Translations under genes and position numbers: made by a program
Source of the DNA: Acidimicrobiia bacterium
Lineage (GTDB): Bacteria > Actinomycetota > Acidimicrobiia > Acidimicrobiales > SHLQ01
Direction: 5' to 3'
DNA length: 64,000 nucleotides
Assembly (NCBI GenBank): GCA_033344795.1
Contig: JAWPMS010000001.1
Location: 2,344,507-2,408,506 of the forward strand
Part shown: positions 1 through 64,000 of the stretch, one piece after another
Numbering within the stretch: the first letter of the stretch is position 1
How the letters are laid out: each line of letters begins with the position of its first letter
Notes under the pieces: generated by a model
What the model was told of the DNA's origin: nothing
The model's database searches: none
What the model saw: the letters and a program-made list of their open reading frames with translations, nothing else

Positions 1-2
1 TC

Positions 3-1283
3 ATGCGCCAAAAATGGCGCGGAGGTCCCGTGCGTCACATCTTTATCGCCGCAGTTTGCACTCTGTGCGCCATAACTGCGCTACTCGCTTTGCCGCCGAT
101 CGGCGAACCTGACGCCTTGCTGGTCACCCAATCTGCGGGCGACCGACTGTCGGTCACGACGACCGAACCCCCGGTTTCGCCGCGCATGCTGATTTCGCCG
201 ACCTCGGCGCCATCGGCACCGGACAGCGACGTGAGCGTCCTTGGTGCAGTAGAACTACCGCTCGCAATAGATGACACCGATCTCTCGACCGAAACGAACC
301 GGTCCTTCGGCGGATCTGTCGCGGCGCTCGACAACCGCAGCGAGGCAACGGATGTCGACGTGACGACCACCGCGCCGACGACGACAACGACAACCTCGAC
401 CACCACCACCACGACGACTGCGGCCCCGGCCACCACAGCAGCACCGACGACGACGAGCGAACCCCCCGACGGTGAAGGAGGCGTTCTCATCAGTCCGCAG
501 GGCGTTGTCCTGCCGGTGATCGGCCCAGCAGCGACCGAAGGATGGCGCGCGCTGACGCCCTGCGGCAACGAGGTCACCACTTCGGAGGGTGAACGCGTGC
601 TCTCCGTCGACTTCGTCCTCGACCCCGGCCATGGTGGAAGCGAGGGCGGCGCGGCGGGCCCGAACGGCGCCACAGAGAAGGCGTTGAACCTTCGAGTTGC
701 CGAGATCGTCGAGTGGTATCTGGAGGAAGCGGGATACTCGGTGCTGCTCACCCGCCGAACTGACATTCGCATCCCACTCAAGTCGCGCGCCGACATCGCC
801 AACGCGCTCAATCCCCACGCGTTCGTCTCCATTCATCACAACGGGGGCGCCACGAGACCTCAGCCGGAACCCGGAACCGAGCTCTTCGTCGATGCTGGCA
901 ACCCCGAGTCGCGCCGTCTCGGAGGCATCCTGTTCGAGGAAATCACCGAGCGCCTGTCCGCCTATGAGGCGGACTGGGTTGGATCGTGGCGCAACGGAGT
1001 TTCCGCACGCCTGAACAGCGAGGGAGCCGACCTCTACGGTCTCCATCGATACACGCCTGGCATCGTGTCGGTCATCACCGAGGCGGGATATCTTTCCAAC
1101 GCATCGGAGGCTGAGCTCTACGCGGACAACGACGTGCAGTGGTCGCACGGGCGTGCCATCGCCGAGGGTCTGATGCGGTGGCATCGCACGAGTGACGCCG
1201 GTTCGGGTTATCTCGAGGATTTCGTCGACGATTCGTCGAGCGGAACAGGCGGTTTCGATGGGTGTGTCGACCCCAGCCTGTAG
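3..1283 (+). CDS. N-acetylmuramoyl-L-alanine amidase (Amidase_3 family), membrane-anchored, with Thr/Pro-rich linker
   Basis: 426-aa ORF. N-terminal hydrophobic anchor IFIAAVCTLCAITALLAL. TTTAPTTTTTTSTTTTTTTAAPATT linker. C-terminal half carries Amidase_3 hallmarks DPGHGG..GAAGPNG..EKALNL, FVSIHHNG, TEAGYLSN. Confidence 0.85.
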   Translation: MRQKWRGGPVRHIFIAAVCTLCAITALLALPPIGEPDALLVTQSAGDRLSVTTTEPPVSPRMLISPTSAPSAPDSDVSVLGAVELPLAIDDTDLSTETNRSFGGSVAALDNRSEATDVDVTTTAPTTTTTTSTTTTTTTAAPATTAAPTTTSEPPDGEGGVLISPQGVVLPVIGPAATEGWRALTPCGNEVTTSEGERVLSVDFVLDPGHGGSEGGAAGPNGATEKALNLRVAEIVEWYLEEAGYSVLLTRRTDIRIPLKSRADIANALNPHAFVSIHHNGGATRPQPEPGTELFVDAGNPESRRLGGILFEEITERLSAYEADWVGSWRNGVSARLNSEGADLYGLHRYTPGIVSVITEAGYLSNASEAELYADNDVQWSHGRAIAEGLMRWHRTSDAGSGYLEDFVDDSSSGTGGFDGCVDPSL

Positions 1284-1300
1284 CCAGCGCTACATGAAGT

Positions 1301-1777
1301 TCACTGCTGAAGAGTCCAGACGAGAACAACAAGTGCGATGAGACCCCGGCTGGTCCAAGCGGCGGTGCGCATCCAATTCGATCGCAGGAGGCGTTTGTGA
1401 GCGTCATCCGAGAATCCAGTGCTCAGAGCTTCGTGCGCGGGGATCGACGATCGAATCGTCACGCCGATCACCACGAGCTCGAGTAACCCGCCAGCGGTGG
1501 CCAACAGCCGCATCCAACCGGTGGGAGCGAAAACGAAGAGTCCGAGGACCGTGAGTCCCTCCACCAGCCATGGGGCAGCGATCAGGCGTCCCATGCCCAC
1601 CATGTGGGTTTGTTGAAAGCTGGAATAACGATCGGGGTCGATCGCAGAGAAGCTGGGATAGTGGATCAGCTGGATCGTCCAGATCAGTCCGACCAGAAAC
1701 CACGTCGCGGCACCGTGAAGGACGACGAGAGTCAGCCAGATTCCGGAGTCAGGGTCGACGTTCATCGGGCCGACCAC
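1301..1777 (-). CDS. small integral membrane protein (DUF1772-like, four hydrophobic segments)
   Basis: 158-aa ORF with four hydrophobic helices and the pattern LIHYPSF...Q..H typical of DUF1772-type proteins. Its start overlaps the stop of the upstream gene by 16 nt, suggesting an operon. Confidence 0.5.
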   Translation of the reverse strand: MVGPMNVDPDSGIWLTLVVLHGAATWFLVGLIWTIQLIHYPSFSAIDPDRYSSFQQTHMVGMGRLIAAPWLVEGLTVLGLFVFAPTGWMRLLATAGGLLELVVIGVTIRSSIPAHEALSTGFSDDAHKRLLRSNWMRTAAWTSRGLIALVVLVWTLQQ

Positions 1778-3117
1778 AAGCCGAGGTCACCGCCGGAGAT
1801 CCGCACCGCACCAAACTCGTCGTCGACGAGGTCGACCCAGACGCCGGTTTGGCCATCGATGGATCCTGACAGCACCATCGCCCGCGAATCGGGAGACCAC
1901 CAGCTCGACGAGTGGTTGTACTGGTCGGCGAATGGCAAGTACGAGGTCGCGAATTCCTGGCTGGGAATGAATGGCGTGAGCATCGACACCCCGTCGGGTG
2001 TTGCGACGAGCCACTGCAGGGTGTTGTTGCCCGCCTGCAACATCGCCAGGCTCGATCCATCGGGGCTCCACTGCATGGCGACGATCTGGCGTTCGTCCCT
2101 CGTCGTGACCTCACGAGTGTCGAGGTCGATGATCGAGACCTGGCCACTCGGAAGATCCGGTGGCTCGTCCGTCTGGAAGCCGATCACCTGTGATTGTGGT
2201 GGCTCGACGTCGATCACCAGCACAGCCACCTGCCCTTCGGTGGGGTTGTTGGTCGTGGCCACCGGACCCGAGCTGCGGCCGATGGCGTCCTGGCTCCCGT
2301 CTGCCCCGAGGAGCACGACATCGTTGAAGCCGTTTTGGAGCACGGCGACCACGACGTCGTCGGCTCCCTCATCTCCACCCGCCACCACGGCAGGTGTCTG
2401 AAATGCTCCGAGGGGACTCGCCAGAACACGCGGCGTGGGTGGCACCTCGCCAGAGGCATCAATGACCGTGAGGGTTGTCGTGCCGACCGCAGCAATGATC
2501 GAATCGTCGTCCAGCCAGTCGAAATAGAACGGTTGTCCGGTCGCTACCGCCCGCACTTCGGCACTCTCGGGGTCGGCCACGACGAATTCGATGCTGGCGG
2601 GTACGGGCCGAAGGGCGGCGATCCACGTGTCGTCGGGCGACCATGAAAGATAGAACGCTGGGCTGCTGACGGCGGCGCTCACGACGTTGGAGCCGTCAAC
2701 ATCGGCGACGAAGAACCTCGGACCATCGGTATCGATCGCTGTCCATGCCACACGGTCGCCGTTGCGCGAAAACGTCGGTTGGTTGAGGAGCGATTCTGCG
2801 CCGGATGCGAGTTCTTGTCGATCGTTTCCATCGGGCCGTACAACCACGAGACTTCCGTCGTCATCGCGCAGAACGATGGAGCCGTCGACATTTGCGAGAT
2901 CGTTGAGCGCAACCGGGGGGATTGTCGGCAACGTCGGCTGCGGCGAGTCGGGCTCGTTGTCGCCAGCTGGAGCCTCCGTCGTCTCCGGCATTCGCTCGTC
3001 GGCATCGACCGTGCCCGTCACCGTTGGTGCGCTCGTGGGTGCCGCCGGGCGCGTGCCGCCCGACGAGCACGCGCTCACAAGCAGAATTGAAATCGCGAAC
3101 CTCAGAAGCCGGTTCAG
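1762..3117 (-). CDS. lipoprotein with TolB-like/PD40 beta-propeller repeats; probable non-canonical (CTG/ATT) start
   Basis: The track ORF starts at GTG 3078 (MSACSS...). The in-frame upstream codons encode a textbook lipoprotein signal, NRLLRFAISILLVSAC. The body has repeated W(S/T)PDG-type propeller motifs (WSPDDTW, WSPDGSS, WSPDSRA). Confidence 0.6.
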   Translation of the reverse strand: MNRLLRFAISILLVSACSSGGTRPAAPTSAPTVTGTVDADERMPETTEAPAGDNEPDSPQPTLPTIPPVALNDLANVDGSIVLRDDDGSLVVVRPDGNDRQELASGAESLLNQPTFSRNGDRVAWTAIDTDGPRFFVADVDGSNVVSAAVSSPAFYLSWSPDDTWIAALRPVPASIEFVVADPESAEVRAVATGQPFYFDWLDDDSIIAAVGTTTLTVIDASGEVPPTPRVLASPLGAFQTPAVVAGGDEGADDVVVAVLQNGFNDVVLLGADGSQDAIGRSSGPVATTNNPTEGQVAVLVIDVEPPQSQVIGFQTDEPPDLPSGQVSIIDLDTREVTTRDERQIVAMQWSPDGSSLAMLQAGNNTLQWLVATPDGVSMLTPFIPSQEFATSYLPFADQYNHSSSWWSPDSRAMVLSGSIDGQTGVWVDLVDDEFGAVRISGGDLGLWSAR

Positions 3118-4460
3118 TTGAATGGATCCTCGTCTCTCGTGCGATTGAGGAACGTTTCTCTCGTCGGCCGGTTGCTCGAATCAGGGAAGCGGGCGATCAG
3201 TTCACGTGCCTGGTCTACCCATTGATCTCGTTCGATCCGGCCCGGGAACTCCATCAACGCATCGTCGACCCGTGCGACCCCTGACTCGTCGAGGCCCGCC
3301 AACTGTTCCCACGAGGTGATTCCGAGCGTTGCGAGGAGTTCTTCCATCCGTGGTCCGATGCCCCGGATCACCTTCAGGTCATCGATGTGGTCAGCGGAGG
3401 CGACACCAAGGGTCTCCACAGTCGCAAGGTTGCTGGTGGCGCTGACGGTTGTGTCGTCGGCGTGGTGCGCCTGATGTATTGCCTCGCCGGACTCCACATG
3501 TTCGCCCATGCTCGGGGCTGCGGCCTCGAGCGCTGCGATGCGCCGGTCGCGTTCGGCGAGGTCCACCCGAAGTTGACCGATGATCGCGGTGCTTCCGTTC
3601 TCGTCGTCGCGCGCCCGTTCCTCGAGCTCGCTCACGCGGGCGTGTGCCGCATCGAGATCGGCGGTGGCCGTCGAGAGTCGGGCGTCGAAATCGGCGATGC
3701 GGCTCTGTGAGACATCAAGTTCGGTTCGGGCCGCCTTGAGCGCCGCGTCGAGCTCTGCCGAAGTCGTTTGGGCCTCGTGAACCTGATCGGCGATCAGGGC
3801 GGCTGACGCAGCGCCCGACTCGAGCTCCTCGAGACGCGTGGTCTGGGCGGCGGCGGAATCACGCACGGCGGCGAACTCTGCCGACTTGGTGTCGAGCTCA
3901 GACTGCAGGACCTGGGTTTGCCTGGTCAGTTCCTTCAGCTCGCTCAACGCGCCTTCGAGCTCGGACTCGCGTTCTTCGACCGATTGCTCGAGCTGACTCC
4001 GACGAACAGCTCCATCCTCGAGTTCTTTGCGGAGACGATCGATCTCTTCGTCGAGCGCTTGCCGCTCTTCGTTGGAGGTGGTGGCCGCGAGCAGCTCCGC
4101 CTCGAGCGACGCGCTTCTCTCTCGGGCATCGACAAGCTCGCTATTGGCAATCTCGATATCCGCGGCCAGACCTTCGGCCTGATGTATTGCCAACGAAGCC
4201 TTGTCGTTCGCAACAGACACCTCATCGGTGAGCGTGTTCACCTGGTTTGCCAGTATCGAACGCTCGTTGTTGGCCTCCTCGTACGCCGCTCGTACGGCCG
4301 CCTCGTCGGCCTTGGCCTGATTGGCGTTGGCCGCGAGCTGGTTCCACTCGCTCGCATGAATGGTTCGTCGACGCCATCGCCAAAGGAACCAGCCGATGAG
4401 GACGCCCAAGCCAACCGCAAGAAGTAGCGGAATGAGGATCTCCGGTAGTACCCAAGTCAT
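3114..4460 (-). CDS. membrane-anchored coiled-coil protein with C-terminal helix-hairpin-helix-like domain
   Basis: 448 aa. N-terminal TM (ILIPLLLAVGLGVLIGWFLW), about 300 aa of Ala/Glu/Leu-rich coiled coil, C-terminal DDLKVIRGIGPRMEELLATLGITSWEQLA. GAAGGAG SD lies 9 nt before ATG 4460. Confidence 0.6.
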   Translation of the reverse strand: MTWVLPEILIPLLLAVGLGVLIGWFLWRWRRRTIHASEWNQLAANANQAKADEAAVRAAYEEANNERSILANQVNTLTDEVSVANDKASLAIHQAEGLAADIEIANSELVDARERSASLEAELLAATTSNEERQALDEEIDRLRKELEDGAVRRSQLEQSVEERESELEGALSELKELTRQTQVLQSELDTKSAEFAAVRDSAAAQTTRLEELESGAASAALIADQVHEAQTTSAELDAALKAARTELDVSQSRIADFDARLSTATADLDAAHARVSELEERARDDENGSTAIIGQLRVDLAERDRRIAALEAAAPSMGEHVESGEAIHQAHHADDTTVSATSNLATVETLGVASADHIDDLKVIRGIGPRMEELLATLGITSWEQLAGLDESGVARVDDALMEFPGRIERDQWVDQARELIARFPDSSNRPTRETFLNRTRDEDPFN

Positions 4461-4495
4461 GAGATGTGCTCCTTCAGGGAACGAGGGCGTGGCAT

Positions 4496-6037
4496 CTAGA
4501 AGCCCTCCTTGGCAAAGAACTCGACTCGTCGGTTCTGGAGTCGGCCTTCTTGCGTGCTGTTGTCGGCGAGGGGTTGCGTTTCACCAAATCCCACGGATCG
4601 AAGCCGCTCGGGGTCGATGCCCGAGGACGAGATGTAACCAACGACGGCATCCGCTCTTCGTTGCGAGAGATCCCGGTTGTATTCTTCTTCACCCTCGGAG
4701 TCGGTGTGACCGCCGGTCTCGACGACCGGTCGGGAATAACGATTCATCGCATCGACGACCTTGTCGAGGGTGACTTGTGCCGATGGAGCAAGCTCGTCGG
4801 AGTCGGTCGCGAACACCACGGTCTCTCGAATCTCGTCTTGGAGCGAGTCGAGCTCGGCTTGAAGGAGATCGATCTCTTCCTCGAGAGAGAGTTCGGGAGC
4901 TGGTGGAGGGACGACGCGCACTTCGCCGCCGGGACGAAGGTTGGCGGCACCGGTTGCCGCAACAGCAGTGGCCGTCGCTGCCTGCCCGGCCGAGTCCTCG
5001 GCTTCGCCGTTGACGGTGATGTCCGTATCGTTGATTGTGGCGTCGGCCGACGTCAAGTCATCGAATGTCGAGATCACCGACGCGAGAGCAGACACCCGCG
5101 CAGCAGATCCGGGAACGGCCTCGGGCAGGTCGGTGACCGCCAGGTTGTTGACCACGTTGATTGTGCCGACCACAGAAGACGACGCAACGGCGAGTTCGAG
5201 ATTCTGCTCCATGCTGAAGACCGTGCCGTTCAAAACGATTCGGGTGCCGTCGAAGACCACTGACACGTCAAGTGATTCCAACGTCGGTGGGGATGTCACG
5301 GTGACATCATCGCCGCTCACACCGTCGAGGAGTTCCGCGAACTCGGGCGAGGTGGCCGCGATCGTGCCAGTCACGGGTCCAGTGTCGCCGACGAGTAGCT
5401 CGGCCGTCTCGAAATAGCCGTTGAGCAATCCGCCCACCGCCGAGCTGAACTTCTTGATCTGGCCCGCTGCATCCGACGATGACGGCTCCAGTCCCGACAC
5501 CGTGATCGCGTCGGCCACGATCAAGCCGGTGGCGTCCGCGGCATTCAAGATCTCGTCCTTGTCGCTCTGCGAAGGAACGGAACCCGTAAGCGTCAGTGTG
5601 ATGCCGTCGGAACGAGCATCGAGCGCAATTGGGCCGAACAAGGGAGGGGGAGCGTCGCTGGCGGCGACGGTTGCCGTCCGGATGTCCGCGTTGTCGGGGC
5701 CGGTGCCACGCTCCAGGATCTGGACGAGCTCACCCCGGTCGGTGCCCAATGCCATCTTCCCCCCGACCTCAACATCGCGGTAGGTGGCATTGAACGTGAG
5801 ATTGGAGGTGTCGATTCCGGCGTCGATGAGCAGTTCCTCGGCGGCCTCCTCCACGTCTTCCTCGATGTGTTGCACGGCCCAAATCGTCGAGATGGCGAGA
5901 AACGGCAAGATGATGAGCGGAAGAATCCAGGCCCAGCGCCGGGATTCCCAAGGCATGAAACCCTGAGAGGTGCCCTCGAGCAGCGCGGGGCGGGTCCAGT
6001 CGACCGGTCCGTTCAGCTGTTCGGGGGTATTCGCCAT
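4496..6037 (-). CDS. OmpA/MotB-domain peptidoglycan-binding protein with N-terminal TM and BON-like repeats
   Basis: C-terminus GHTDSEGEEEYNRDLSQRRADAV...GFGETQPL...NRRVEFF is an OmpA_C-like domain. Start moved to ATG 6037 (MANTPEQ...) because GAGGAGGAG SD sits 5 nt upstream. The track ORF extends to 6082. Confidence 0.8.
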   Translation of the reverse strand: MANTPEQLNGPVDWTRPALLEGTSQGFMPWESRRWAWILPLIILPFLAISTIWAVQHIEEDVEEAAEELLIDAGIDTSNLTFNATYRDVEVGGKMALGTDRGELVQILERGTGPDNADIRTATVAASDAPPPLFGPIALDARSDGITLTLTGSVPSQSDKDEILNAADATGLIVADAITVSGLEPSSSDAAGQIKKFSSAVGGLLNGYFETAELLVGDTGPVTGTIAATSPEFAELLDGVSGDDVTVTSPPTLESLDVSVVFDGTRIVLNGTVFSMEQNLELAVASSSVVGTINVVNNLAVTDLPEAVPGSAARVSALASVISTFDDLTSADATINDTDITVNGEAEDSAGQAATATAVAATGAANLRPGGEVRVVPPPAPELSLEEEIDLLQAELDSLQDEIRETVVFATDSDELAPSAQVTLDKVVDAMNRYSRPVVETGGHTDSEGEEEYNRDLSQRRADAVVGYISSSGIDPERLRSVGFGETQPLADNSTQEGRLQNRRVEFFAKEGF

Positions 6038-6132
6038 GAATCTCCTCCTCGCCCGATGTGTCGAGGCGGCCCTGTCCGCCACCCCGCCAGCGTACGGTGA
6101 TTCTCTGGTCGGGGTTGGCTCAGGCGCACGGG

Positions 6133-7095
6133 CTAGCCGACGACAAGAAACTCGATTCGCCGATTGACCGCTCGACCCTCGTCGGTGATGTTCGGTTCGA
6201 GCGGTTTCGACTCGCCGAAGCCAACGCCGGTGAGCCGCGACTGATCGATTCCTCGTTGCGCCAATGCAAGGATCACCGCATCGGCACGTTCCTGGCTGAG
6301 TACCTCGTTGCGCACGTCGTCGCCATCGGAATCGGTGTGGCCGTGCACCTCGACTCGGAGTCCAGGTGCGCCGCTCAAGATGGTGGCCACCGAATCGACG
6401 ATGATCGATCCTTCGGGGGTGAGTGAGGCGCTTCCCGTTTCGAAGGTGATCTGACCAACCGATGAAAGCTGTTGTTGTACGCCGCCGGTCTGCTCTGCTG
6501 ACGAAGCGGCTGGCACGACGGCCCGCTCCTCGATCGCTCCGCCGACCACCACGACTCGATTGTCCACCCGTTGCGTGCCTTCTACCGATCGTGCGACGGC
6601 GCCGATCGAGGCCGCCGCCGTCGGATCAGCTGCTTGACCGTTGATGATGATCGTGCCGTCCTCTTCGGTGACGGTCAATCCGTCGAATCCGGCTCGCAAT
6701 TGAGCATCGTGCACAGCGACTGCAAGCTCGGACTGCTCGACCACCGCTGCTTCGTCGTCACTGGGTTCACCGATGGACCCCGAGCGAATTGCCATCCCGA
6801 TCACGAAGACGGCGCACAAGAAGAGAAGAAGTGGAATGAGGAACCGCGGGTCGGTCCACGAGCTGCCGGGCTCGGCGGGGGGAGGACGGGTTGGTTGCCG
6901 CGGACGTCGAGTCGGGCCCGGGCCACCGCGATCGAGATCATCGAGATCGAGTAAATCGATGTCATCAGGAGGCCGAACGGACATGAAAACACGGTACGGG
7001 CCGGCGATCAGGCGGTGGTGGACGCTCACGGCTGGGCCGTCGGAACCATCTCCTTGGGCTATCGGAATCGAATGTCCGATCGGCCCTTCTTTCAT
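6133..7095 (-). CDS. OmpA/MotB-domain peptidoglycan-binding protein
   Basis: C-terminus VHGHTDSDGDDVRNEVLSQERADAV...GFGESKPL...NRRIEFLV. One TM (FLIPLLLFLCAVFVIGMAI). The start is uncertain; ATG 6984 is an alternative. Confidence 0.75.
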   Translation of the reverse strand: MKEGPIGHSIPIAQGDGSDGPAVSVHHRLIAGPYRVFMSVRPPDDIDLLDLDDLDRGGPGPTRRPRQPTRPPPAEPGSSWTDPRFLIPLLLFLCAVFVIGMAIRSGSIGEPSDDEAAVVEQSELAVAVHDAQLRAGFDGLTVTEEDGTIIINGQAADPTAAASIGAVARSVEGTQRVDNRVVVVGGAIEERAVVPAASSAEQTGGVQQQLSSVGQITFETGSASLTPEGSIIVDSVATILSGAPGLRVEVHGHTDSDGDDVRNEVLSQERADAVILALAQRGIDQSRLTGVGFGESKPLEPNITDEGRAVNRRIEFLVVG

Positions 7096-7123
7096 CGGGA
7101 TCGACGCTCTACCTTCTTCATCA

Positions 7124-8149
7124 ATGGACCCCTTCGCGCTAGACGATCACGCTCAATTGGCCCTGGAAGTGGCCAAACACGCCGCACTTGCAAACGGTGA
7201 TTCCCGTTGTGGGACCGAGTATCTGCTGTACGGGCTCGTCGCCACGGCACGCGGGGACATGGTCGAGCTGATCGAGCTCTTTGCGCTCAACACGCTGCGG
7301 GTTGACAGAGCGATCGAGCGAATACTCGAAGCGCGGCCTGGCGCCGACCCCCTCGCTCCTCGTTCGCCTGATCTGACAGAGCGGGCCATCGCCGCGTTGT
7401 CAACGCCGCGGCTCGATGGCAAGGGCCCTACAGGGTCATTCGAATTGCTCCACGGATTGCTCCTCGATGACGAGTCAGGCGCTTGTGTGGTGTTGCGAGA
7501 TCTCGGGGTGCAACCCGAGGAAGCTCGCCGGCTCGTGAGCTACGGCATTCGCCACCTCTCTCGTCAGGAGATCGATGACCTGCTGGCCACGCTCGATCGT
7601 CGAGAGGGCGATCACCGGCCGTGGTGGGGACCCGACCCAGCAAGTCGGATCAGCTCGATCCGGACGCCGTTGCACGTTGCATCGAGCGATAGTGCTCGCA
7701 TCGATCTGACTGCCCTTGGGTCGGATGGTTCCGGACTCGGGTTCACACTTTCGATCCGGTCCTTGCGGACATGGGTTCTGCCTCCGAAATTCGCGCCGGA
7801 GGAAGCGTTGATCCCCGGGCTTGGAGCGCAATACAACGACGGACCTGACTTCTTCCTGTTGCAGCTCGTGCTGCCCGATGGCACGGTTCTCGACAACCGA
7901 TCGGTCGCGGACCGGTTCAGCGTGGCGCAACCCGAACTCCCTCGCCTCCTCCGTATTGGCCAACGCGACGAGCACATCAATCTGAACGATCGTCGTCAAC
8001 ATGATCAGCACGTGATCACCGGGGACTGGTGGGTTTGGCCGCAACCGACGGCGGGCCCCGTCGAGGTTCGCATCGACTGGCCAGCAGAAGCCGCGTCGGG
8101 CGCGGTCACCTTCGATCTCTCGATCCTCACCTCCGCAGAGAGAAGCTGA
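7124..8149 (+). CDS. Clp N-terminal (Clp_N repeat) domain protein
   Basis: From ATG 7124: MDPFALDDHAQLALEVAKHAALANGDSRCGTEYLLYGLV... and a second repeat LTERAIAALS...GSFELLHGLL. The track ORF from 6773 overlaps the divergent OmpA gene and was trimmed. Confidence 0.6.
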   Translation: MDPFALDDHAQLALEVAKHAALANGDSRCGTEYLLYGLVATARGDMVELIELFALNTLRVDRAIERILEARPGADPLAPRSPDLTERAIAALSTPRLDGKGPTGSFELLHGLLLDDESGACVVLRDLGVQPEEARRLVSYGIRHLSRQEIDDLLATLDRREGDHRPWWGPDPASRISSIRTPLHVASSDSARIDLTALGSDGSGLGFTLSIRSLRTWVLPPKFAPEEALIPGLGAQYNDGPDFFLLQLVLPDGTVLDNRSVADRFSVAQPELPRLLRIGQRDEHINLNDRRQHDQHVITGDWWVWPQPTAGPVEVRIDWPAEAASGAVTFDLSILTSAERS

Positions 8150-8193
8150 GCACCGAATTGCATGGATCGGCCCCTGTGGGACGTAAGATTTGA

Positions 8194-8562
<369 letters not shown>

Positions 8563-8574
8563 GAAGGAATCACC

Positions 8575-8931
8575 ATGGCCAAAGTCACGATCTACCACAA
8601 CCCACATTGAGGTTCGTCGAAGAACGCCTTGGCGGTCGCCGAGGATCTGGGTGTCGACCACGATGTCGTGCTCTATATGAAAGAACCGCCTGACGCGAAG
8701 ACCCTCAAAACAATCATTGCGGGCTTGGAAGATCCGGTAGAGGATCTCGTTCGCAAGGACAGCCAGTTCAAGAAGCTCGGGCTCGACGCAGACGACTACG
8801 TCGGCAATCCTGATGCCGTCATCGAGCTGCTGTCCCAGCGAAAGGCGCTGCTTCAGCGTCCGATCGTCGTCAAGGGCAAGAAAGCCATCATCGGACGACC
8901 GAAAGCTCGAATCCGAGAGTTTCTGAGCTAG
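8575..8931 (+). CDS. arsC: ArsC-family (glutaredoxin-type arsenate reductase-like) protein with in-frame TGA at the catalytic Cys position (selenocysteine candidate, or pseudogene)
   Basis: GAAGGA SD then ATG 8575. Reads MAKVTIYHNPH-TGA(8608-8610)-GSSKNALAVAEDLGV..VLYMKEPP..LVRKD..QRPIVV..IGRPK. The track only reports the portion from TTG 8629. The frame is continuous apart from the TGA. Confidence 0.6.
8627..8644 (+). promoter_or_regulatory. candidate bacterial SECIS-like hairpin downstream of the in-frame UGA
   Basis: CCUUGGC(8627-8633)-GGUC-GCCGAGG(8638-8644). A 7-bp stem (one G-U pair) with a G-rich tetraloop. The stem starts 19 nt after the U of UGA. Confidence 0.35.
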
Positions 8932-8985
8932 CCCGCCAGAGCCCGCCTTTGCGGCTGAGGCGATGCTGTTCTAACCATAGGGAGT

Positions 8986-9738
8986 GTGAGGACGTACTCG
9001 AAGGCTCTCGTTGTGCCGTTTGTGGTGCTGGCCCTCTGGTTGTTCCCGAGCGACCCGCCGGCGGTACTCGTGGCCGGAGCTGTCGAGACCTCGTCCTCGT
9101 CTGTGCTCGAGTCGTTGGCTGACGCAGCGCCGACGACGGAGGTCGTCACGTCCGTTGCGCAGTTCGCTCCAACGTCTGGTACCGATACGACTGCCGCGCC
9201 GCAACCGCCAGCGTCGTCGACCTCGACTTCGGTGGCTCCCGCGACGACCATCGAGCTTGCACCACCGACCACCAGTGCATCGACGACCACCGCACCGTCG
9301 GTTCCCCTCGGTCAACAAGCGCTCGACCGTGTTTCCTTTGACTGGCGAACGCGCTTTCCAAATTGGGTCGTCGAGTTTCGAAGCGCTCGCGAAGGCATCA
9401 GAGCTCTGACCTATCCAGCGGAGCGTCGGATAGAGGTTTTTGTTCGGCCGAGCGACACCGCATCGACGTTGCATCGAGTCTTCGCTCACGAATTGGGCCA
9501 TCTGATCGACGTAGAGCTGAACAACGATGAAGACCGCGCTCGTTGGTTCGAAACGCGGGGAATCGCGCAGTCGACGCCTTGGTGGCCGTCAGCGTCGGCG
9601 CCAGATTTCGACACCGGAGCTGGTGACTTCGCCGAGGCGTTCGCGGTTTGGGAGACCGGGGTGTCGTCGCGGTCGACCGTTGGTGATCAGCCCGATGCAG
9701 CGGACCTCGAGTTGTTGCGAGAGCTCAGCGCCGGCTGA
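8986..9738 (+). CDS. secreted protein with HExxH zinc-metallopeptidase-like motif
   Basis: 250 aa. N-terminal hydrophobic signal (VVPFVVLALWLF), Ser/Thr/Pro-rich linker, FAHELGHLID motif. Confidence 0.5.
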   Translation: MRTYSKALVVPFVVLALWLFPSDPPAVLVAGAVETSSSSVLESLADAAPTTEVVTSVAQFAPTSGTDTTAAPQPPASSTSTSVAPATTIELAPPTTSASTTTAPSVPLGQQALDRVSFDWRTRFPNWVVEFRSAREGIRALTYPAERRIEVFVRPSDTASTLHRVFAHELGHLIDVELNNDEDRARWFETRGIAQSTPWWPSASAPDFDTGAGDFAEAFAVWETGVSSRSTVGDQPDAADLELLRELSAG

Positions 9739-9758
9739 GGCGATCGTCGGGCAGCTCG

Positions 9759-9962
9759 TCAGCAGACAGGGTCGAGATCGTCGTCATCATCGAAGAGGTC
9801 GTCGAGCCAGGCGCGCCCCGCCGATGGGTGATATCGGTAGCGGCGCCGAAGCCGCTCGGTGTCGAGATCGACGATGTTGGAGTCTTGCCACTCAGCTGAC
9901 GTGTCATCGGTGCTTTCGAGCGCGTCTTTGCCCGCCGGAACGAGATGTAGGTGTCGAGCCAT
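9759..9962 (-). CDS. small hypothetical acidic protein (67 aa)
   Basis: This is the ATG 9962 sub-ORF of the 348-aa track ORF. It is the only part not antisense to tag. High GC3. No recognisable domain. Confidence 0.3.
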   Translation of the reverse strand: MARHLHLVPAGKDALESTDDTSAEWQDSNIVDLDTERLRRRYRYHPSAGRAWLDDLFDDDDDLDPVC

Positions 9963-10022
9963 ACAGTCCGTATCGGCTCGTCTCCTGGCTTTCTGAAGAG
10001 ATGAGTTGCCTAGACTTCGTCG

Positions 10023-10628
10023 ATGGTTGATGTTCAGCGGTGTGGATGGCCCGGGGGTCACGACGACTACCTGGCGTATCACGATCATGAATGGGGAAGG
10101 CCCACGACCGATGATCACCGGTTGTTCGAGAAGATCTGTCTCGAGGGTTTTCAGTCCGGATTGTCGTGGATCACAATTCTTCGCAAAAGGGACCGATTTC
10201 GTGAGGTCTTCGCAAACTTCGACTTCGAGGTGGTGGCGTCGTTCGACGAGTCGGACGTCGAGAGGCTCCTCGGTGATGTCGGGATCATCCGCCATCGGGG
10301 CAAGATCGAGGCGACGATCAACAATGCACAGCGCGCGTGCGAACTGATGGAGTCGGCTGGTTCGATCGTCGATTGGGTCTGGGAGTGGGCGGTGGTCGAG
10401 CCTGAGCGTGACGGTGGTGAGGTGCCGACACAAACTCTTCGGTCTGCCGCGCTGGCCAAGGAATTGAAGAAGATGGGCTGGCGGTTCTTCGGCCCGACTA
10501 CCGCGTACGCCTTCATGCAGTCCGAAGGTTTGACGAACGATCACGATGCGTCGTGTTTTGTCCGTGAGGCGTGCGAGGACGAACGTCGAGAGTTCCTCGA
10601 GGGTCGCGTGCTTCGCACGGTTGCCTAG
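10023..10628 (+). CDS. tag: DNA-3-methyladenine glycosylase I
   Basis: 201 aa with YHDHEWGRP, LFEKICLEGFQSGLSWITILRKR, GIIRHRGKIEA, WRFFGPTTAYAFMQSEGLTNDH. Confidence 0.9.
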   Translation: MVDVQRCGWPGGHDDYLAYHDHEWGRPTTDDHRLFEKICLEGFQSGLSWITILRKRDRFREVFANFDFEVVASFDESDVERLLGDVGIIRHRGKIEATINNAQRACELMESAGSIVDWVWEWAVVEPERDGGEVPTQTLRSAALAKELKKMGWRFFGPTTAYAFMQSEGLTNDHDASCFVREACEDERREFLEGRVLRTVA

Positions 10629-10629
10629 T

Positions 10630-11076
10630 TCAGTCGCGCGCTCGCAGGCGCACCGAGGTGACCGCTTGGTCGATCGGGCGAGACGTGGCTTCGTCGATGA
10701 CGATTGGATGGACCGATTCGCCGGTCGAGGTGTCGAACAGTTCCACCCCAGCTCCATTTCGGAACAACCAGTCGTCTCCGAACTGCCACATCGTGAGCAG
10801 GACATCCCACAGGGCCCGACCCTTTGCGGTCAGGACGTAGTCGTGGCGGACAGGCCGATCCTGATAGGCGCTCCGTTCGACGACGCCTTCCTCCTCGAGG
10901 CGTCGCAACCGCTGGGTGAGTATGGCCTTGCTGATGTCGAGTTCTTCTTGAAGTTCTGCAAAGCGCGTCTTGCCCAAAACGAGCTCGCGGAGCAACAGCG
11001 GGGTCCACCAATCGCCGAGCAGATCAGTGGTGCGTGCGATCGGGCAGTAGGCCCGATCAAATCTCGTCCGCCTCAT
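10630..11076 (-). CDS. HxlR-family transcriptional regulator
   Basis: 148 aa from ATG 11076: CPIARTTDLLGDWWTPLLLRELVLGKTRFAELQEELDISKAILTQRLRRLEEEGVV. The start overlaps the stop of the upstream gene (TGATG, shared A at 11076). Confidence 0.85.
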   Translation of the reverse strand: MRRTRFDRAYCPIARTTDLLGDWWTPLLLRELVLGKTRFAELQEELDISKAILTQRLRRLEEEGVVERSAYQDRPVRHDYVLTAKGRALWDVLLTMWQFGDDWLFRNGAGVELFDTSTGESVHPIVIDEATSRPIDQAVTSVRLRARD

Positions 11077-13370
11077 CAGCTGACCAGTTCGAGCTTGGCG
11101 GGAACGTGCTTGTGCCATGGGGTGCCAGCGATTGGATCCTTCCAACTGAGAGACGTGAGTTCGTTGGGCGCGACGCCGGTGACCTCGGGGCTGCCTCCGG
11201 CTGGCGAGTAACCGAGCCCGAGACCGTTGGGAAGTGCGATGTGACCGCGCTGCATGGTGGCGTTGACATCCGCAACAGCGACGGCCGTCCCTTCCGCAGT
11301 CGTGATCCGCACCCGACTGCCGCTCTCGATGCCGAGCACCTCGGCATCGGCGACGCTCAGTCGAAGAGCGCCTTGTGCATCCTTCTTGCGCCAACTCGGA
11401 TCTCGCATGATCGTGTTGGCGGTGAAACTCCTGCGTTCGCCGGCGGAGAGCACGAATGGGTAGTCGTCTGTTGCGAGCGATACGGGACCGTCGCGGAGCG
11501 CCGACAGTTCTTCGAACATCTCGGGCAGGTCGAGATTGATCTTCTGGTCGGCGGTTCGCAGGAGGTCGAATCCTTGATCCGGCTCGTGTCGTGTGAGGGC
11601 AGTGCCATCGCGGCTGTCGATCAACGCGTCGAACAACGCGTTCCCCAACGCTGCGCCTTGTCCCTCATGCCCAGCCGCCTGGACCTGTTGCGGGTATCGC
11701 ATCGCGAGTTGTTGAGCGCTGAACCACAGCGGGGCTGCTGCGGACATGCCATCCGGCAGTGTCTTCCCGATCGTCTCATACAGCACGACTGCGCCCAGCG
11801 AAGCGAGCATCGGGTTCTCTGCTGCTGCGCCCAGGAATGCGGCGCCAAAGGCGTCATAGCCCTCCTGAGCGGCCTCTCGAAGCGGCTGAAGGTCGTCCTC
11901 GGCCACAAATCCCATGGCCTTTGCGAGTCTGGAGTGGATCTCGGCTTCGGGAAGCGTGCCCTCGAGCGGCTCGAGAAGGGGCTTTCTGAGCGTGGCTCGG
12001 TTCTCCGGGAAGGTCATGTTGAAGAAGGTCATCTCGGCCTTCTCATATTGGCTGGCTGCGGGAAACACGTAGTCGGCTTCTCTGGCGGTCTCGGTCATCG
12101 CGACGTCGATGACAACAGTGAGTTCCATCGCTCGCATGGCGTCACGAAATGAACCTGAGCTGGCGAGCGAATGCACAGGATTCGCACTTTCGATGAACAT
12201 CGCTCGTGTTCGGTCCTCGTGGTCGCTGAGGATTCCCGCAGCGATGTCGTTGCACGGGATCAGCCCGGAGATCACCCGGCCGCCAGTGATGGGGTCGATT
12301 GGTTCGGACCCCGATGTTCCATAGCTGAACAGCGGCACGATTGCGGTGTGTGCGTTCATCGCGCCGGGTTTGCCGTAGCTGCCGACGAGCGTGGAGAGTG
12401 CTCGCTGGAGGTACGAGACCAACGTGGAGTGTGGGGCCATTTCGACGCCGAGATCTTCGTAGATCGACACGCTTTCGGCCCGTGCAATTCGTCGGGTCGT
12501 TTCGCGGATCCGTTCCTCGGAGATGCCGCACCGGGCCGCATAGTCGGCGATCGGGATGTCTGTGAAGGCGGCAAGCGCCTGTTCGAGGCCGATGACGTTT
12601 TCTGCGAGCCAGTCGTGCGCCACGAGGTCTTCTTCGACGAGTACGGCGAGCATCGCGGCCAGCAGGAACGCATCACCGCCAGGGTTGACCTGAAGGAAGT
12701 AGTCCGCGAGGTCGGCGGTTTCCGTGCGGCGAACGTCGATCACGACCATCGACCGATCGTCGTCGGCGGCGATCTCCTTCAACACTCTTCTCGTTTCGTC
12801 GAAGCCGTGGCTGTGCCAGGGGTTCTTTCCCAGGAAGATCGAGACCTCGGCGTCCGCGAATTCACCATGGGTGTGCGTGCCGTACATTCGGCCTTCCACC
12901 CAGGCCTCGCCGGTCTTCTCCTGGGCAAGTGCATTCGATTTTCGTGTGATGCCGAGTGCATTGCGGAGTCCGGCGCCGTACAGGCCGCCGAGGTGGTTCC
13001 CCTGGCCGCCACCGCCGTAGTACATGATCTTGCCTTCGCCGTGTTCGGCGTTGACGGCAAGGAGAGCCGCAGCGACCTCGTCGATTGCCGTGTCCCAGTC
13101 GAGTGTGATGTAGGAGCCATCATCGAGCCGTTTCAAGGGATTGGTGAGTCGTCCGGCCGCGTTCTGATAGTGGTTGAGCCGAAGGGCCTTTTCGCACGTG
13201 TAGCCCTTGGAGGAGACGTGTGATTTGTTGCCGCGAACTCGCGAGAACTCACGACCGTCCAGCCGTACTTCCACGCCACAATTCGCGCTGCACAAGATGC
13301 AGACCGTCTTGTGCCATTCCGGGTCCGGCGTGGACTCGGCGTCGTTCGATGCGGCATCGCTGATTGTCAT
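11076..13370 (-). CDS. molybdopterin-dependent oxidoreductase (formate dehydrogenase/BisC-like family) with N-terminal 4Fe-4S motif
   Basis: 764 aa. N-terminal CILCSANCGVEV...KGYTCEK Cys cluster. Typical MopB motifs and a C-terminal molybdopterin dinucleotide-binding domain (ALRLSVADAEVLGIESGSRVRITT). Confidence 0.85.
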   Translation of the reverse strand: MTISDAASNDAESTPDPEWHKTVCILCSANCGVEVRLDGREFSRVRGNKSHVSSKGYTCEKALRLNHYQNAAGRLTNPLKRLDDGSYITLDWDTAIDEVAAALLAVNAEHGEGKIMYYGGGGQGNHLGGLYGAGLRNALGITRKSNALAQEKTGEAWVEGRMYGTHTHGEFADAEVSIFLGKNPWHSHGFDETRRVLKEIAADDDRSMVVIDVRRTETADLADYFLQVNPGGDAFLLAAMLAVLVEEDLVAHDWLAENVIGLEQALAAFTDIPIADYAARCGISEERIRETTRRIARAESVSIYEDLGVEMAPHSTLVSYLQRALSTLVGSYGKPGAMNAHTAIVPLFSYGTSGSEPIDPITGGRVISGLIPCNDIAAGILSDHEDRTRAMFIESANPVHSLASSGSFRDAMRAMELTVVIDVAMTETAREADYVFPAASQYEKAEMTFFNMTFPENRATLRKPLLEPLEGTLPEAEIHSRLAKAMGFVAEDDLQPLREAAQEGYDAFGAAFLGAAAENPMLASLGAVVLYETIGKTLPDGMSAAAPLWFSAQQLAMRYPQQVQAAGHEGQGAALGNALFDALIDSRDGTALTRHEPDQGFDLLRTADQKINLDLPEMFEELSALRDGPVSLATDDYPFVLSAGERRSFTANTIMRDPSWRKKDAQGALRLSVADAEVLGIESGSRVRITTAEGTAVAVADVNATMQRGHIALPNGLGLGYSPAGGSPEVTGVAPNELTSLSWKDPIAGTPWHKHVPAKLELVS

Positions 13371-13484
13371 GGTGTGACTCGCTTCCCCGATAAGGTGCTC
13401 ACTTCAGAGTGGGTTCGTTTATAGAACCTACTCGATCCACGTTTCCTGGCAAGCTGTCCTACTCACTCGCAAGGAGTCCTTCAC

Positions 13485-13970
13485 ATGCGCCTCAGTGACC
13501 AACCGTCCGTCGCGGTTGAAACGACGATCAAGGTCGAGCCCGAGCGGGTCTACGAGCTCGTCTCGGACCTCGATGCGATGGCAAGTTTTGGGACCGAATT
13601 CCAGTCCGGTCGATGGAACTCTGGCCGTCCGGGTTCGGTCGGATCAACCTTCGTTGGCCAGCAGCGCCTCGGTGATCGAGAGTGGGAGACAACCTCCACC
13701 GTTACGACTGCGATGCCCGGCAAGGCGTTTGCGTGGGTGGTCGGCGATCCGGACGATCCAACAGCGATCTGGACGGTCACCATGCGCTCGGTGCCGGAAG
13801 GAACCGAGGTCAACTACTCATTCGTGCATGGCCCAGGGCCGTCAGGGCTTCGCGATCGCGTCGAAGCGCAACCGCACGACGAAGAAAAGTTCGTCGAAGC
13901 GCGCCTCTCGATGCTGCAGCAGAACATGGTCAAGACCCTCGAAGGAATCCGCCGCCGCACCGCCCGATAG
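13485..13970 (+). CDS. SRPBCC-family (polyketide cyclase/dehydrase-like) protein
   Basis: 161 aa. N-terminal VETTIKVEPERVYELVSDLDAMASF pattern typical of SRPBCC. AAGGAG SD. Confidence 0.65.
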   Translation: MRLSDQPSVAVETTIKVEPERVYELVSDLDAMASFGTEFQSGRWNSGRPGSVGSTFVGQQRLGDREWETTSTVTTAMPGKAFAWVVGDPDDPTAIWTVTMRSVPEGTEVNYSFVHGPGPSGLRDRVEAQPHDEEKFVEARLSMLQQNMVKTLEGIRRRTAR

Positions 13971-13977
13971 GGGACCC

Positions 13978-15351
13978 CTAAACCAGGGCTGGCTCGCGCT
14001 CGTCGGGAGCTTCTTCGTCGGTCGTCGTCCCGTCGACGGGAGCGAGCCGACCTCGTGATGCTTCTACTTGGCGAATTCCGGCAGCGAGAACGGTCGCAAT
14101 GGCCACGAGCAGGAACACCCGCGGTGCCCTGGTGAACTTCTCGAGCAGATCGTCGATGCCCAATGAGGTCTCGAAGACCCTCTCGATCGCCCAGATCCCC
14201 GCGATGACCGCGAGCAGGATCGACCCGATTCGCAACACGAACGGATACAACACCGTTCGCCGCAGCAAGAACAGCGCAGGGAAGAGCAACAAGATGATGA
14301 ATGCCTGCCCGATCTCTACGCCGATGTTGAAGCCCAAGAGCGAGAGCACCCGCTGACCTCGACCGATTCCCAGGTCCGACAACAGACCGGCGAACCCAAA
14401 GCCGTGGAAGATCCCGAAGGCGAACGCGATGTACGCCTCCCGATTCGCGAAGATCGGTCGAAGATTGTGGATCGCAGTTGCGATGATCGATAACGCAATG
14501 ACCGTCTCGACGAACTTGCTCGGTAGCTCGATGATCTCGAGTCCACCGAGTGTGAGCGTGATCGAGTGCGCAACGGTGAACGCCGTGGCGATCTTGAGGA
14601 CTCGCCACAGCCCGTCCTTGAACGTCGGCACTGGAGACCATCCATCAGCGAGCGAGAACAACATGACGGCCGGAAGCAGCAGCACCAGGACGAACAAGAT
14701 GTGGTCGGTGCCGATGAAGATGTGCTCCATGCCCAGCGACACGGTGCCCGTGAAGGCCTTCCACAAGTTCGGATTGTCGAGGTTGACCGGGAGCGTGGGA
14801 CTGTCAGCTCTGATAAAGCCGGGAACAGCATCGCCCTCGTTCAAGAAGGTGCCGGTGACCGGGTCGGTGCGCATGACGACCTGAGCAAAATGGGTCTCAT
14901 CGCGGACGATGCCATCGAAGGTGACCTCGAAGACGCGTGGCGCAGAATCGAAGACGTTCTCGATGTCGAAGAGAAAGGCGCCGTATATCTCGTTCTCGGT
15001 TTCGATCGCGTCGACCTCGCCCGTGAACGTGATGTCCCACGGCGTGCCGTCCTCGGCCACGATGCTCAGATTGTCGGCGTTGTATGAGCGAACTGCCGCT
15101 TCGATCGCCGCGATGTCATCGGCGGTCGATTCGTTGGGATCGAGATCAAGATCGAACAGGTCGTTGAGCAGACCGACGGGGTGCTCGAGCTGGCCTTGCG
15201 CCGAACCGTCGGGAAAGACGTCGAGATAGACGACAGACGAATTGCCATCGTGCGCGCTGGCCACGCTGGTGAAAAGCATGCCAAACATCGGCACGAGCAT
15301 GACCGCCAAAGCTGCCATCAGTACGCGGGGGGATCGAGCTTTCGCCTTCAT
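13978..15351 (-). CDS. HupE/UreJ-family membrane protein with N-terminal extracytoplasmic domain
   Basis: 457 aa. Signal peptide, about 200-aa soluble domain, then TM region with FTVAHSITLTLG, FGIFHGFGFAGLL, GFNIGVEIGQ motifs. Confidence 0.7.
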   Translation of the reverse strand: MKAKARSPRVLMAALAVMLVPMFGMLFTSVASAHDGNSSVVYLDVFPDGSAQGQLEHPVGLLNDLFDLDLDPNESTADDIAAIEAAVRSYNADNLSIVAEDGTPWDITFTGEVDAIETENEIYGAFLFDIENVFDSAPRVFEVTFDGIVRDETHFAQVVMRTDPVTGTFLNEGDAVPGFIRADSPTLPVNLDNPNLWKAFTGTVSLGMEHIFIGTDHILFVLVLLLPAVMLFSLADGWSPVPTFKDGLWRVLKIATAFTVAHSITLTLGGLEIIELPSKFVETVIALSIIATAIHNLRPIFANREAYIAFAFGIFHGFGFAGLLSDLGIGRGQRVLSLLGFNIGVEIGQAFIILLLFPALFLLRRTVLYPFVLRIGSILLAVIAGIWAIERVFETSLGIDDLLEKFTRAPRVFLLVAIATVLAAGIRQVEASRGRLAPVDGTTTDEEAPDEREPALV

Positions 15352-15426
15352 TGGTAACTGTTCCTTGGTTTGTTCATGTTGATCAGTCTCTGTTTCCTAT
15401 GTTCGCTCACTACGCAGCGTTTGGAT

Positions 15427-16644
15427 TCAGGCCGGAAGGCCCAAAAGTCGAGCGATGATGTTCTTTTGAATGCTGGAAGCGCCTCCGTAGATCACGCCGC
15501 CACTGAGGTTTCGGAGATCTCGTTCGACGCCGAACTCGGTCACATAGCCGCGGGCACCATGTATTTCGACTGCGGCGAGTGCTCCTGCGAGCGCACCTTC
15601 ACTTCCGGCGAGTTTGCTGAGCGCTGCAGCCATCATCGAGCTTGCGCCTTGTTGTTGGAGCGCTGCGGCTTTGTACATGAGCAGCCGGGCCGACTCGTGC
15701 CCGAGCTTGACCTGGCTCAACGCATGCGAAACGCCTTGGAAAGATCCGATCGGCTCGCCGAACTGCTCTCGTGTTCGGCTGTATTCGACTGCGTCGTCGA
15801 GGACACGCTCGAGGGCGCCGATGCTGCCCACGAGGAGAAAGCCGCGTTCGGCTTCCATCGACGAGCTGAAAATGCTGGCGCCCGCCCCTTCGGCGCCCAT
15901 GCGGGCAGAGGTCGGCACGAAACAATCGGAGAACGTGACATCGGAGAAGGGCGTCGTGCGCATGCCCATCTTCGGGCGGTTCGGGCCCACCGTCAGGCCG
16001 GGAGTTGTGGCGGGTACGCAGAAGGCGGTGATTCCCCAACGGCCGAGCTCAGGGTTTGTGGTGGCGAAGATGATGAAGACATCGGCGACCGGGGCCATCG
16101 TGACCCAGCTCTTCTCTCCGTTGAGGACGTAGCCGCTCTCGACAGGAGTGGCCGTCGTCTGCAGCGAGTACGCATCGGAGCCCGAGCCGGCTTCGGACAT
16201 CGAGAACGATCCGATCGCCTCACCGCTCACCAGCTTCGGCATCCATTCGGCGGCCTGTTCTGGGGTGCCGAACCGTTCCATCGCCAATCCAACGGTCAGA
16301 ACTTGTGACGTCGTTGCGAAGACCAGCCCGTCATCGCGGCAACCGAGGCCCAAACCTTCGAGAGCCAGCAGTCCAGCGGTCAACGGGCGCCCTTGGCCAC
16401 CGAAGTCGGGTGAGGCCAGCAGGCCGAAGAGGCCCTCGCGTCCAATTCGTTCCCACCCCTCACGCCAGAAGGTGCAGCTGTGGTCTCGTTCCTCGAGCTG
16501 AGAGTCTGCCAGGTTGTGGCGAGCCCACTCGGCGACCGCCATCTTCGTGGGATGCTCGCCATCGAGAATTGCGGTGAGCATCTCGGTATCGGAGGCGTCG
16601 TCAAGGACCACGAGGTCATCCACCTGTGCATCCACGGCCTTCAT
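15427..16644 (-). CDS. acyl-CoA dehydrogenase-family flavoprotein (cluster-associated; IYGGAS instead of canonical YEG)
   Basis: 405 aa with ACAD N/M/C layout (GSFSMSEAGSGSDA, WVTMA, REQFGEPIGSFQ). C-terminal motif reads VIYGGASSIQKNII, whereas the other ACAD at 45570 has IFEGTEQIQQ. Divergent from the NRPS genes. Confidence 0.85.
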   Translation of the reverse strand: MKAVDAQVDDLVVLDDASDTEMLTAILDGEHPTKMAVAEWARHNLADSQLEERDHSCTFWREGWERIGREGLFGLLASPDFGGQGRPLTAGLLALEGLGLGCRDDGLVFATTSQVLTVGLAMERFGTPEQAAEWMPKLVSGEAIGSFSMSEAGSGSDAYSLQTTATPVESGYVLNGEKSWVTMAPVADVFIIFATTNPELGRWGITAFCVPATTPGLTVGPNRPKMGMRTTPFSDVTFSDCFVPTSARMGAEGAGASIFSSSMEAERGFLLVGSIGALERVLDDAVEYSRTREQFGEPIGSFQGVSHALSQVKLGHESARLLMYKAAALQQQGASSMMAAALSKLAGSEGALAGALAAVEIHGARGYVTEFGVERDLRNLSGGVIYGGASSIQKNIIARLLGLPA

Positions 16645-16712
16645 CGGCTTCGTACCTCTCTCACACCGCGAGGAATCTCGCAGTTGCCACTACGCAACGA
16701 GTACCACACAGA

Positions 16713-16724
16713 TGCAAATTTGCA
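16713..16724. promoter_or_regulatory. perfect 12-bp palindrome TGCAAATTTGCA in divergent promoter region (candidate operator)
   Basis: Lies in an AT-rich patch of the 210-bp intergenic region between ACAD (start 16644, minus) and the A-domain gene (start 16855, plus). Confidence 0.35.
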
Positions 16725-16854
16725 ATTCGAGTTCGCCCGGCGATCCAGCACTGAAATCCTTCGTGTCCAAAAGAACTATTTGCCCTGTCTACGTTCCGCG
16801 GCACGCTGTTGGATGCGAGATATCCGACCGATTGAAGAGAGGGAGCGTGCAAAC

Positions 16855-18462
16855 GTGAGTGTCGCCGTCGATCGTCGCGACGCGCCGTCGTTGAGTGGCC
16901 TGCTCGACGCGCAAGCCATGCGCTCTCCTGACAGCGACGCGGTTGTCGACGTCTCGCGCACGTGGTCCTACGCCGAAGTAGCGCAGGCTCGGGGACAGCT
17001 TTCCGCCGCGCTCCTTTCGTGCGGTGTTGTTCCAGGCGACCGCGTCGGCGTGCACCTGAACAAATGTGCTGAGGGATTCGTGGCAATGCATGCAGTCGTA
17101 TCGGTGGGAGCCATTGCGGTGCCTCTCGATCCGGGCTCCCCGGCGGTGCGGCTCGCACGCATCTGTGAACGAATGCAGATCGACGTGATCGTGTCGCATC
17201 AACCGCGCGTGGGCACACTCATGGAAGTACACGCACTCCGACCGATCGGCGCACTAATCGGCGTTGCGAGTGAGGAGCTCGACACCCGCTCGATCAGCTC
17301 CCAACAGTTGGCCGACTTCGAGGAAGCCTCGCCGCTCGACGTTGATGTCGACAGCCCGTCCTACATCATCACGACATCGGGCTCGACCGGCGAACCGAAG
17401 GGAATGGTGCACACACATCGAAGTGCGCTGGCCTACGCCAACATGACCCTTCGCACGTATGGGCTCTTGTCAGAAGATCGCGTGAGTGACATCGCCCCGC
17501 ACCACTTCGACATCTCGACACACTCACTGTGGTCCGTGCCACTCGCCGGGGCGGCAAACGTTGTCATCTCCGAGCCGTATCAGCGGTTGCCGGCGAGCCA
17601 TTCCCAGCGCCTCCAGGACGAACGTGTCTCGTACTGGTACTCGGTTCCCTTCTTGTTACACCAGCTCGTCCTGCGCGGCGATCTGAAGAATCGAGACCTG
17701 TCAGCCCTGCGGTGGGTTCACTTCGGCGGCGAAGTGATTTCGCCCACGGTCATTGCTGAGTTCATGCAGGCGGCCCCCAACGCCCGCTTCGCGAACATCT
17801 TTGGCCCCGCCGAGACGAACCAGTGCTCGGTGGCCTTCTTCGACGACGCTCCGGATCCAGACAAGATGTTGTCGGTGGGGTTCCCTCTCGATCACAGCGA
17901 TATTCGAATCATCGATCCCGCAGCGGACCACCCGGGACTCGAGAACGCCGTTCAGAGCGGCGAGATGTGGGCGTCGACGCCGCAGTTGATGGAGGGGTAC
18001 TGGCAACAACCAGACCTCAACGCTCGAGTCCTCGTCGAATGTGATGGGAAGACCTGGTATCGCACAGGCGATCTCGTCTCGACCGACGAGACCGGTGAGA
18101 TGACGTTTCATGGACGAGTCGATCATCAGGTCAAGGTTCGCGGATTTCGCATTGAACTCGAAGGCATCGAGTTGGAACTCGAACAACTCGGCGCTGCAGA
18201 TCATGTGGTGGTCGCCGTACTTCGAGCCGAGTCGGGTGAGGACGAACTGGTTGCAGGTCTGCTCGGTGTGAGCGACAAGTTCGAGCACGCTGACTTTGTG
18301 CAGCGCGCTGCATCCGTTCTGCCCGCCTACGCCGTACCTACTCAAAGCAGAGTGATCGATTCCGCCCGCTTCACTGGCAGCGGAAAGCTCGATCGACGGA
18401 CGCTTCGAGAGCACCTTCTCGAAGTCACGCAGCTCGAAACCCTGAAGGAACACCACGCATGA
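16855..18462 (+). CDS. stand-alone NRPS-type adenylation enzyme (amino acid-AMP ligase)
   Basis: Start set to GTG 16855 (GGGAG SD 9 nt upstream); ATG 16813 is an alternative. Cores YIITTSGSTGEPKGMVHTH, FDIS (Asp235 present), NIFGPAET, YRTGDLV, GRVDHQVKVRGFRIELEGIE, GSGKLDRR. Confidence 0.85.
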   Translation: MSVAVDRRDAPSLSGLLDAQAMRSPDSDAVVDVSRTWSYAEVAQARGQLSAALLSCGVVPGDRVGVHLNKCAEGFVAMHAVVSVGAIAVPLDPGSPAVRLARICERMQIDVIVSHQPRVGTLMEVHALRPIGALIGVASEELDTRSISSQQLADFEEASPLDVDVDSPSYIITTSGSTGEPKGMVHTHRSALAYANMTLRTYGLLSEDRVSDIAPHHFDISTHSLWSVPLAGAANVVISEPYQRLPASHSQRLQDERVSYWYSVPFLLHQLVLRGDLKNRDLSALRWVHFGGEVISPTVIAEFMQAAPNARFANIFGPAETNQCSVAFFDDAPDPDKMLSVGFPLDHSDIRIIDPAADHPGLENAVQSGEMWASTPQLMEGYWQQPDLNARVLVECDGKTWYRTGDLVSTDETGEMTFHGRVDHQVKVRGFRIELEGIELELEQLGAADHVVVAVLRAESGEDELVAGLLGVSDKFEHADFVQRAASVLPAYAVPTQSRVIDSARFTGSGKLDRRTLREHLLEVTQLETLKEHHA

Positions 18463-18707
18463 CCACCTCACTCGCTGAGCAATTGACAAGCTTCATCCAA
18501 GAAGAGATCGTGCTCGACGACGTCGTGGTGACCGGTGACTTCGATCTGCTGTTGTCGGGAGCAGTGGACAGTCTCGGTGTCATTCGCATCACGCACTGGA
18601 TGGAGGAGACGTTCGGGGTGGTGGTCGATCCTGGTGATGTCACGCTCGACAATTTCCAGACGATCGACAAGATGGCCGCATACCTCGACGCCCGAGCTGC
18701 GGTCTGA
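18459..18707 (+). CDS. stand-alone acyl/peptidyl carrier protein
   Basis: 82 aa with LLSGAVDSLGVIRI (DSL phosphopantetheine site). ATG 18459 overlaps the TGA of the A-domain gene (ATGA coupling). Confidence 0.85.
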   Translation: MTTSLAEQLTSFIQEEIVLDDVVVTGDFDLLLSGAVDSLGVIRITHWMEETFGVVVDPGDVTLDNFQTIDKMAAYLDARAAV

Positions 18708-18712
18708 ATTTC

Positions 18713-21700
18713 ATGACCAACTCGGTGTACCTCTCACCACGACGCTCTCTCACACCGTCGCAGGAACTGATCTGGACATCGCAGAGGCTGCAACCGGATT
18801 CACCGCATCAGAACATGGCGCTGATCACGAGGTTCGACGCCCCCATCGACGCTGGCCGTTTCTTGCACGCGGTGGACGTCGTCGCGAGTCGCAGCGATGC
18901 GTTGCGGACGACGGTCCGCGAGGTCGATGGGGTTCCGCACCCCGCCATCGCCTCAGCCACACCGTCACCGTGCACGGTGCTGCGCCTCGACGAAGCCCGC
19001 CTCGACGACTGGCTCGCCGATCGGATCGCTCGACCGATCGACATCGCCACCGCCGCATACGAGTCCGTGCTGCTCGATCACGGATCAGACCGCTGGTCTT
19101 GGTTCGTCAACGTGCATCACATCGTCATCGATGCTGCGAGTTCCGCCAACTTCTTCAATGCGGTCGCCGATGAGTATCACGGTTCGCCTGCGGACGTTCC
19201 GAGCTACACCGACGTGTGGACCGAGATGTCCAGCCAGAGTGATACGGCCCGCTTCGAAAAGGCGCGCGATCACTGGGCGCTGAGCCGAGAGGCCACGCCC
19301 ACTTCGATGTACCGACCAGACTCGGGTCCCACCAGCACCGCCGATCGCATCACAATCGAGATGGACTCCGGACGACAAACGCAACTCGACGCGTTGCTCT
19401 CCGATCGTTTCAAACTGCTCAGCCCGGACCTGTCGCTCATGACGGCACTCGCCACCGCGCTGTCGGCCTATCTCGCACGGCTCGGAAACGAATCCATCAC
19501 GATCGGCATTCCGATTCATCACCGCAGCACGAAGGCGGCGAAGGCAGTGATTGGACCGCTGGTCGAGATGTTCCCACTTCAGGTCGAGGTTCGCGACGAC
19601 GACACGTTTGGCTCCCTGCACGATCGAGTGACCCGGAGCGTCTTCGAGCTTCTGCGATACGCCCTACCTGGCACGAGTCCGCGTCAATCGTTCGATGTCG
19701 TGCTCAATGTGCACGGGGCCACCCTTGGATCATTCGGTCCCATACCAGCCCACACGACGTGGATCCACCCAGGGCACATCGACCCGCACCATCGCCTGCG
19801 GGTCCAAGCACTCGACTACGACGGCTCCGGCACCCTGGATCTCGGTCTGGATGTGAACCACCGGATCGCCGACGCGGATCATCGCCGGCGCGCAGGGGAG
19901 CACTTCGCAACCGTGCTCGATGTAATGGTCTCCAGCCCCGACACGAAGATTCATTCCGTCGTCTTGGTCGGTGAGGGTGAGCGACTCTTGCTCGAGCCAC
20001 TCACGAACCCCTCGGCCGGAACGCCGATCGACGACGTGGCTCCAGCAGTCGTCGCCGACCGTCTGCGCGCCAACCGCGATGTGCCGACACTCGCCCATGG
20101 CAACCGGGTGCTGTCGGCCGTCGAGCTCGACGATCGAATCGAAACGGTCTCGACGACCTTGCGTCGTGCCGGAATTGGCCGAGGAGACCTGATCGGTATC
20201 GAGATGCCGATCGGCATCCCGGCGGTGATTGCGATCCACGGGGTTTTGCGTGCTGGTGCGGCCTTTGTTCCGATCGATCCGACCTATCCCGACGCACGCC
20301 GCGAGCACATCCGCACGGACTCTGGTTGCGCTCTGGTGCTGACCTCGCTCGAAGAGCTCGAAGCGCTCGAAGTGACGGACGCTCCGACCGTTGGCTCGAG
20401 CGACGTCTCTGCCGACGATCTTGCCTATGTGATCTACACGTCGGGTTCGACCGGTCTTCCAAAGGGTGTGCCGATCACGCACCGGGGCCTCTCGGAGTAT
20501 CTGGGATTCGCCCACGGTGCCTATGCGAAGCGCGAGGGTGCGTCCACACATCAGCTCTGCATGCCTCTGTTCACGTCGCTGTCCTTCGACCTGACGATCA
20601 CCACGTTGTTCTTGCCCCTTCTTGCCGGCGGCCTGATGACCGTGCACCCCGAGGGCGGACTTCCGGCTCTGCGCGAGATCGTCGATGAAGGTCGAGCGAC
20701 CATCTTGAAGGCAACACCTTCACACCTGGAGCTTCTCGTTCGGATGCTCGATGCCGAGCATCCGCTCCGAACGCTGATTGTCGGCGGCGAAGCATTCATG
20801 ACCGATCTCGCTGATCGCCTGATCGATGTCCTGGGCGAGGATGTCGCGATCTTCAACGAATACGGACCGACAGAGGCGGTCGTTGGCTGCATGGAACATC
20901 TGTATGTTCCGGCGGCAGACCCTGGCCCCGAGGTACCCATTGGTCGACCAGCGCCTGGCGTCGAACTTCACATTCTCGACCGTTTCGGCCGACCCGTTCC
21001 CCTGGGCGTCGCAGGCGAGTTGGCAATTCACCGACCTGGCATGACGCAGGGATACCTGGGTCGACCTGACTTGAACGAGGCGAAACTCGTGCACATCGAG
21101 GACTCAGGTTCGGAGTCGCTTCTCTATCGAACCGGTGACCTCGTCCGAATGCTCGATGCAGACCGCATGGTGTACCTCGGTCGAATCGATGAGCAGATCA
21201 AGGTTGGCGGGATCCGTCTCGAACCGGGCGAAATCGAACACATCGCCCTGCAACTTCCGGGCGTGCAACGAGCTGTTGCCGGACTCTGGACTCCCGACCC
21301 GAACAGCGCAGTGGAACACTGCGTTCGTTGCGGACTTGGTTCCGACGTCCCCGACGTGACCATCGATGGCGATGGAGTCTGTTCGAGCTGTCATCACTTC
21401 GATCTCGTTGCACCGCAGGCCGAGGCCTGGTTCAAGGATGAAGACGACCTCGCCCTCGCGCTCTCCGACGCTCGCAACCGATCCACCGGTGACTACGACG
21501 TCGTCCACTTGATCTCCGGTGGCAAGGACTCGACCTACGCGCTCTACAAGCTCGTCGAGATGGGTGCTCGCGTCTTCGCCATCACGTTGGACAATGGCTA
21601 CATCGCGGACGTTGCGAAGGCCAACGTTCGCCGGGCGACGAGCGCCTTGGGGGTCGACCACGAATTCGTCACCGTCGACGGCATGGACGAGATCTTCCGA

Positions 21701-24700
21701 GACAGCCTCGACCGCTTCTCCAATGTGTGCAACGGCTGTTACAAGGCGATCTACACCATTGCGTTGGCCAAAGCTGAAGAGCTGGGAATCGGAGCGATTG
21801 TGACCGGCCTGTCTCGCGGGCAGTTCTTCGAGACCCGCCTGGTGCCCGGCATGTTCGAATCCGATCGATTCGACCCCGAGGCCATCGACGAGATGGTCAA
21901 GCAAGCACGACACGTCTACCACTCCACACCCGACGCGGTGTCCGAGCACATGGATGTCGACTTTCTCGACGACGAAACGATCTTTGATCGCATCACGTTC
22001 ATCGACTTCTACCGATACGTCGACGTCGAGCTGAGCGAGCTCTATCGCGCGCTCGACAGCAGCGGCACCTGGCAGCGGCCGCCAGATTCGGGTCGCTCAA
22101 CCAATTGCCTGATCAACGCTGCCGGAATCTTCGTTCACAAAATCGAACAGGGACATCACAACTACGCCGCCCCATACAGTTGGGACGTTCGGCTTGGTCA
22201 CAAGACTCGCGACGAGGCGCTCTACGAACTCGACGACCCAATGGATGACGCAGAGCTCTCGGCGATCACCAATATGCTCGCCGAGGTTGGCTATGAACCG
22301 CGCAAGCCTGAGGTGCTCACACTTTGGGTCGAGGCGACCTCCGATCTCGACCTCGAGTTGTTGCGAGAGGATCTGACGTCGGGCCTGCCCGCGCACGCTG
22401 TTCCGCAGGCGATCGAGCTGGTGGACACGATTCCTCTCACGACCAATGGCAAGGTTGATTCATCGGCTCTCCCCGCTCCGGCCTTCCGACGCACAGGGGC
22501 TACGCCAGGCGAAGGTCGGGTGCCCGAGTCGCGAACCGAAATTCAGATCGCTTCTGTCTGGGAGACCGTTCTCGGGCTGACGGGCGTCCGAGCAACCGAC
22601 GACTTCTTCGCCCTCGGTGGCACGTCGCTCCACGCACTCGAGATGATCGTTCGTGTGAGCGACCACTTCGACCTCGTCGTTCCCGAGTCGATCGCCTTCA
22701 CCCGACGCACCATCGCTGATCTCGCGACGCACATCGACGACGCACTCGGGGCCATCACCGATGACCCAGCCGAGGCGGTTTCTGCACGTGCGGCCCTGAC
22801 CATTCCCGACGTCGAGAGCGACCGACTGCCGTTGTCGGCGGGCGAAGACGCGATGTTGTACGAGTGGAGGCGCGATCCGTCCGACACCCGCTACAACGTG
22901 GCCCGCCTTTACTCCCTCCCGGCTGACGTCGATCTCGCTCGATTCACCGAAGCGGTCCGTGTGGTGGTTGCACATCAACCGACTCTGCACACCTCGTATG
23001 GGCCCCGACGAAACACACTCTCTGTCGACGCAGCCCTGTGGGTCGGTGAGGCAAAATCTGAGGTGGCGAGGCTTTCCGAGTTGGCCGACAGCATCAACCA
23101 GATGCAATTCGACCTGATCACCGGTCGGCTGATCACACTTCACTACCTGCGAAGCGATCACCCTTCGGACAGGGGAGTCGTCGGCGCGCTGCTTCGGACG
23201 CACCACATCGTGAGCGATGCTGGTTCGCTCGACGTCCTCTGGAACCAGATCGATCAGGCATACCGGGGCGAGACGCTTGCACCCCTCGCAGTCTCGTACG
23301 CGGCGCACGGGGTCTGGCAGCGTCAGAGGTCGGCCGATCCAGAGGTGGTGTGGAGCCCGGCCGAGGCGCCCGGCGAATTGCTCATTCGAGGATCGCAGCC
23401 CGAGCCCGACGGATATGTCCATCGTGATGCACCGATATCCATGAGCCAGATGCGCAACGCGCCAGCGACCACCCCGTTCGCGAGTGCCCTCACCGCGTTG
23501 GCTGCATCGATGGCGCCGTATCACGACCGGTCAACCTTTGAGCTCACGGTGACTTCTTCGGTGCGTGACCATCCAGATCTGGCCAATGTGGTCGGATACT
23601 TCTTGAACCCGCTCCCGCTGCTCGTCGATGTTGATTCGACGAGGTCGGTTGCATCGCTGGCCGATGATGTGAGCGGACAGCTCGCCGTCGCGCTGGAACA
23701 CCGCGCGGTGCCGTTTGGCTCCATCGTGCGATCCGCGAGGACGCGGGGTCTGACGCCGCCATCCGGTCGGATCATGCTCGCGGTCGAAGATCTTGCCCCA
23801 TCAGAGCTCGACGGGGTTCCGGTCGATCACACGATCTTGTCCTCCGGAACCGCCGTCAACGACCTGACGTTCTTCGTGCAAATCCGCGAGGAGCTCGTCG
23901 AGTTGGGCGTGGAGTATCGAGGCGCAACGATCGGCCGTTCTCTCGCGACGCGTTTGCTCGACGAGTTCGCGCAGACGCTGCTGGCACTCGTCGATGACCC
24001 CTCTCGGGCCGTTGGAGACCTGGGCGTCCGACCCGCGCCTCTCCGCGGTCGAGAACTCACCTCCCCTCCAATCCAGGCGTCAACGCTCATCGACGAGTCG
24101 ATCGACGCAGTTCCCGACCGACCGGCTGTTCGCTGTGGAAACTCGATGCTCACCTACGCAGAATTGGATGAGCGGTCGCGCTCCCTGGCGGCACGCTTGC
24201 GGGCCGTGGGCGTAGGCGCCGGCGACCGGGTCGCAGTTGTGCTTCCACGCTCTACCCATCTGCCCGTAGCTATTCGGGCCAGTTGGATACTCGGCGCGAG
24301 TTACGTCCCGATCGATGTTTCGCAGCCCGCGTCGCGTGTGACCGAGCTGCTTTCGGCAGCGGACGTGGTCGCTGCTGTCACCTCAGGCGATGGCCATCGA
24401 GGTCTCACCGAAGTCACGACCGTCAACATCGATCATGGCGACAACGCGGTGCTCCCCGTGACCCGCAAACATGCGACCGAGCCCAGCGACGAGGCATATG
24501 TCATCTTCACTTCGGGCTCAACCGGCCGTCCGAAGGGTGTGCCGATCTCGCACGCGAACCTGGCGGCATCGCTTGCGGCTCGACGCGAGTGGTACGAGGA
24601 CCCCGTCGACCGGTACCTGGTGGTCTCGAGCGCTGGCTTTGATTCATCGGTAGCCGGTCTCTTCTGGGCGCTCGCTGACGGTGGTGAGATCGTCTTGCCG

Positions 24701-26692
24701 ACCGAGGATGAGGTTCACAATGTCGACGCGCTGCTGACTCTGATCGAGAAGTCCGCGCCGTCGCACACCCTGATGGTGCCTTCGCTCTACGGAGCTCTGC
24801 TCAGCCGACAGTCGGGTCCGCTACCCGCCATCACCACGGTGATCGTTGCGGGAGAAGCCTGTCCCCCTGCCTTGGTGGCCGAACACCATGCCGTCGCGCC
24901 AGGAGTGGAGTTGACAAACGAGTACGGACCCACCGAAGCCACGGTGTGGTCGACGGTTCATCGTTGTACAGCCGACGATGCGATGTTGGTACCGATCGGT
25001 CGCCCGATCCCCGGCGTCGCGGTCGAAGTCGTCGACGACCACGGACAGTCGCTCCCGTTCGATGCTGCGGGTGAATTGTGGGTTTCTGGTCCGGGCGTGG
25101 CGGACGGATATCTTGGCGAAACGCAGTCGACTGCGTTTCTCCCTGACCGGGGGACTGGTCCGATCTATCGAACCGGCGACCTGGTTGTTCGCCGGGATGA
25201 CGGTGTCCTCGAATTCCTGGGGCGGATCGATTCACAGCTCTCCGTGGGTGGCGTGCGGATCGAACCAGCCGAGGTCGAGAACGTTCTGAGTGCAATTCCC
25301 GGCGTGTCCGCGGCGATCGTCGATCTTCGTGGTCGTCAGCTCATCGGCTGGGTGGAGAGCGCCCAGCAGCTCTCGAGTGCCGACCTCGTGAAATCGGTTG
25401 CCGCGGTCCTTCCTCAGACGCACGTCCCAAAACGAATCATCGTTCTTCCCCGGCTTCCACGAACCCAGAATGGGAAGGTCGATCGCGCCGCGACCGGCGA
25501 GCTTCCCGCCGAAGCCCCTAGCGGGTCGTTGCCCGATGTCGCTTCAGACGAATCGGACGGCCTTGATCCCGTCGTTGCCTCGGTCACCGCCATCTTCATG
25601 GCAGCCTTCGATGGCGAGCCGATGACGCCCCATACCGACTTCTTCGATGCCGGCGGAGACTCGCTTCGCGCCGTCGCCCTCGTATCACTTCTCGAAGCCG
25701 AGTTCGGCCGACGGGTCGCTATTGGTGAATTGATCGATGCGCCCACACCCACGTCGCTCGCCGCGCGCCTCGACCAGGCCCCACAGGTGATCGATGGTGT
25801 GCCGGCGGCCTCCATTGCAGACGATGGCGTCGTCGGCCGCGCGCAGGTCGCCGCTCGCCCCGATGGACTGGTCGAATGGCTTCGCTCATCTGGTTCTCAG
25901 AGGCCCTTGATCGTGTTGCCTCCCGGTGGCGGAAACCTGCTGCGGTATGCGCCGCTCGTGAAGAACCTCGACGAAGACATTCCCGTCGTCGGCGTGCGTC
26001 TGCCGGGAGCTGACGCTCGCAGCGAGATCGTGGATTCCATCGCTGCCCAGGCGGTCACGATGCTCGAAGCGCTGGACAGCGCCGTCGATCACGGCCCATA
26101 CCGTTTGCTCGGCTGGTCTACAGGTGGTCTCCTTGCCTGGGAGATCGGCCGTCTGCTTCAGGAGCGAGGCGACGAAGTCGAGATCGTCGCAATGGTCGAC
26201 ACGGTGATGGCGGGCCTCAAGGTGGACGACACCGGAACGATCGCCAATAAGTACGCCGACATGTTGCGCGAGGAAGGCATCCGATCCGTTGTCGAGGAAG
26301 GAACCTCCCGTGTGCGGGAGCGTGTGTCGTTTGCTCTCGCTCGGCGGCGATATCGGTCCGCCCGTGAAGCTGGGCAGACGCCGTCGCTCGAAGATGCAGA
26401 GCGTCAACTGGGCCCGGTCATCCGTCGTGCAGCACTGAACTATCGACCGAAGTTCCTCGATCTACCGATCGTGTATTTCTCGGCGAGTGCGTCCGAGGAT
26501 GCGGTCACGGTCGATCCGTGGACCGAGGTTCAGGGGTCGGATCGTCCGCTCGATGTGGTTGTCATCGAAGGTGTGCACTTTCTCCCGGAGGACGAGTGCA
26601 TCATCGGGCGCCATCGTGTGCACGAGCTGGTCGCGGCGTTGCACGCACGCCTGCGGTCCAACGGCGGTGAAGGTCAGAGGGCTGCCGTATAA
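18713..26692 (+). CDS. non-ribosomal peptide synthetase, C-A(PP-loop insert)-T-C-A-T-TE
   Basis: 2659 aa. Landmarks: C1 HHIVID nt 19115-19132; A1 A3 core from 20426; A8 21179-21238; SGGKDS 21515-21532; A9 LPAHAVP from 22385; A10 NGK 22445-22453; T1 GGTS Ser 22625; C2 HHIVSD 23201-23218; A2 A3 core from 24497; A10 Lys 25475; T2 GGDS Ser 25661; TE GWSTG Ser 26117. Confidence 0.95.
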   Translation: MTNSVYLSPRRSLTPSQELIWTSQRLQPDSPHQNMALITRFDAPIDAGRFLHAVDVVASRSDALRTTVREVDGVPHPAIASATPSPCTVLRLDEARLDDWLADRIARPIDIATAAYESVLLDHGSDRWSWFVNVHHIVIDAASSANFFNAVADEYHGSPADVPSYTDVWTEMSSQSDTARFEKARDHWALSREATPTSMYRPDSGPTSTADRITIEMDSGRQTQLDALLSDRFKLLSPDLSLMTALATALSAYLARLGNESITIGIPIHHRSTKAAKAVIGPLVEMFPLQVEVRDDDTFGSLHDRVTRSVFELLRYALPGTSPRQSFDVVLNVHGATLGSFGPIPAHTTWIHPGHIDPHHRLRVQALDYDGSGTLDLGLDVNHRIADADHRRRAGEHFATVLDVMVSSPDTKIHSVVLVGEGERLLLEPLTNPSAGTPIDDVAPAVVADRLRANRDVPTLAHGNRVLSAVELDDRIETVSTTLRRAGIGRGDLIGIEMPIGIPAVIAIHGVLRAGAAFVPIDPTYPDARREHIRTDSGCALVLTSLEELEALEVTDAPTVGSSDVSADDLAYVIYTSGSTGLPKGVPITHRGLSEYLGFAHGAYAKREGASTHQLCMPLFTSLSFDLTITTLFLPLLAGGLMTVHPEGGLPALREIVDEGRATILKATPSHLELLVRMLDAEHPLRTLIVGGEAFMTDLADRLIDVLGEDVAIFNEYGPTEAVVGCMEHLYVPAADPGPEVPIGRPAPGVELHILDRFGRPVPLGVAGELAIHRPGMTQGYLGRPDLNEAKLVHIEDSGSESLLYRTGDLVRMLDADRMVYLGRIDEQIKVGGIRLEPGEIEHIALQLPGVQRAVAGLWTPDPNSAVEHCVRCGLGSDVPDVTIDGDGVCSSCHHFDLVAPQAEAWFKDEDDLALALSDARNRSTGDYDVVHLISGGKDSTYALYKLVEMGARVFAITLDNGYIADVAKANVRRATSALGVDHEFVTVDGMDEIFRDSLDRFSNVCNGCYKAIYTIALAKAEELGIGAIVTGLSRGQFFETRLVPGMFESDRFDPEAIDEMVKQARHVYHSTPDAVSEHMDVDFLDDETIFDRITFIDFYRYVDVELSELYRALDSSGTWQRPPDSGRSTNCLINAAGIFVHKIEQGHHNYAAPYSWDVRLGHKTRDEALYELDDPMDDAELSAITNMLAEVGYEPRKPEVLTLWVEATSDLDLELLREDLTSGLPAHAVPQAIELVDTIPLTTNGKVDSSALPAPAFRRTGATPGEGRVPESRTEIQIASVWETVLGLTGVRATDDFFALGGTSLHALEMIVRVSDHFDLVVPESIAFTRRTIADLATHIDDALGAITDDPAEAVSARAALTIPDVESDRLPLSAGEDAMLYEWRRDPSDTRYNVARLYSLPADVDLARFTEAVRVVVAHQPTLHTSYGPRRNTLSVDAALWVGEAKSEVARLSELADSINQMQFDLITGRLITLHYLRSDHPSDRGVVGALLRTHHIVSDAGSLDVLWNQIDQAYRGETLAPLAVSYAAHGVWQRQRSADPEVVWSPAEAPGELLIRGSQPEPDGYVHRDAPISMSQMRNAPATTPFASALTALAASMAPYHDRSTFELTVTSSVRDHPDLANVVGYFLNPLPLLVDVDSTRSVASLADDVSGQLAVALEHRAVPFGSIVRSARTRGLTPPSGRIMLAVEDLAPSELDGVPVDHTILSSGTAVNDLTFFVQIREELVELGVEYRGATIGRSLATRLLDEFAQTLLALVDDPSRAVGDLGVRPAPLRGRELTSPPIQASTLIDESIDAVPDRPAVRCGNSMLTYAELDERSRSLAARLRAVGVGAGDRVAVVLPRSTHLPVAIRASWILGASYVPIDVSQPASRVTELLSAADVVAAVTSGDGHRGLTEVTTVNIDHGDNAVLPVTRKHATEPSDEAYVIFTSGSTGRPKGVPISHANLAASLAARREWYEDPVDRYLVVSSAGFDSSVAGLFWALADGGEIVLPTEDEVHNVDALLTLIEKSAPSHTLMVPSLYGALLSRQSGPLPAITTVIVAGEACPPALVAEHHAVAPGVELTNEYGPTEATVWSTVHRCTADDAMLVPIGRPIPGVAVEVVDDHGQSLPFDAAGELWVSGPGVADGYLGETQSTAFLPDRGTGPIYRTGDLVVRRDDGVLEFLGRIDSQLSVGGVRIEPAEVENVLSAIPGVSAAIVDLRGRQLIGWVESAQQLSSADLVKSVAAVLPQTHVPKRIIVLPRLPRTQNGKVDRAATGELPAEAPSGSLPDVASDESDGLDPVVASVTAIFMAAFDGEPMTPHTDFFDAGGDSLRAVALVSLLEAEFGRRVAIGELIDAPTPTSLAARLDQAPQVIDGVPAASIADDGVVGRAQVAARPDGLVEWLRSSGSQRPLIVLPPGGGNLLRYAPLVKNLDEDIPVVGVRLPGADARSEIVDSIAAQAVTMLEALDSAVDHGPYRLLGWSTGGLLAWEIGRLLQERGDEVEIVAMVDTVMAGLKVDDTGTIANKYADMLREEGIRSVVEEGTSRVRERVSFALARRRYRSAREAGQTPSLEDAERQLGPVIRRAALNYRPKFLDLPIVYFSASASEDAVTVDPWTEVQGSDRPLDVVVIEGVHFLPEDECIIGRHRVHELVAALHARLRSNGGEGQRAAV
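21302..22311 (+). other. PP-loop ATP pyrophosphatase / amidotransferase-like domain inserted in adenylation domain A1 between cores A8 and A9
   Basis: CVRCGLGSDVPDVTIDGDGVCSSC zinc ribbon (from nt 21320), DVVHLISGGKDSTYAL PP-loop, VCNGCYKAIY...IVTGLSRGQFFE. A8 to A9 spacing is 382 aa, far longer than in A2 of the same protein. Boundaries approximate. Confidence 0.8.
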
Positions 26693-27636
26693 CGGCTCAC
26701 CCGGTCGACCAGTCCGCCGTATCGCTTCTCGAGCGCACCTTCCACATCATCGGGTTCCGCCACCACGGCGAATGTTTTGAGCATTCCATCGTCGATGACG
26801 TCGGCCAGTTCGGCCCAGCGATTCGACTTCGTCAGCGAGTTGAGCTCGAGTTGGGCATCTCCCCAGCCATGGAAGTCCAAGACGTCTTTGTATGCCGGTG
26901 TCGATCCATAGAAGCCGATCTGCTGTTTGATCGCAATCGCCGAAGCGGCCATCTCGTCTTCGTCGTCTCCGGTGACGACGAACGCCGGGAGTGATACCTC
27001 GACTTCATCATGGGGACGGTTCGCATCGTCCATGTACTTGCGCATCTTTGGAAGCGCCACCGACGCGAAGTGTTCCGGCGTCGTGAAGGGGTGGACCATC
27101 CATCCGCTGCACTGTTCGGCGGCCACCTTCACCATCAGTGGCCCAACAGCAGCGAGAAAGACTCGTGGCCGACCGTGACTCGCCGGACCCGGGTTGAAGA
27201 AGTCCGTCATCAGGATGTGTGTGTAGTGCTCACCTTTGAATCGGAGCGGTTCGCCGGTGTCCCAACAGTCCCAAATGGCTTCCAGGGCAGCGATGAATTC
27301 ACGCATCCTGGCCGCTGGCGCGGTCCATGGCATCGAAAATCGCTTCGTGATGTGTGGTTTGATCTGGCTCCCGAGACCGAGAATCATCCGGCCCTCCGAG
27401 AACTCGTTGAGATCACGCGCCGTGTGGGCGAGCGTCATTGGATTGCGAGCGAACGCAACGGCGATCGAGGTACCGAGATCCAGCCGCTCGGTCGATTCCG
27501 CCGCGAGGACCAACGGTAGGAATGGGTCATGCGACGTTTCCGCCGTGAAGGCCCCAGCGAATCCTCGTTCTTCGAGACTTGCGGCTTGGTCGCCCACGCG
27601 GGCGAGGTCGTTGTGCAGGGTTGCGTCCGAGAGCAT
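26674..27636 (-). CDS. LLM-class (luciferase-like) F420-dependent oxidoreductase
   Basis: 320 aa. Typical LLM pattern (ERGFAGAFTAETSHDPF, LGTSIAVAFARNP, GRMILGLGSQ). The 3' end converges on and overlaps the NRPS stop by 19 nt. Confidence 0.8.
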   Translation of the reverse strand: MLSDATLHNDLARVGDQAASLEERGFAGAFTAETSHDPFLPLVLAAESTERLDLGTSIAVAFARNPMTLAHTARDLNEFSEGRMILGLGSQIKPHITKRFSMPWTAPAARMREFIAALEAIWDCWDTGEPLRFKGEHYTHILMTDFFNPGPASHGRPRVFLAAVGPLMVKVAAEQCSGWMVHPFTTPEHFASVALPKMRKYMDDANRPHDEVEVSLPAFVVTGDDEDEMAASAIAIKQQIGFYGSTPAYKDVLDFHGWGDAQLELNSLTKSNRWAELADVIDDGMLKTFAVVAEPDDVEGALEKRYGGLVDRVSRYTAAL

Positions 27637-27675
27637 GCACCGATGTTAGATACTGCTCGCTGCTACCGTGCGACG

Positions 27676-28284
27676 ATGCATCGTCACATCTCCGTCGTTT
27701 TCGATCTGGGCAACGTCTTGATCGAGTGGGATCGACGCAACCTTTTTGCGAAGCTCATCGATGATCCAATCGAGTTGCAGGCCTTCTTGGACACCGTTTT
27801 CACCATGGAGGACAACATGGAGCTCGACCGCGGCACGCCACTGCATGATGTGGCCAGCGCCGTCGCGGCACGACATCCCGAGCAGCGAGAACTCGTGATG
27901 GCATTCGCAGATCGTTGGGTGGAGACCCTGGGGGGTGTCATCGAGGGAACGGTGGAAATTCTCGACGAGCTGAGTCTCAACGGCGTGCCCCTCTATGCGC
28001 TCAGCAACTGGGGGCGCGACACCTTTGCGATGATCGAACCCAACTACTCCTTCTTCGAGTTGTTCGACGGCATGGTGATCAGCGGCCGGGAGGGTGTGAT
28101 CAAACCCGATCCCGCGATCTTCGATCTGCTCTGCACCCGGTATGGATTCGCGCCGGAGGATGCCGTGTTCATCGACGACTCTGGAGCGAATGTCGCTGCT
28201 GCCATGTCGCTCGGGTTCGACGCGCTGCTGTTCGAACGACCCGATCGCCTGCGTCAACAGCTGGTCGAACGAAATCTTCTCTGA
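27676..28284 (+). CDS. HAD-superfamily hydrolase
   Basis: From ATG 27676: VVFDLGNVLIEW (motif I), LSNW (motif II), FIDDSGANV (motif IV). The track ORF from 27529 overlaps the LLM gene and was trimmed. Confidence 0.8.
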   Translation: MHRHISVVFDLGNVLIEWDRRNLFAKLIDDPIELQAFLDTVFTMEDNMELDRGTPLHDVASAVAARHPEQRELVMAFADRWVETLGGVIEGTVEILDELSLNGVPLYALSNWGRDTFAMIEPNYSFFELFDGMVISGREGVIKPDPAIFDLLCTRYGFAPEDAVFIDDSGANVAAAMSLGFDALLFERPDRLRQQLVERNLL

Positions 28285-28300
28285 CCTACGTCGACCGGCA

Positions 28301-29338
28301 TCAGCGACAGCCCTGCACGCTGAGGTCGTCGAGTAGTGGACCGATTGCCGTTGCGGTGGTCGGAAGGAGGCACGCCTGACCTGGGTTGCCAAACTCGAGC
28401 CGCAAGAGAGCTGAATCTGCACGAAGCGCTTCAGGAGTGTCGATGACCGCGTTGCCGAGGCTGTATGCGACGGTCGACTGACCGACCCGATCGAAGCGCT
28501 GGATGAAGTCCGAGCCGTGGCCGATCACCGCGTCGACGCCGGCATCGACCAACTGCTGGATGCTGTCGATCTGTTCGGGGGTGGGGGAGCGATCATCGAG
28601 GGAACCCACGTCGACCACCACGACGACGCCCAATCCCTCTTCGTGGCGCGTGGCCACCTCCTCGAGGAGCGCATCGAACGATGCAGGTCCGGCAATGCCG
28701 GCGGTGACCGCCCCAGCCGATGCAGCGTCGTCCGCTCTGAGTGAGATCGCATGCAGCGAGATCATCGAGTCGCCGCTGCCGGCTGTGAGCCCGTTGACGG
28801 CGCTGGCTTCGTTGGGGCCATATCCGAGCACGTTGAGGCCTTTCGTGCCGACGTCGACCACGAATGTTCGAAGATCTTCCCCAGCGGTTGCAGCCTCGGC
28901 AGTCGCGACGTTCAGCAGATCGACGCCGCCAAGCGACCACCCGGTCACCTCGTCGGCACCGCAACCCTCGGCGGTCGGGGCGCAGCCCAAAGAGGCAACC
29001 GTCACCAGATCGTTGCCGATGACGGGTACGTCGGACTGCCACGCTGCAGACGGGTCAGTGATCGAACGGATACTGCCGAGCACATGCAGGATTGGATTCG
29101 CTCGCGTGCTGGCCTGCGGAGCCGTCGTCGTGGTTCGGTTCGGGTCCAGGGTGGCGTCGATTGGATCCGCGGCAAGCCGAGCGTTGATCGTCGTGGTCGT
29201 CGTTGACGCCCCGAGCGAAGTGTTGTCTCCCTCGTCACTGGAGCAAGCAGCGAGAATCAGGGCGCTGACGCCCAGGGCAATCAGAACCTGTGCCGAAGAT
29301 CGGTGAGCCCGCAAGATCGCGGAATGAAGTGACAGCAC
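28301..29338 (-). CDS. secreted lipoprotein, CapA/metallophosphatase-like C-terminal region (degenerate)
   Basis: Lipobox LILAAC. Start chosen at GTG 29338 so the signal peptide is about 31 aa; the track start is 29395. C-terminal VDAGVDAVIGHGSDFIQ...AYSLGN resembles CapA-family proteins. Confidence 0.5.
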   Translation of the reverse strand: MLSLHSAILRAHRSSAQVLIALGVSALILAACSSDEGDNTSLGASTTTTTINARLAADPIDATLDPNRTTTTAPQASTRANPILHVLGSIRSITDPSAAWQSDVPVIGNDLVTVASLGCAPTAEGCGADEVTGWSLGGVDLLNVATAEAATAGEDLRTFVVDVGTKGLNVLGYGPNEASAVNGLTAGSGDSMISLHAISLRADDAASAGAVTAGIAGPASFDALLEEVATRHEEGLGVVVVVDVGSLDDRSPTPEQIDSIQQLVDAGVDAVIGHGSDFIQRFDRVGQSTVAYSLGNAVIDTPEALRADSALLRLEFGNPGQACLLPTTATAIGPLLDDLSVQGCR

Positions 29339-29422
29339 CAACTCAGTCTGCCGTGTCGGGCGCAAGTGGGGCGCGCACCCCCGTGAACCCGTCACGAACC
29401 TGGCCGCCTCTAACCTTGGAGA

Positions 29423-30268
29423 ATGCGCAGACTTCTCTCATTCCTCGTGATGGTGGTGTTGGTCCTCACTGCCTGTGGTGAGGGTGAGTCGATCGTGGAG
29501 CCGGGACCCGGCGATCCTGAGGAGACGACAACGACGAGCGCTCCAGACGAGGAGTCCGATGACGACTCCGACGAGGTCGTCACCGGTGGCGACGAGGACG
29601 AGGTGGACGGAACGACGACCACCCAACCTCCAGCAGCGACTGGACAAGACGCCGACACGACGGCCACCACCGTGGTGATCGATGAGAACTCCGTCAACGC
29701 GGCGGCCTACACCGAGCTCGCAGCATCGGGATTGGTCTTGACGCTCGACGAACAGTCGTGTGCTGACCAGAGCGCTGCTGCCGCGATCGAGGGAGGTCTC
29801 GACTCGGTGGATGCGGTCATCACGGCCGTACAAGATTGTGCGTCGCCGCGTGCGATCGATGCATTTGCGTCCGGGCTGATTCTCGCAGGCGGTCGACCCC
29901 TACCGTCCACCGAAGCGGCATGCGTGTCGAGCCGGCTGCAATCGGCCGAGGAGTATCGGCCGTTCTGGCAGGCGCTGCTCGAAGAGGAGCCGTTCGATTT
30001 CCTGCTCGCTGACCTCACCGTACAAAACCGCTACCTCGAGCTGTACGCGGAGTGTGTCTCGGTGGGTCGAGCGGTGAGTGAGCAGGCCAATGTCGAGCTT
30101 TCTCCACCGACGATGGGATGTATCGATGATCTCTATCGAGATCGCGAATTCGTTCGGGTGACGATCGAGGCAGACCTTTCGGGCGACGTCGATGAACGCG
30201 AACGAATCGACGGCCAGATCTCTCGCTGCCTCACCAATGACGAACGAGCAGCACTAGGAGACGGCTAG
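29423..30268 (+). CDS. lipoprotein with acidic low-complexity N-terminal region
   Basis: MRRLLSFLVMVVLVLTAC lipoprotein signal. Asp/Glu/Thr-rich stretch. No recognised domain. Confidence 0.55.
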   Translation: MRRLLSFLVMVVLVLTACGEGESIVEPGPGDPEETTTTSAPDEESDDDSDEVVTGGDEDEVDGTTTTQPPAATGQDADTTATTVVIDENSVNAAAYTELAASGLVLTLDEQSCADQSAAAAIEGGLDSVDAVITAVQDCASPRAIDAFASGLILAGGRPLPSTEAACVSSRLQSAEEYRPFWQALLEEEPFDFLLADLTVQNRYLELYAECVSVGRAVSEQANVELSPPTMGCIDDLYRDREFVRVTIEADLSGDVDERERIDGQISRCLTNDERAALGDG

Positions 30269-30335
30269 GTCGCTCGCGCGGTGACTCACCGAGCTACGAA
30301 CCCCCGTAGAGTTGACCGGGCAGGGAGGAAATGAA

Positions 30336-31034
30336 ATGTCATTTCACATGTTCGGATTTCCCATCACGATCCACGGCTCCTTCCTGGCTGTCATCGCAAT
30401 TCTCGGGTACACATCGTTTCCCGAACAGCTCGATCGAGTCGCCGCCTTTGTTGTCATTGCGCTGATTGCGATCGTCATCCACGAGCTCGGGCATGCATTT
30501 GCTGCCCGTTCGCAGGGCACGCACGGTACGCCGACGATTTCACTTGAAGGTATGGCGGGGTTGACGAGGTACCGCTTGCAAGAGCAGCCGTCGCGTTCGC
30601 AAGCGATCATGATCAGCTTTGCCGGACCTCTCGCCGGAATCCTCCTCGGCGCAGCTGTCCTGGCCCTGGCTCGAAGTGGGTTCCTCGACCGGACGCCGCT
30701 GATCGATGACCTGATCTTGATCGGACTCTTCACGACGTTTGGCTGGAGCGCGTTCAACCTCTTGCCGATCGTGCCCCTCGATGGTGGACACATCATGACC
30801 GACCTCATTCCGGGTTCGGTGCCGGTGCGGCGACGCCGCGCTGCGATCGTGTCCATCATCGTGGCTGTCGCTGCTGCGATCTGGCTGTGGTTCTACCTCG
30901 GGAGCCTTTTCGCTCCCTTGATTCTGGGAATGATGGCGTATCAGAACTTCACGTCGATCTCTCGAGCTCGCCCAGCCGCGGGTATCCCGGTGCCCATGTC
31001 GCCACGCGACGACAGTCCGGTAAACGACGGCTGA
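30336..31034 (+). CDS. M50-family (site-2 protease-like) membrane metalloprotease
   Basis: HELGHAF motif in a TM helix, a second motif NLLPIVPLDGG, and multiple TMs. Start at ATG 30336 after a GGGAGGA SD. Confidence 0.75.
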   Translation: MSFHMFGFPITIHGSFLAVIAILGYTSFPEQLDRVAAFVVIALIAIVIHELGHAFAARSQGTHGTPTISLEGMAGLTRYRLQEQPSRSQAIMISFAGPLAGILLGAAVLALARSGFLDRTPLIDDLILIGLFTTFGWSAFNLLPIVPLDGGHIMTDLIPGSVPVRRRRAAIVSIIVAVAAAIWLWFYLGSLFAPLILGMMAYQNFTSISRARPAAGIPVPMSPRDDSPVNDG

Positions 31035-31125
31035 CAGTTTTCTGCTCCAGTTCGGCGTCCAACGATTGGCGCAATAGTGTCCAGTCGCGTGATCTGCACG
31101 CCGCAGATTGGACGGAGAAAAGAAC

Positions 31126-32112
31126 ATGCGCGCATTGATGTTGAGCAACGAGGACGGCGAGTTCTCGTGCGATGTCACCGAACTCGGCGAGGATGCGCTA
31201 CCTGAAGGTGAAGTGCTCGTCGCTGTTGAGTACTCGACGCTCAACTACAAAGACGGGCTCGCGATAACCAACACCTCGCCAATCGTGCGAACGTGGCCGA
31301 TGGTTCCGGGCGTCGACCTCGCGGGGACCGTCTTGAGCTCGTCGGAGGATCGGTACAAGATCGGTGATCGTGTTGTGCTCAATGGCTGGGACGTCGGCGA
31401 GAAACACTGGGGTGGCCTCGCGGAGCGGGCGCGTGTGCAAGCGGACTGGCTCACGCCGATTCCCGAGGATTTCTCGACCTATCAGGCGGCTGCGATCGGG
31501 ACTGCAGGGTACACGGCCATGTTGTGCGTCCTTGCTCTCGAGGAGCACGGCGTTCGCCCAGAGTCCGGCAAGGTTCTCGTCACCGGCGCCGCTGGCGGAG
31601 TGGGATCGGTCGCCGTGGCGATCCTCTCGCGACTCGGCTACGAGGTGATTGCCTCCTCGGGGCGGATCGAAACCGAAGCGGAGTATCTGACTTCGCTCGG
31701 TGCGACAGAACTGATCGACCGGTCTGAGCTGTCCGGCGAGGGCGGTCGCCCCCTGGCGAAAGTCAGGTGGGCCGGAGCCATCGATGTGGCGGGAAGTCAT
31801 ACGCTGGCCAACGTTCTGGCGGCCACCGCTCCACAGGGGTGTGTTGCTGCGTGCGGGCTCGCCCAGGGTATGGACCTCGTGACGTCCGTCGCGCCGCTGA
31901 TCCTTCGTGGGGTCACCCTCGTCGGCGTCGACTCTGTCCATGAGTCAGCCGATCGACGAACGCTCGCGTGGTCGCGACTCGCCACCGACCTCGATGTCAC
32001 GTTGCTCGACTCGATGATCACCGAAATTGGGCTCGACGAAGTGCCACAAGCCGCACGAGACATCATCGACGGACGAATTCGAGGCCGGGTCGTGGTCGAC
32101 GTCGGTCGGTGA
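31126..32112 (+). CDS. YhdH/AcuI-type NADPH:quinone/acrylyl-CoA reductase (MDR superfamily)
   Basis: MRALML...[20 protein letters not shown]..., [12 protein letters not shown]. Start at ATG 31126 (GGAGAA SD). Confidence 0.85.
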
Positions 32113-32146
32113 GGCGAAACCTCTTCCGAACGTCTAGTTGAGTTCC

Positions 32147-33274
32147 TCAGGATGCAGGAACGATGGTGATGATGCCAACCGAGGGTGGTACGCCGAGGCG
32201 CATCTGCGGGGCCTGCCCCCGCTCGAGGCCAACGCCGGTCGATACGTAGATCGGGTGGCCATTGACCACATGAAGGCCGCCGGCCGCAACGACCCGCGGT
32301 ACGTCCGAAAACGTGATGACAGGGCCGATCCGAGGTAGCGCGACCTGCCCACCATGGGTATGCCCAGCGATCAGCAGATCGATCGGGACGTCGCTCGGCA
32401 GGGTCAGCACCGCATCTGGATAGTGGCTCACCATCAGGACGAGATCGTCGTCTGCGATGGACGTCGAAAGCTGATCGAGAAGCACGGGCGCGAGTTCGTT
32501 TCGATCGTGGTCCTCCGAAGTGCTGGCTCCCACCAGAGTCACCTGTTGGCCGCGTACCCGGATCTGTTGGATCTCATCCTCGAGATAGATCGCACCCGCT
32601 TCTTCTGCAATGTCCTTGACGACCTCTCCGTCATCAACGTTGCCATTGACGATGACCACATGATCCACGGCGTCGGTCAGTGTGCGAAGCCATCCGACGA
32701 ACATCGGAATTGCTGCATTGACGTCCTCGGGCTCGAGTTGAAACAGGTCGCCGGGCAAGACGACCAGATCTGGCTCCGCCTCGAGCACGGCGTCGGCGGC
32801 TGCACGCTCATGGCTGCCGATCGACGTGGTCTGCAGGTCAGCAATCACGCCAACAACGAGCGTTTCGGTGGCCCCCTCAGCACCGAGTATCTGCGTGTCG
32901 ACCTGCAACCGAAACGGCTCGACGTGGGTGGCCCACAGACCCAGCACGACTGCCGCGAGAGCTCCGATGATCATGATCCACCCAACGAAGGGCGTGCGTC
33001 GCTCCGCATCGATGAGCTGCGGGATCACGATCCAGGCCGCAGCCAACGGAAACCCGACGGTGATCAACAGGTATCCGAAGTGGATCACGCCGAAGAAGTC
33101 GAGTCCGGCCGCGATCGAGAGAACAACGATCGCGACGACCGAGAAAAGGCCCGCGACCAGAGAACCGATCATGACATCCGCGATTGCCGTGCCCCACCGT
33201 CGATAACGAGCTGCGATCCCACCCGACAGCCCAGCGACGATGGCGCAGACGAGGAGGACGAGGCTTAGATCCAC
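32147..33274 (-). CDS. membrane-anchored metallophosphoesterase
   Basis: Four N-terminal TMs, then DLVVLPGDLF, NGNVD, IAGHTHGGQV calcineurin-like motifs. Confidence 0.8.
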   Translation of the reverse strand: MDLSLVLLVCAIVAGLSGGIAARYRRWGTAIADVMIGSLVAGLFSVVAIVVLSIAAGLDFFGVIHFGYLLITVGFPLAAAWIVIPQLIDAERRTPFVGWIMIIGALAAVVLGLWATHVEPFRLQVDTQILGAEGATETLVVGVIADLQTTSIGSHERAAADAVLEAEPDLVVLPGDLFQLEPEDVNAAIPMFVGWLRTLTDAVDHVVIVNGNVDDGEVVKDIAEEAGAIYLEDEIQQIRVRGQQVTLVGASTSEDHDRNELAPVLLDQLSTSIADDDLVLMVSHYPDAVLTLPSDVPIDLLIAGHTHGGQVALPRIGPVITFSDVPRVVAAGGLHVVNGHPIYVSTGVGLERGQAPQMRLGVPPSVGIITIVPAS

Positions 33275-33301
33275 AGGCGAAATCGTTGCAGATCTTGGAG
33301 A

Positions 33302-34162
33302 TCAGATGTCGTCAGAGCGGTTCCGAAGAAAGTTTTCTATCTCATCGGTCATCGCGTCTGCGTCGTACACGACCTCGGGTTCCGAATCGACACGCTGCTC
33401 GAGGTCATCGACATAGGAGCGCACGTCCTCGTCGTCATCGAGCGCGAGATGGACGCGGGCTTCCCAATCACGAATCTCATCAGCGAGTCCAACATGGTCG
33501 GTGGGGATTCCGCAGATCTGCTCGATATTGGCCAGGAGAGCCGCGGTTGCCTTGGGTGAAGGGCTTCCGGGAACGTAATGAGGCACGCTGACGCGCAACG
33601 AGACCAATGGTCGACCCCGATCGGACAGTTCCTGATGCAACGAGCCGATGAGGCCGGTTGGGCCCTCGTAGGTCGGGCGTCCGATCCCCAGTGTCGTCGC
33701 GAGTTCTTCGTCGCCGGTCGATGCCGTGACGGGAAACGATCTGGTGTGAGGAACCATGGCAAGCGCAGATCCGAGGGTGACCACGAGCTCGGTTCGCGTC
33801 GTATCCATGAGCTCGATCAGTGTCTCGCAGAAGGAGCGCCAGCGAAGGTTCGGCTCGATCCCGCTCAGGAGCACGAGGTCACGTTTGCCCTCTGGTGTCT
33901 TGGCCCACACGATGTTGTTCGTCGGCCAATGAATCTCTCGCGCCCCGTTTGCGCCGAGACGGACGTGCGGGCGGGTTTCCTGGAAGTCGAACAACGTCTC
34001 GGGATCGATCGACGCTGCCGGGTTTCCACCATGGGTCATCGAGAGCCAATCGACGGCGTTTGTCGCAGCGGAGCCCATATCGAACATGCCTTTGAAGGCC
34101 ATCACGAAGATGGGACGATCGAGCTCGGGAAGCGGATGCAACTCGTATGGAATGGGAGCCAC
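33302..34162 (-). CDS. PAC2-family (proteasome assembly chaperone 2-like) protein
   Basis: 286 aa. YELHPLPELDRPIFVMAFKGMFDMGSAA...GIEPNLRW...YEGPTGLIG pattern typical of actinobacterial PAC2 proteins. Confidence 0.75.
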   Translation of the reverse strand: MAPIPYELHPLPELDRPIFVMAFKGMFDMGSAATNAVDWLSMTHGGNPAASIDPETLFDFQETRPHVRLGANGAREIHWPTNNIVWAKTPEGKRDLVLLSGIEPNLRWRSFCETLIELMDTTRTELVVTLGSALAMVPHTRSFPVTASTGDEELATTLGIGRPTYEGPTGLIGSLHQELSDRGRPLVSLRVSVPHYVPGSPSPKATAALLANIEQICGIPTDHVGLADEIRDWEARVHLALDDDEDVRSYVDDLEQRVDSEPEVVYDADAMTDEIENFLRNRSDDI

Positions 34163-34304
34163 GAGTAAACGCTACTGCGCAACCGTCCACATGCTCGCGA
34201 AATCACTCCTTGCGATGATTACGGTGTCGAACCTCGGGATCGCGTAACGTACGGCATCGAGAACTACGCAGTCCAGGTGGGTCTGCGCGGAAAGTGGTGA
34301 TGAC

Positions 34305-34940
34305 ATGAGCGACGCAACACAACCTCCGGGGTGGTACCCAGCTGAAGGAGACCCTCCCGGAACGGTTCGATGGTGGGATGGCGGGAAGTGGGTTGGTGGT
34401 CCTCAGCAACAGGGTGCCCAGCAGCAAGCCGGCTACGTGGCACCGGGAGCAGGTTCGCTCGCAAATGGGCGAGAGCTCGCCGATCCGTGGTTGCGCATCG
34501 CCGCCAAGATCATCGACGCGATCGTCGCGACACTGATCACGCTTCCCTTTGGTGCTGCAGCGATCGTCAGCGCGTTCCGAAGTGGTGCCGATGGCACCGA
34601 CCTCGAGGTCAATATCGGTCTGGCGCTCGTTGGTGCGATCGTTGGCGCCGCGTACTACACCCTGATGAACACGTACATGTCTGGCACCGTCGGCAAACTC
34701 TTGCTTGGTCTTCGAATCGTGAAGCGTGATGGCACGGAGCCGCTCGGTGTGCCCGATGGACCAAAACGAAGCCTCATGCACATCGTGGCGATTCTGGGCG
34801 CGATCCCGATCGTTGGACTGCTGGTTTCGGCGGTCACCACGATCGTCGGTCTCGTATCGCTCGTGTTCTTGTTCACCGATCCAGAACACCGCACGGTGAT
34901 GGATCGATTCGCCGACACCTACGTCGTCAAGAAGCAGTAG
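34305..34940 (+). CDS. RDD-family membrane protein with N-terminal DUF2510-like motif
   Basis: GWYPAEGDPPGTVRWWDGGKWVG then RIAAKIIDAIV...RDG; three TMs. The opposite-strand ORF 34203-34889 was rejected. Confidence 0.75.
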   Translation: MSDATQPPGWYPAEGDPPGTVRWWDGGKWVGGPQQQGAQQQAGYVAPGAGSLANGRELADPWLRIAAKIIDAIVATLITLPFGAAAIVSAFRSGADGTDLEVNIGLALVGAIVGAAYYTLMNTYMSGTVGKLLLGLRIVKRDGTEPLGVPDGPKRSLMHIVAILGAIPIVGLLVSAVTTIVGLVSLVFLFTDPEHRTVMDRFADTYVVKKQ

Positions 34941-34943
34941 TTC

Positions 34944-35408
34944 TTATTCTTCGGCCTCGGCCGGCGTGGACGTAGCTTCCGCGCCGGCATCGGCTGCTGG
35001 TTCCTCGTCTGCCGAGGTTTCCGCCAGGGCGGCCTCTGGCGCATCGGCGTCGTCCGGTGCATCAGCTGGAGTGTCTGCAGCTGTCCCCTCGGATTCTTCT
35101 GCCTTGGCCTTTGGCTTGCGCTGCTCGTCACCAGCCAGCGGGTTGTCCTTGATCTCGTTGTAGGCCGCGAGCGCTGCCTTGTACGCCGTTTCCGCCTCGG
35201 CTTTGTCGCTCGCGGAAGCATCGGGGTTGTCCGTGAGCTTGCGCACGACTGCTGCAGCCTCGTCCTTTGCCCGCTCGGCTTTCGCCACGCGCTTGGCTCC
35301 GCGCTCTTTTGCGGCGCTTGCCTCCACACGTTCGTTGAAGAGCAATAGGGCTGCTCGGGTCTCATCGTCGACTTGAATCTCAGTGCTCACCCCCACATCA
35401 TCGGTCAT
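34944..35408 (-). CDS. hypothetical Ala/Glu/Lys-rich protein
   Basis: Start taken at MTDDVGVSTEI (ATG 35408). Low-complexity helical/acidic sequence. No domain recognised. Confidence 0.4.
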   Translation of the reverse strand: MTDDVGVSTEIQVDDETRAALLLFNERVEASAAKERGAKRVAKAERAKDEAAAVVRKLTDNPDASASDKAEAETAYKAALAAYNEIKDNPLAGDEQRKPKAKAEESEGTAADTPADAPDDADAPEAALAETSADEEPAADAGAEATSTPAEAEE

Positions 35409-35435
35409 CTTGGGCTGACGGGCCAATATGAATGT

Positions 35436-37550
35436 GTGTCTCACTCGTCACCACATCCTCAGGTCATCTCGTTCCCGCGCCGCCACGCCACGACTCGGCG
35501 GTTCACACTCGGTGCTCCCCGGTCGTTTTCCGTCTCCGACGATGGATCCCGTGTCCTCTTCTTGCGATCGTCTGGGCCCGAGGATCCGCAGAACAGCCTG
35601 TGGGTCGTTGAGCCAGGGGAGGCGGCACGCGCGGTCTTCGACGCGACAGGGTCCACGAGTGGTTCGCTGACAGACGCCGAGCGGGCGCGTCGAGAACGGA
35701 TGCGTGAGCAAGCTTCGGGCGTGGTCTCGTTCGCGGCGCGGCCCGATTGTTCGGAGGTGGTGTTTGCGTTGGCCGGGCAGCTCTACAAGAGCGAGGTGTC
35801 GACCGGGGAATCGGTGGAACTCGCGAGCGACGGCAACGTGTTCGATCCGCATTTCGAACCCGGCGCCGATCGGATCGCGTATGTGAGCGGTTCGACGTTG
35901 CGGCTCACGTCGGGTGCCGACGACCAGTTGGTGCCGGGAACCGATGAGGGCGGCGATCTCGTCTCCTGGGGTTCGGCGGAGTTCGTCGCGGCAGAGGAAA
36001 TGGGTCGCGGCCGCGGGTATTGGTGGTCACCAGAGGGCCGACAGATGGCGGTGTGTCGCGTCGACACAGCTCCGGTCGAGGAGTGGTGGATATCTTCGCC
36101 TGAGCGCCCAGCCGTTGCGCCTCGTTCGATTCGCTACCCGGCCGCGGGGACGAAAAATGCCGATGTGCAGCTGTGGATCGTCGATGTCGACGAGGGACCG
36201 GTCCACCAGATCGATTGGCAGCAAGGTGAGTTCGAGTATCTCGCTGACGTGAAGTGGGGAGAGCAGCTGTTGCTGACCGTGCAGACGCGCGACCAGCGGG
36301 TCCGCGTCGTGCTCGTGGCCGACCCGAGCACGGGTGATGTGACAGAACTTCAACGCGATACCGATGACCGCTGGGTGGAACTCTTCGCCAACACGCCTCA
36401 CGAGAGCTCACTCGGGCTCGTCACGATCGCCGACGACGCGCATGCCCGCCGCGTGTCGATCGATGGGGAGTTCGTTTCAGGGGTTGACGTCAACGTGCGT
36501 CAGTTCGTGGGCGTCGTCGACGACACCGCCCTTGTGACCGTGACGACCGACGCGACGAACTCCGTTCTCGCTCGCCTCGAACGTGATGGGTCCCTCGAGC
36601 TCTTGTCGTCGGTCGACCACTTCACCAGCGCTGTCTGCAAGGGCGGCACGATGGTCGTGACCGAAGCTGGGCCCGATATCGATACGTCCTACGAGGTCAC
36701 GTGGATGGATGGCACGACGACAACGCTCGAGTCGTACGCGTCTTCGCCAGGATTTCCGTGCACGCCGGAATTCCACGTGGTCGGCGAGCGATCGCTCAAC
36801 CTCGCGCTATGTCTTCCCGAGGGTCACGACGGATCACCACTGCCTGTTCTTCTCGATCCCTACGGGGGCCCGCATGCGCAACGAGTGCTTCGTGTCCGAA
36901 ACGCACATGCGTCGTCGCAGTGGTTCGCCGAGCAAGGATTCGCCGTAGTGGTGATCGACGGTCGCGGGACGCCAGGCCGCGGCCCGGCGTTCGAGCGTGA
37001 GATCTATGGCGACTTCGCCACGAAGGTCCTCGACGACCAGATCGAGGCGCTCGAAGCGTTGGCGGCGGTTCGTTCGGAGATCGATCTGGGTCGTGTCGGC
37101 ATGCGCGGCTGGTCCTTCGGCGGGTACCTCGCCGCGTTGGCGGTGATGCGGCGGCCGGATGCGGTTCACGCAGCGATCGCTGGAGCTCCCGTCACCGATT
37201 GGCGTCTCTACGACACGCACTACACCGAGCGATATCTCGGTCATCCCAACGAGCACCCCGAGCATTATGAACAGAGCGGCCTCATCTCGGACGCTCCATC
37301 CCTCGATCGCCCCCTCATGTTGATCCACGGTCTCGCGGACGACAACGTTGTCGCGGCGCACACGCTCACGCTTTCCCAGGCGCTGCTCGAGGCCGGCCGC
37401 CCCCACGAAGTGCTACCCCTTTCGGGCGTCACACACATGACACCCCAAGAGCAGGTCGCCGAAAACCTCCTGCACCTCCAACGAGACTTCCTCCTCACCC
37501 ACCTCTCTCGCGACAAGGGGTCTGACCCCTTTCCCCAAAAAGGGGTCTGA
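35436..37550 (+). CDS. S9-family serine peptidase (dipeptidyl aminopeptidase IV-like)
   Basis: N-terminal FPRRHATTRRFTLGAPRSF..FLRS propeller region. C-terminal GWSFGGYL (nucleophile Ser), HGLADDNV, GVTH. Start at GTG 35436 is uncertain. The last about 11 codons read into the palindromic repeat array. Confidence 0.85.
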   Translation: MSHSSPHPQVISFPRRHATTRRFTLGAPRSFSVSDDGSRVLFLRSSGPEDPQNSLWVVEPGEAARAVFDATGSTSGSLTDAERARRERMREQASGVVSFAARPDCSEVVFALAGQLYKSEVSTGESVELASDGNVFDPHFEPGADRIAYVSGSTLRLTSGADDQLVPGTDEGGDLVSWGSAEFVAAEEMGRGRGYWWSPEGRQMAVCRVDTAPVEEWWISSPERPAVAPRSIRYPAAGTKNADVQLWIVDVDEGPVHQIDWQQGEFEYLADVKWGEQLLLTVQTRDQRVRVVLVADPSTGDVTELQRDTDDRWVELFANTPHESSLGLVTIADDAHARRVSIDGEFVSGVDVNVRQFVGVVDDTALVTVTTDATNSVLARLERDGSLELLSSVDHFTSAVCKGGTMVVTEAGPDIDTSYEVTWMDGTTTTLESYASSPGFPCTPEFHVVGERSLNLALCLPEGHDGSPLPVLLDPYGGPHAQRVLRVRNAHASSQWFAEQGFAVVVIDGRGTPGRGPAFEREIYGDFATKVLDDQIEALEALAAVRSEIDLGRVGMRGWSFGGYLAALAVMRRPDAVHAAIAGAPVTDWRLYDTHYTERYLGHPNEHPEHYEQSGLISDAPSLDRPLMLIHGLADDNVVAAHTLTLSQALLEAGRPHEVLPLSGVTHMTPQEQVAENLLHLQRDFLLTHLSRDKGSDPFPQKGV

Positions 37551-37579
37551 CCCCTTTTTCGAAAAAGGGGTCAGACCCC
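37515..37579. repeat. array of three GGGGTC(T/A)GACCCC hairpin palindromes; probable bidirectional terminator / REP-like element
   Basis: AAGGGGTCTGACCCCTT (37515-37531). AAAAAGGGGTCTGACCCCTTTTT (37537-37559). GGGGTCAGACCCC (37567-37579). 37542-37579 is one perfect 38-bp palindrome. Confidence 0.8.
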
Positions 37580-37644
37580 ATGTGTCGGGCGTCACAGTCG
37601 GGTTGGGATCGCGGCTCGCATTGTTCGCTCTGTACGATCTCGGC

Positions 37645-38415
37645 ATGATCGATCCACTGGGCACATTCAGACTCGACGGCAAAGTCGTGATCATCACGGG
37701 AGCGAGCTCGGGACTGGGCGCCCGATTCGCGCGGGTCTGCGATGCCGCTGGAGCTTCCGTTGTTCTGGCGGCCCGTCGGCTCGACCGCCTCGAGACGCTC
37801 GCTGGAGAGCTGAACAATGCAATCGCGGTACAAGCCGACTTCGCGACGGACGATGCGGCATCGACGGTGGTCGACGCGGCCTTGAGCAGCTTTGGTGCGA
37901 TCGACGTGGTCGTAAACAACGCAGGCATGAATCGTGCGGTCAACGCCGTTGACGACACCATGGAAGGCTTTCGCAGCGAGCTTCAGGTGAACCTCGTCGG
38001 TCCCTACGATCTTGCAGCCCGGTCGGCCAAGTGGATGATCGAGAACGGTCGGCCAGGGGCTGTCGTGAACATCGCGTCGGTGTTGGGTGTGGTAGCTGGC
38101 GGTCCGATGAAGGTGCCAGGTTACGCCGCGTCAAAGGGCGCTTTGGTACAGCTCACACGCGAGCTTGCAAGTGAATGGGCTCGCAAGAACATCCGGGTCA
38201 ACGCGATCGGCCCGGGGTGGTTCGAATCCGAGATGACCCAGGAGACGATGTTCGATGACGAACGAGCGCATGAGTTCATCAAACGTGGTGCGCCGCTCGG
38301 ACGGGGAGGACGAGAACACGAGCTCGATGGCGCGCTCTTGTTTCTCGCCAGCGATGCGAGCAGTTACGTGACCGGCCAGACCCTGTTCGTCGACGGTGGC
38401 TGGACGATCGTCTAG
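37645..38415 (+). CDS. SDR-family oxidoreductase
   Basis: From ATG 37645: GKVVIITGASSGLG (TGxxxGxG), NNAG, YAASKGAL (YxxxK). Confidence 0.85.
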   Translation: MIDPLGTFRLDGKVVIITGASSGLGARFARVCDAAGASVVLAARRLDRLETLAGELNNAIAVQADFATDDAASTVVDAALSSFGAIDVVVNNAGMNRAVNAVDDTMEGFRSELQVNLVGPYDLAARSAKWMIENGRPGAVVNIASVLGVVAGGPMKVPGYAASKGALVQLTRELASEWARKNIRVNAIGPGWFESEMTQETMFDDERAHEFIKRGAPLGRGGREHELDGALLFLASDASSYVTGQTLFVDGGWTIV

Positions 38416-39245
38416 GAGATTCGCCCAACGGCACGCATTCGTCGCTCGACATCGGCCACCATGTCCAGGTCGAGCAAACCATCGGCTGGCGTGAAGCGAA
38501 CCTGATCCAGCCACCCGAGCGCTCCGTCGACTTCGAGCTCGTACCGCTCGGCGATGATCGCCGCAGCGCTGTCATCGATCGAAAGCGCGGCGGCTCGAGC
38601 CGAGGCCACTTGCGATGCCGACTCCGCAACACCCGGGTTCTCGGCCAGAAATCTCTCGGTGGCGACGATTGAGAATCCTGGCCACGGCGTGGCTAGCACA
38701 TCGATCCGGTCGAACGTGCCGTTGTCGACGTGTGGTTGTGTCATCGACATGTTCCACAAGAACACGTCGGCCTCGCCTGATGGCAACGCTTCGAGAGCAC
38801 CGTCGAGCCCGCCGACGACGAGAAAATTCTCGTCGGTCAGGGTCCAGTCGAGGTCCTGAGCCATGACCCTCGACATGAGCTCGGAGCCCGAGCCAATCCG
38901 TGAGATCGCAAATCGAGCTGCGGGATCGGTCTGAGTTGGCAGCTCGGATATCGCGCGGATCGGCGAACCGGCGCGCACGAAGACGCCCCAGAGCAGCGGA
39001 GAATCAACCCAGGGACGAAGAAGGCGAGAAGGATTGCCGTTGGCGATCGCCGTGATCGCGCCTTCGGTGAGCGGCGTGGCCATGTCGATCTCGCCAGCCT
39101 CCAGCGCACGCATGATCGAGCCGGTTCCGCCGGGGAAGTCGGTCCACTCGACGTTTATGTCGATGTGCGAGAAGAGGTGCTCCTCGATCGCGAGGATCCA
39201 GGGCAGATTGAAGTGCTCGGGCACTCCACCAACGCGAACGTGCAT
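38412..39245 (-). CDS. NMT1/THI5-like periplasmic-binding-protein-fold protein (no signal peptide)
   Basis: 277 aa, MHVRVGGVPEHFNLPW...FPGGTGSIMRALEAGEIDMA pattern. The start overlaps the valS stop region, suggesting an operon. Confidence 0.55.
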   Translation of the reverse strand: MHVRVGGVPEHFNLPWILAIEEHLFSHIDINVEWTDFPGGTGSIMRALEAGEIDMATPLTEGAITAIANGNPSRLLRPWVDSPLLWGVFVRAGSPIRAISELPTQTDPAARFAISRIGSGSELMSRVMAQDLDWTLTDENFLVVGGLDGALEALPSGEADVFLWNMSMTQPHVDNGTFDRIDVLATPWPGFSIVATERFLAENPGVAESASQVASARAAALSIDDSAAAIIAERYELEVDGALGWLDQVRFTPADGLLDLDMVADVERRMRAVGRIS

Positions 39246-42200
39246 CAGCTGAGGCCGTCGAGCGACGCCTGAGCGGCCGCCAGATCGGCCTCCGCCAGCG
39301 CCAACATGTCGCGCGTCTCCTGCACCAGGTGAGGGGGAGCACCGTTCACGTAGCCATCGTTCGACAGCTTGCCGCGAAAGCCTGCGGCTTGTTTCGTCTT
39401 CTGCTCGATGAGGGCGGTGAGACGATCCCGTTCGGCGCCCACGTCGACCTCGTCGACCAGTCCAGATACCTCGACCTGCGAACCTTCGAACGGAATCGTC
39501 GATCGGACTGCTACTTGGGTCGTCAGGTCGCCAACTTCGCCCAGGCCAGCAAGGGTCTCGACCAGACCCTCGGCCAGCGTCACGAGCTCGAGAACTTGCT
39601 CGGGGGCGTGTAGCGCGATGCGTTGTTTCGGTTTCACGTTCTGTTTGGCGCGAAGCGTGCGAATCTCCGTGACGAGGGCGTAGGCCCGGTCGAAGTCGGT
39701 CACAACGGCTGCGTCGGCCAGTGCCGAATCAGCGACAGGCCACGCTGCGCTTGCCAGCACATCGCTGCGGGGAAGTGCCAGACCCTGGATGCTCCCTGCC
39801 TGAACCGCCGACACGTGAGGCCACAGCGCCTCGGTGATGAAGGGACACACGGGGTGCATGAGCCGGAGTGAGGCGTCGAGGACGGCACCGAGCACCACTT
39901 GCTGCGTGGTGTCGTCATCGATTGTGGGTTTGATGGCTTCGAGGTAACGGTCGCAGAGGTCGCGCCACACGAAGTCGTAGAGCGTGTCGGCGTACACGTT
40001 GAACTGGTAGCTCTCGACAGCGGCTTCGAGGGCGCCGATTGTCTCGTGCAGTTTGGCCACGATCCATCGATCGGCGAATCGGGCGCTCGCCATGTCGACC
40101 GGCTCGGGAACGGTCGTTTCTGGATCGAGCCGTGACAACGCGAACCGGGTGGCGTTCCACAACTTGTTCGAAAAGTTCCGGCCGCCGTCGAATTTGGCCG
40201 AAGTGTTTCGGGCCAGTGGTGCGTCGGTGCTCGGCTCGTTGATGCCAGCCGCTACGCCGTACGCGCTGACCATCTTCTTCGACGGATCACCAGGACTGAC
40301 CTGTTCGGGCGCGGCGACGAGATGCCCTGCCTTGGTGGTGATGAATTCGGGGGTGAACGCTTCGCCGGTGTGTGGGCAGACCATGTCGACCGGCATGCGC
40401 ACATCTTGGGTGTCGGTGGTCATCTGCACGAGCGTGAATCGCATGGCGTCGGCGCCGTGGCTGTAGATGATGTCGCGTGGATCGACTCCATTGCCGAGAC
40501 TCTTCGACATCTTCTGACCATGGCCGTCCATGACCATCGCATGGATGAAGACGTCTTCGAACGGCAGTTGGCCGTCCATGAAGTAGCGATTGAACATGAC
40601 CATGCGACTCACCCAGAGGGTGATGATCTCGCGGGCAGTGCTCAGCAACGAGGTTGGATTGAAGGCCTCGAGCAGTCCTTCGGCTTCGGGGAAGTCCTCG
40701 GCGTAGGGCCAACCCATGGTCGACATCGGCCAGAGGGCAGACGAGAACCAGGTGTCGAGCACATCGGGGTCTCGTTCGAATCCGTCGGCTTCGAGTGCGG
40801 CGACCAAAGCGGCCTCGTCCATCGAATCATCCGGTCGATCGCTGCGCTGGAGGGTGCCTTGCGGTGGTACGCACACGCTCTCGACGATCTCGGTGTCGGT
40901 GATCTGGCGTGCGTTGTATGCCGCCCCGGCGGCGGTCCAGCGATCGCCAGCATCGGAGGCGACGGTCGATGACGTTCGGTTCCACACTGGGATCTGATGT
41001 CCCCACCAGAGCTGCCGGCTGATGCACCAGTCGCGGATGTTCTCGTGCCACTGCTGATAGGTCCGGGCGTATCGATCGGGAAAGAACGTCAGCCCGCCAT
41101 CGCCGTTGTTCGAGCCGTCGAGCAGCGACGGATCGACGTTGGATCGCTGGTCGGGTGTCATGGCGCTGAGCGCGGAACCGCGCAGGCGCGGGTCGGTCAC
41201 ACGCACGTACCACTGGTCGGACAACCACGGTTCGATCGGGACGTGGCTTCGATAGCTGTGCCCGACCGAGTGGCTGTAGTCGACGACTTTGGCGAGCATG
41301 CCGTTGGCGTCGAACCAGTCGACCACGGCGGTTCGGGCGTCGTCTCGGCTGAGTCCGATGAAGGGACGAGCGTCTTCGGAGATTTCATCCCAGCCGTATT
41401 GATCCGAGATGGACGCGTCGGCGGCCATGACGTTGATCGCTTCGAGGTCGTGGCGCAGCCCGATGTCCCAGTCGTTGGGGTCGTGCGCGGGCGTGACCTT
41501 GAGAAAGCCACTGGACATCTTTGCCTTGGGGTCGCTGCTCTCTGGGTCGCCGATGACGACGTAGTCATCTTCGATGATCGGGATGCGGCGTCCGACGATC
41601 GGCAGGATCACGAACTTGCCTCGCAGTTCGGCGGCGCGAGGATGATCGGGGTGTACGGCGACCGCGGTGTCACCAAACATGGTTTCGGGTCGCGTGGTTG
41701 CCACCGTGACGTGGCCGGTGCCATCTTCGAGCGGGTACTCGAGGTACCACATGTGCCCGTCGATGTCGTCCATTTCGACTTCGTCGTCGGAGAGCGCCGT
41801 GCCGGTGGCCGGGTCCCAGTTGACCAGCCGCTTGCCTCGGTAGATCAGGTCATCTTTGAACAGTTGGAAGAACGCGTGACGAACCGCGGTGGCGCACATG
41901 TCGTCCATCGTGAAGCGCGTGCGTTCGTAGTCGCAGCTCGCGCCCATCTCGTTGAGCTGGGCGAGGATGACCGCCTCGTATTCGTCCTTCCACTTCTGCG
42001 TTTGCGTGACGAACGCTTCGCGTCCGATCTCAAGACGCTTGACGCCCTGGCTGAGCATGCGCTTCTCGACCACGGTTTGTGTGGCGATTCCTGCGTGATC
42101 GGTGCCCGGCATCCACATGGTGTTGTGGCCCTGCATGCGGTGATACCGGACCAGCACATCCTGCAGGGTGTTGTTCAGCGCGTGTCCGAGGTGAAGGGCA

Positions 42201-42367
42201 GCGGTGACGTTTGGCGGCGGGATGACAACGCTGTAGGTCGGGGTGTCGTCACCATCGGGTCCGGGCACCGCGTGGAAGGCCCCGGACTTCTCCCAGAGCG
42301 CGGAGATCTTGGGCTCATTGTCCGCTGGTACGTAGACCTTCGCGAGTTCAGGGCTGGTGTCACTCAT
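39245..42367 (-). CDS. valS: valine--tRNA ligase
   Basis: 1040 aa. PPPNVTAALHLGHA (HIGH), WMPGTDHAGIATQ, DWCISRQLWWGH, DVLDTWFSS, KMSKSLGN, C-terminal coiled coil. Confidence 0.95.
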   Translation of the reverse strand: MSDTSPELAKVYVPADNEPKISALWEKSGAFHAVPGPDGDDTPTYSVVIPPPNVTAALHLGHALNNTLQDVLVRYHRMQGHNTMWMPGTDHAGIATQTVVEKRMLSQGVKRLEIGREAFVTQTQKWKDEYEAVILAQLNEMGASCDYERTRFTMDDMCATAVRHAFFQLFKDDLIYRGKRLVNWDPATGTALSDDEVEMDDIDGHMWYLEYPLEDGTGHVTVATTRPETMFGDTAVAVHPDHPRAAELRGKFVILPIVGRRIPIIEDDYVVIGDPESSDPKAKMSSGFLKVTPAHDPNDWDIGLRHDLEAINVMAADASISDQYGWDEISEDARPFIGLSRDDARTAVVDWFDANGMLAKVVDYSHSVGHSYRSHVPIEPWLSDQWYVRVTDPRLRGSALSAMTPDQRSNVDPSLLDGSNNGDGGLTFFPDRYARTYQQWHENIRDWCISRQLWWGHQIPVWNRTSSTVASDAGDRWTAAGAAYNARQITDTEIVESVCVPPQGTLQRSDRPDDSMDEAALVAALEADGFERDPDVLDTWFSSALWPMSTMGWPYAEDFPEAEGLLEAFNPTSLLSTAREIITLWVSRMVMFNRYFMDGQLPFEDVFIHAMVMDGHGQKMSKSLGNGVDPRDIIYSHGADAMRFTLVQMTTDTQDVRMPVDMVCPHTGEAFTPEFITTKAGHLVAAPEQVSPGDPSKKMVSAYGVAAGINEPSTDAPLARNTSAKFDGGRNFSNKLWNATRFALSRLDPETTVPEPVDMASARFADRWIVAKLHETIGALEAAVESYQFNVYADTLYDFVWRDLCDRYLEAIKPTIDDDTTQQVVLGAVLDASLRLMHPVCPFITEALWPHVSAVQAGSIQGLALPRSDVLASAAWPVADSALADAAVVTDFDRAYALVTEIRTLRAKQNVKPKQRIALHAPEQVLELVTLAEGLVETLAGLGEVGDLTTQVAVRSTIPFEGSQVEVSGLVDEVDVGAERDRLTALIEQKTKQAAGFRGKLSNDGYVNGAPPHLVQETRDMLALAEADLAAAQASLDGLS

Positions 42368-42431
42368 GAGGTTGCAAGGCTACTGCGGTGACCCCGGTCG
42401 TCGGTGACGCTCCTGGCCGAAACCGGCTGAT

Positions 42432-42848
42432 TTAGACCGCTGAGCGCTCCATTGCCAGATTCTCGATCTGGGCGGCCAAACGTGGGCACTGATCGAGAAC
42501 CGAGTTGAACTCGCGTCGCGTCATGACGAGGATCGAGAGCTCGTCGTGTGCCTCGAGCGATGCGTTCCGGGGTTCGCCGGTGAGAAGAGCGAGCTCGCCG
42601 AGGACGGTGCCTGCTCCGACGGTGACGATGACGGCGTTGTCACGGATGACGTCGGCGGTGCCCTCGAGGACCACCACGGCCTCTTGGCCAACGGCGCCTT
42701 CGGTTGCAAATCGTTGTCCGGCAGCAAGAGTCGCAACGGTTCCCCTGCGGCTGAGGGCGACCATCTCTTGGTCGGTGAATGTATCGGCGAGTGACTGCTT
42801 GATCAGTGGGTGGATCTGGCTGTTGCGGCGTGAGCGAAGGAACGACAT
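42432..42848 (-). CDS. cyclic nucleotide-binding domain protein
   Basis: 138 aa from ATG 42848: ...GQEAVVVLEGTADV...GAGTVLGELALLTGEPRNASLEA (cNMP phosphate-binding cassette). Confidence 0.75.
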   Translation of the reverse strand: MSFLRSRRNSQIHPLIKQSLADTFTDQEMVALSRRGTVATLAAGQRFATEGAVGQEAVVVLEGTADVIRDNAVIVTVGAGTVLGELALLTGEPRNASLEAHDELSILVMTRREFNSVLDQCPRLAAQIENLAMERSAV

Positions 42849-42978
42849 GAGACGCCTCCTGGGCGTTTTGGGGGATGAATTGATCGTACGAATGAACAAC
42901 CCTTTCTTCGGACGATTTGTGCCCGGTGCCGCACGTGTCATTGGGCACCTTGCGTCGACGGTGCAGTACCGTTCGCGG

Positions 42979-45399
42979 ATGGTCGAACGGTATGTCGGAA
43001 GGTCGATGGGGCGTCCGGAGGATCCTTCCTTTCTGCGCGGCATGAGCAGGTACGTCGCCAACCTGAGATCCGAGCGAGATGATGGCCGCACGGGTGCTGC
43101 GCCCTTCGCCCACGTTGCGTTCGTGCGATCGCCGTTCGCCCACGCCCAGATCGTCGACATCGATGTTGCCGAAGCGAAGGTGGCGCCAGGAGTGCTGGCC
43201 GTTGTCACCGCCACAGATCACGACGTTGTGCCACTTGGCGCGTTGGTGGCGGAGAGCGCCACTCCGAGACACGCCATGCCACTGCTCGCAGAAGGGACAG
43301 CGCGGTACGTCGGTGAGCCGGTTGTCGCAGTCGTGGCCGAAACCGAAGCCCAAGCGGTCGACGCCACCGAGCAGGTGATCGTCGATTGGGAACCACTCGA
43401 TGCCGTGATCGACGTGAACGACGCGCTCGAAGACAACGTCGTGTTGTTCACGGCGACGAGTCGTGCTCGCTCGAGGCGGGACGACGATGGGGGGCCGGCG
43501 ACCAACGTCGTGGAAGAACACGAGGCCGGGCACGACGATGGGGGGCCGGCGACCAACGTCGTGGAAGAACACGAGGCCGGGCACGACGAGTCATGCTTCA
43601 GCGGAAGGGTGGACGTGCAGCAACGGTTCTGGAATCCGCGCCAGCTGCCGGCCCCGATCGAGCCATACGTCGAGGTGTGCGGCTGGGATGCGGCCGGACA
43701 CCTTCACGTCCAAACGTCCACCCAGAGACCGCACGGTTTTCGAGACCAGCTCGCGTCGCTCTACGAACTCGACCCGGCCCACGTGCATGTGACGGCGCCG
43801 GCCGTCGGTGGCGGGTTCGGGGGCAAGGTGAGTCGGACGTCAGAGGAGCACGTATTGCCTCTCCTGTCGCGGATCGTGGGGCGTCCTGTCCGATGGGTGC
43901 AGACGCGCAATGAGTACTTCGTCGGTGCCACTCACGGGCGCGGCGAACAGATCGACTTTCGACTCTCCGGGACTGACGATGGGCGGATCATTGCCCTCCG
44001 AGGAGACATGGTGAAGGACAGCGGGGCGTATCCAGGCGTCGGCGCCACGCTTCCGAGTCGATACACGGCGCCCGGTGCCAGTGGGCCCTACGACATTGCC
44101 CATGTCGAGTTCTCGGCTCGTTCGGTCGTGACGAATGCGCCGTCGATTTCTGCGTTTCGCGGCGCCGGACGGGCACCGTACATCGCCGCTCTCGAGCGAC
44201 TGATCGACATGTATGCGGCCCGGATTGGGATGGACCCGGCCGACGTGCGGCGCCGGAACCTGGTCCGTCGAGAACAGATGCCGTTCCTGTCGGTGACCGG
44301 GGCGACCTACGACGAAGCCGACTATGTCGGTGACCTCGATCGTGCGCTCCACGAAGTGGGTTACGACGAGCTGCGTCGCGAACAAGCTAAACGCCGCGAG
44401 AGCGCTGCAGGCTGGCAGCTGGGTATCGGCATGGCCGCCTACCATCACCAGACCGTGGGTGCCGGTGGCTCCGAGGAGGCGAGGGTGGAGATCACCCCTT
44501 CAGGTGGTGCGATGGTGTTCACCGGATCGACCTCGCAGGGCCATGGGCACGACGTGACGTGGGCGCAGATCGCCGCCGACGAACTCGGGATGCCGATCGA
44601 TCAGATCTCTGTGCACGAGGGCTCGACGTCACACACGGCAACCGGGGTTGGTGCGGTCGGCTCTCGTTCGTTGCAAACGGCAGGGGTGGCGATCATGACC
44701 GCGTCGGGGGTGCTCGTGGAGCGCGCACGGCAGGTTGCAGCGCGGCTTCTCGAAGCGGCGCCCGAGGACGTCGTGTGCACAGTCGATGGCGACGGGGGCG
44801 AGCCCGCTGCCCACTTCCACGTGGTAGGCGTTCCTTCCGTCTGGGTCGGCTGGGTCGACGTGGCCGCCGAGGTCGCTCGCTCTGACGCACCCGATGAGTT
44901 GGTGTGTGGCGAGACGCACAACGTGGGCGATCAGACGTCGTTTCCATCGGGAAGCCACGTCGCCGTGGTCGAGGTCGACATCGAGACCGGTTTCGTTCGG
45001 CTCATACGGTTCGTTGGCGTCGACGATGTGGGCAATCGTGTGAACCCGATGGTGGTCGAGGGCCAGCTGCATGGGGGAATTGCGTCGGGTCTCAGCCAGG
45101 TGTTCGGCGAGGAGATGCGCTACGACGGTGACGGCAATCCGTTGACGACGAACTTCGCGGACTATCTGATTGCCACAGCCGACCAACTCCCGATGTTCGA
45201 GCTGCACCCGTCGGTGACGTCGACCTCTTTCAATGCGCTCGGATCCAAGGGTGTGGGTGAATCGGGGACCGTCGGAGCGACTCCCGCCCTGCACAACGCG
45301 GTGATCGATGCGGTCAGCCATCTGGGGGTCGAACACATCGAACTTCCATGTACGCCGATGCGTGTTTGGCAGGCGATCAACGATGCCGGTGCCAAATAG
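42979..45399 (+). CDS. xanthine dehydrogenase/aldehyde oxidase-family molybdopterin-binding large subunit (no adjacent small or medium subunit)
   Basis: From ATG 42979: MVERYVGRSMGRPEDPSFLRG, APAVGGGFGGK, RGAGRAPY, SQGHGH, GESGTVG. The track ORF from 42505 is antisense to the cNMP gene and was trimmed. Confidence 0.85.
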   Translation: MVERYVGRSMGRPEDPSFLRGMSRYVANLRSERDDGRTGAAPFAHVAFVRSPFAHAQIVDIDVAEAKVAPGVLAVVTATDHDVVPLGALVAESATPRHAMPLLAEGTARYVGEPVVAVVAETEAQAVDATEQVIVDWEPLDAVIDVNDALEDNVVLFTATSRARSRRDDDGGPATNVVEEHEAGHDDGGPATNVVEEHEAGHDESCFSGRVDVQQRFWNPRQLPAPIEPYVEVCGWDAAGHLHVQTSTQRPHGFRDQLASLYELDPAHVHVTAPAVGGGFGGKVSRTSEEHVLPLLSRIVGRPVRWVQTRNEYFVGATHGRGEQIDFRLSGTDDGRIIALRGDMVKDSGAYPGVGATLPSRYTAPGASGPYDIAHVEFSARSVVTNAPSISAFRGAGRAPYIAALERLIDMYAARIGMDPADVRRRNLVRREQMPFLSVTGATYDEADYVGDLDRALHEVGYDELRREQAKRRESAAGWQLGIGMAAYHHQTVGAGGSEEARVEITPSGGAMVFTGSTSQGHGHDVTWAQIAADELGMPIDQISVHEGSTSHTATGVGAVGSRSLQTAGVAIMTASGVLVERARQVAARLLEAAPEDVVCTVDGDGGEPAAHFHVVGVPSVWVGWVDVAAEVARSDAPDELVCGETHNVGDQTSFPSGSHVAVVEVDIETGFVRLIRFVGVDDVGNRVNPMVVEGQLHGGIASGLSQVFGEEMRYDGDGNPLTTNFADYLIATADQLPMFELHPSVTSTSFNALGSKGVGESGTVGATPALHNAVIDAVSHLGVEHIELPCTPMRVWQAINDAGAK
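43481..43582 (+). repeat. perfect 51-bp x2 in-frame tandem duplication inside the XDH-family gene
   Basis: 43481-43531 is identical to 43532-43582, followed by a 7-nt partial third copy. Encodes DDGGPATNVVEEHEAGH twice. Confidence 0.95.
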
Positions 45400-45492
45400 C
45401 GAACCTCGTTTGGCGGTTTCGGTTCCTGAAGGCGAGACTCGCGCGAATAATCCATTTGATCTGTTGCGGTGAACCAGGTGATCTGTAGGCTG

Positions 45493-45508
45493 GTTACCGA
45501 CCGGTAAC
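45493..45508. promoter_or_regulatory. 16-bp palindrome GTTACCG-AC-CGGTAAC upstream of ACAD (candidate TetR/FadR-type operator)
   Basis: Perfect 7+2+7 inverted repeat, ending 61 nt upstream of ATG 45570. Confidence 0.35.
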
Positions 45509-45569
45509 TTGCGGCATCAATTCTCCGCCCGGGTGACCGACTTGGAAGTGGACGACCCTGGAGGCCGAC

Positions 45570-46796
45570 ATGGCTGATTTCTCGCTAGATCTCAACGAAG
45601 ACCAGATCCAACTCAAGAAGTGGGTGCACGGGTTTGCCGAGGACGTCATGCGTCCCGCGGGCGAAGAGTGGGACGAGCGCGAAGAAACTCCGTGGCCAAT
45701 CATCGAAGAGGCCGCGAAGATCGGACTCTACGGCTGGGAGATCATGGCCGAGACCATGATGAATGACCCCACAGGCTTGTCGTCGATGGTGCTGCTCGAA
45801 GAGCTCTTCTGGGGCGACGCAGGTATTGCGATGTCTCTCATGGGAACTGGCCTCGCCGCCGCAGGTATCGCGGCATCGGGCACACCGGAGCAGGTCATGG
45901 AATGGGTGCCACAGATGTATGGCACCCCCGATGACATCAAGCTCGGTGCCTTCTGCTCGTCTGAGCCAGACGCCGGATCCGACGTTTCGGCGATCCGCAC
46001 CAACGCGAAGTACGACGAAGCCAAAGACGAGTGGACAATCAACGGCACCAAGACGTGGATCACCAACGGTGGCATCGCCGATGTGCATGTGGTTGTCGCC
46101 GTCGTCGACTCTGACCTCGGGACGAAGGGCCACGCGAGTTTCATCGTGCCCGCAGAAGCCAAACTCGACGGCTCACTTCGTCAAGGGCAGAAGTTCAAGA
46201 AGCACGGCATCCGGGCCAGCCACACCGCTGAGGTGATTCTCGAAGACGTCAAGGTTCCCGGCGCATTTCTCCTCGGAGGCAAAGAGCGCATGGACGAAAA
46301 GCACGCTCGCCTCCGCGAAGGCGGCGGTGGTGCGGTCAGCAATTCGGCGATGAAGACGTTCGAGTCGACCCGGCCAGCCGTTGGCGCCCAGGCCGTGGGC
46401 ATTGCTCGTGCGGCCTACGAGTACGCGCTCGAGTACGCGAAGGAGCGCGTGCAGTTCGGTCGGCCGATCATTCAGAACCAGTCGATCGCCTTCATGCTCG
46501 CCGACATGATCACCGAGATCGATGCGTCACGGTTGCTCGTGCACCGCGCAGCATGGCTGGCAAAGAACGGCGAGTTCGTGAACGCCGAAGGTTCGATGGC
46601 CAAGCTCAAGGCCGGCCGCACCGCCACCTGGGTGACCGAGCGCGCCATCCAGATTCTGGGCGGCTATGGCTACATCCGCGAGTTCCCGGTCGAGCGCTTC
46701 CATCGCGACGCCAAGATCCACGACATCTTCGAAGGCACCGAGCAGATCCAGCAGCTGGTCATCAGTCGAGCCATCTCGGGCATGCGCATCGAGTAG
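45570..46796 (+). CDS. acyl-CoA dehydrogenase
   Basis: 408 aa. GAFCSSEPDAGSD, WITNGG, canonical C-terminal IFEGTEQIQQLVISR with catalytic Glu. Confidence 0.9.
   Translation: MADFSLDLNEDQIQLKKWVHGFAEDVMRPAGEEWDEREETPWPIIEEAAKIGLYGWEIMAETMMNDPTGLSSMVLLEELFWGDAGIAMSLMGTGLAAAGIAASGTPEQVMEWVPQMYGTPDDIKLGAFCSSEPDAGSDVSAIRTNAKYDEAKDEWTINGTKTWITNGGIADVHVVVAVVDSDLGTKGHASFIVPAEAKLDGSLRQGQKFKKHGIRASHTAEVILEDVKVPGAFLLGGKERMDEKHARLREGGGGAVSNSAMKTFESTRPAVGAQAVGIARAAYEYALEYAKERVQFGRPIIQNQSIAFMLADMITEIDASRLLVHRAAWLAKNGEFVNAEGSMAKLKAGRTATWVTERAIQILGGYGYIREFPVERFHRDAKIHDIFEGTEQIQQLVISRAISGMRIE
46718..46796 (+). repeat. 79-bp direct repeat, copy A (last 26 codons plus stop of ACAD); candidate attL
   Basis: Matches 50224-50302 at 77/79 positions. 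The two differences (46765 T/C, 46768 A/G) are synonymous in the ACAD frame. Confidence 0.9.
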
Positions 46797-46945
46797 CTAG
46801 AAGGTCATCAAATTCAACGAATTTGCCACCGAAGCGCTGAGGCTCGCACCTCGCAACAGGTTCGTGCTCGCTCGGCTCGAAAACGCATTTGTCCCTAGTT
46901 TGTCCCTAGTTAGACGCCTTCGTTGCCGAAGGCAGAAACTCATCG

Positions 46946-48055
46946 GTGGATGTGATGGCGTCGGCGTACGGAGAATTCACGTCGCCGCCTGCGCTCCCAC
47001 AGACCCGGTCTAGGGAAATGCTCGTCGCGACACCCACTGGTTACCTCGAAGCCGAACCAGACTCTGACGTTTTCACGACGCAGGGATTCGACTTCTCAGA
47101 CGAGCTTTCGACGCCCACTGACCCCAACTCTCCGGAAACACCACACCTGGGCAGAGTGGGAGAATGGAGGCTCGTGGCGTTTCCAGACCAATACGTACTC
47201 CACAGACAGTCGACCGACGAGCGCCTAGTCTTCTCATATCCTGATGAATTCGAGCCCGATCAGAACAACAGACATAGAACCTCTGATTTCATTGGCGTCG
47301 ACGGGACACTGCGTTTCGCCGTCCGCGTTCAACGCCCCTCACCTACCACTACAGGCCGCGACCGCCATGTGATGGTGCTCCAAAAGGTACCCGGAGGAGT
47401 ATGGACCGCTTCAGTTTCGGATCGCTTGGTTCGGGAAGGCACGGACGCTGCTGTCAGCAGTCATAGCGATCTAAGTCTAAGTGCGGAAGGTTTGTTCCCG
47501 GCCCCAGCAGGGTTCGGCGGGAACGTACAATTCGCGTCCTTCGAATCAGACGGATCGATCGGAGAGTGGGCACGCCTAGATGGAACACTCGGTTCTGACT
47601 ACCAGCTCATTGTCACCGATGGCGATAATGGCACCGAAGGCCGCTTCTATTTCGCGATCCCCGGTGTCCCGAACCTTGCCGATTCCATCGAGGTCTTCCG
47701 ACCTGATGGCACGCGGTCTGGCACGATAGCCCAGCCGACAGCGGCCACTGGCGAGATCAATGGGGCCTTCGCTCTAAGGCCTGACTTCGACGGCATCGTC
47801 ACGCTCGCGATTACCTACACCAGCGGTGAGATCTGGATGGCGACCACGCAGGCAGGAGCCGGATTCGACGGCGCCGTGTTCGACTTGGTCGGCGTGATCG
47901 ACCGCCCAGTCCGGCCCGTCCGGGTCGACTATTCCTACAGTGGGGTGTGGCTCTATCGGCTTGACGGCAATCATCTCGAGGCCTTCCGCATCGGGCTTTC
48001 ACCTAGGGGAGATGACCTTGTCACGGCTGACCGACGGTTTCGACGCCTGGTGTGA
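46946..48055 (+). CDS. hypothetical protein (islet cargo)
   Basis: 369-aa ORF with no recognised motif. Its 3' end overlaps the SMI1/KNR4 gene start by 44 nt. Confidence 0.45.
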   Translation: MDVMASAYGEFTSPPALPQTRSREMLVATPTGYLEAEPDSDVFTTQGFDFSDELSTPTDPNSPETPHLGRVGEWRLVAFPDQYVLHRQSTDERLVFSYPDEFEPDQNNRHRTSDFIGVDGTLRFAVRVQRPSPTTTGRDRHVMVLQKVPGGVWTASVSDRLVREGTDAAVSSHSDLSLSAEGLFPAPAGFGGNVQFASFESDGSIGEWARLDGTLGSDYQLIVTDGDNGTEGRFYFAIPGVPNLADSIEVFRPDGTRSGTIAQPTAATGEINGAFALRPDFDGIVTLAITYTSGEIWMATTQAGAGFDGAVFDLVGVIDRPVRPVRVDYSYSGVWLYRLDGNHLEAFRIGLSPRGDDLVTADRRFRRLV

Positions 48056-48653
48056 GATTCTCGCGGCGAACGGGCATGCGCTTGAGTTGCTGGACGGCGC
48101 GCCCGAGGAAGAGATAGTTGGTGCTGAGCGGCAGGTCGGGTTCACCTTTGCGCCCGAGGTTCGTGAGCTCTATGCCCACAGCAACGGACTGACGGTTCCG
48201 GGCGTCGGCTTGTTGTTCCTGCCTCCTTCGATGTCTTTTCTGCAGCTCGAGAACGGTCATTCATATCGTTCTTCGTTCAAGAATGCCCCCGAACTTGCTT
48301 CGGAGGACCTGCAGAATCCGGGTGTCCGCGGTCCGGGCGGCGTGCCTCTCGAGGTCCTGGCCGTTTTTTGGGGTGGTGAGGGCACTGTTGCCGTTGAGTG
48401 TTCTGAGCATGCGCAGGGTGCGGTGATGTTTCTCAACGATGACGCCCGGTTCTTCTGGGTGGCGCGGAGTTTGACGGAGTTATTTGAGCGGTACGTCGAT
48501 GCCTATGAGAAGGGCATCATTGAGTGGGATGACATGGGCTATCCGGCTGTCAGGCGTCGGTATGAGTCGAAGATGGTCGAGTACACGAGCGACGAGCCTC
48601 CACGTGGTAGCTGCAGTGTCTGGCATTGGGACGACTGGGCCACAGGTCACTGA
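48012..48653 (+). CDS. SMI1/KNR4 (SUKH-1) family protein (immunity-protein-like)
   Basis: From ATG 48012 (AGGGGAG SD): LELLDGAPEEEIVGAERQVGFTFAPEVRELYAHSNG...LTELFERYV pattern typical of SMI1_KNR4. Confidence 0.65.
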   Translation: MTLSRLTDGFDAWCEILAANGHALELLDGAPEEEIVGAERQVGFTFAPEVRELYAHSNGLTVPGVGLLFLPPSMSFLQLENGHSYRSSFKNAPELASEDLQNPGVRGPGGVPLEVLAVFWGGEGTVAVECSEHAQGAVMFLNDDARFFWVARSLTELFERYVDAYEKGIIEWDDMGYPAVRRRYESKMVEYTSDEPPRGSCSVWHWDDWATGH

Positions 48654-48798
48654 CTGTCGAATCGTTCACGTCGCCAACGTCGGAGAACTCTTCAAGGACA
48701 GCGAACGCTTGGTGAGGAGTTGGCGAGTCTGAGCTGAGACCCTGATTCTGGTCCACCTGGACCGGACAACGGGTCCCTCTCAAGTCAGCCAGGTTGTG

Positions 48799-49812
48799 TC
48801 AGTCGGTAGTGTCTCGTTCGGCGACGAACGGCCCGAGTTGTTCCCATATCTCGATGAGGCAGTAAGAGTAGGGGACGACTTCGGAGTGTTCGAACAGGTC
48901 AGCGGGATCGCCTGTGAGATCACCGAACGTCGGGTTCAGTTCAGCGCGCCCATCACCATTGGTCTCGAAGATCGCGTTTACGAAGACGGCGGTCTCCATT
49001 TGCGGCTCGTTGGGGGCGAGCCAAGAGGAGATCAGCCATGCGCCTGCGTCAACATCTCCGGTCTCGCGGATCCTGACGAACTCAGAGGAGAGAACGTTCA
49101 CGTCATCGATGTCGTGCTCGATGAGTGGCCTGGCTGCGCTGACCGTGCCGGTGGCTGCGAGGGGTGTCGTGCCATAGCCGGGATGGACCTCTGGGTTGTT
49201 GTGCCAGAAAGGTTCGTACTGCTGCATCAGGCTGCCCCAGTGAGTGACCGATGCCTCGATGTTGTTGCCGCAATCATAGCTGTAGTGCACGACGGGGAAA
49301 CCCTCAGCGGCAAGTCCGTATGCGACGCTTGTGTTGTCGGCGACGATTGTGTCAGCGCTCGGTACGTATCCCTCGTCCCAGATCCCGACGTACTCGAAGC
49401 CTTCGAGATCCTCGAAGAAACGAATTGGTTCCGCGGGCGGATCGTACTGCGGGCGTTGACGCTCGGGCGGAAGTTCAAACGTGTGGGCCTCAATTCGGAT
49501 GTCTTCGAGCTCTGACGAAGGCGCTACAGGGTCAGCGAGCCTTTCGGATGTGGCGTCTTGCTGGTCGAGATGTTTCGGCTCGGCGGCAGACATGGCTTGT
49601 GGGTCTGCTGTGCCCTGTTCGGTTTGGGGCGGGAGCGCTTCACTCCCGGGGTTGGCCGAGTTTGTTGTCGGGCTGGCGAATGGAGCAGCCACTGGAGTCG
49701 GATTTTGATCCGACGCCACGACCGAAGAAGAGGTATCCGAGGTACACGCCGCGCTCATAAGCGAACTCACTGATATCGCTGCAACTATGACATAGCGTTT
49801 TCGAGGACCCAC
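48799..49812 (-). CDS. hypothetical lipoprotein (islet cargo)
   Basis: RKRYVIVAAISVSSLMSAAC lipoprotein signal if started at GTG 49812; the track start is 49944. Ser/Pro-rich linker. No recognised domain. Confidence 0.5.
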   Translation of the reverse strand: MGPRKRYVIVAAISVSSLMSAACTSDTSSSVVASDQNPTPVAAPFASPTTNSANPGSEALPPQTEQGTADPQAMSAAEPKHLDQQDATSERLADPVAPSSELEDIRIEAHTFELPPERQRPQYDPPAEPIRFFEDLEGFEYVGIWDEGYVPSADTIVADNTSVAYGLAAEGFPVVHYSYDCGNNIEASVTHWGSLMQQYEPFWHNNPEVHPGYGTTPLAATGTVSAARPLIEHDIDDVNVLSSEFVRIRETGDVDAGAWLISSWLAPNEPQMETAVFVNAIFETNGDGRAELNPTFGDLTGDPADLFEHSEVVPYSYCLIEIWEQLGPFVAERDTTD

Positions 49813-50223
49813 TTCCCGTTTATCGTCGTCCAACGACCTTGCCTGAAGGATCAAGTTGTGTTCGGTGTGCCAGTACCGGCATTCACTCTTCCCGTCGTTG
49901 TTCTGGGAGGCGCTTCTCAGATCGGAGGTGCACAGGAGGTGCACGGCACCCGCCGACAGCGGCCGGCTTCAGCCGGACACAACAGGACTGCCTGGACAAG
50001 AATCCTTGAGGACTCAGGACCTGCCGACACGACATCGCATTGGCTGGACAATTCAGGCGAGACTTAAACACCGCTTCTCTTCTGTGGCGAGCCGAGTGTC
50101 CCTAGTTTTGTCCCTAGTAACCGGTCATGCGGGACGTGACAGAACATTCCGAGATGGACGGAAACGTTGAAAACACAGCACTCAACGACACCCGGCGATA
50201 CCAGCTAGACAGGTCAGAAGGAC

Positions 50224-50302
50224 CCACGACATCTTCGAAGGCACCGAGCAGATCCAGCAGCTGGTCATCAGCCGGGCCATCTCGGGCATGCGCATCGAGT
50301 AG
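50224..50302 (+). repeat. 79-bp direct repeat, copy B (orphan copy of ACAD 3' end); candidate attR
   Basis: See copy A. No ACAD-like sequence precedes it. Confidence 0.9.
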
Positions 50303-50320
50303 AGCTGAGCAGGCGTGACC

Positions 50321-51085
50321 TCAGTTGGCGGCTTCGGGGCGGGCGAAGCCGACGAGCTCGATCAGCCGGTCGGTGTCACAACCCGCAGCGTCGGACGACC
50401 CGGCGGTGAGGACGGTGTCGAGGATCGTGGCGATGGCTGCCGTGACGGCGTCTTCGCGAGCTCGCGCCTCTTCGAGCAGGATCGGGAATTCGCCGTCGTC
50501 GGCGTCGAGTGTGGCCGCGAGGCGAGCCCGCGCGTCGGAGTCGAATTGCACCCGATCATCGTCGATCGACTCGAGCCCCGAGAAGGCGTCGTCGACCAGG
50601 ACGAGCAGGTCCGGCTGCGAAGTCGGACTGAACGACCAGTTCTCGATTCCGCGCCACTGATCCACGCCGTCGACGAGCGCAGTGAACTCCGTTGGGCAGA
50701 ACGTCACGAGCGCAGGCACGAGCGCAGGCGCGGGTGCCGGATCGTCGGCCGTGTCGACCGCCTCTTGTGCCGACTGGAACTGCGTCAGGCCGATGGCGAC
50801 AACGGCGATCAGCGCCGCTGCGGCGGCGAGTAGCCGAACGATGGGCCGGTTGCCTGCTCGCTGATCAATGTCTGGTTGCAGCTCGATGACGGGGGCCGCG
50901 AAATCGTCGATCGCGTCGGGTGGGCCGATCACGGGGGGGACCTCCGCCAACTCATCACTCGTGGCCGGGCTAGACGCCTCCGCCGGGAGGCCGAGTCGCG
51001 CCCGTACCCGATCGCGCTCGTCGGCCCGCAGCGCACGTGGGCGGTCGGCGTCGCTCAGCAGCTCGCTGAGCTCGTGGTCATCCAT
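50321..51085 (-). CDS. anti-sigma factor-like membrane protein
   Basis: From ATG 51085 (overlaps the sigma gene stop by 8 nt): short cytoplasmic N-terminus, one TM (IVRLLAAAAALIAVVAIGL), extracytoplasmic domain. Confidence 0.55.
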   Translation of the reverse strand: MDDHELSELLSDADRPRALRADERDRVRARLGLPAEASSPATSDELAEVPPVIGPPDAIDDFAAPVIELQPDIDQRAGNRPIVRLLAAAAALIAVVAIGLTQFQSAQEAVDTADDPAPAPALVPALVTFCPTEFTALVDGVDQWRGIENWSFSPTSQPDLLVLVDDAFSGLESIDDDRVQFDSDARARLAATLDADDGEFPILLEEARAREDAVTAAIATILDTVLTAGSSDAAGCDTDRLIELVGFARPEAAN

Positions 51086-51605
51086 CGTGCTCTCCAGCTT
51101 CGTTTCGGTTGCTGTCGTATGCCGTACGGAAGGCCTGCTTGGCCCGGCCGAGCAGCGACTCCGTGGCCTTGTAGGACGACCCGAGTGCTTCAGCCACCTC
51201 ACTCGTGGAGAAGCCGTCGACGTAGCGCAGCACCAACGCAGCACGCTGCCGGTCGCTCAGTGACGCCAGCGCCTCCTCGACGGCACCATCAGGGTCGGTT
51301 TCTGGTGCCGCCGGCTCGCTACTGAACTCCCGCTGCAGTCGGTCGAACCGCCGTTGTTGGCGCGACGACGTCCTCCAGTGGTCCACGAGCCGACGACGAG
51401 CGACCGTCGTCAGCCACCCGCCGCTGACCTCCGCAGCCCGACCTTCGGCGCAGAGTTTCCCCGCAGCCAAGAACGTCTCGGTGAGGAGGTCCTCGGCCAC
51501 GGCGCGGCTCCCACAGCGATGCAGCAGGAAACCGAAGACGCGCTCGGACTCTTGCTCGAAGATCGCTCCGAGGAGTGCAGTAGGGTCCGCGACAATCACC
51601 TCCAT
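51078..51605 (-). CDS. ECF-type RNA polymerase sigma-70 family factor
   Basis: 175 aa from ATG 51605. Region 2 (FGFLLHRCGSRAVAEDLLTETF..RLVDHWR) and region 4 (LSDRQRAALVLRYVDGFSTSEVAEALGSSYKATESLLGRAK). Confidence 0.85.
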   Translation of the reverse strand: MEVIVADPTALLGAIFEQESERVFGFLLHRCGSRAVAEDLLTETFLAAGKLCAEGRAAEVSGGWLTTVARRRLVDHWRTSSRQQRRFDRLQREFSSEPAAPETDPDGAVEEALASLSDRQRAALVLRYVDGFSTSEVAEALGSSYKATESLLGRAKQAFRTAYDSNRNEAGEHDG

Positions 51606-51710
51606 GCCCTTCTGTCGCTCGGCACGGCCCGAATCCCTCGCGAGCGTCGGTTCCGAAGTCGCTCGATTATCGCGCGAGGGATTTGGCGGCGCCGGAGCGA
51701 TACCGGTTCC

Positions 51711-53135
51711 ATGGAACGCACACCGATGTCTCGAATCCACCGATCCTTTGCCCTCGCCGTGGGCCTAGCGCTGGCCGTCCTGGCCAGTGCATGTTCGTCC
51801 GACTCGCCCGACGCGCAAGCCGAGGTGCAAGCCGTCGAATCGACAACGACCACCGCGGCACCAACCACGACTGTGGCGTCGACGACAACCGGAGCGCCCG
51901 CGCCTCCCGAACCGGTGGCGCTCACCGGCACGGCAGTCGAGTCCCTCCTGGTGGACCTGCCGAGCGAGGACGGCTGGCTGTTGCCCGCCGGGTCATGGAC
52001 GTCAGACGTGTTCTCCGTGGGCGTGGAGTGGACGTCTCCAGTCGACATGTACCTCGAACAGGCGGCCGCCCACTTCGTGCAGCTCCGGCCGGTCGACGGC
52101 GGTTCGCCTATATGGGTTTTTGAGCCGTTCGAGCTCGCAGGTCCGCAGGGCTGGTTCGCCATACCCCGGCCATTCGACCTGGCGATTTTTGCGGCCAACC
52201 CGGAAATCGAGATGCACAGCCAGACGTCGGACGGTCCGGCTTCGGCGGACTTCACGGTGGTCGGCGAGCGGGTCGGATCGGGCACTCCGTGTCCGTACGA
52301 TGCCGAGCTCTCGTGCACCGCAGGCTTCGGGACGAGGGCATGGGTGGTCAGCCCCCCGCTGGACGTCCAAAGCCGGCTCGTCACCGCGGACCCCGACCTC
52401 CCGATGGTCGTCGCAACCTACGGTGATTCGAGCGGCCCCGGGGCGAACGCCGCGCTTGCCGTCGAGATCGCAACAAGCATCCGGACCGGAGAGGTCGAAA
52501 AGCCAGCCACCACATTCGTCTCCGCCGTGAACTCGCAATCGGGCGAGCTCCCTGCCGGCGTGCTTCGAGGCCGACTCGGACAAGATGCGGTGATCGAGTT
52601 CGCATTCGACGAGCCGGCCGCAAACTGGAGCCGACGGTGGTCGTATTACCGCACGATCGACCTCTTGACGTCCTCGGGACCACAGGCCTCGGCCAGCATC
52701 TTTGCGTTGACAGGCGCGATCGACCCCGAGGCTGAGCAGCAGTTCGGCACCGAAGGCGTCCTGGCAGAACCTCCGCAAGGCGTCGACGAGGTTGAAGCCT
52801 GGCTCGGGAAGCTCGTGGCCATCGTCGACTCTGGCGAAGCGACCTTCGGCAACGCGCCTGCAGCGTGGTGGGACGTCACCGTCGACGACACCGTGGACAG
52901 CTCGCCGTGCCAAGTCGCACATTTGCAGGGCCCGGACGCCTTGTGCGTCGACTACCGCTGGGACGAGCGCTGGTTTTCGATCCCAAGCGGCACGATAACG
53001 CGGATGTACTACGTGCCCGGTCCTGAGGTGTTGCTCTATCTCGAAGCGGGATCGGATTCGACCCTGGACGACGCGCTCGCGGCGGCAGCACCGCTACTCG
53101 ACAACCTCGCCATCTCGGCGGTCGCCGACGGCTAG
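51711..53135 (+). CDS. hypothetical lipoprotein
   Basis: MSRIHRSFALAVGLALAVLASAC lipoprotein signal (start 51711 or 51726), Thr-rich linker. The track ORF from 51354 is antisense to the sigma gene and was trimmed. Confidence 0.6.
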   Translation: MERTPMSRIHRSFALAVGLALAVLASACSSDSPDAQAEVQAVESTTTTAAPTTTVASTTTGAPAPPEPVALTGTAVESLLVDLPSEDGWLLPAGSWTSDVFSVGVEWTSPVDMYLEQAAAHFVQLRPVDGGSPIWVFEPFELAGPQGWFAIPRPFDLAIFAANPEIEMHSQTSDGPASADFTVVGERVGSGTPCPYDAELSCTAGFGTRAWVVSPPLDVQSRLVTADPDLPMVVATYGDSSGPGANAALAVEIATSIRTGEVEKPATTFVSAVNSQSGELPAGVLRGRLGQDAVIEFAFDEPAANWSRRWSYYRTIDLLTSSGPQASASIFALTGAIDPEAEQQFGTEGVLAEPPQGVDEVEAWLGKLVAIVDSGEATFGNAPAAWWDVTVDDTVDSSPCQVAHLQGPDALCVDYRWDERWFSIPSGTITRMYYVPGPEVLLYLEAGSDSTLDDALAAAAPLLDNLAISAVADG

Positions 53136-53156
53136 GTGTTGTAGCTGGGTTGGTTA

Positions 53157-53219
53157 TTCGCAACGCTGCTTCCAGGCGATCGATCGGTTGCCGTTGTCGG
53201 TGAGGATCCGTTCGATCTG
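53157..53219 (-). mobile_element. possible remnant (21 codons) of an IS481/IS3-type DDE transposase
   Basis: Reads QIERILTDNGNRSIAWKQRCE-stop, which resembles the (V/I)LTDNGS.YRS..W stretch of rve-domain transposases. Too short to be sure. Confidence 0.25.
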
Positions 53220-53226
53220 ACAGTGG

Positions 53227-53370
53227 CTAGGTAGTCCCCGACTGGTCAACCACGTCCGAAGCAGATGAGGCATCCGTCGGGTTCCGACCCGGCGGATGCC
53301 CAAGCGCCTGCAGCCCGCGTGCGAGGTCGCGCGGGCGGTGGCTTCCCACAGGGACTGGCCTTCGGACACG
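53227..53370 (-). pseudogene. orphan, frameshifted copy of the 3' end of the HD-domain gene at 56702-57403
   Basis: 53225-53307 matches 56700-56782 at 80/83, including a 63-nt perfect run. Weaker similarity continues to about 53365. Translates ...ALGHPPGRNPTDASSASDVVDQSGTT against ...ALGHPPGRNPTDASSASDVVDEPRTT. Confidence 0.6.
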
Positions 53371-53437
53371 TGTAGTTCGGGTGGGCCGCGGCGGCTTCCC
53401 AGAGGGTTCCAGCAGCAAGTGTGAGCAATAGCTGAAT

Positions 53438-54628
53438 CTACAGTTCGATTCGCTCTGCGCGGAGCTGCTCGAGTTCGGGTGGATCGGGAAAGTCAAGCAC
53501 TCTGACCCGAGCGGGGTAGTGGTTGGTCGGTTCTAACCGATGGCCACAGATCTCCTCGACTGCCTTCCAGGGGACCAAAAACACAGGGATCTCGGGGTTC
53601 TGGAAGAACGCAACGATGTCCGTGCGGGGAAGCAGCGTGTCAACGTCCTCAGACCAGGTGCACATGGAGAAGATCTCTCCGTTGGAAGTCTGCTTTGCTG
53701 AGTACGTTGCCACGAAGAGTTCATCGTCGAGGTGCGTATTGAGCACTGCCTGTTGAGTCGCGTAGCCGCTTGCGAGGTCGACAACGATCAGTTTGTGCAC
53801 GGCCTCGAACGCTGGGTGTGTGTAGGAAAGCTCGAGCGGACGCCAGTTGTCCGTGTCGCCGATGATTGGTGTGAGGCTCACCGGGTCCGCTTCATCTTTG
53901 AGGCTGAGAGCGAGCTCCGCAGCGATTCGAAGTCCCTCGGAGTTGCCGGCGTCTGCAACCAGACACCGTCGTCGCGTCGGCTGAAAGACGACCTTCTCTC
54001 CCGAGATGGGAAGGCCGTCGAGTGCGCCTGGCAGGAGCAATCTGGCGCCTGCGTAGTCATCTTCACCGACTGGCACGAATAGCAGATCGCCCACGCATTC
54101 CCACGCCTGGACCGAGTCGGCGGCAAGGTTGTCTTTGCCGATCTGAAGTAGCTCTTCGAATGAGCGGCCGTTTTCAGCAACTTGATCGGTGGTGGCGATC
54201 TGCATTGTCGTCGGCGAGTCCGCAATCAGACACCACACGAGATCGGCGGCGATGGGAGCTGTTGGCATCGTTGAGCTTGTTGGCAACCCACCTTCTTGGC
54301 CGCCTTGAAGACTGATGGTTTCCAGCGTCGCCCGAGAACGCACGCCTGCTCGAAGTTGCGCCAAGTGGAGCTGGGGCGGCGTGTTTGCATCACGGTATAT
54401 GCCCTGGAGCACGCCATCGAGCCACGGCTCCCGGTCCGCAGGTTCGTGTTCGTGCCACTTGAGCCGAAGGTTGTGGAGATAGGCGATGTGGTCACCGATG
54501 TTCAGTGTGTCGCCGGGGCCGTCGACGATGGCCGCATCTTTCGGCGCATGCCGTCGCGACAGTTCGCGGACCGCTTGATCGAAGTCCGACATGTCGATCT
54601 CTGCGATCTTCTTCTTGAAAAATGCCAT
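53438..54628 (-). CDS. hypothetical protein
   Basis: Start taken at MAFFKKKIAEID (ATG 54628), 396 aa. No recognised motif. Confidence 0.5.
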   Translation of the reverse strand: MAFFKKKIAEIDMSDFDQAVRELSRRHAPKDAAIVDGPGDTLNIGDHIAYLHNLRLKWHEHEPADREPWLDGVLQGIYRDANTPPQLHLAQLRAGVRSRATLETISLQGGQEGGLPTSSTMPTAPIAADLVWCLIADSPTTMQIATTDQVAENGRSFEELLQIGKDNLAADSVQAWECVGDLLFVPVGEDDYAGARLLLPGALDGLPISGEKVVFQPTRRRCLVADAGNSEGLRIAAELALSLKDEADPVSLTPIIGDTDNWRPLELSYTHPAFEAVHKLIVVDLASGYATQQAVLNTHLDDELFVATYSAKQTSNGEIFSMCTWSEDVDTLLPRTDIVAFFQNPEIPVFLVPWKAVEEICGHRLEPTNHYPARVRVLDFPDPPELEQLRAERIEL

Positions 54629-54665
54629 CGCCTCATATCGACGGACGAACAGCGAGGGTTGAGAC

Positions 54666-55628
54666 CTACGTGAGCGGTCGAATCTCCGAACCGTCGTGGG
54701 AGATTTCGATTCGGTCAAAATCGTTGGCGAGGTGAAGCCCTCCTCGGAAGTGCTGTCGGGCCTCGTCGCGAACGTCGCTGATCGTCAGACCATCGCCGTG
54801 ACTTGTGTAGCGCGGGCTGAAGTGAGTGAGAACCAAATTGCGGACGCCGTTCGCCTGTGCGGCGGCTGCGACCCGCTCTGCGGTGCTGTGGCCGCGGTCG
54901 TCGCCGAGTGTTGCGAGCACCGGTTCTGTGTACGTCGCTTCATGCACAGCGACATCGGCGCCCGCCGTCGTTTCGAATAGTGCCGCTGGTGCGGCATTGT
55001 CCCCAGAGATCACGATCCGTCTACCCGGCCGCGACGGCCCCGTGACCCTGTCGGGCTTCACTGTCTGGCCGTTGGTCAGCTCGACGGACTCGCCGCGTTG
55101 GAGTTGTGCGAACATCGGTCCTTCGGGCACTCCGGCTGCGCGTGCTGCCTCGACGTTGAACTGACCGGGCCGATCTCCTTCACGCACCGACCAAGCGAGG
55201 CTCGTCACCCGGTGGGTGAGGGGTACGGCGTCGACGGTTATTGCTGCGTCGTCGATGACTCGTCCGCCGTCGGGGCTGACCTCGTGGATCTCCATTGGGT
55301 AGGCGAGGTGGGTGCTCGAAGCGGTGAGGACAGTCTCGAGCATTGCTTTCAGGCCAGGTGGTCCGTAGATCGTAAGCGGAGCGATCGTTCCGTCCATCGA
55401 TCGTGAACCAAGGAGGCCGAACAACCCGAAGCAGTGATCGCCGTGCAGGTGGCTGATGAAGATTCGCCGGAGCTTTGACAGTGAGAGCGAGGTCTTGAGC
55501 AGTTGGTGCTGGGTGGCTTCGCCACAGTCGAACAGATCCCAGTGTCCGTCGATTCGAAGTGCGAGGCCAGTGACGTTTCGCTCCATGGTGGGTGTACCCG
55601 AGGACGTACCGAGAAAGGTCAACTCCAT
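54666..55628 (-). CDS. rnz: ribonuclease Z (tRNA 3' endonuclease, MBL fold)
   Basis: MELTFLGTSSGTPT..RNVT..LFDCGEATQHQLL...ISHLHGDHCFGLFGLLGSRS...HEAT...LTHFSPRY. Collinear with B. subtilis RNase Z as I recall it. Confidence 0.85.
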   Translation of the reverse strand: MELTFLGTSSGTPTMERNVTGLALRIDGHWDLFDCGEATQHQLLKTSLSLSKLRRIFISHLHGDHCFGLFGLLGSRSMDGTIAPLTIYGPPGLKAMLETVLTASSTHLAYPMEIHEVSPDGGRVIDDAAITVDAVPLTHRVTSLAWSVREGDRPGQFNVEAARAAGVPEGPMFAQLQRGESVELTNGQTVKPDRVTGPSRPGRRIVISGDNAAPAALFETTAGADVAVHEATYTEPVLATLGDDRGHSTAERVAAAAQANGVRNLVLTHFSPRYTSHGDGLTISDVRDEARQHFRGGLHLANDFDRIEISHDGSEIRPLT

Positions 55629-55753
55629 CGCGCATGCTTAGCACGAGGCTGTTCTCGGCAGCCTTCTCCCAGTTACATCTTGACGGCACCGAGCAGCTCC
55701 GGCAGCTCGTGATCAGCGGGGCGACTGATCGCGCGCTGTGTCATGTCTGAGTG

Positions 55754-55779
55754 CTGAAACGGTGCAGAAACGGTCAGAC
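55754..55779 (+). promoter_or_regulatory. 11-bp-phased direct repeat CTGAAACGGTGCAGAAACGGTCAGAC (candidate SARP box), copy 1
   Basis: Shares AACGGTGCAGAAACGGTC (18/18) and 23/26 overall with 61041-61066. Lies about 75-95 nt upstream of the CAP-like gene start. Confidence 0.5.
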
Positions 55780-55849
55780 CTCCAAGGTGTCTTCACGCCG
55801 CATTGCGGCGCGCATCGCACGAGCGGTGACAGCAGACGGGAGAATGACC

Positions 55850-56695
55850 ATGAAGAACCAACTACACGTGCCACGTCGGGGTGCCGCCCTGCTACTCGTG
55901 GTAGCGATCGTCGGAGCGCTGACCATGTCGCTGGCACCTGCTGGGGCAGCGCCTGGTGGTGGCAAAGCAAAGGTTGGGGTCTGTCACTTCGACGATGACG
56001 GCAAGGTGAAGCTGCTGATGGTTGCCGAACGCGGGGCCAGGGCGTTGCTGCGCAAAGGCGACGTGCAACCAGGCGATGCGGTGCCTGGACTCGACGGCGT
56101 TGTCTACGACGACCAGTGTCGACCCGTGTTCCCGCACGCGCAAGTGGCGCTCGACGTCTTGAACGAGGTCAGGTTCGGCATCGATCCGCCGTGCGATCCC
56201 AACGCGGTTCCGACGCCGTGTGGGCCCGAGAACGGCGGTTTGTTGCCCCCGGTGGTGTGGGACCAGGGACTGGCCGACTTGGCCGCTCCGATCGCCGCCG
56301 CTTGTCCGGTCTTCACCCCAGGCCCGGAGGCGCACCCCGATGGCATGGCGTCGAACATCTACCTTCACTGGAGCCCCGATCCGGTCACGGACGCCGAATT
56401 GGCCGAGCTTGCCATACGAAACTGGGCCGAGAAGCAGATTCAATACAACGCGTTGACGGGCGGCTCGATTCGCAATGGCGATACGAGCCAGCTGAGCTTC
56501 GTACGCCTGATTTCGGCAACCCGCGTAGGCATGGCGGTGAAGGCCGACTGCCCGAACAACCGGGGCGTCGCGTTCATGATCCTCGACCCCGCGCCCGCCG
56601 ACGGACCTGCCTACCCGCCGATCTGCGACCTGCCGGAGTCGGAGTGGGGTTCCCGTCCTTGTGTCGCCGATCCGATTCCCTCACCCGGCGCCTGA
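55850..56695 (+). CDS. secreted CAP/SCP/PR1-like protein
   Basis: Start at ATG 55850 (GGGAGA SD): MKNQLHVPRRGAALLLVVAIVGALTMSLAPAGA signal. The C-terminal region has weak CAP-like features. Family call tentative. Confidence 0.5.
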   Translation: MKNQLHVPRRGAALLLVVAIVGALTMSLAPAGAAPGGGKAKVGVCHFDDDGKVKLLMVAERGARALLRKGDVQPGDAVPGLDGVVYDDQCRPVFPHAQVALDVLNEVRFGIDPPCDPNAVPTPCGPENGGLLPPVVWDQGLADLAAPIAAACPVFTPGPEAHPDGMASNIYLHWSPDPVTDAELAELAIRNWAEKQIQYNALTGGSIRNGDTSQLSFVRLISATRVGMAVKADCPNNRGVAFMILDPAPADGPAYPPICDLPESEWGSRPCVADPIPSPGA

Positions 56696-56701
56696 GATTG
56701 G

Positions 56702-57403
56702 CTAGGTAGTCCGCGGCTCGTCAACCACGTCCGAAGCAGATGAGGCATCCGTCGGGTTCCGACCCGGCGGATGCCCAAGCGCGTGCAATTCGCGTGCCAG
56801 GTTCCGACGGGCGGCCGATTCCCAGAGGGATTGGGCGACCGGAGTGAAGAACAGCGAGTCCCTCTCTAAGAACTGGCGGAGAACGAGTGACCTTCCAACG
56901 CGGTAGTCGGCGTCGGTGACGAGGGCGTACTCCTTGCGAATCTGTTCGGCGTAGCGGTCATAGACACGTGGTTCAGCACCGAGGATGGAAAGGTCCGCAT
57001 CGAGGAACTCTGCGGCCCCATCGAGAGGCACAAGACGATGACCGTCGGTGGCGCGAATCAGGCTTGCCACTCGCTCCACCAACTCGGCTTCGCAGTCGGC
57101 CAGTTCCTGTTCAGCGAGCTGAGCGCTGCGTTCCTCGTTGGACTCGTTGCCAGGCGGCAACGGCGAGTCGTACACCGCGTCGTGGTAGAAGGCAGCCAAT
57201 CGAAGAGCAGGATCAGCTGATGGATCGAGCACATCGAGGTGGCTAAGCACGGCCTGAACATGCTGAGCGGTGTGGTAATGCCGCTGGGGTTCGCGATGTC
57301 GAGACAGCAACGCATGTATCGCATCCGGCGGCGCACCTACGGCTGCTGTCAGCCGCTGCCATTCAGAGACCAGGAAGGCTTCGGCGTCGGAGGAACCAGT
57401 CAC
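56702..57403 (-). CDS. HD-superfamily metal-dependent phosphohydrolase-like protein (COG4339-like)
   Basis: 233 aa. REPQRHYHTAQHV, AAFYHDAVYD, NEERSA, FLDADLSILG, IRKEY pattern. Its C-terminal tail coincides with the duplicated segment. Confidence 0.65.
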   Translation of the reverse strand: MTGSSDAEAFLVSEWQRLTAAVGAPPDAIHALLSRHREPQRHYHTAQHVQAVLSHLDVLDPSADPALRLAAFYHDAVYDSPLPPGNESNEERSAQLAEQELADCEAELVERVASLIRATDGHRLVPLDGAAEFLDADLSILGAEPRVYDRYAEQIRKEYALVTDADYRVGRSLVLRQFLERDSLFFTPVAQSLWESAARRNLARELHALGHPPGRNPTDASSASDVVDEPRTT

Positions 57404-57478
57404 AGCGACAACCGTAGATCGTGACGTACGGGCGTCTACTCCACGCTAGGAACTAGTTGCCCCTAGCTCGCAGACCCG

Positions 57479-57709
57479 TCAGTCGTCGAACAGTGGTGGG
57501 TAGACGGGCCCGTCGGCTGGGGCGGGGTCGAGGATCATGAAGGCGACCCCACGGTTGTTCGGGTAATCGGCGTTGGCCCACAGCCCTACGCGAGTCGCCG
57601 AGATCAGCCGCTTGAACGAGAGGTGGCTCAGGTCACCGTTGCGGATGGCGTCGCCGAGCACGAAGCCGTCGATGCCGGGTGCCGGGTCGCCCCCTCCGCA
57701 GATCGCCAT
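57479..57709 (-). pseudogene. truncated paralog of the CAP-like gene (C-terminal about 65 codons), inverted relative to 55850-56695
   Basis: IRNGDLSHLSFKRLISATRVGLWANADYPNNRGVAFMILDPAPADGPVYPP against IRNGDTSQLSFVRLISATRVGMAVKADCPNNRGVAFMILDPAPADGPAYPP. Confidence 0.55.
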
Positions 57710-57772
57710 GGCGCAGTCGTGCTCGCGCGCCGTTTTCGGAAACCATGATGAGAATAGGTGAACGCCTTAGCG

Positions 57773-60700
57773 TCAGACCGAACGGAGTGCGGCTAACTCG
57801 ATGCTCGCAGGGTGATCCTCGAGATAGCAGCGACGCAATTCAGGATCGGTGATCGAACGGGCAGTCGCGGTTTGAATCGATTGTGCTGTCGCGATTGCAT
57901 CGACCGCCCTCGAACCATCAGCTGCATGGAACGCAGCAGCGAGGTCCAGGTGCGTCGCGACCGGCCAAGGAAGTGCCGGCGCGTCGGGCGCCGCGAGCTC
58001 GACCATGACCTCGTCGGCCAGTGCGGCGGCGCTTTCGAGTTCGCCCAAGATGGCAGCTGACCGGGCGATCAGGGCCTTGCCGGTGAGCGCGAAGTGAGAC
58101 GCCTCGCGGTCGGCCGCGATCTCGACCAGTTCCTCTGCGGCGACGATCGCTTGTTCATGTCGTCCTCGGTCCTGGAGGTGACGCACCCACGGCGGCAGGT
58201 TGTACAAGAGGCCGTAGGTGAACTTCTGCGACCGGGTCAGGGCAATGCCCTCCACGAAATCGCGTTCGCCTTCCTCATGGCGCCCCAAGCCCACGAGGCA
58301 TTCGGCGTGTTGTGCCAATGCGTAACCCTCGACCTGCAAGTCACCCGTGGAGCGAAACAGGTCGAGAGCCGTTGCGGTGTGGCGGCGCGCCCTCTCGTAG
58401 TCACCAAGGAGGACCAGCGAGGCACCCACATTGATGTGCAGCGAAGCAAGCCGCTGCCGATTGCCAATTTTCTCTGTGAGAGACATCGCAGTCGAATCGG
58501 CCACATACGCTTCCCAAACTTTGTTCTGTTCGGCGTAGGTCGGGGCGAGATAGCTGTGGGTCAACGCCTGGGCGCGTACATCGTTGGCATGTTCGAACAG
58601 TTCCAACGCTTGCCGGTACACGGCTATGGCGTCGTCGAAGCTGCCGGTCGCTGACAGCAAGCGACCTCGCTGCAACAACGACCAAGCGCGTAGCTCGGGT
58701 TCGTCCAGATCATCGAGTTGGCTTTCGGTCGCCTCGAGCATCACTGACGCTCGGGTCAGGTCACCGTCGTAGAACGCCGACTGTGCTCGGTGCAGGTTCG
58801 CCCATGCTCGGTCTGCGTCGCGCGCCGGGGCTTCGGCCAACAGTTCGTCGATGCGATCACAAAGTTCATCGACGACCGCATCCTGACTGTCGACGGCGAG
58901 AAGGCGTGCGGTGATACGACGAAAGAACGCCTCGTCGTGGTCACCGTCCGGATCGAGACGACGCTCACGAATGGCGTCCGCCGCGTCGGAGGTCAGACCC
59001 GGCGCTTCGACGACGCGGCCAGCGAGCTCGAACAGGTACCCGACACCCATTGCCGCCGAGCCGAGCTCGGAGGTGAGGCCGTGTGCGAGCGCGTACCGCC
59101 ACGCCGCTCGGACGTTGTCGAGATCGCGCACGAGCCCGTCGCTCACGGTTGGCGCCTCGCCCGAGATCAGTGTCGCTTCGGCCTCGGCGACACGGCCGAG
59201 GAACCAACGCGCGTGGGCCGTTTCGGCCGCGACGCGATCGTCGAGGCGAGCTGCCGCCGACTGCCGGAGGAGTTCGTGAAACCGAAACCTGCGGCCGCCC
59301 TCTTCGACAAGCAGTGATTTGCGTGCGAGTCGGCTTGCTTCGTGGCCACTCGAGCCGATCAAGGCATGCGCAGCCTCGCTGTCGAACCCGTCGCGGGTCA
59401 CGCTTAGGTGAGCGAGCGCGCGTTGTTCGTCGGGCTCGAGTGTGGCCCACGAGTGCTCGAACACGGCGTCGAAGGTTCGGTGCCGGTCCGGGGCGTCGCG
59501 CAGCGCCTCACCAGGCAGGTCGATCTCGCTGTGGAGCATGGCGTTCAGGTCGCCAACGCTCAACGGTCCGATGCGCGCCGCCGTGAGCTCCAGGTGCAGC
59601 GGGATCCCCTCCAATAGGCGGCACAAGCGCCCGACCTCGTCGGGATCCTCGGCTGCCAGCGAGAACGTCTTGTCGACTCGATACGCGCGGTCGGCGAAAA
59701 GCCTCACGGCCGGTGATTCGGCAATGTCAGAAGCGCCAGGTTCTGGGGTCTCCAAACCGCAGAGAACGAAAAGATCTTCGCTGCTCACTTCGAGGGGCTC
59801 TCGCGACGTCGTAAGGAGTCGTAGCCCAGAACAGCCTTGAAGCAGGGCCACGACCGTGTCGCGTGCGTCATCTACGAGGTGCTCGAAGTTGTCGAGCACG
59901 AGGCACATGCGTTTGTCGCCGATCAGTTCGATCACGCGATCTCGGGGTTCGGCCGCGCTTTGGACCGCATCGGGAGCGATGGCGTCGAATACCGCCGACA
60001 ACATTTCGGCCTCGGAGGCGACCGATGCGAGTGAAAGGAAGAACACGCCGGCGGGGTGAGCTTCGACACTTGCCCTCGCAGCCTCGGCTGCGAGGCGAGT
60101 CTTGCCGACACCGCCCGGGCCCACGATCGTCATCAGGCGGTAGTCGCCACGCTTCAGTCGTTCGCCCAACAAGCTCAGCTCGAGTTCTCGACCGAAGAAC
60201 GGCGTCAGGTCGGTGGGAATGCCGACGGTTCTCGTCGTCTCCTCAGCGGGTGTTTGCGTCGTGCCGGCGACGATCTGATCGAGCACCGCAGTTGTGTCGG
60301 GTGAGGGTGTGAGGCCGAGCTCGTTCCAAAGAACGCTGGCGCACACCTCGTACTGCGCGTGGGCTGCAGCCGGTCCACTGATCGATGCCATCGCGATCAT
60401 CAGGTGTTGGTGCGCTACCTCGTGCCACGGTTCGATCTCGAGGATGCGCTGGGCGCAGTCGCGACACCGGGTGAGATCGTCAGCGCTTAGCGAGTCAGCG
60501 CTCGCCTTCGTCAACGCCTGCAACGCGGTCGCCTGGAGGTTCTGACGACGGGCGGCCGCCCAGTCCTCGAACAGTTCCGCTCCCTCGATGGTGAGAGCGT
60601 TGAGGAAGTCTCCTAGGTACCGATCCAACACGGCGTCGGCTTGTTCATCTGAGGCTGCGTCGTCGATCGTCGAGGCGTCGTAGTCCACCGATGTCGAGAT

Positions 60701-60994
60701 CCACACACGGTCACGATCGGCGCCGATGTGGTTGCCGGCCACCGCTCGGAGTCGCGTGAGCGCAACGCGAAGGTTGGCACGAGCGCGTTCGTCCGGCATA
60801 TCCGACCAGAGCAGGCCTGCTAAGACTCCCCGGCGAACGGGTCCGCCCGCGTCCGCCAGGTACACGAGCAACAGTGCGGCCTTGTCAGGTATCCGCGCAT
60901 CGACGCGTTGACCATCGATCGCAATTCGAAGATCGCCGAGGGCTGACACCCGAAGAGGCGTCGTCCTCGTTTGCTCTTGTTCCCCCGCACCCAC
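57773..60994 (-). CDS. SARP/AfsR-type transcriptional regulator (winged-helix + BTAD + NB-ARC P-loop + TPR)
   Basis: 1073 aa. N-terminal LRVSALGDLRIAIDG...ANLRVALTRLR, BTAD LDRYLGDFL, Walker A GPGGVGKTRLA, long C-terminal TPR-like repeats. Confidence 0.85.
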   Translation of the reverse strand: MGAGEQEQTRTTPLRVSALGDLRIAIDGQRVDARIPDKAALLLVYLADAGGPVRRGVLAGLLWSDMPDERARANLRVALTRLRAVAGNHIGADRDRVWISTSVDYDASTIDDAASDEQADAVLDRYLGDFLNALTIEGAELFEDWAAARRQNLQATALQALTKASADSLSADDLTRCRDCAQRILEIEPWHEVAHQHLMIAMASISGPAAAHAQYEVCASVLWNELGLTPSPDTTAVLDQIVAGTTQTPAEETTRTVGIPTDLTPFFGRELELSLLGERLKRGDYRLMTIVGPGGVGKTRLAAEAARASVEAHPAGVFFLSLASVASEAEMLSAVFDAIAPDAVQSAAEPRDRVIELIGDKRMCLVLDNFEHLVDDARDTVVALLQGCSGLRLLTTSREPLEVSSEDLFVLCGLETPEPGASDIAESPAVRLFADRAYRVDKTFSLAAEDPDEVGRLCRLLEGIPLHLELTAARIGPLSVGDLNAMLHSEIDLPGEALRDAPDRHRTFDAVFEHSWATLEPDEQRALAHLSVTRDGFDSEAAHALIGSSGHEASRLARKSLLVEEGGRRFRFHELLRQSAAARLDDRVAAETAHARWFLGRVAEAEATLISGEAPTVSDGLVRDLDNVRAAWRYALAHGLTSELGSAAMGVGYLFELAGRVVEAPGLTSDAADAIRERRLDPDGDHDEAFFRRITARLLAVDSQDAVVDELCDRIDELLAEAPARDADRAWANLHRAQSAFYDGDLTRASVMLEATESQLDDLDEPELRAWSLLQRGRLLSATGSFDDAIAVYRQALELFEHANDVRAQALTHSYLAPTYAEQNKVWEAYVADSTAMSLTEKIGNRQRLASLHINVGASLVLLGDYERARRHTATALDLFRSTGDLQVEGYALAQHAECLVGLGRHEEGERDFVEGIALTRSQKFTYGLLYNLPPWVRHLQDRGRHEQAIVAAEELVEIAADREASHFALTGKALIARSAAILGELESAAALADEVMVELAAPDAPALPWPVATHLDLAAAFHAADGSRAVDAIATAQSIQTATARSITDPELRRCYLEDHPASIELAALRSV

Positions 60995-61040
60995 GGGCAG
61001 ATCTTAGAGAACGATGGGCCGCATCCACGCTTCGAGGCAT

Positions 61041-61066
61041 CTGTAACGGTGCAGAAACGGTCGGTC
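61041..61066 (+). promoter_or_regulatory. 11-bp-phased direct repeat CTGTAACGGTGCAGAAACGGTCGGTC (candidate SARP box), copy 2
   Basis: Lies in the 119-bp divergent region between the SARP gene and the acyl-CoA ligase gene. Ends 47 nt before ATG 61114. Confidence 0.5.
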
Positions 61067-61113
61067 TGCAGAGTGGTTCGTAGCAGATCCAAACAGCAAG
61101 AAGGTGGGAACCA

Positions 61114-62691
61114 ATGAACACACAAATTCTGTACACCAGCCCGAATCCAGCTATCGAGATCCCGGAGACGTCGCTCCATGAACTGATCCTGGACGGTGCC
61201 CGCGGTCGGGCAGACTCGGTAGCGCTCGTCGACGCGATGAGCGGAGCGTCGCTGACATACGGTGACCTCGCCGGACAGATCGAGCGTGTCGCGGCCGGCC
61301 TCGTCGACGCCGGGCTCGACAAAGGGGACGTCGTCGCGATCATCAGCGCGAACTGCATCGAATACCCGGTCGCGTGCCTGGGGGTGATGGCCGCCGGTGG
61401 CGTCGTATCGGGCGTGAACCCGACCTACACGAGCGGTGAGCTCGTACACCAGCTCACCGATGCGGGCGCGACTAGAGCGATCGTTGCCGACATGTTCTTG
61501 CCCGCTGTCCAAGCGATCAAGGCCGACGCTGGGATTGATCAGATCTACGTCTTCGGAGCGGGTTCGGGAGACGGCGTTGAAGCATTCTCGAGTCTGGTTG
61601 ATCACGACCTGCCTGCCGCATCGGTTGGCGTTGACCCCGACGACCTCGCAGCCTTGCCTTACTCGTCGGGAACGACGGGACGGTCGAAGGGAGTTCGCCT
61701 CACCCACCGCAACCTCGTCGCCAACCTGCGGCAATCCAACGACATGCTGGCGCTCACATCCGACAACACGGTGATGGCGTTCCTTCCCATGTTTCACATC
61801 ATGGGATTCGCGGTCATCACGATGGGTGGTCTCGACGCAGGCGTCACACTCGTCACGATCCCGACGTTCGAGCCGCAGCTGTTCTGTCAGACAATCCAGG
61901 ATCACCGCGTCAACACGCTCTACGTCGTGCCTCCCGTGGTGAACTTTCTCGCCGGCCACCCGCTGGTTGACCAATACGATCTGTCGAGTATCGAGCTGCT
62001 CGGCAGCGGCGCCGCACCCTTGGGCGCAGACATGGAGGCCGCCGTGGCGGCGCGCCTCGGTTGCCTCGTTGGTCAGGGGTTTGGCATGACCGAGGTAGCG
62101 GGCACCTCGACCTTGCCTCGCAAGCTCGGGGAGGGGGTGTTCGACCTCCGCCCGGGTTCATCGGGTCAACTCATTTCCAGCATGGAGGCACTGATCATCG
62201 ACCCGGAGTCCGGCGAGTCGCTCGGTCCATACGAGACCGGTGAGTTGTGGGTCCGGGGGCCGAACTGCTTTGACGGCTACCTCAACAACGCAGACGCAAC
62301 AGCCGAGACGATCGACGGCGACGGCTGGTTGCACACCGGCGACTTGTGCCACTTCGACGACGACGGCTACCTCTTCGTGACCGATCGCCTGAAGGAGCTG
62401 ATCAAGGTCAAGGGCTTCCAAGTAGCGCCAGCTGAGCTCGAGGCGCTTCTGATCACTCATCCGAACGTGTCCGACGTTGCCGTTGTCGGACGCCCCGACG
62501 ATCGCTCTGGAGAAGTCCCCGTGGCGCACGTCGTGCCAAACGGTGAACTCGACATCGACGAACTTCGGCGTTGGGTGGCCGACCAGGTGGCCGACTACAA
62601 GCAGCTCGCCGATGTCGTGATTGCCGAGGCGATTCCAAAGAACCCATCGGGCAAGATCTTGCGCCGCGAACTTCGCTCGGCGGTGGTCTGA
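61114..62691 (+). CDS. AMP-dependent acyl-CoA synthetase/ligase (4-coumarate-CoA ligase-like)
   Basis: 525 aa. LPYSSGTTGRSKGV, GFGMTE, WLHTGDL, DRLKELIKVKGFQVAPAELE, PSGKILRR. Confidence 0.9.
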   Translation: MNTQILYTSPNPAIEIPETSLHELILDGARGRADSVALVDAMSGASLTYGDLAGQIERVAAGLVDAGLDKGDVVAIISANCIEYPVACLGVMAAGGVVSGVNPTYTSGELVHQLTDAGATRAIVADMFLPAVQAIKADAGIDQIYVFGAGSGDGVEAFSSLVDHDLPAASVGVDPDDLAALPYSSGTTGRSKGVRLTHRNLVANLRQSNDMLALTSDNTVMAFLPMFHIMGFAVITMGGLDAGVTLVTIPTFEPQLFCQTIQDHRVNTLYVVPPVVNFLAGHPLVDQYDLSSIELLGSGAAPLGADMEAAVAARLGCLVGQGFGMTEVAGTSTLPRKLGEGVFDLRPGSSGQLISSMEALIIDPESGESLGPYETGELWVRGPNCFDGYLNNADATAETIDGDGWLHTGDLCHFDDDGYLFVTDRLKELIKVKGFQVAPAELEALLITHPNVSDVAVVGRPDDRSGEVPVAHVVPNGELDIDELRRWVADQVADYKQLADVVIAEAIPKNPSGKILRRELRSAVV

Positions 62692-62693
62692 TC

Positions 62694-63542
62694 ATGGCGG
62701 CCCAGCCAATGAGTCAGCGCCCGCAGGTCGGCACGTTCACGACGGTCGAGGTCGTTGCCCAACTACGGGAGTCGGCAGACCGGTTTGCGAACCTGGTTCC
62801 ACGGATCACCGACGAGGCGGCGGTGTCACCCCACCTCCCGGACTGGCCGGTGAGCGAAATCGTGCGCCACGTCACGATCCTGCCGGACTACTACCAGGAG
62901 ATTGCCGCTGGCAACGCCGAGCTGATCGACGAGGCCACCGACATGGCGTCAAAGAACACGCAGAACATCGCCCGTATTGAAGGCCTTTCGCTTTCGGAGT
63001 GTGCAGAGCACATGATCCACGGGATCGATGCTTTCTGTCGGGTGGTCGAAGCGGACGATGGGCAGAGCCTCGTCGACTTCCACGCTGGGTCGACGGGAAC
63101 GCTGACCCAGATCGCAGCGATTGCCGTGGGGGAGTACGAAGTACATGGCCTCGACCTTGCGGCCGCGTTGGGCGTGCCATGGCAGATAGAGCGAAATGGT
63201 GCTGCGATGTGCATCCTCGGTGCGCTTCCCGTCGCCGGTACGCAGTGGCTCGACGCCGAGGCTGTCGCGGGCCACTCGGGGAGTTATCGGATCAAACTTC
63301 GTGGTGGCTCTGGTGCGGTCCACGTGAGCTTCAGCGATGGAGCAGCTCGGATCTGCGGATCGCCAGACACCGCAGCTTCGGAGCCAGCGTCCACGTTGAT
63401 AAGTGCAGACCCGGTCGCATTCCTGAAGGTGTTCTACCGCCGTCAATCGCAGTGGGCAGCCATTGCCCGGGCGCAGATGCTCTCGTACGGAACCAAGCCG
63501 CTACGGGCGCTGACGCTGAAGGACAAGTTCTTGCCAATCTGA
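62694..63542 (+). CDS. DinB/MDMPI-like (mycothiol-dependent isomerase N-terminal domain family) protein
   Basis: From ATG 62694, 2 nt after the ligase stop. N-terminal LRESADRFANLV...WPVSEIVRHV pattern. The track ORF from 62571 overlaps the ligase and was trimmed. Confidence 0.55.
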   Translation: MAAQPMSQRPQVGTFTTVEVVAQLRESADRFANLVPRITDEAAVSPHLPDWPVSEIVRHVTILPDYYQEIAAGNAELIDEATDMASKNTQNIARIEGLSLSECAEHMIHGIDAFCRVVEADDGQSLVDFHAGSTGTLTQIAAIAVGEYEVHGLDLAAALGVPWQIERNGAAMCILGALPVAGTQWLDAEAVAGHSGSYRIKLRGGSGAVHVSFSDGAARICGSPDTAASEPASTLISADPVAFLKVFYRRQSQWAAIARAQMLSYGTKPLRALTLKDKFLPI

Positions 63543-63604
63543 TGTGCGCCGTTCGGACCGTCGTCGCGTCATCGGAGTCAAAAACTTGCTGACCTCGCTG
63601 GAAT

Positions 63605-64000
63605 TCAACGGCGCATGCCGGCCACGAGGGCGGGAAGTGCGACCACAGTGGCGAGCCAGCTCAGCAGGATGATTCCAGCGAGGAACAAACCGACGATGAC
63701 ATAGGGCGTGAGTGACGATAGAAGCAGCGGAAGGAACCCGACAGCAACCACTGCCGCGTTCCGGGTGAGGGCCCGGGCTGGTTCTTCTGCGAAGGCGTTC
63801 ACCGCCGTCAGGCTGTCGCCGAGATCGGAGCGAAGTTCGCGAAAACGCTCGACGAAATGGATGGCGAAGTCGACGCCGATTCCCAGCACGAGTGTCGATA
63901 ACACGGCAATTGGCATGTCGTAGTCCTTGCCGATTGCGCCGATCGTTCCGTAGACGACCAGGATTGTCCAGAGCACCGGAGAGATGCCAATGACGGCCCA
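63605..64000 (-). CDS. MMPL/RND-family transporter, C-terminal fragment (gene continues beyond window end)
   Basis: LGIGVDFAIHFVERFRE and terminal TM helices typical of the MMPL C-terminal half. The reading frame is open to the window edge. Confidence 0.7.
   Translation of the reverse strand, partial: WAVIGISPVLWTILVVYGTIGAIGKDYDMPIAVLSTLVLGIGVDFAIHFVERFRELRSDLGDSLTAVNAFAEEPARALTRNAAVVAVGFLPLLLSSLTPYVIVGLFLAGIILLSWLATVVALPALVAGMRR

Follow-up and report, generated by a model that had tools for sequence, protein, structure and literature searches.

Two Phased Repeats Flank the Gene for a SARP Regulator

A gene for a large SARP regulator lies between two genes, one for a secreted CAP-like protein and one for an acyl-CoA ligase, whose upstream regions carry nearly the same short motif. 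The locus raises the question of whether the two motifs are the regulator's own binding sites and whether it activates both genes through them. We analyzed the window, that is, the whole 64-kb stretch of DNA, together with related loci. The genes and motifs concerned are as follows.

55757-55774, + strand: candidate SARP box copy 1, AAACGGT-gcag-AAACGGT (extended match 55754-55779)
55850-56695, + strand: CAP-like gene (candidate target 1), encoding a secreted protein of 281 aa with a signal peptide and a CAP/PR-1 fold
57773-60994, - strand: AfsR-type large SARP regulator of 1073 aa (OmpR-type wHTH, BTAD, NB-ARC/P-loop NOD, TPR)
61044-61061, + strand: candidate SARP box copy 2, TAACGGT-gcag-AAACGGT, in the 119-bp divergent region and directed toward the ligase
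61114-62691, + strand: acyl-CoA (AMP-binding) ligase (candidate target 2a; Pfam AMP-binding, E = 1e-85)
62694-63542, + strand: DinB-like MDMPI_N + SCP2 protein (candidate target 2b; TIGR03083 domain, below cut-off)

An earlier note on this DNA had quoted two 26-mers, at 55754-55779 and 61041-61066, and re-reading of the sequence bore this out: they are identical at 23 of 26 positions and share a core of 18/18. The core, AACGGTGCAGAAACGGTC, lies exactly at 55758-55775 and 61045-61062; these are its only two copies in the 64-kb window, in which no third was found even with three mismatches allowed. Each copy consists of two (A/T)AACGGT heptamers in direct repeat, AAACGGT at 55757-55763 and 55768-55774 in copy 1, and TAACGGT at 61044-61050 followed by AAACGGT at 61055-61061 in copy 2, so that the spacing is exactly 11 bp in both, as the note had read it. 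The gene geometry given there likewise held, with the SARP start at 60994 (- strand), the ligase ATG at 61114, a gap of 119 bp between them, and the CAP-like ATG at 55850; both copies point the same way as the gene downstream. The likeness between the two promoter regions ends at about 26 bp.

The same note had regarded chance recurrence of an 18-mer in 64 kb as very unlikely, which was overstated. At least one exact 18-mer repeat on either strand occurred in 26.5% of 200 first-order Markov simulations of the window, and an analytic estimate gave about 0.16 repeated pairs expected. Recurrence of the 18-mer alone is thus weak evidence. The pattern AACGGT-N5-AACGGT with at most one mismatch was found twice in the window against 0.22 expected, and 1 of 100 shuffles reached two; no further box site with two or fewer mismatches was present in the 64-kb window (the genome is 4.87 Mb). 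What decides in favor of the motif is its conservation across genomes.

The Regulator Is of the AfsR Type

In an AF2 model of SARP residues 1-260 (pLDDT 91.4), the only PDB matches with E < 1e-3 by Foldseek were the SARP domains of AfsR and EmbR, and phmmer aligned residues 15-98 to the EmbR wHTH. Pfam Trans_reg_C matched the N terminus below threshold (E = 0.089), and BTAD matched residues 117-241 with E = 1.2e-12 (48.8 bits; cut-off 22.1). NB-ARC, AAA_16, AAA_22, and NACHT matches at residues 265-399 correspond to a P-loop STAND ATPase/NOD, and TPR_12 and TPR_MalT matches were found at residues 728-850. The profile of the SARP family matched full-length AfsR (8K60) with E = 6.5e-33, covering AfsR residues 18-620 and 738-932. 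Among 16 orthologues, the recognition-helix region is the best-conserved part of the protein (66% versus 47% overall). Orthology to AfsR itself was rejected, the NCBIfam AfsR equivalog model giving 68.9 bits against a cut-off of 1430.

The regulator gene has a putative promoter of its own.

61001-61006, - strand: putative -10 of the SARP gene, TAAGAT, 6 nt before the GTG start

The short distance between this element and the GTG implies a leaderless mRNA. In 8 of 10 SARP loci, the called start codon of the SARP gene is preceded, at 6-9 nt, by a TANNNT hexamer. Locus L002 would match this spacing too, if its gene truly starts at an in-frame upstream GTG that was read by eye.

Candidate Target Genes and Their Promoters

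The CAP-like protein matched Pfam CAP only at E = 0.0087; its AF2 model has a pLDDT of 69.7, and the top Foldseek matches in the PDB are all CAP/PR-1 proteins. The family is small, with only 9 clusters among 5.8 billion proteins. The ligase matched an NCBIfam long-chain-fatty-acid-CoA ligase subfamily below its cut-off and is 78% identical to the L002 orthologue. The ATG of the DinB-like gene follows the ligase stop codon by 2 bp, which places the two in the same operon, and the pair of ligase and MDMPI_N genes is kept in L002, L093, and L094. No recognizable biosynthetic cluster was found among the boxed genes, and the only NRPS in the window (18713-26692), 31 kb away, has no box.

Characterized SARP promoters carry direct heptamer repeats 11 bp apart, the 3' repeat lying 8 bp from the -10 element (PMC10936776). 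A SARP-box promoter is expected to have at least two such repeats, at a spacing of 11 or 22 bp. The corresponding candidate elements in the window are these.

55783-55788, + strand: putative -10 of the CAP-like gene, CAAGGT, 8 bp past the 3' repeat
61069-61074, + strand: putative -10 of the ligase, CAGAGT, 7 bp past the 3' repeat (the 8-bp register reads AGAGTG)

A sigma-70 consensus promoter with a -35 element was not found upstream of the CAP-like gene, nor was a consensus sigma-70 promoter found upstream of the ligase. L094 has CAGGGT at 8 bp, and the spacer of the window ligase thus looks 1 bp shorter.

The Box Is Conserved in Position among Related Acidimicrobiia

We compared the window with 12 fetched loci of uncultured Acidimicrobiia relatives, whose SARPs are 41-56% identical. 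Altogether 17 box sites were found, two in the window and 15 in 11-12 related loci, all resembling AAACGGT-N4-AAACGGT, with the proviso that orthologous sites are not fully independent. The 11-bp direct repeat is present at both window sites and at 15 of 15 sites in the relatives, and three sites have a third in-phase unit. Every one of the 17 is followed, 18-123 bp downstream, by the start codon of a gene in the same orientation, and that gene is never the SARP. A predicted NANNNT hexamer follows exactly 8 bp downstream at 16 of 17 sites, copy 1 included, and at 7 bp in copy 2. The consensus per 11-bp repeat comprises eight conserved positions, (G/A)AAACGGT, and then three variable ones.

The box was found upstream of the ligase/DinB-like operon in four genomes, and no other block is invariant in the aligned promoters of the four orthologous ligases. 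It also precedes the CAP-like gene in all six orthologues with upstream DNA (the window, L002, L004, L090, L091, and L093), whether that gene adjoins the SARP, lies 8 kb from it (L004), or is on a contig without a SARP gene. In a sister clade, an O-methyltransferase gene stands divergent from the SARP, and the box beside the SARP is kept there in five genomes. The boxed genes overall are the ligase, DinB-like, CAP-like, O-methyltransferase, Monooxy_af470-like, and TSP3/HYR genes; the motif holds the same promoter register upstream of five gene families, the intergenic DNA of the relatives being otherwise unalignable. In two orthologue loci the promoter divergent from the SARP has no box: the sole box of L004 is the one at the CAP-like gene, 8 kb off, and in L001 a box occurs only downstream of the SARP. 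Boxes with 0-1 mismatch numbered 9 in 189 kb of orthologous loci and 0 in 1.43 Mb around 80 unrelated SARPs (actinobacterial and Chloroflexi).

Because related Acidimicrobiia keep the motif in the same promoter position, the boxes are very probably the regulator's own sites. The earlier note had proposed SARP boxes, and what this predicts of the sequence, namely a SARP domain, phased repeats, a promoter position, and conservation, was found in each respect. We estimate a probability of roughly 0.75 that both motifs are cognate boxes of the adjoining 1073-aa SARP and that it activates both targets as AfsR does.

Other Explanations for the Boxes

It is improbable that the sites are real operators of another OmpR/PhoB-family winged-helix regulator, for example a GlnR-like orphan response regulator, with the SARP as a bystander or co-regulator. 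GlnR boxes are 11-bp-phased direct repeats for an OmpR-family domain, with the consensus gTnAc-n6-GaAAc in S. coelicolor and t/gTAAC-n6-Gc/aAAC in M. smegmatis (PMC10704036, Table 2). Copy 2 (GTAAC-GGTGCA-GAAAC) and copy 1 (GAAAC-GGTGCA-GAAAC) fit these published consensuses, copy 2 literally, which makes another OmpR-family binder formally possible, and the L090 boxes are on a 6.3-kb contig that carries no SARP gene. However, the CGGT that runs into the GlnR "n6" is nearly invariant in this family, and only 3 of 17 first units have the a-site T. Across the 17 sites, the first three bases of the GlnR "spacer", GGT, vary little or not at all after the first unit, and most sites have them after the second as well. 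Nor are the boxed targets nitrogen genes. The box lies over the -35 position, 8 bp from the putative -10, which is the layout of SARP promoters and unlike that of GlnR boxes; it remains beside the SARP gene when the neighboring gene changes; and it is absent from the 1.43 Mb of other loci, which are from actinobacteria and Chloroflexi.

Slightly less probable again is that the SARP does bind the boxes but chiefly regulates its own leaderless promoter on the divergent side, or represses by occluding promoters. Copy 2 lies about 50-67 bp upstream of the putative SARP start, L094 carries in addition an inverted unit that faces the SARP gene, 8 bp from a TACCGT hexamer, and the 7-bp spacing at the window ligase site is off-register. 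Against this, 17 of 17 boxes point at a gene other than the SARP, and those at CAP-like genes do not adjoin a SARP start. Moreover, target promoters with no -35 and a weak -10 are typical of activator dependence, and characterized SARPs are activators (PMC10936776).

Chance recurrence or a dispersed non-regulatory repeat (a MITE or a recombination scar) is close to refuted. In its favor, about 26% of composition-matched random windows have such an 18-mer, and the area has been rearranged, with a CAP-like remnant, a direct repeat of 111 nt, and three acyl-CoA dehydrogenase 3' ends. Against it, the likeness stops at about 26 bp, the 64-kb window has two copies and no more, the motif stands in one promoter register before five gene families in 12 related loci, and none occurs in the 1.43-Mb control. 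Within the 64-kb window a mobile element was likewise rejected, both copies being in promoters and in the orientation of the gene.

Proposed Mechanism and Known Systems

We infer from the sequence that the SARP binds the boxes and activates rather than represses. Its direct targets in this genome would be the acyl-CoA ligase/DinB-like-SCP2 operon (61114-63542) and the secreted CAP/PR-1-like gene (55850-56695). By analogy with AfsR, two SARP domains would sit side by side, one per repeat, over the would-be -35 position, and would present an alternative surface on which sigma region 4 and the RNAP core could dock ("sigma adaptation"). The regulator may in this way turn on a promoter that lacks a -35 and has only a weak -10, (C/G)ANNNT. 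Until ATP, and perhaps also a ligand, binds, the SARP domain is probably held inhibited by the NB-ARC and TPR part.

The nearest known system is AfsR with its afs box at the afsS promoter of Streptomyces coelicolor (8HVR, 8K60, 8JKE), the best fold match of the window SARP. AfsR has the same domain order, an OmpR-type DNA-binding domain, BTAD, NOD, and TPR, and the afs box also comprises two 11-bp direct repeats, with eight conserved and three free positions; it lies over the -35 before a weak -10, the place predicted for the window boxes. Of the 11 bp in each repeat, the first 8 are contacted by AfsR and the last 3 are not (PMC10936776). The two proteins are, however, only about 22% identical in the SARP domain, and the afs box is unrelated in sequence to (G/A)AAACGGT. 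As read from alignments, the base-contacting T88 of AfsR is V77 in the window protein, and the conserved R72 and N74 of the window family are L83 and A85 in AfsR. The host also differs, being an uncultured Acidimicrobiia bacterium, and the window targets are neither afsS nor an antibiotic cluster.

The small SARPs ActII-ORF4 and DnrI likewise have direct heptamer repeats at 11-bp spacing, and 8 bp separate the 3' repeat from the -10 (PMC10936776). Their targets adjoin the regulator gene, as in the window; unlike the window protein, they are without NOD and TPR and control recognizable biosynthetic clusters. Small cluster-situated SARPs such as these have repeats of the TCGAG type. EmbR of Mycobacterium tuberculosis (2FEZ, 2FF4) shares the SARP fold (Foldseek E = 3e-8 to 2e-7; profile E = 1e-8) and is likewise a SARP outside Streptomyces that regulates non-antibiotic genes, but it has a C-terminal FHA domain in place of NOD and TPR. 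The GlnR boxes, alike in phasing, differ in the fixed CGGT and mostly missing a-site T of the window family, and in position relative to the -10, target functions, and linkage to the SARP gene.

The regulator and its boxes would be a further example of a well-known kind of switch. With more reserve than for the activation of the two targets, we lean toward a wider reading, in which Ilumatobacteraceae-like Acidimicrobiia have a lineage-restricted STAND regulator of the AfsR type that acts through a box not described before, (G/A)AAACGGT-N3 in two or three copies, and the regulon under its control is very small and evolutionarily mobile. The box would move with its targets, the CAP-like gene having been relocated and inverted together with its still intact box and the ancestral copy having decayed, and targets would have been swapped between clades (the ligase/DinB-like operon versus the O-methyltransferase). 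If so, a SARP box and its regulon would here be defined for the first time outside classical actinomycetes, as far as the literature was searched, and the outputs of the regulon would be a secreted CAP/PR-1-type protein and small-molecule-modifying enzymes, not an antibiotic cluster.

Rearrangement around the Locus

The position that the CAP-like gene would have held ancestrally is marked by the following feature.

57485-57752, - strand: remnant of a CAP-like gene, decayed to a pseudogene, immediately downstream of the stop codon of the SARP gene

By tblastn, the remnant matches CAP-like residues 202-260 at 75% identity (E = 1e-22) and residues 55-91 in other frames. L002, L091, and L093 have an intact CAP-like gene at this position. 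An inverted repeat, I1, is associated with the remnant, and the rearranged area also contains a direct repeat of 111 nt. The 3' end of an acyl-CoA dehydrogenase gene is present in three copies, one of which stops 7 bp before box 1.

Phased repeats in two promoter regions

Re-reading the window confirmed both the positions and the letters of the two 26-mers described in the earlier note. The AACGGTGCAGAAACGGTC core that they were said to share recurred exactly at 55758–55775 and 61045–61062, with no third match in the window even when 3 mismatches were allowed, and the 11-bp heptamer period was found in both copies. Copy 1 consists of AAACGGT at 55757–63 and AAACGGT at 55768–74, and copy 2 of TAACGGT at 61044–50 and AAACGGT at 61055–61. 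The genes around them are as follows.

Genes neighboring the two repeats
54666–55628 (-), RNase Z (family match)
55850–56695 (+), secreted 281-aa protein, CAP-like (weak Pfam match and predicted fold)
56702–57403 (-), 233-aa protein (no family match)
57773–60994 (-), 1073-aa regulator, the SARP, with BTAD, NB-ARC/AAA and TPR domains (domain matches)
61114–62691 (+), AMP-binding acyl-CoA ligase (domain matches)
62694–63542 (+), MDMPI_N (DinB-like) + SCP2 protein (domain matches; ATG 2 bp past the ligase stop codon)

A region-versus-region comparison showed that the two promoter regions are alike over ~26 bp only; the flanks do not align, and duplication of a larger promoter segment was therefore ruled out. 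Inspected by eye, neither copy has a further in-phase unit on its upstream side (2/7 matches). No further box with ≤2 mismatches was present in the window, and a relaxed motif scan (≤4 mismatches) gave no additional credible site, so the candidate regulon visible in the window comprises two promoters.

Recurrence of the 18-mer had been considered very unlikely to arise by chance, an argument that proved overstated: among 200 composition-matched 64-kb simulations, in which any exact repeated 18-mer was counted, 26.5% contained one. The phased pattern AACGGT-N5-AACGGT was observed 2 times in the window versus 0.22 expected, and 2 occurrences were reached in 1/100 shuffles. The argument for the box is independent of this recurrence statistic and stands on cross-genome data.

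For the secreted 281-aa protein, the Pfam CAP match reached only E = 0.0087. The label CAP-like is right, because the top PDB matches of its AF2 model (pLDDT 69.7) are CAP/PR-1 proteins only. This CAP/PR-1-fold family is extremely narrow (9 clusters in a set of 5.8 billion proteins), its members all seem to share the lineage of the SARP orthologues, and a scan of metagenome contigs with the CAP-like alignment revealed no relatives. JGI data contributed no close SARP orthologue.

The box is co-conserved with the regulator

We compared 12 loci around orthologues of the SARP and of the CAP-like protein, in which sites were sought as AAACGGT-N4-AAACGGT with few mismatches allowed. This yielded 17 box sites in total, including the window's two.

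Genes downstream of boxes in the window and in loci from relatives (L numbers)
Ligase/MDMPI_N operon, divergent from the SARP gene: window, L002, L093, L094
CAP-like gene: window, L002, L004, L090, L091, L093
O-methyltransferase, divergent from the SARP gene (sister clade): L086, L087, L088, L089, L095
657-aa TSP3/HYR protein: L001
Monooxy_af470-like gene: L090 (weaker box)

Every CAP-like orthologue having upstream DNA carries a box (46–82% identity to the window protein), and when the four ligase promoters were aligned, the box was the sole invariant block. All 17 boxes are directed towards the downstream gene and lie 18–123 bp before its start codon; a third unit is present in the ligase boxes of L002 and L093 and in L095. 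A hexamer whose second base is A and whose sixth is T follows 8 bp past the 3' heptamer in 16/17 sites, the lone exception being the window ligase site, with CAGAGT at 7 bp.

A contig scan with a whole-protein SARP alignment settled on the P-loop peptide, and the matches listed contained no orthologues, only distant SARPs (24–39% identity; Chloroflexi, Streptomyces and others). Their 80 loci (1.43 Mb) were therefore reused as a negative control. These loci around unrelated SARPs held no box with 0–1 mismatch and three with 2 mismatches, whereas the first 189 kb of orthologous loci held nine and two, respectively. Comparative genomics thus supports, at the sequence level, the earlier reading of the repeats as candidate SARP boxes.

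A 158-aa Monooxy_af470-like gene accompanies the CAP-like gene in several relatives (L090 1071 (-), L002 ~14125–14142 (+), L093 8454–8930, L091 959–1266), either directly downstream and co-transcribed with it or with its own degenerate box and a TAGGTT hexamer. Like the gene in L090, its L002 orthologue is preceded by a weak box; the 64-kb window lacks this gene.

Promoter layout and regulator resemble those of AfsR

In SARP target promoters, direct repeats are spaced by 11 or 22 bp, and 8 bp separate the 3' repeat from the -10 element; AfsR places two SARP domains next to each other on the DNA, each touching the initial 8 bp of its 11-bp repeat but not the final 3, and the pair replaces the contact that sigma region 4 makes with a -35 element (PMC10936776). 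Column counts over the 17 sites matched this pattern: (G/A)AAACGGT makes up 8 conserved positions, and the next 3 vary. Neither window promoter region contains a consensus sigma-70 -35/-10 pair, which fits activator dependence, although this is weak evidence. A terminator scan of both regions found nothing, and an Rfam scan of 55500–61300 gave no match, so that an RNA element is not indicated. Hairpins occur in the predicted 5' UTRs of CAP-like genes, at 55797–55811 in the window (GCCGC-att-GCGGC), at 13216–13255 in L002 and at the equivalent place in L093; those of L002 and L093 have a longer stem that overlaps the ribosome-binding site.

The SARP N-terminus aligns with the EmbR winged helix and the AfsR SARP domain, and an AF2 model of residues 1–260 (pLDDT 91.4) had significant structural matches to AfsR and EmbR only. 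A profile of 16 SARP orthologues matched full-length AfsR (8K60) with E = 6.5e-33 across the SARP, NOD and TPR parts. Orthology to AfsR was rejected (69 bits with the NCBIfam AfsR model versus a cut-off of 1430). The orthologues form ~20 clusters, 41–56% identical, from Ilumatobacteraceae-like MAGs and metagenomes, and their best-conserved part is the recognition-helix region W63–V85 (66% identity versus 47% overall). By positions read off alignments, the base-reading T88 of AfsR corresponds to V77 in the window SARP, and AfsR L83 and A85 are replaced by R72 and N74, which are conserved in its family, R72 invariantly. These differences at base-reading positions fit a different recognition sequence.

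We propose that the SARP would bind the boxes as a dimer, joined by another protomer at three-unit boxes, and would activate the ligase/DinB-like operon and the CAP-like gene from promoters with a weak -10 and no -35 element. As in AfsR, ATP, perhaps together with a ligand, may act on the NOD and TPR domains to lift autoinhibition.

Autoregulation or repression may be an additional role. A TANNNT hexamer lies 6–9 nt before the called SARP start codon in 8/10 loci (window 61001–61006 (-), L001, L086–L089, L094, L095); L002 fits too if an in-frame upstream GTG, noted by eye, is the real start, and L004 does not fit. This spacing implies that SARP mRNAs are probably leaderless, with a predicted -10 element stronger than the (C/G)ANNNT of the boxed target promoters. 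In L094 there is one additional AAACGGT unit, inverted and followed 8 bp downstream by the hexamer TACCGT; it is directed at the SARP gene, which makes autoregulation conceivable there. The L094 ligase also looks leaderless (-10 CAGGGT, 7 nt, ATG; 3761–3800 and 3809 (+)).

Binding of the boxes by a GlnR-like OmpR-family protein would agree with copy 2, which resembles published GlnR boxes (GTAAC-n6-GAAAC; PMC10704036). However, the conserved positions differ, CGGT being fixed and the a-site T occurring in just 3/17 first units, and the box position relative to the -10 element, the functions of the target genes and the linkage of the box to the SARP gene all speak against such a protein. A chance or dispersed repeat, considered over the 64 kb of this genome that were scanned, is effectively excluded by the cross-genome box data.

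Defined boxes are known for few SARPs, and to our knowledge work on these regulators has been almost confined to Streptomyces, where they are antibiotic-cluster switches. In the literature searched, we found no prior description linking SARPs with Acidimicrobiia or Ilumatobacter, or AAACGGT with a SARP. What is new is a probable SARP box with a small predicted regulon in Acidimicrobiia; the kind of switch is already known. Backed by comparative genomics, the prediction of box and regulon in this uncultured lineage is clean and comes with an explicit site table usable for EMSA, DAP-seq and reporter work. Far beyond Streptomyces, a different recognition sequence retains the AfsR geometry (per repeat, 8 conserved and 3 free bp; predicted -10 at 8 bp), and an AfsR-type regulator is linked to a secreted bacterial CAP/PR-1 protein. 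The value lies in annotation and SARP specificity work; the concept is unchanged.

Rearrangement of the locus

Directly past the SARP stop codon, tblastn revealed a decayed CAP-like remnant (57485–57752 (-)), in which residues 202–260 are 75% identical and residues 55–91 lie in other frames, with an internal deletion and an inverted repeat. In L002, L091 and L093 an intact CAP-like gene occupies this position, where its box overlaps the SARP stop codon, and 57485–57752 is the ancestral position of the gene. The window's intact copy is found ~1 kb beyond this position, oppositely oriented and with its box intact. The box has thus remained with the gene, which argues for function.

The 3' end of an acyl-CoA dehydrogenase gene (45570–46796) exists in three copies (46715–46796, 50221–50302 and 55682–55722; 96% and 85% identity), and the stop codon of the last remnant (ORF end 55670–55750) lies 7 bp before box 1. 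This looks like successive ~3.5- and ~5.4-kb insertions that regenerated the gene end each time. Another rearrangement scar is a 111-nt direct repeat (53217–53327 and 56692–56802; 91% identity, spacing 3475 bp), which repeats the 3'-terminal part of the 233-aa gene; between its two copies lie a 426-aa ORF, RNase Z, box 1 and the CAP-like gene.

Elsewhere in the window, a two-module NRPS of 2659 aa (Condensation, AMP-binding, PP-binding, Thioesterase; 18713–26692 (+)) follows a stand-alone AMP-binding protein (16480–18462 (+)). No box lies near the NRPS, and 31 kb, including housekeeping genes such as ValRS, separate it from the SARP gene. A molybdopterin oxidoreductase (xanthine dehydrogenase-like) gene (42505–45399) carries a 51-bp tandem duplication in perfect phase (43478–43579 (+); 98% identity) that adds 17 residues in frame.
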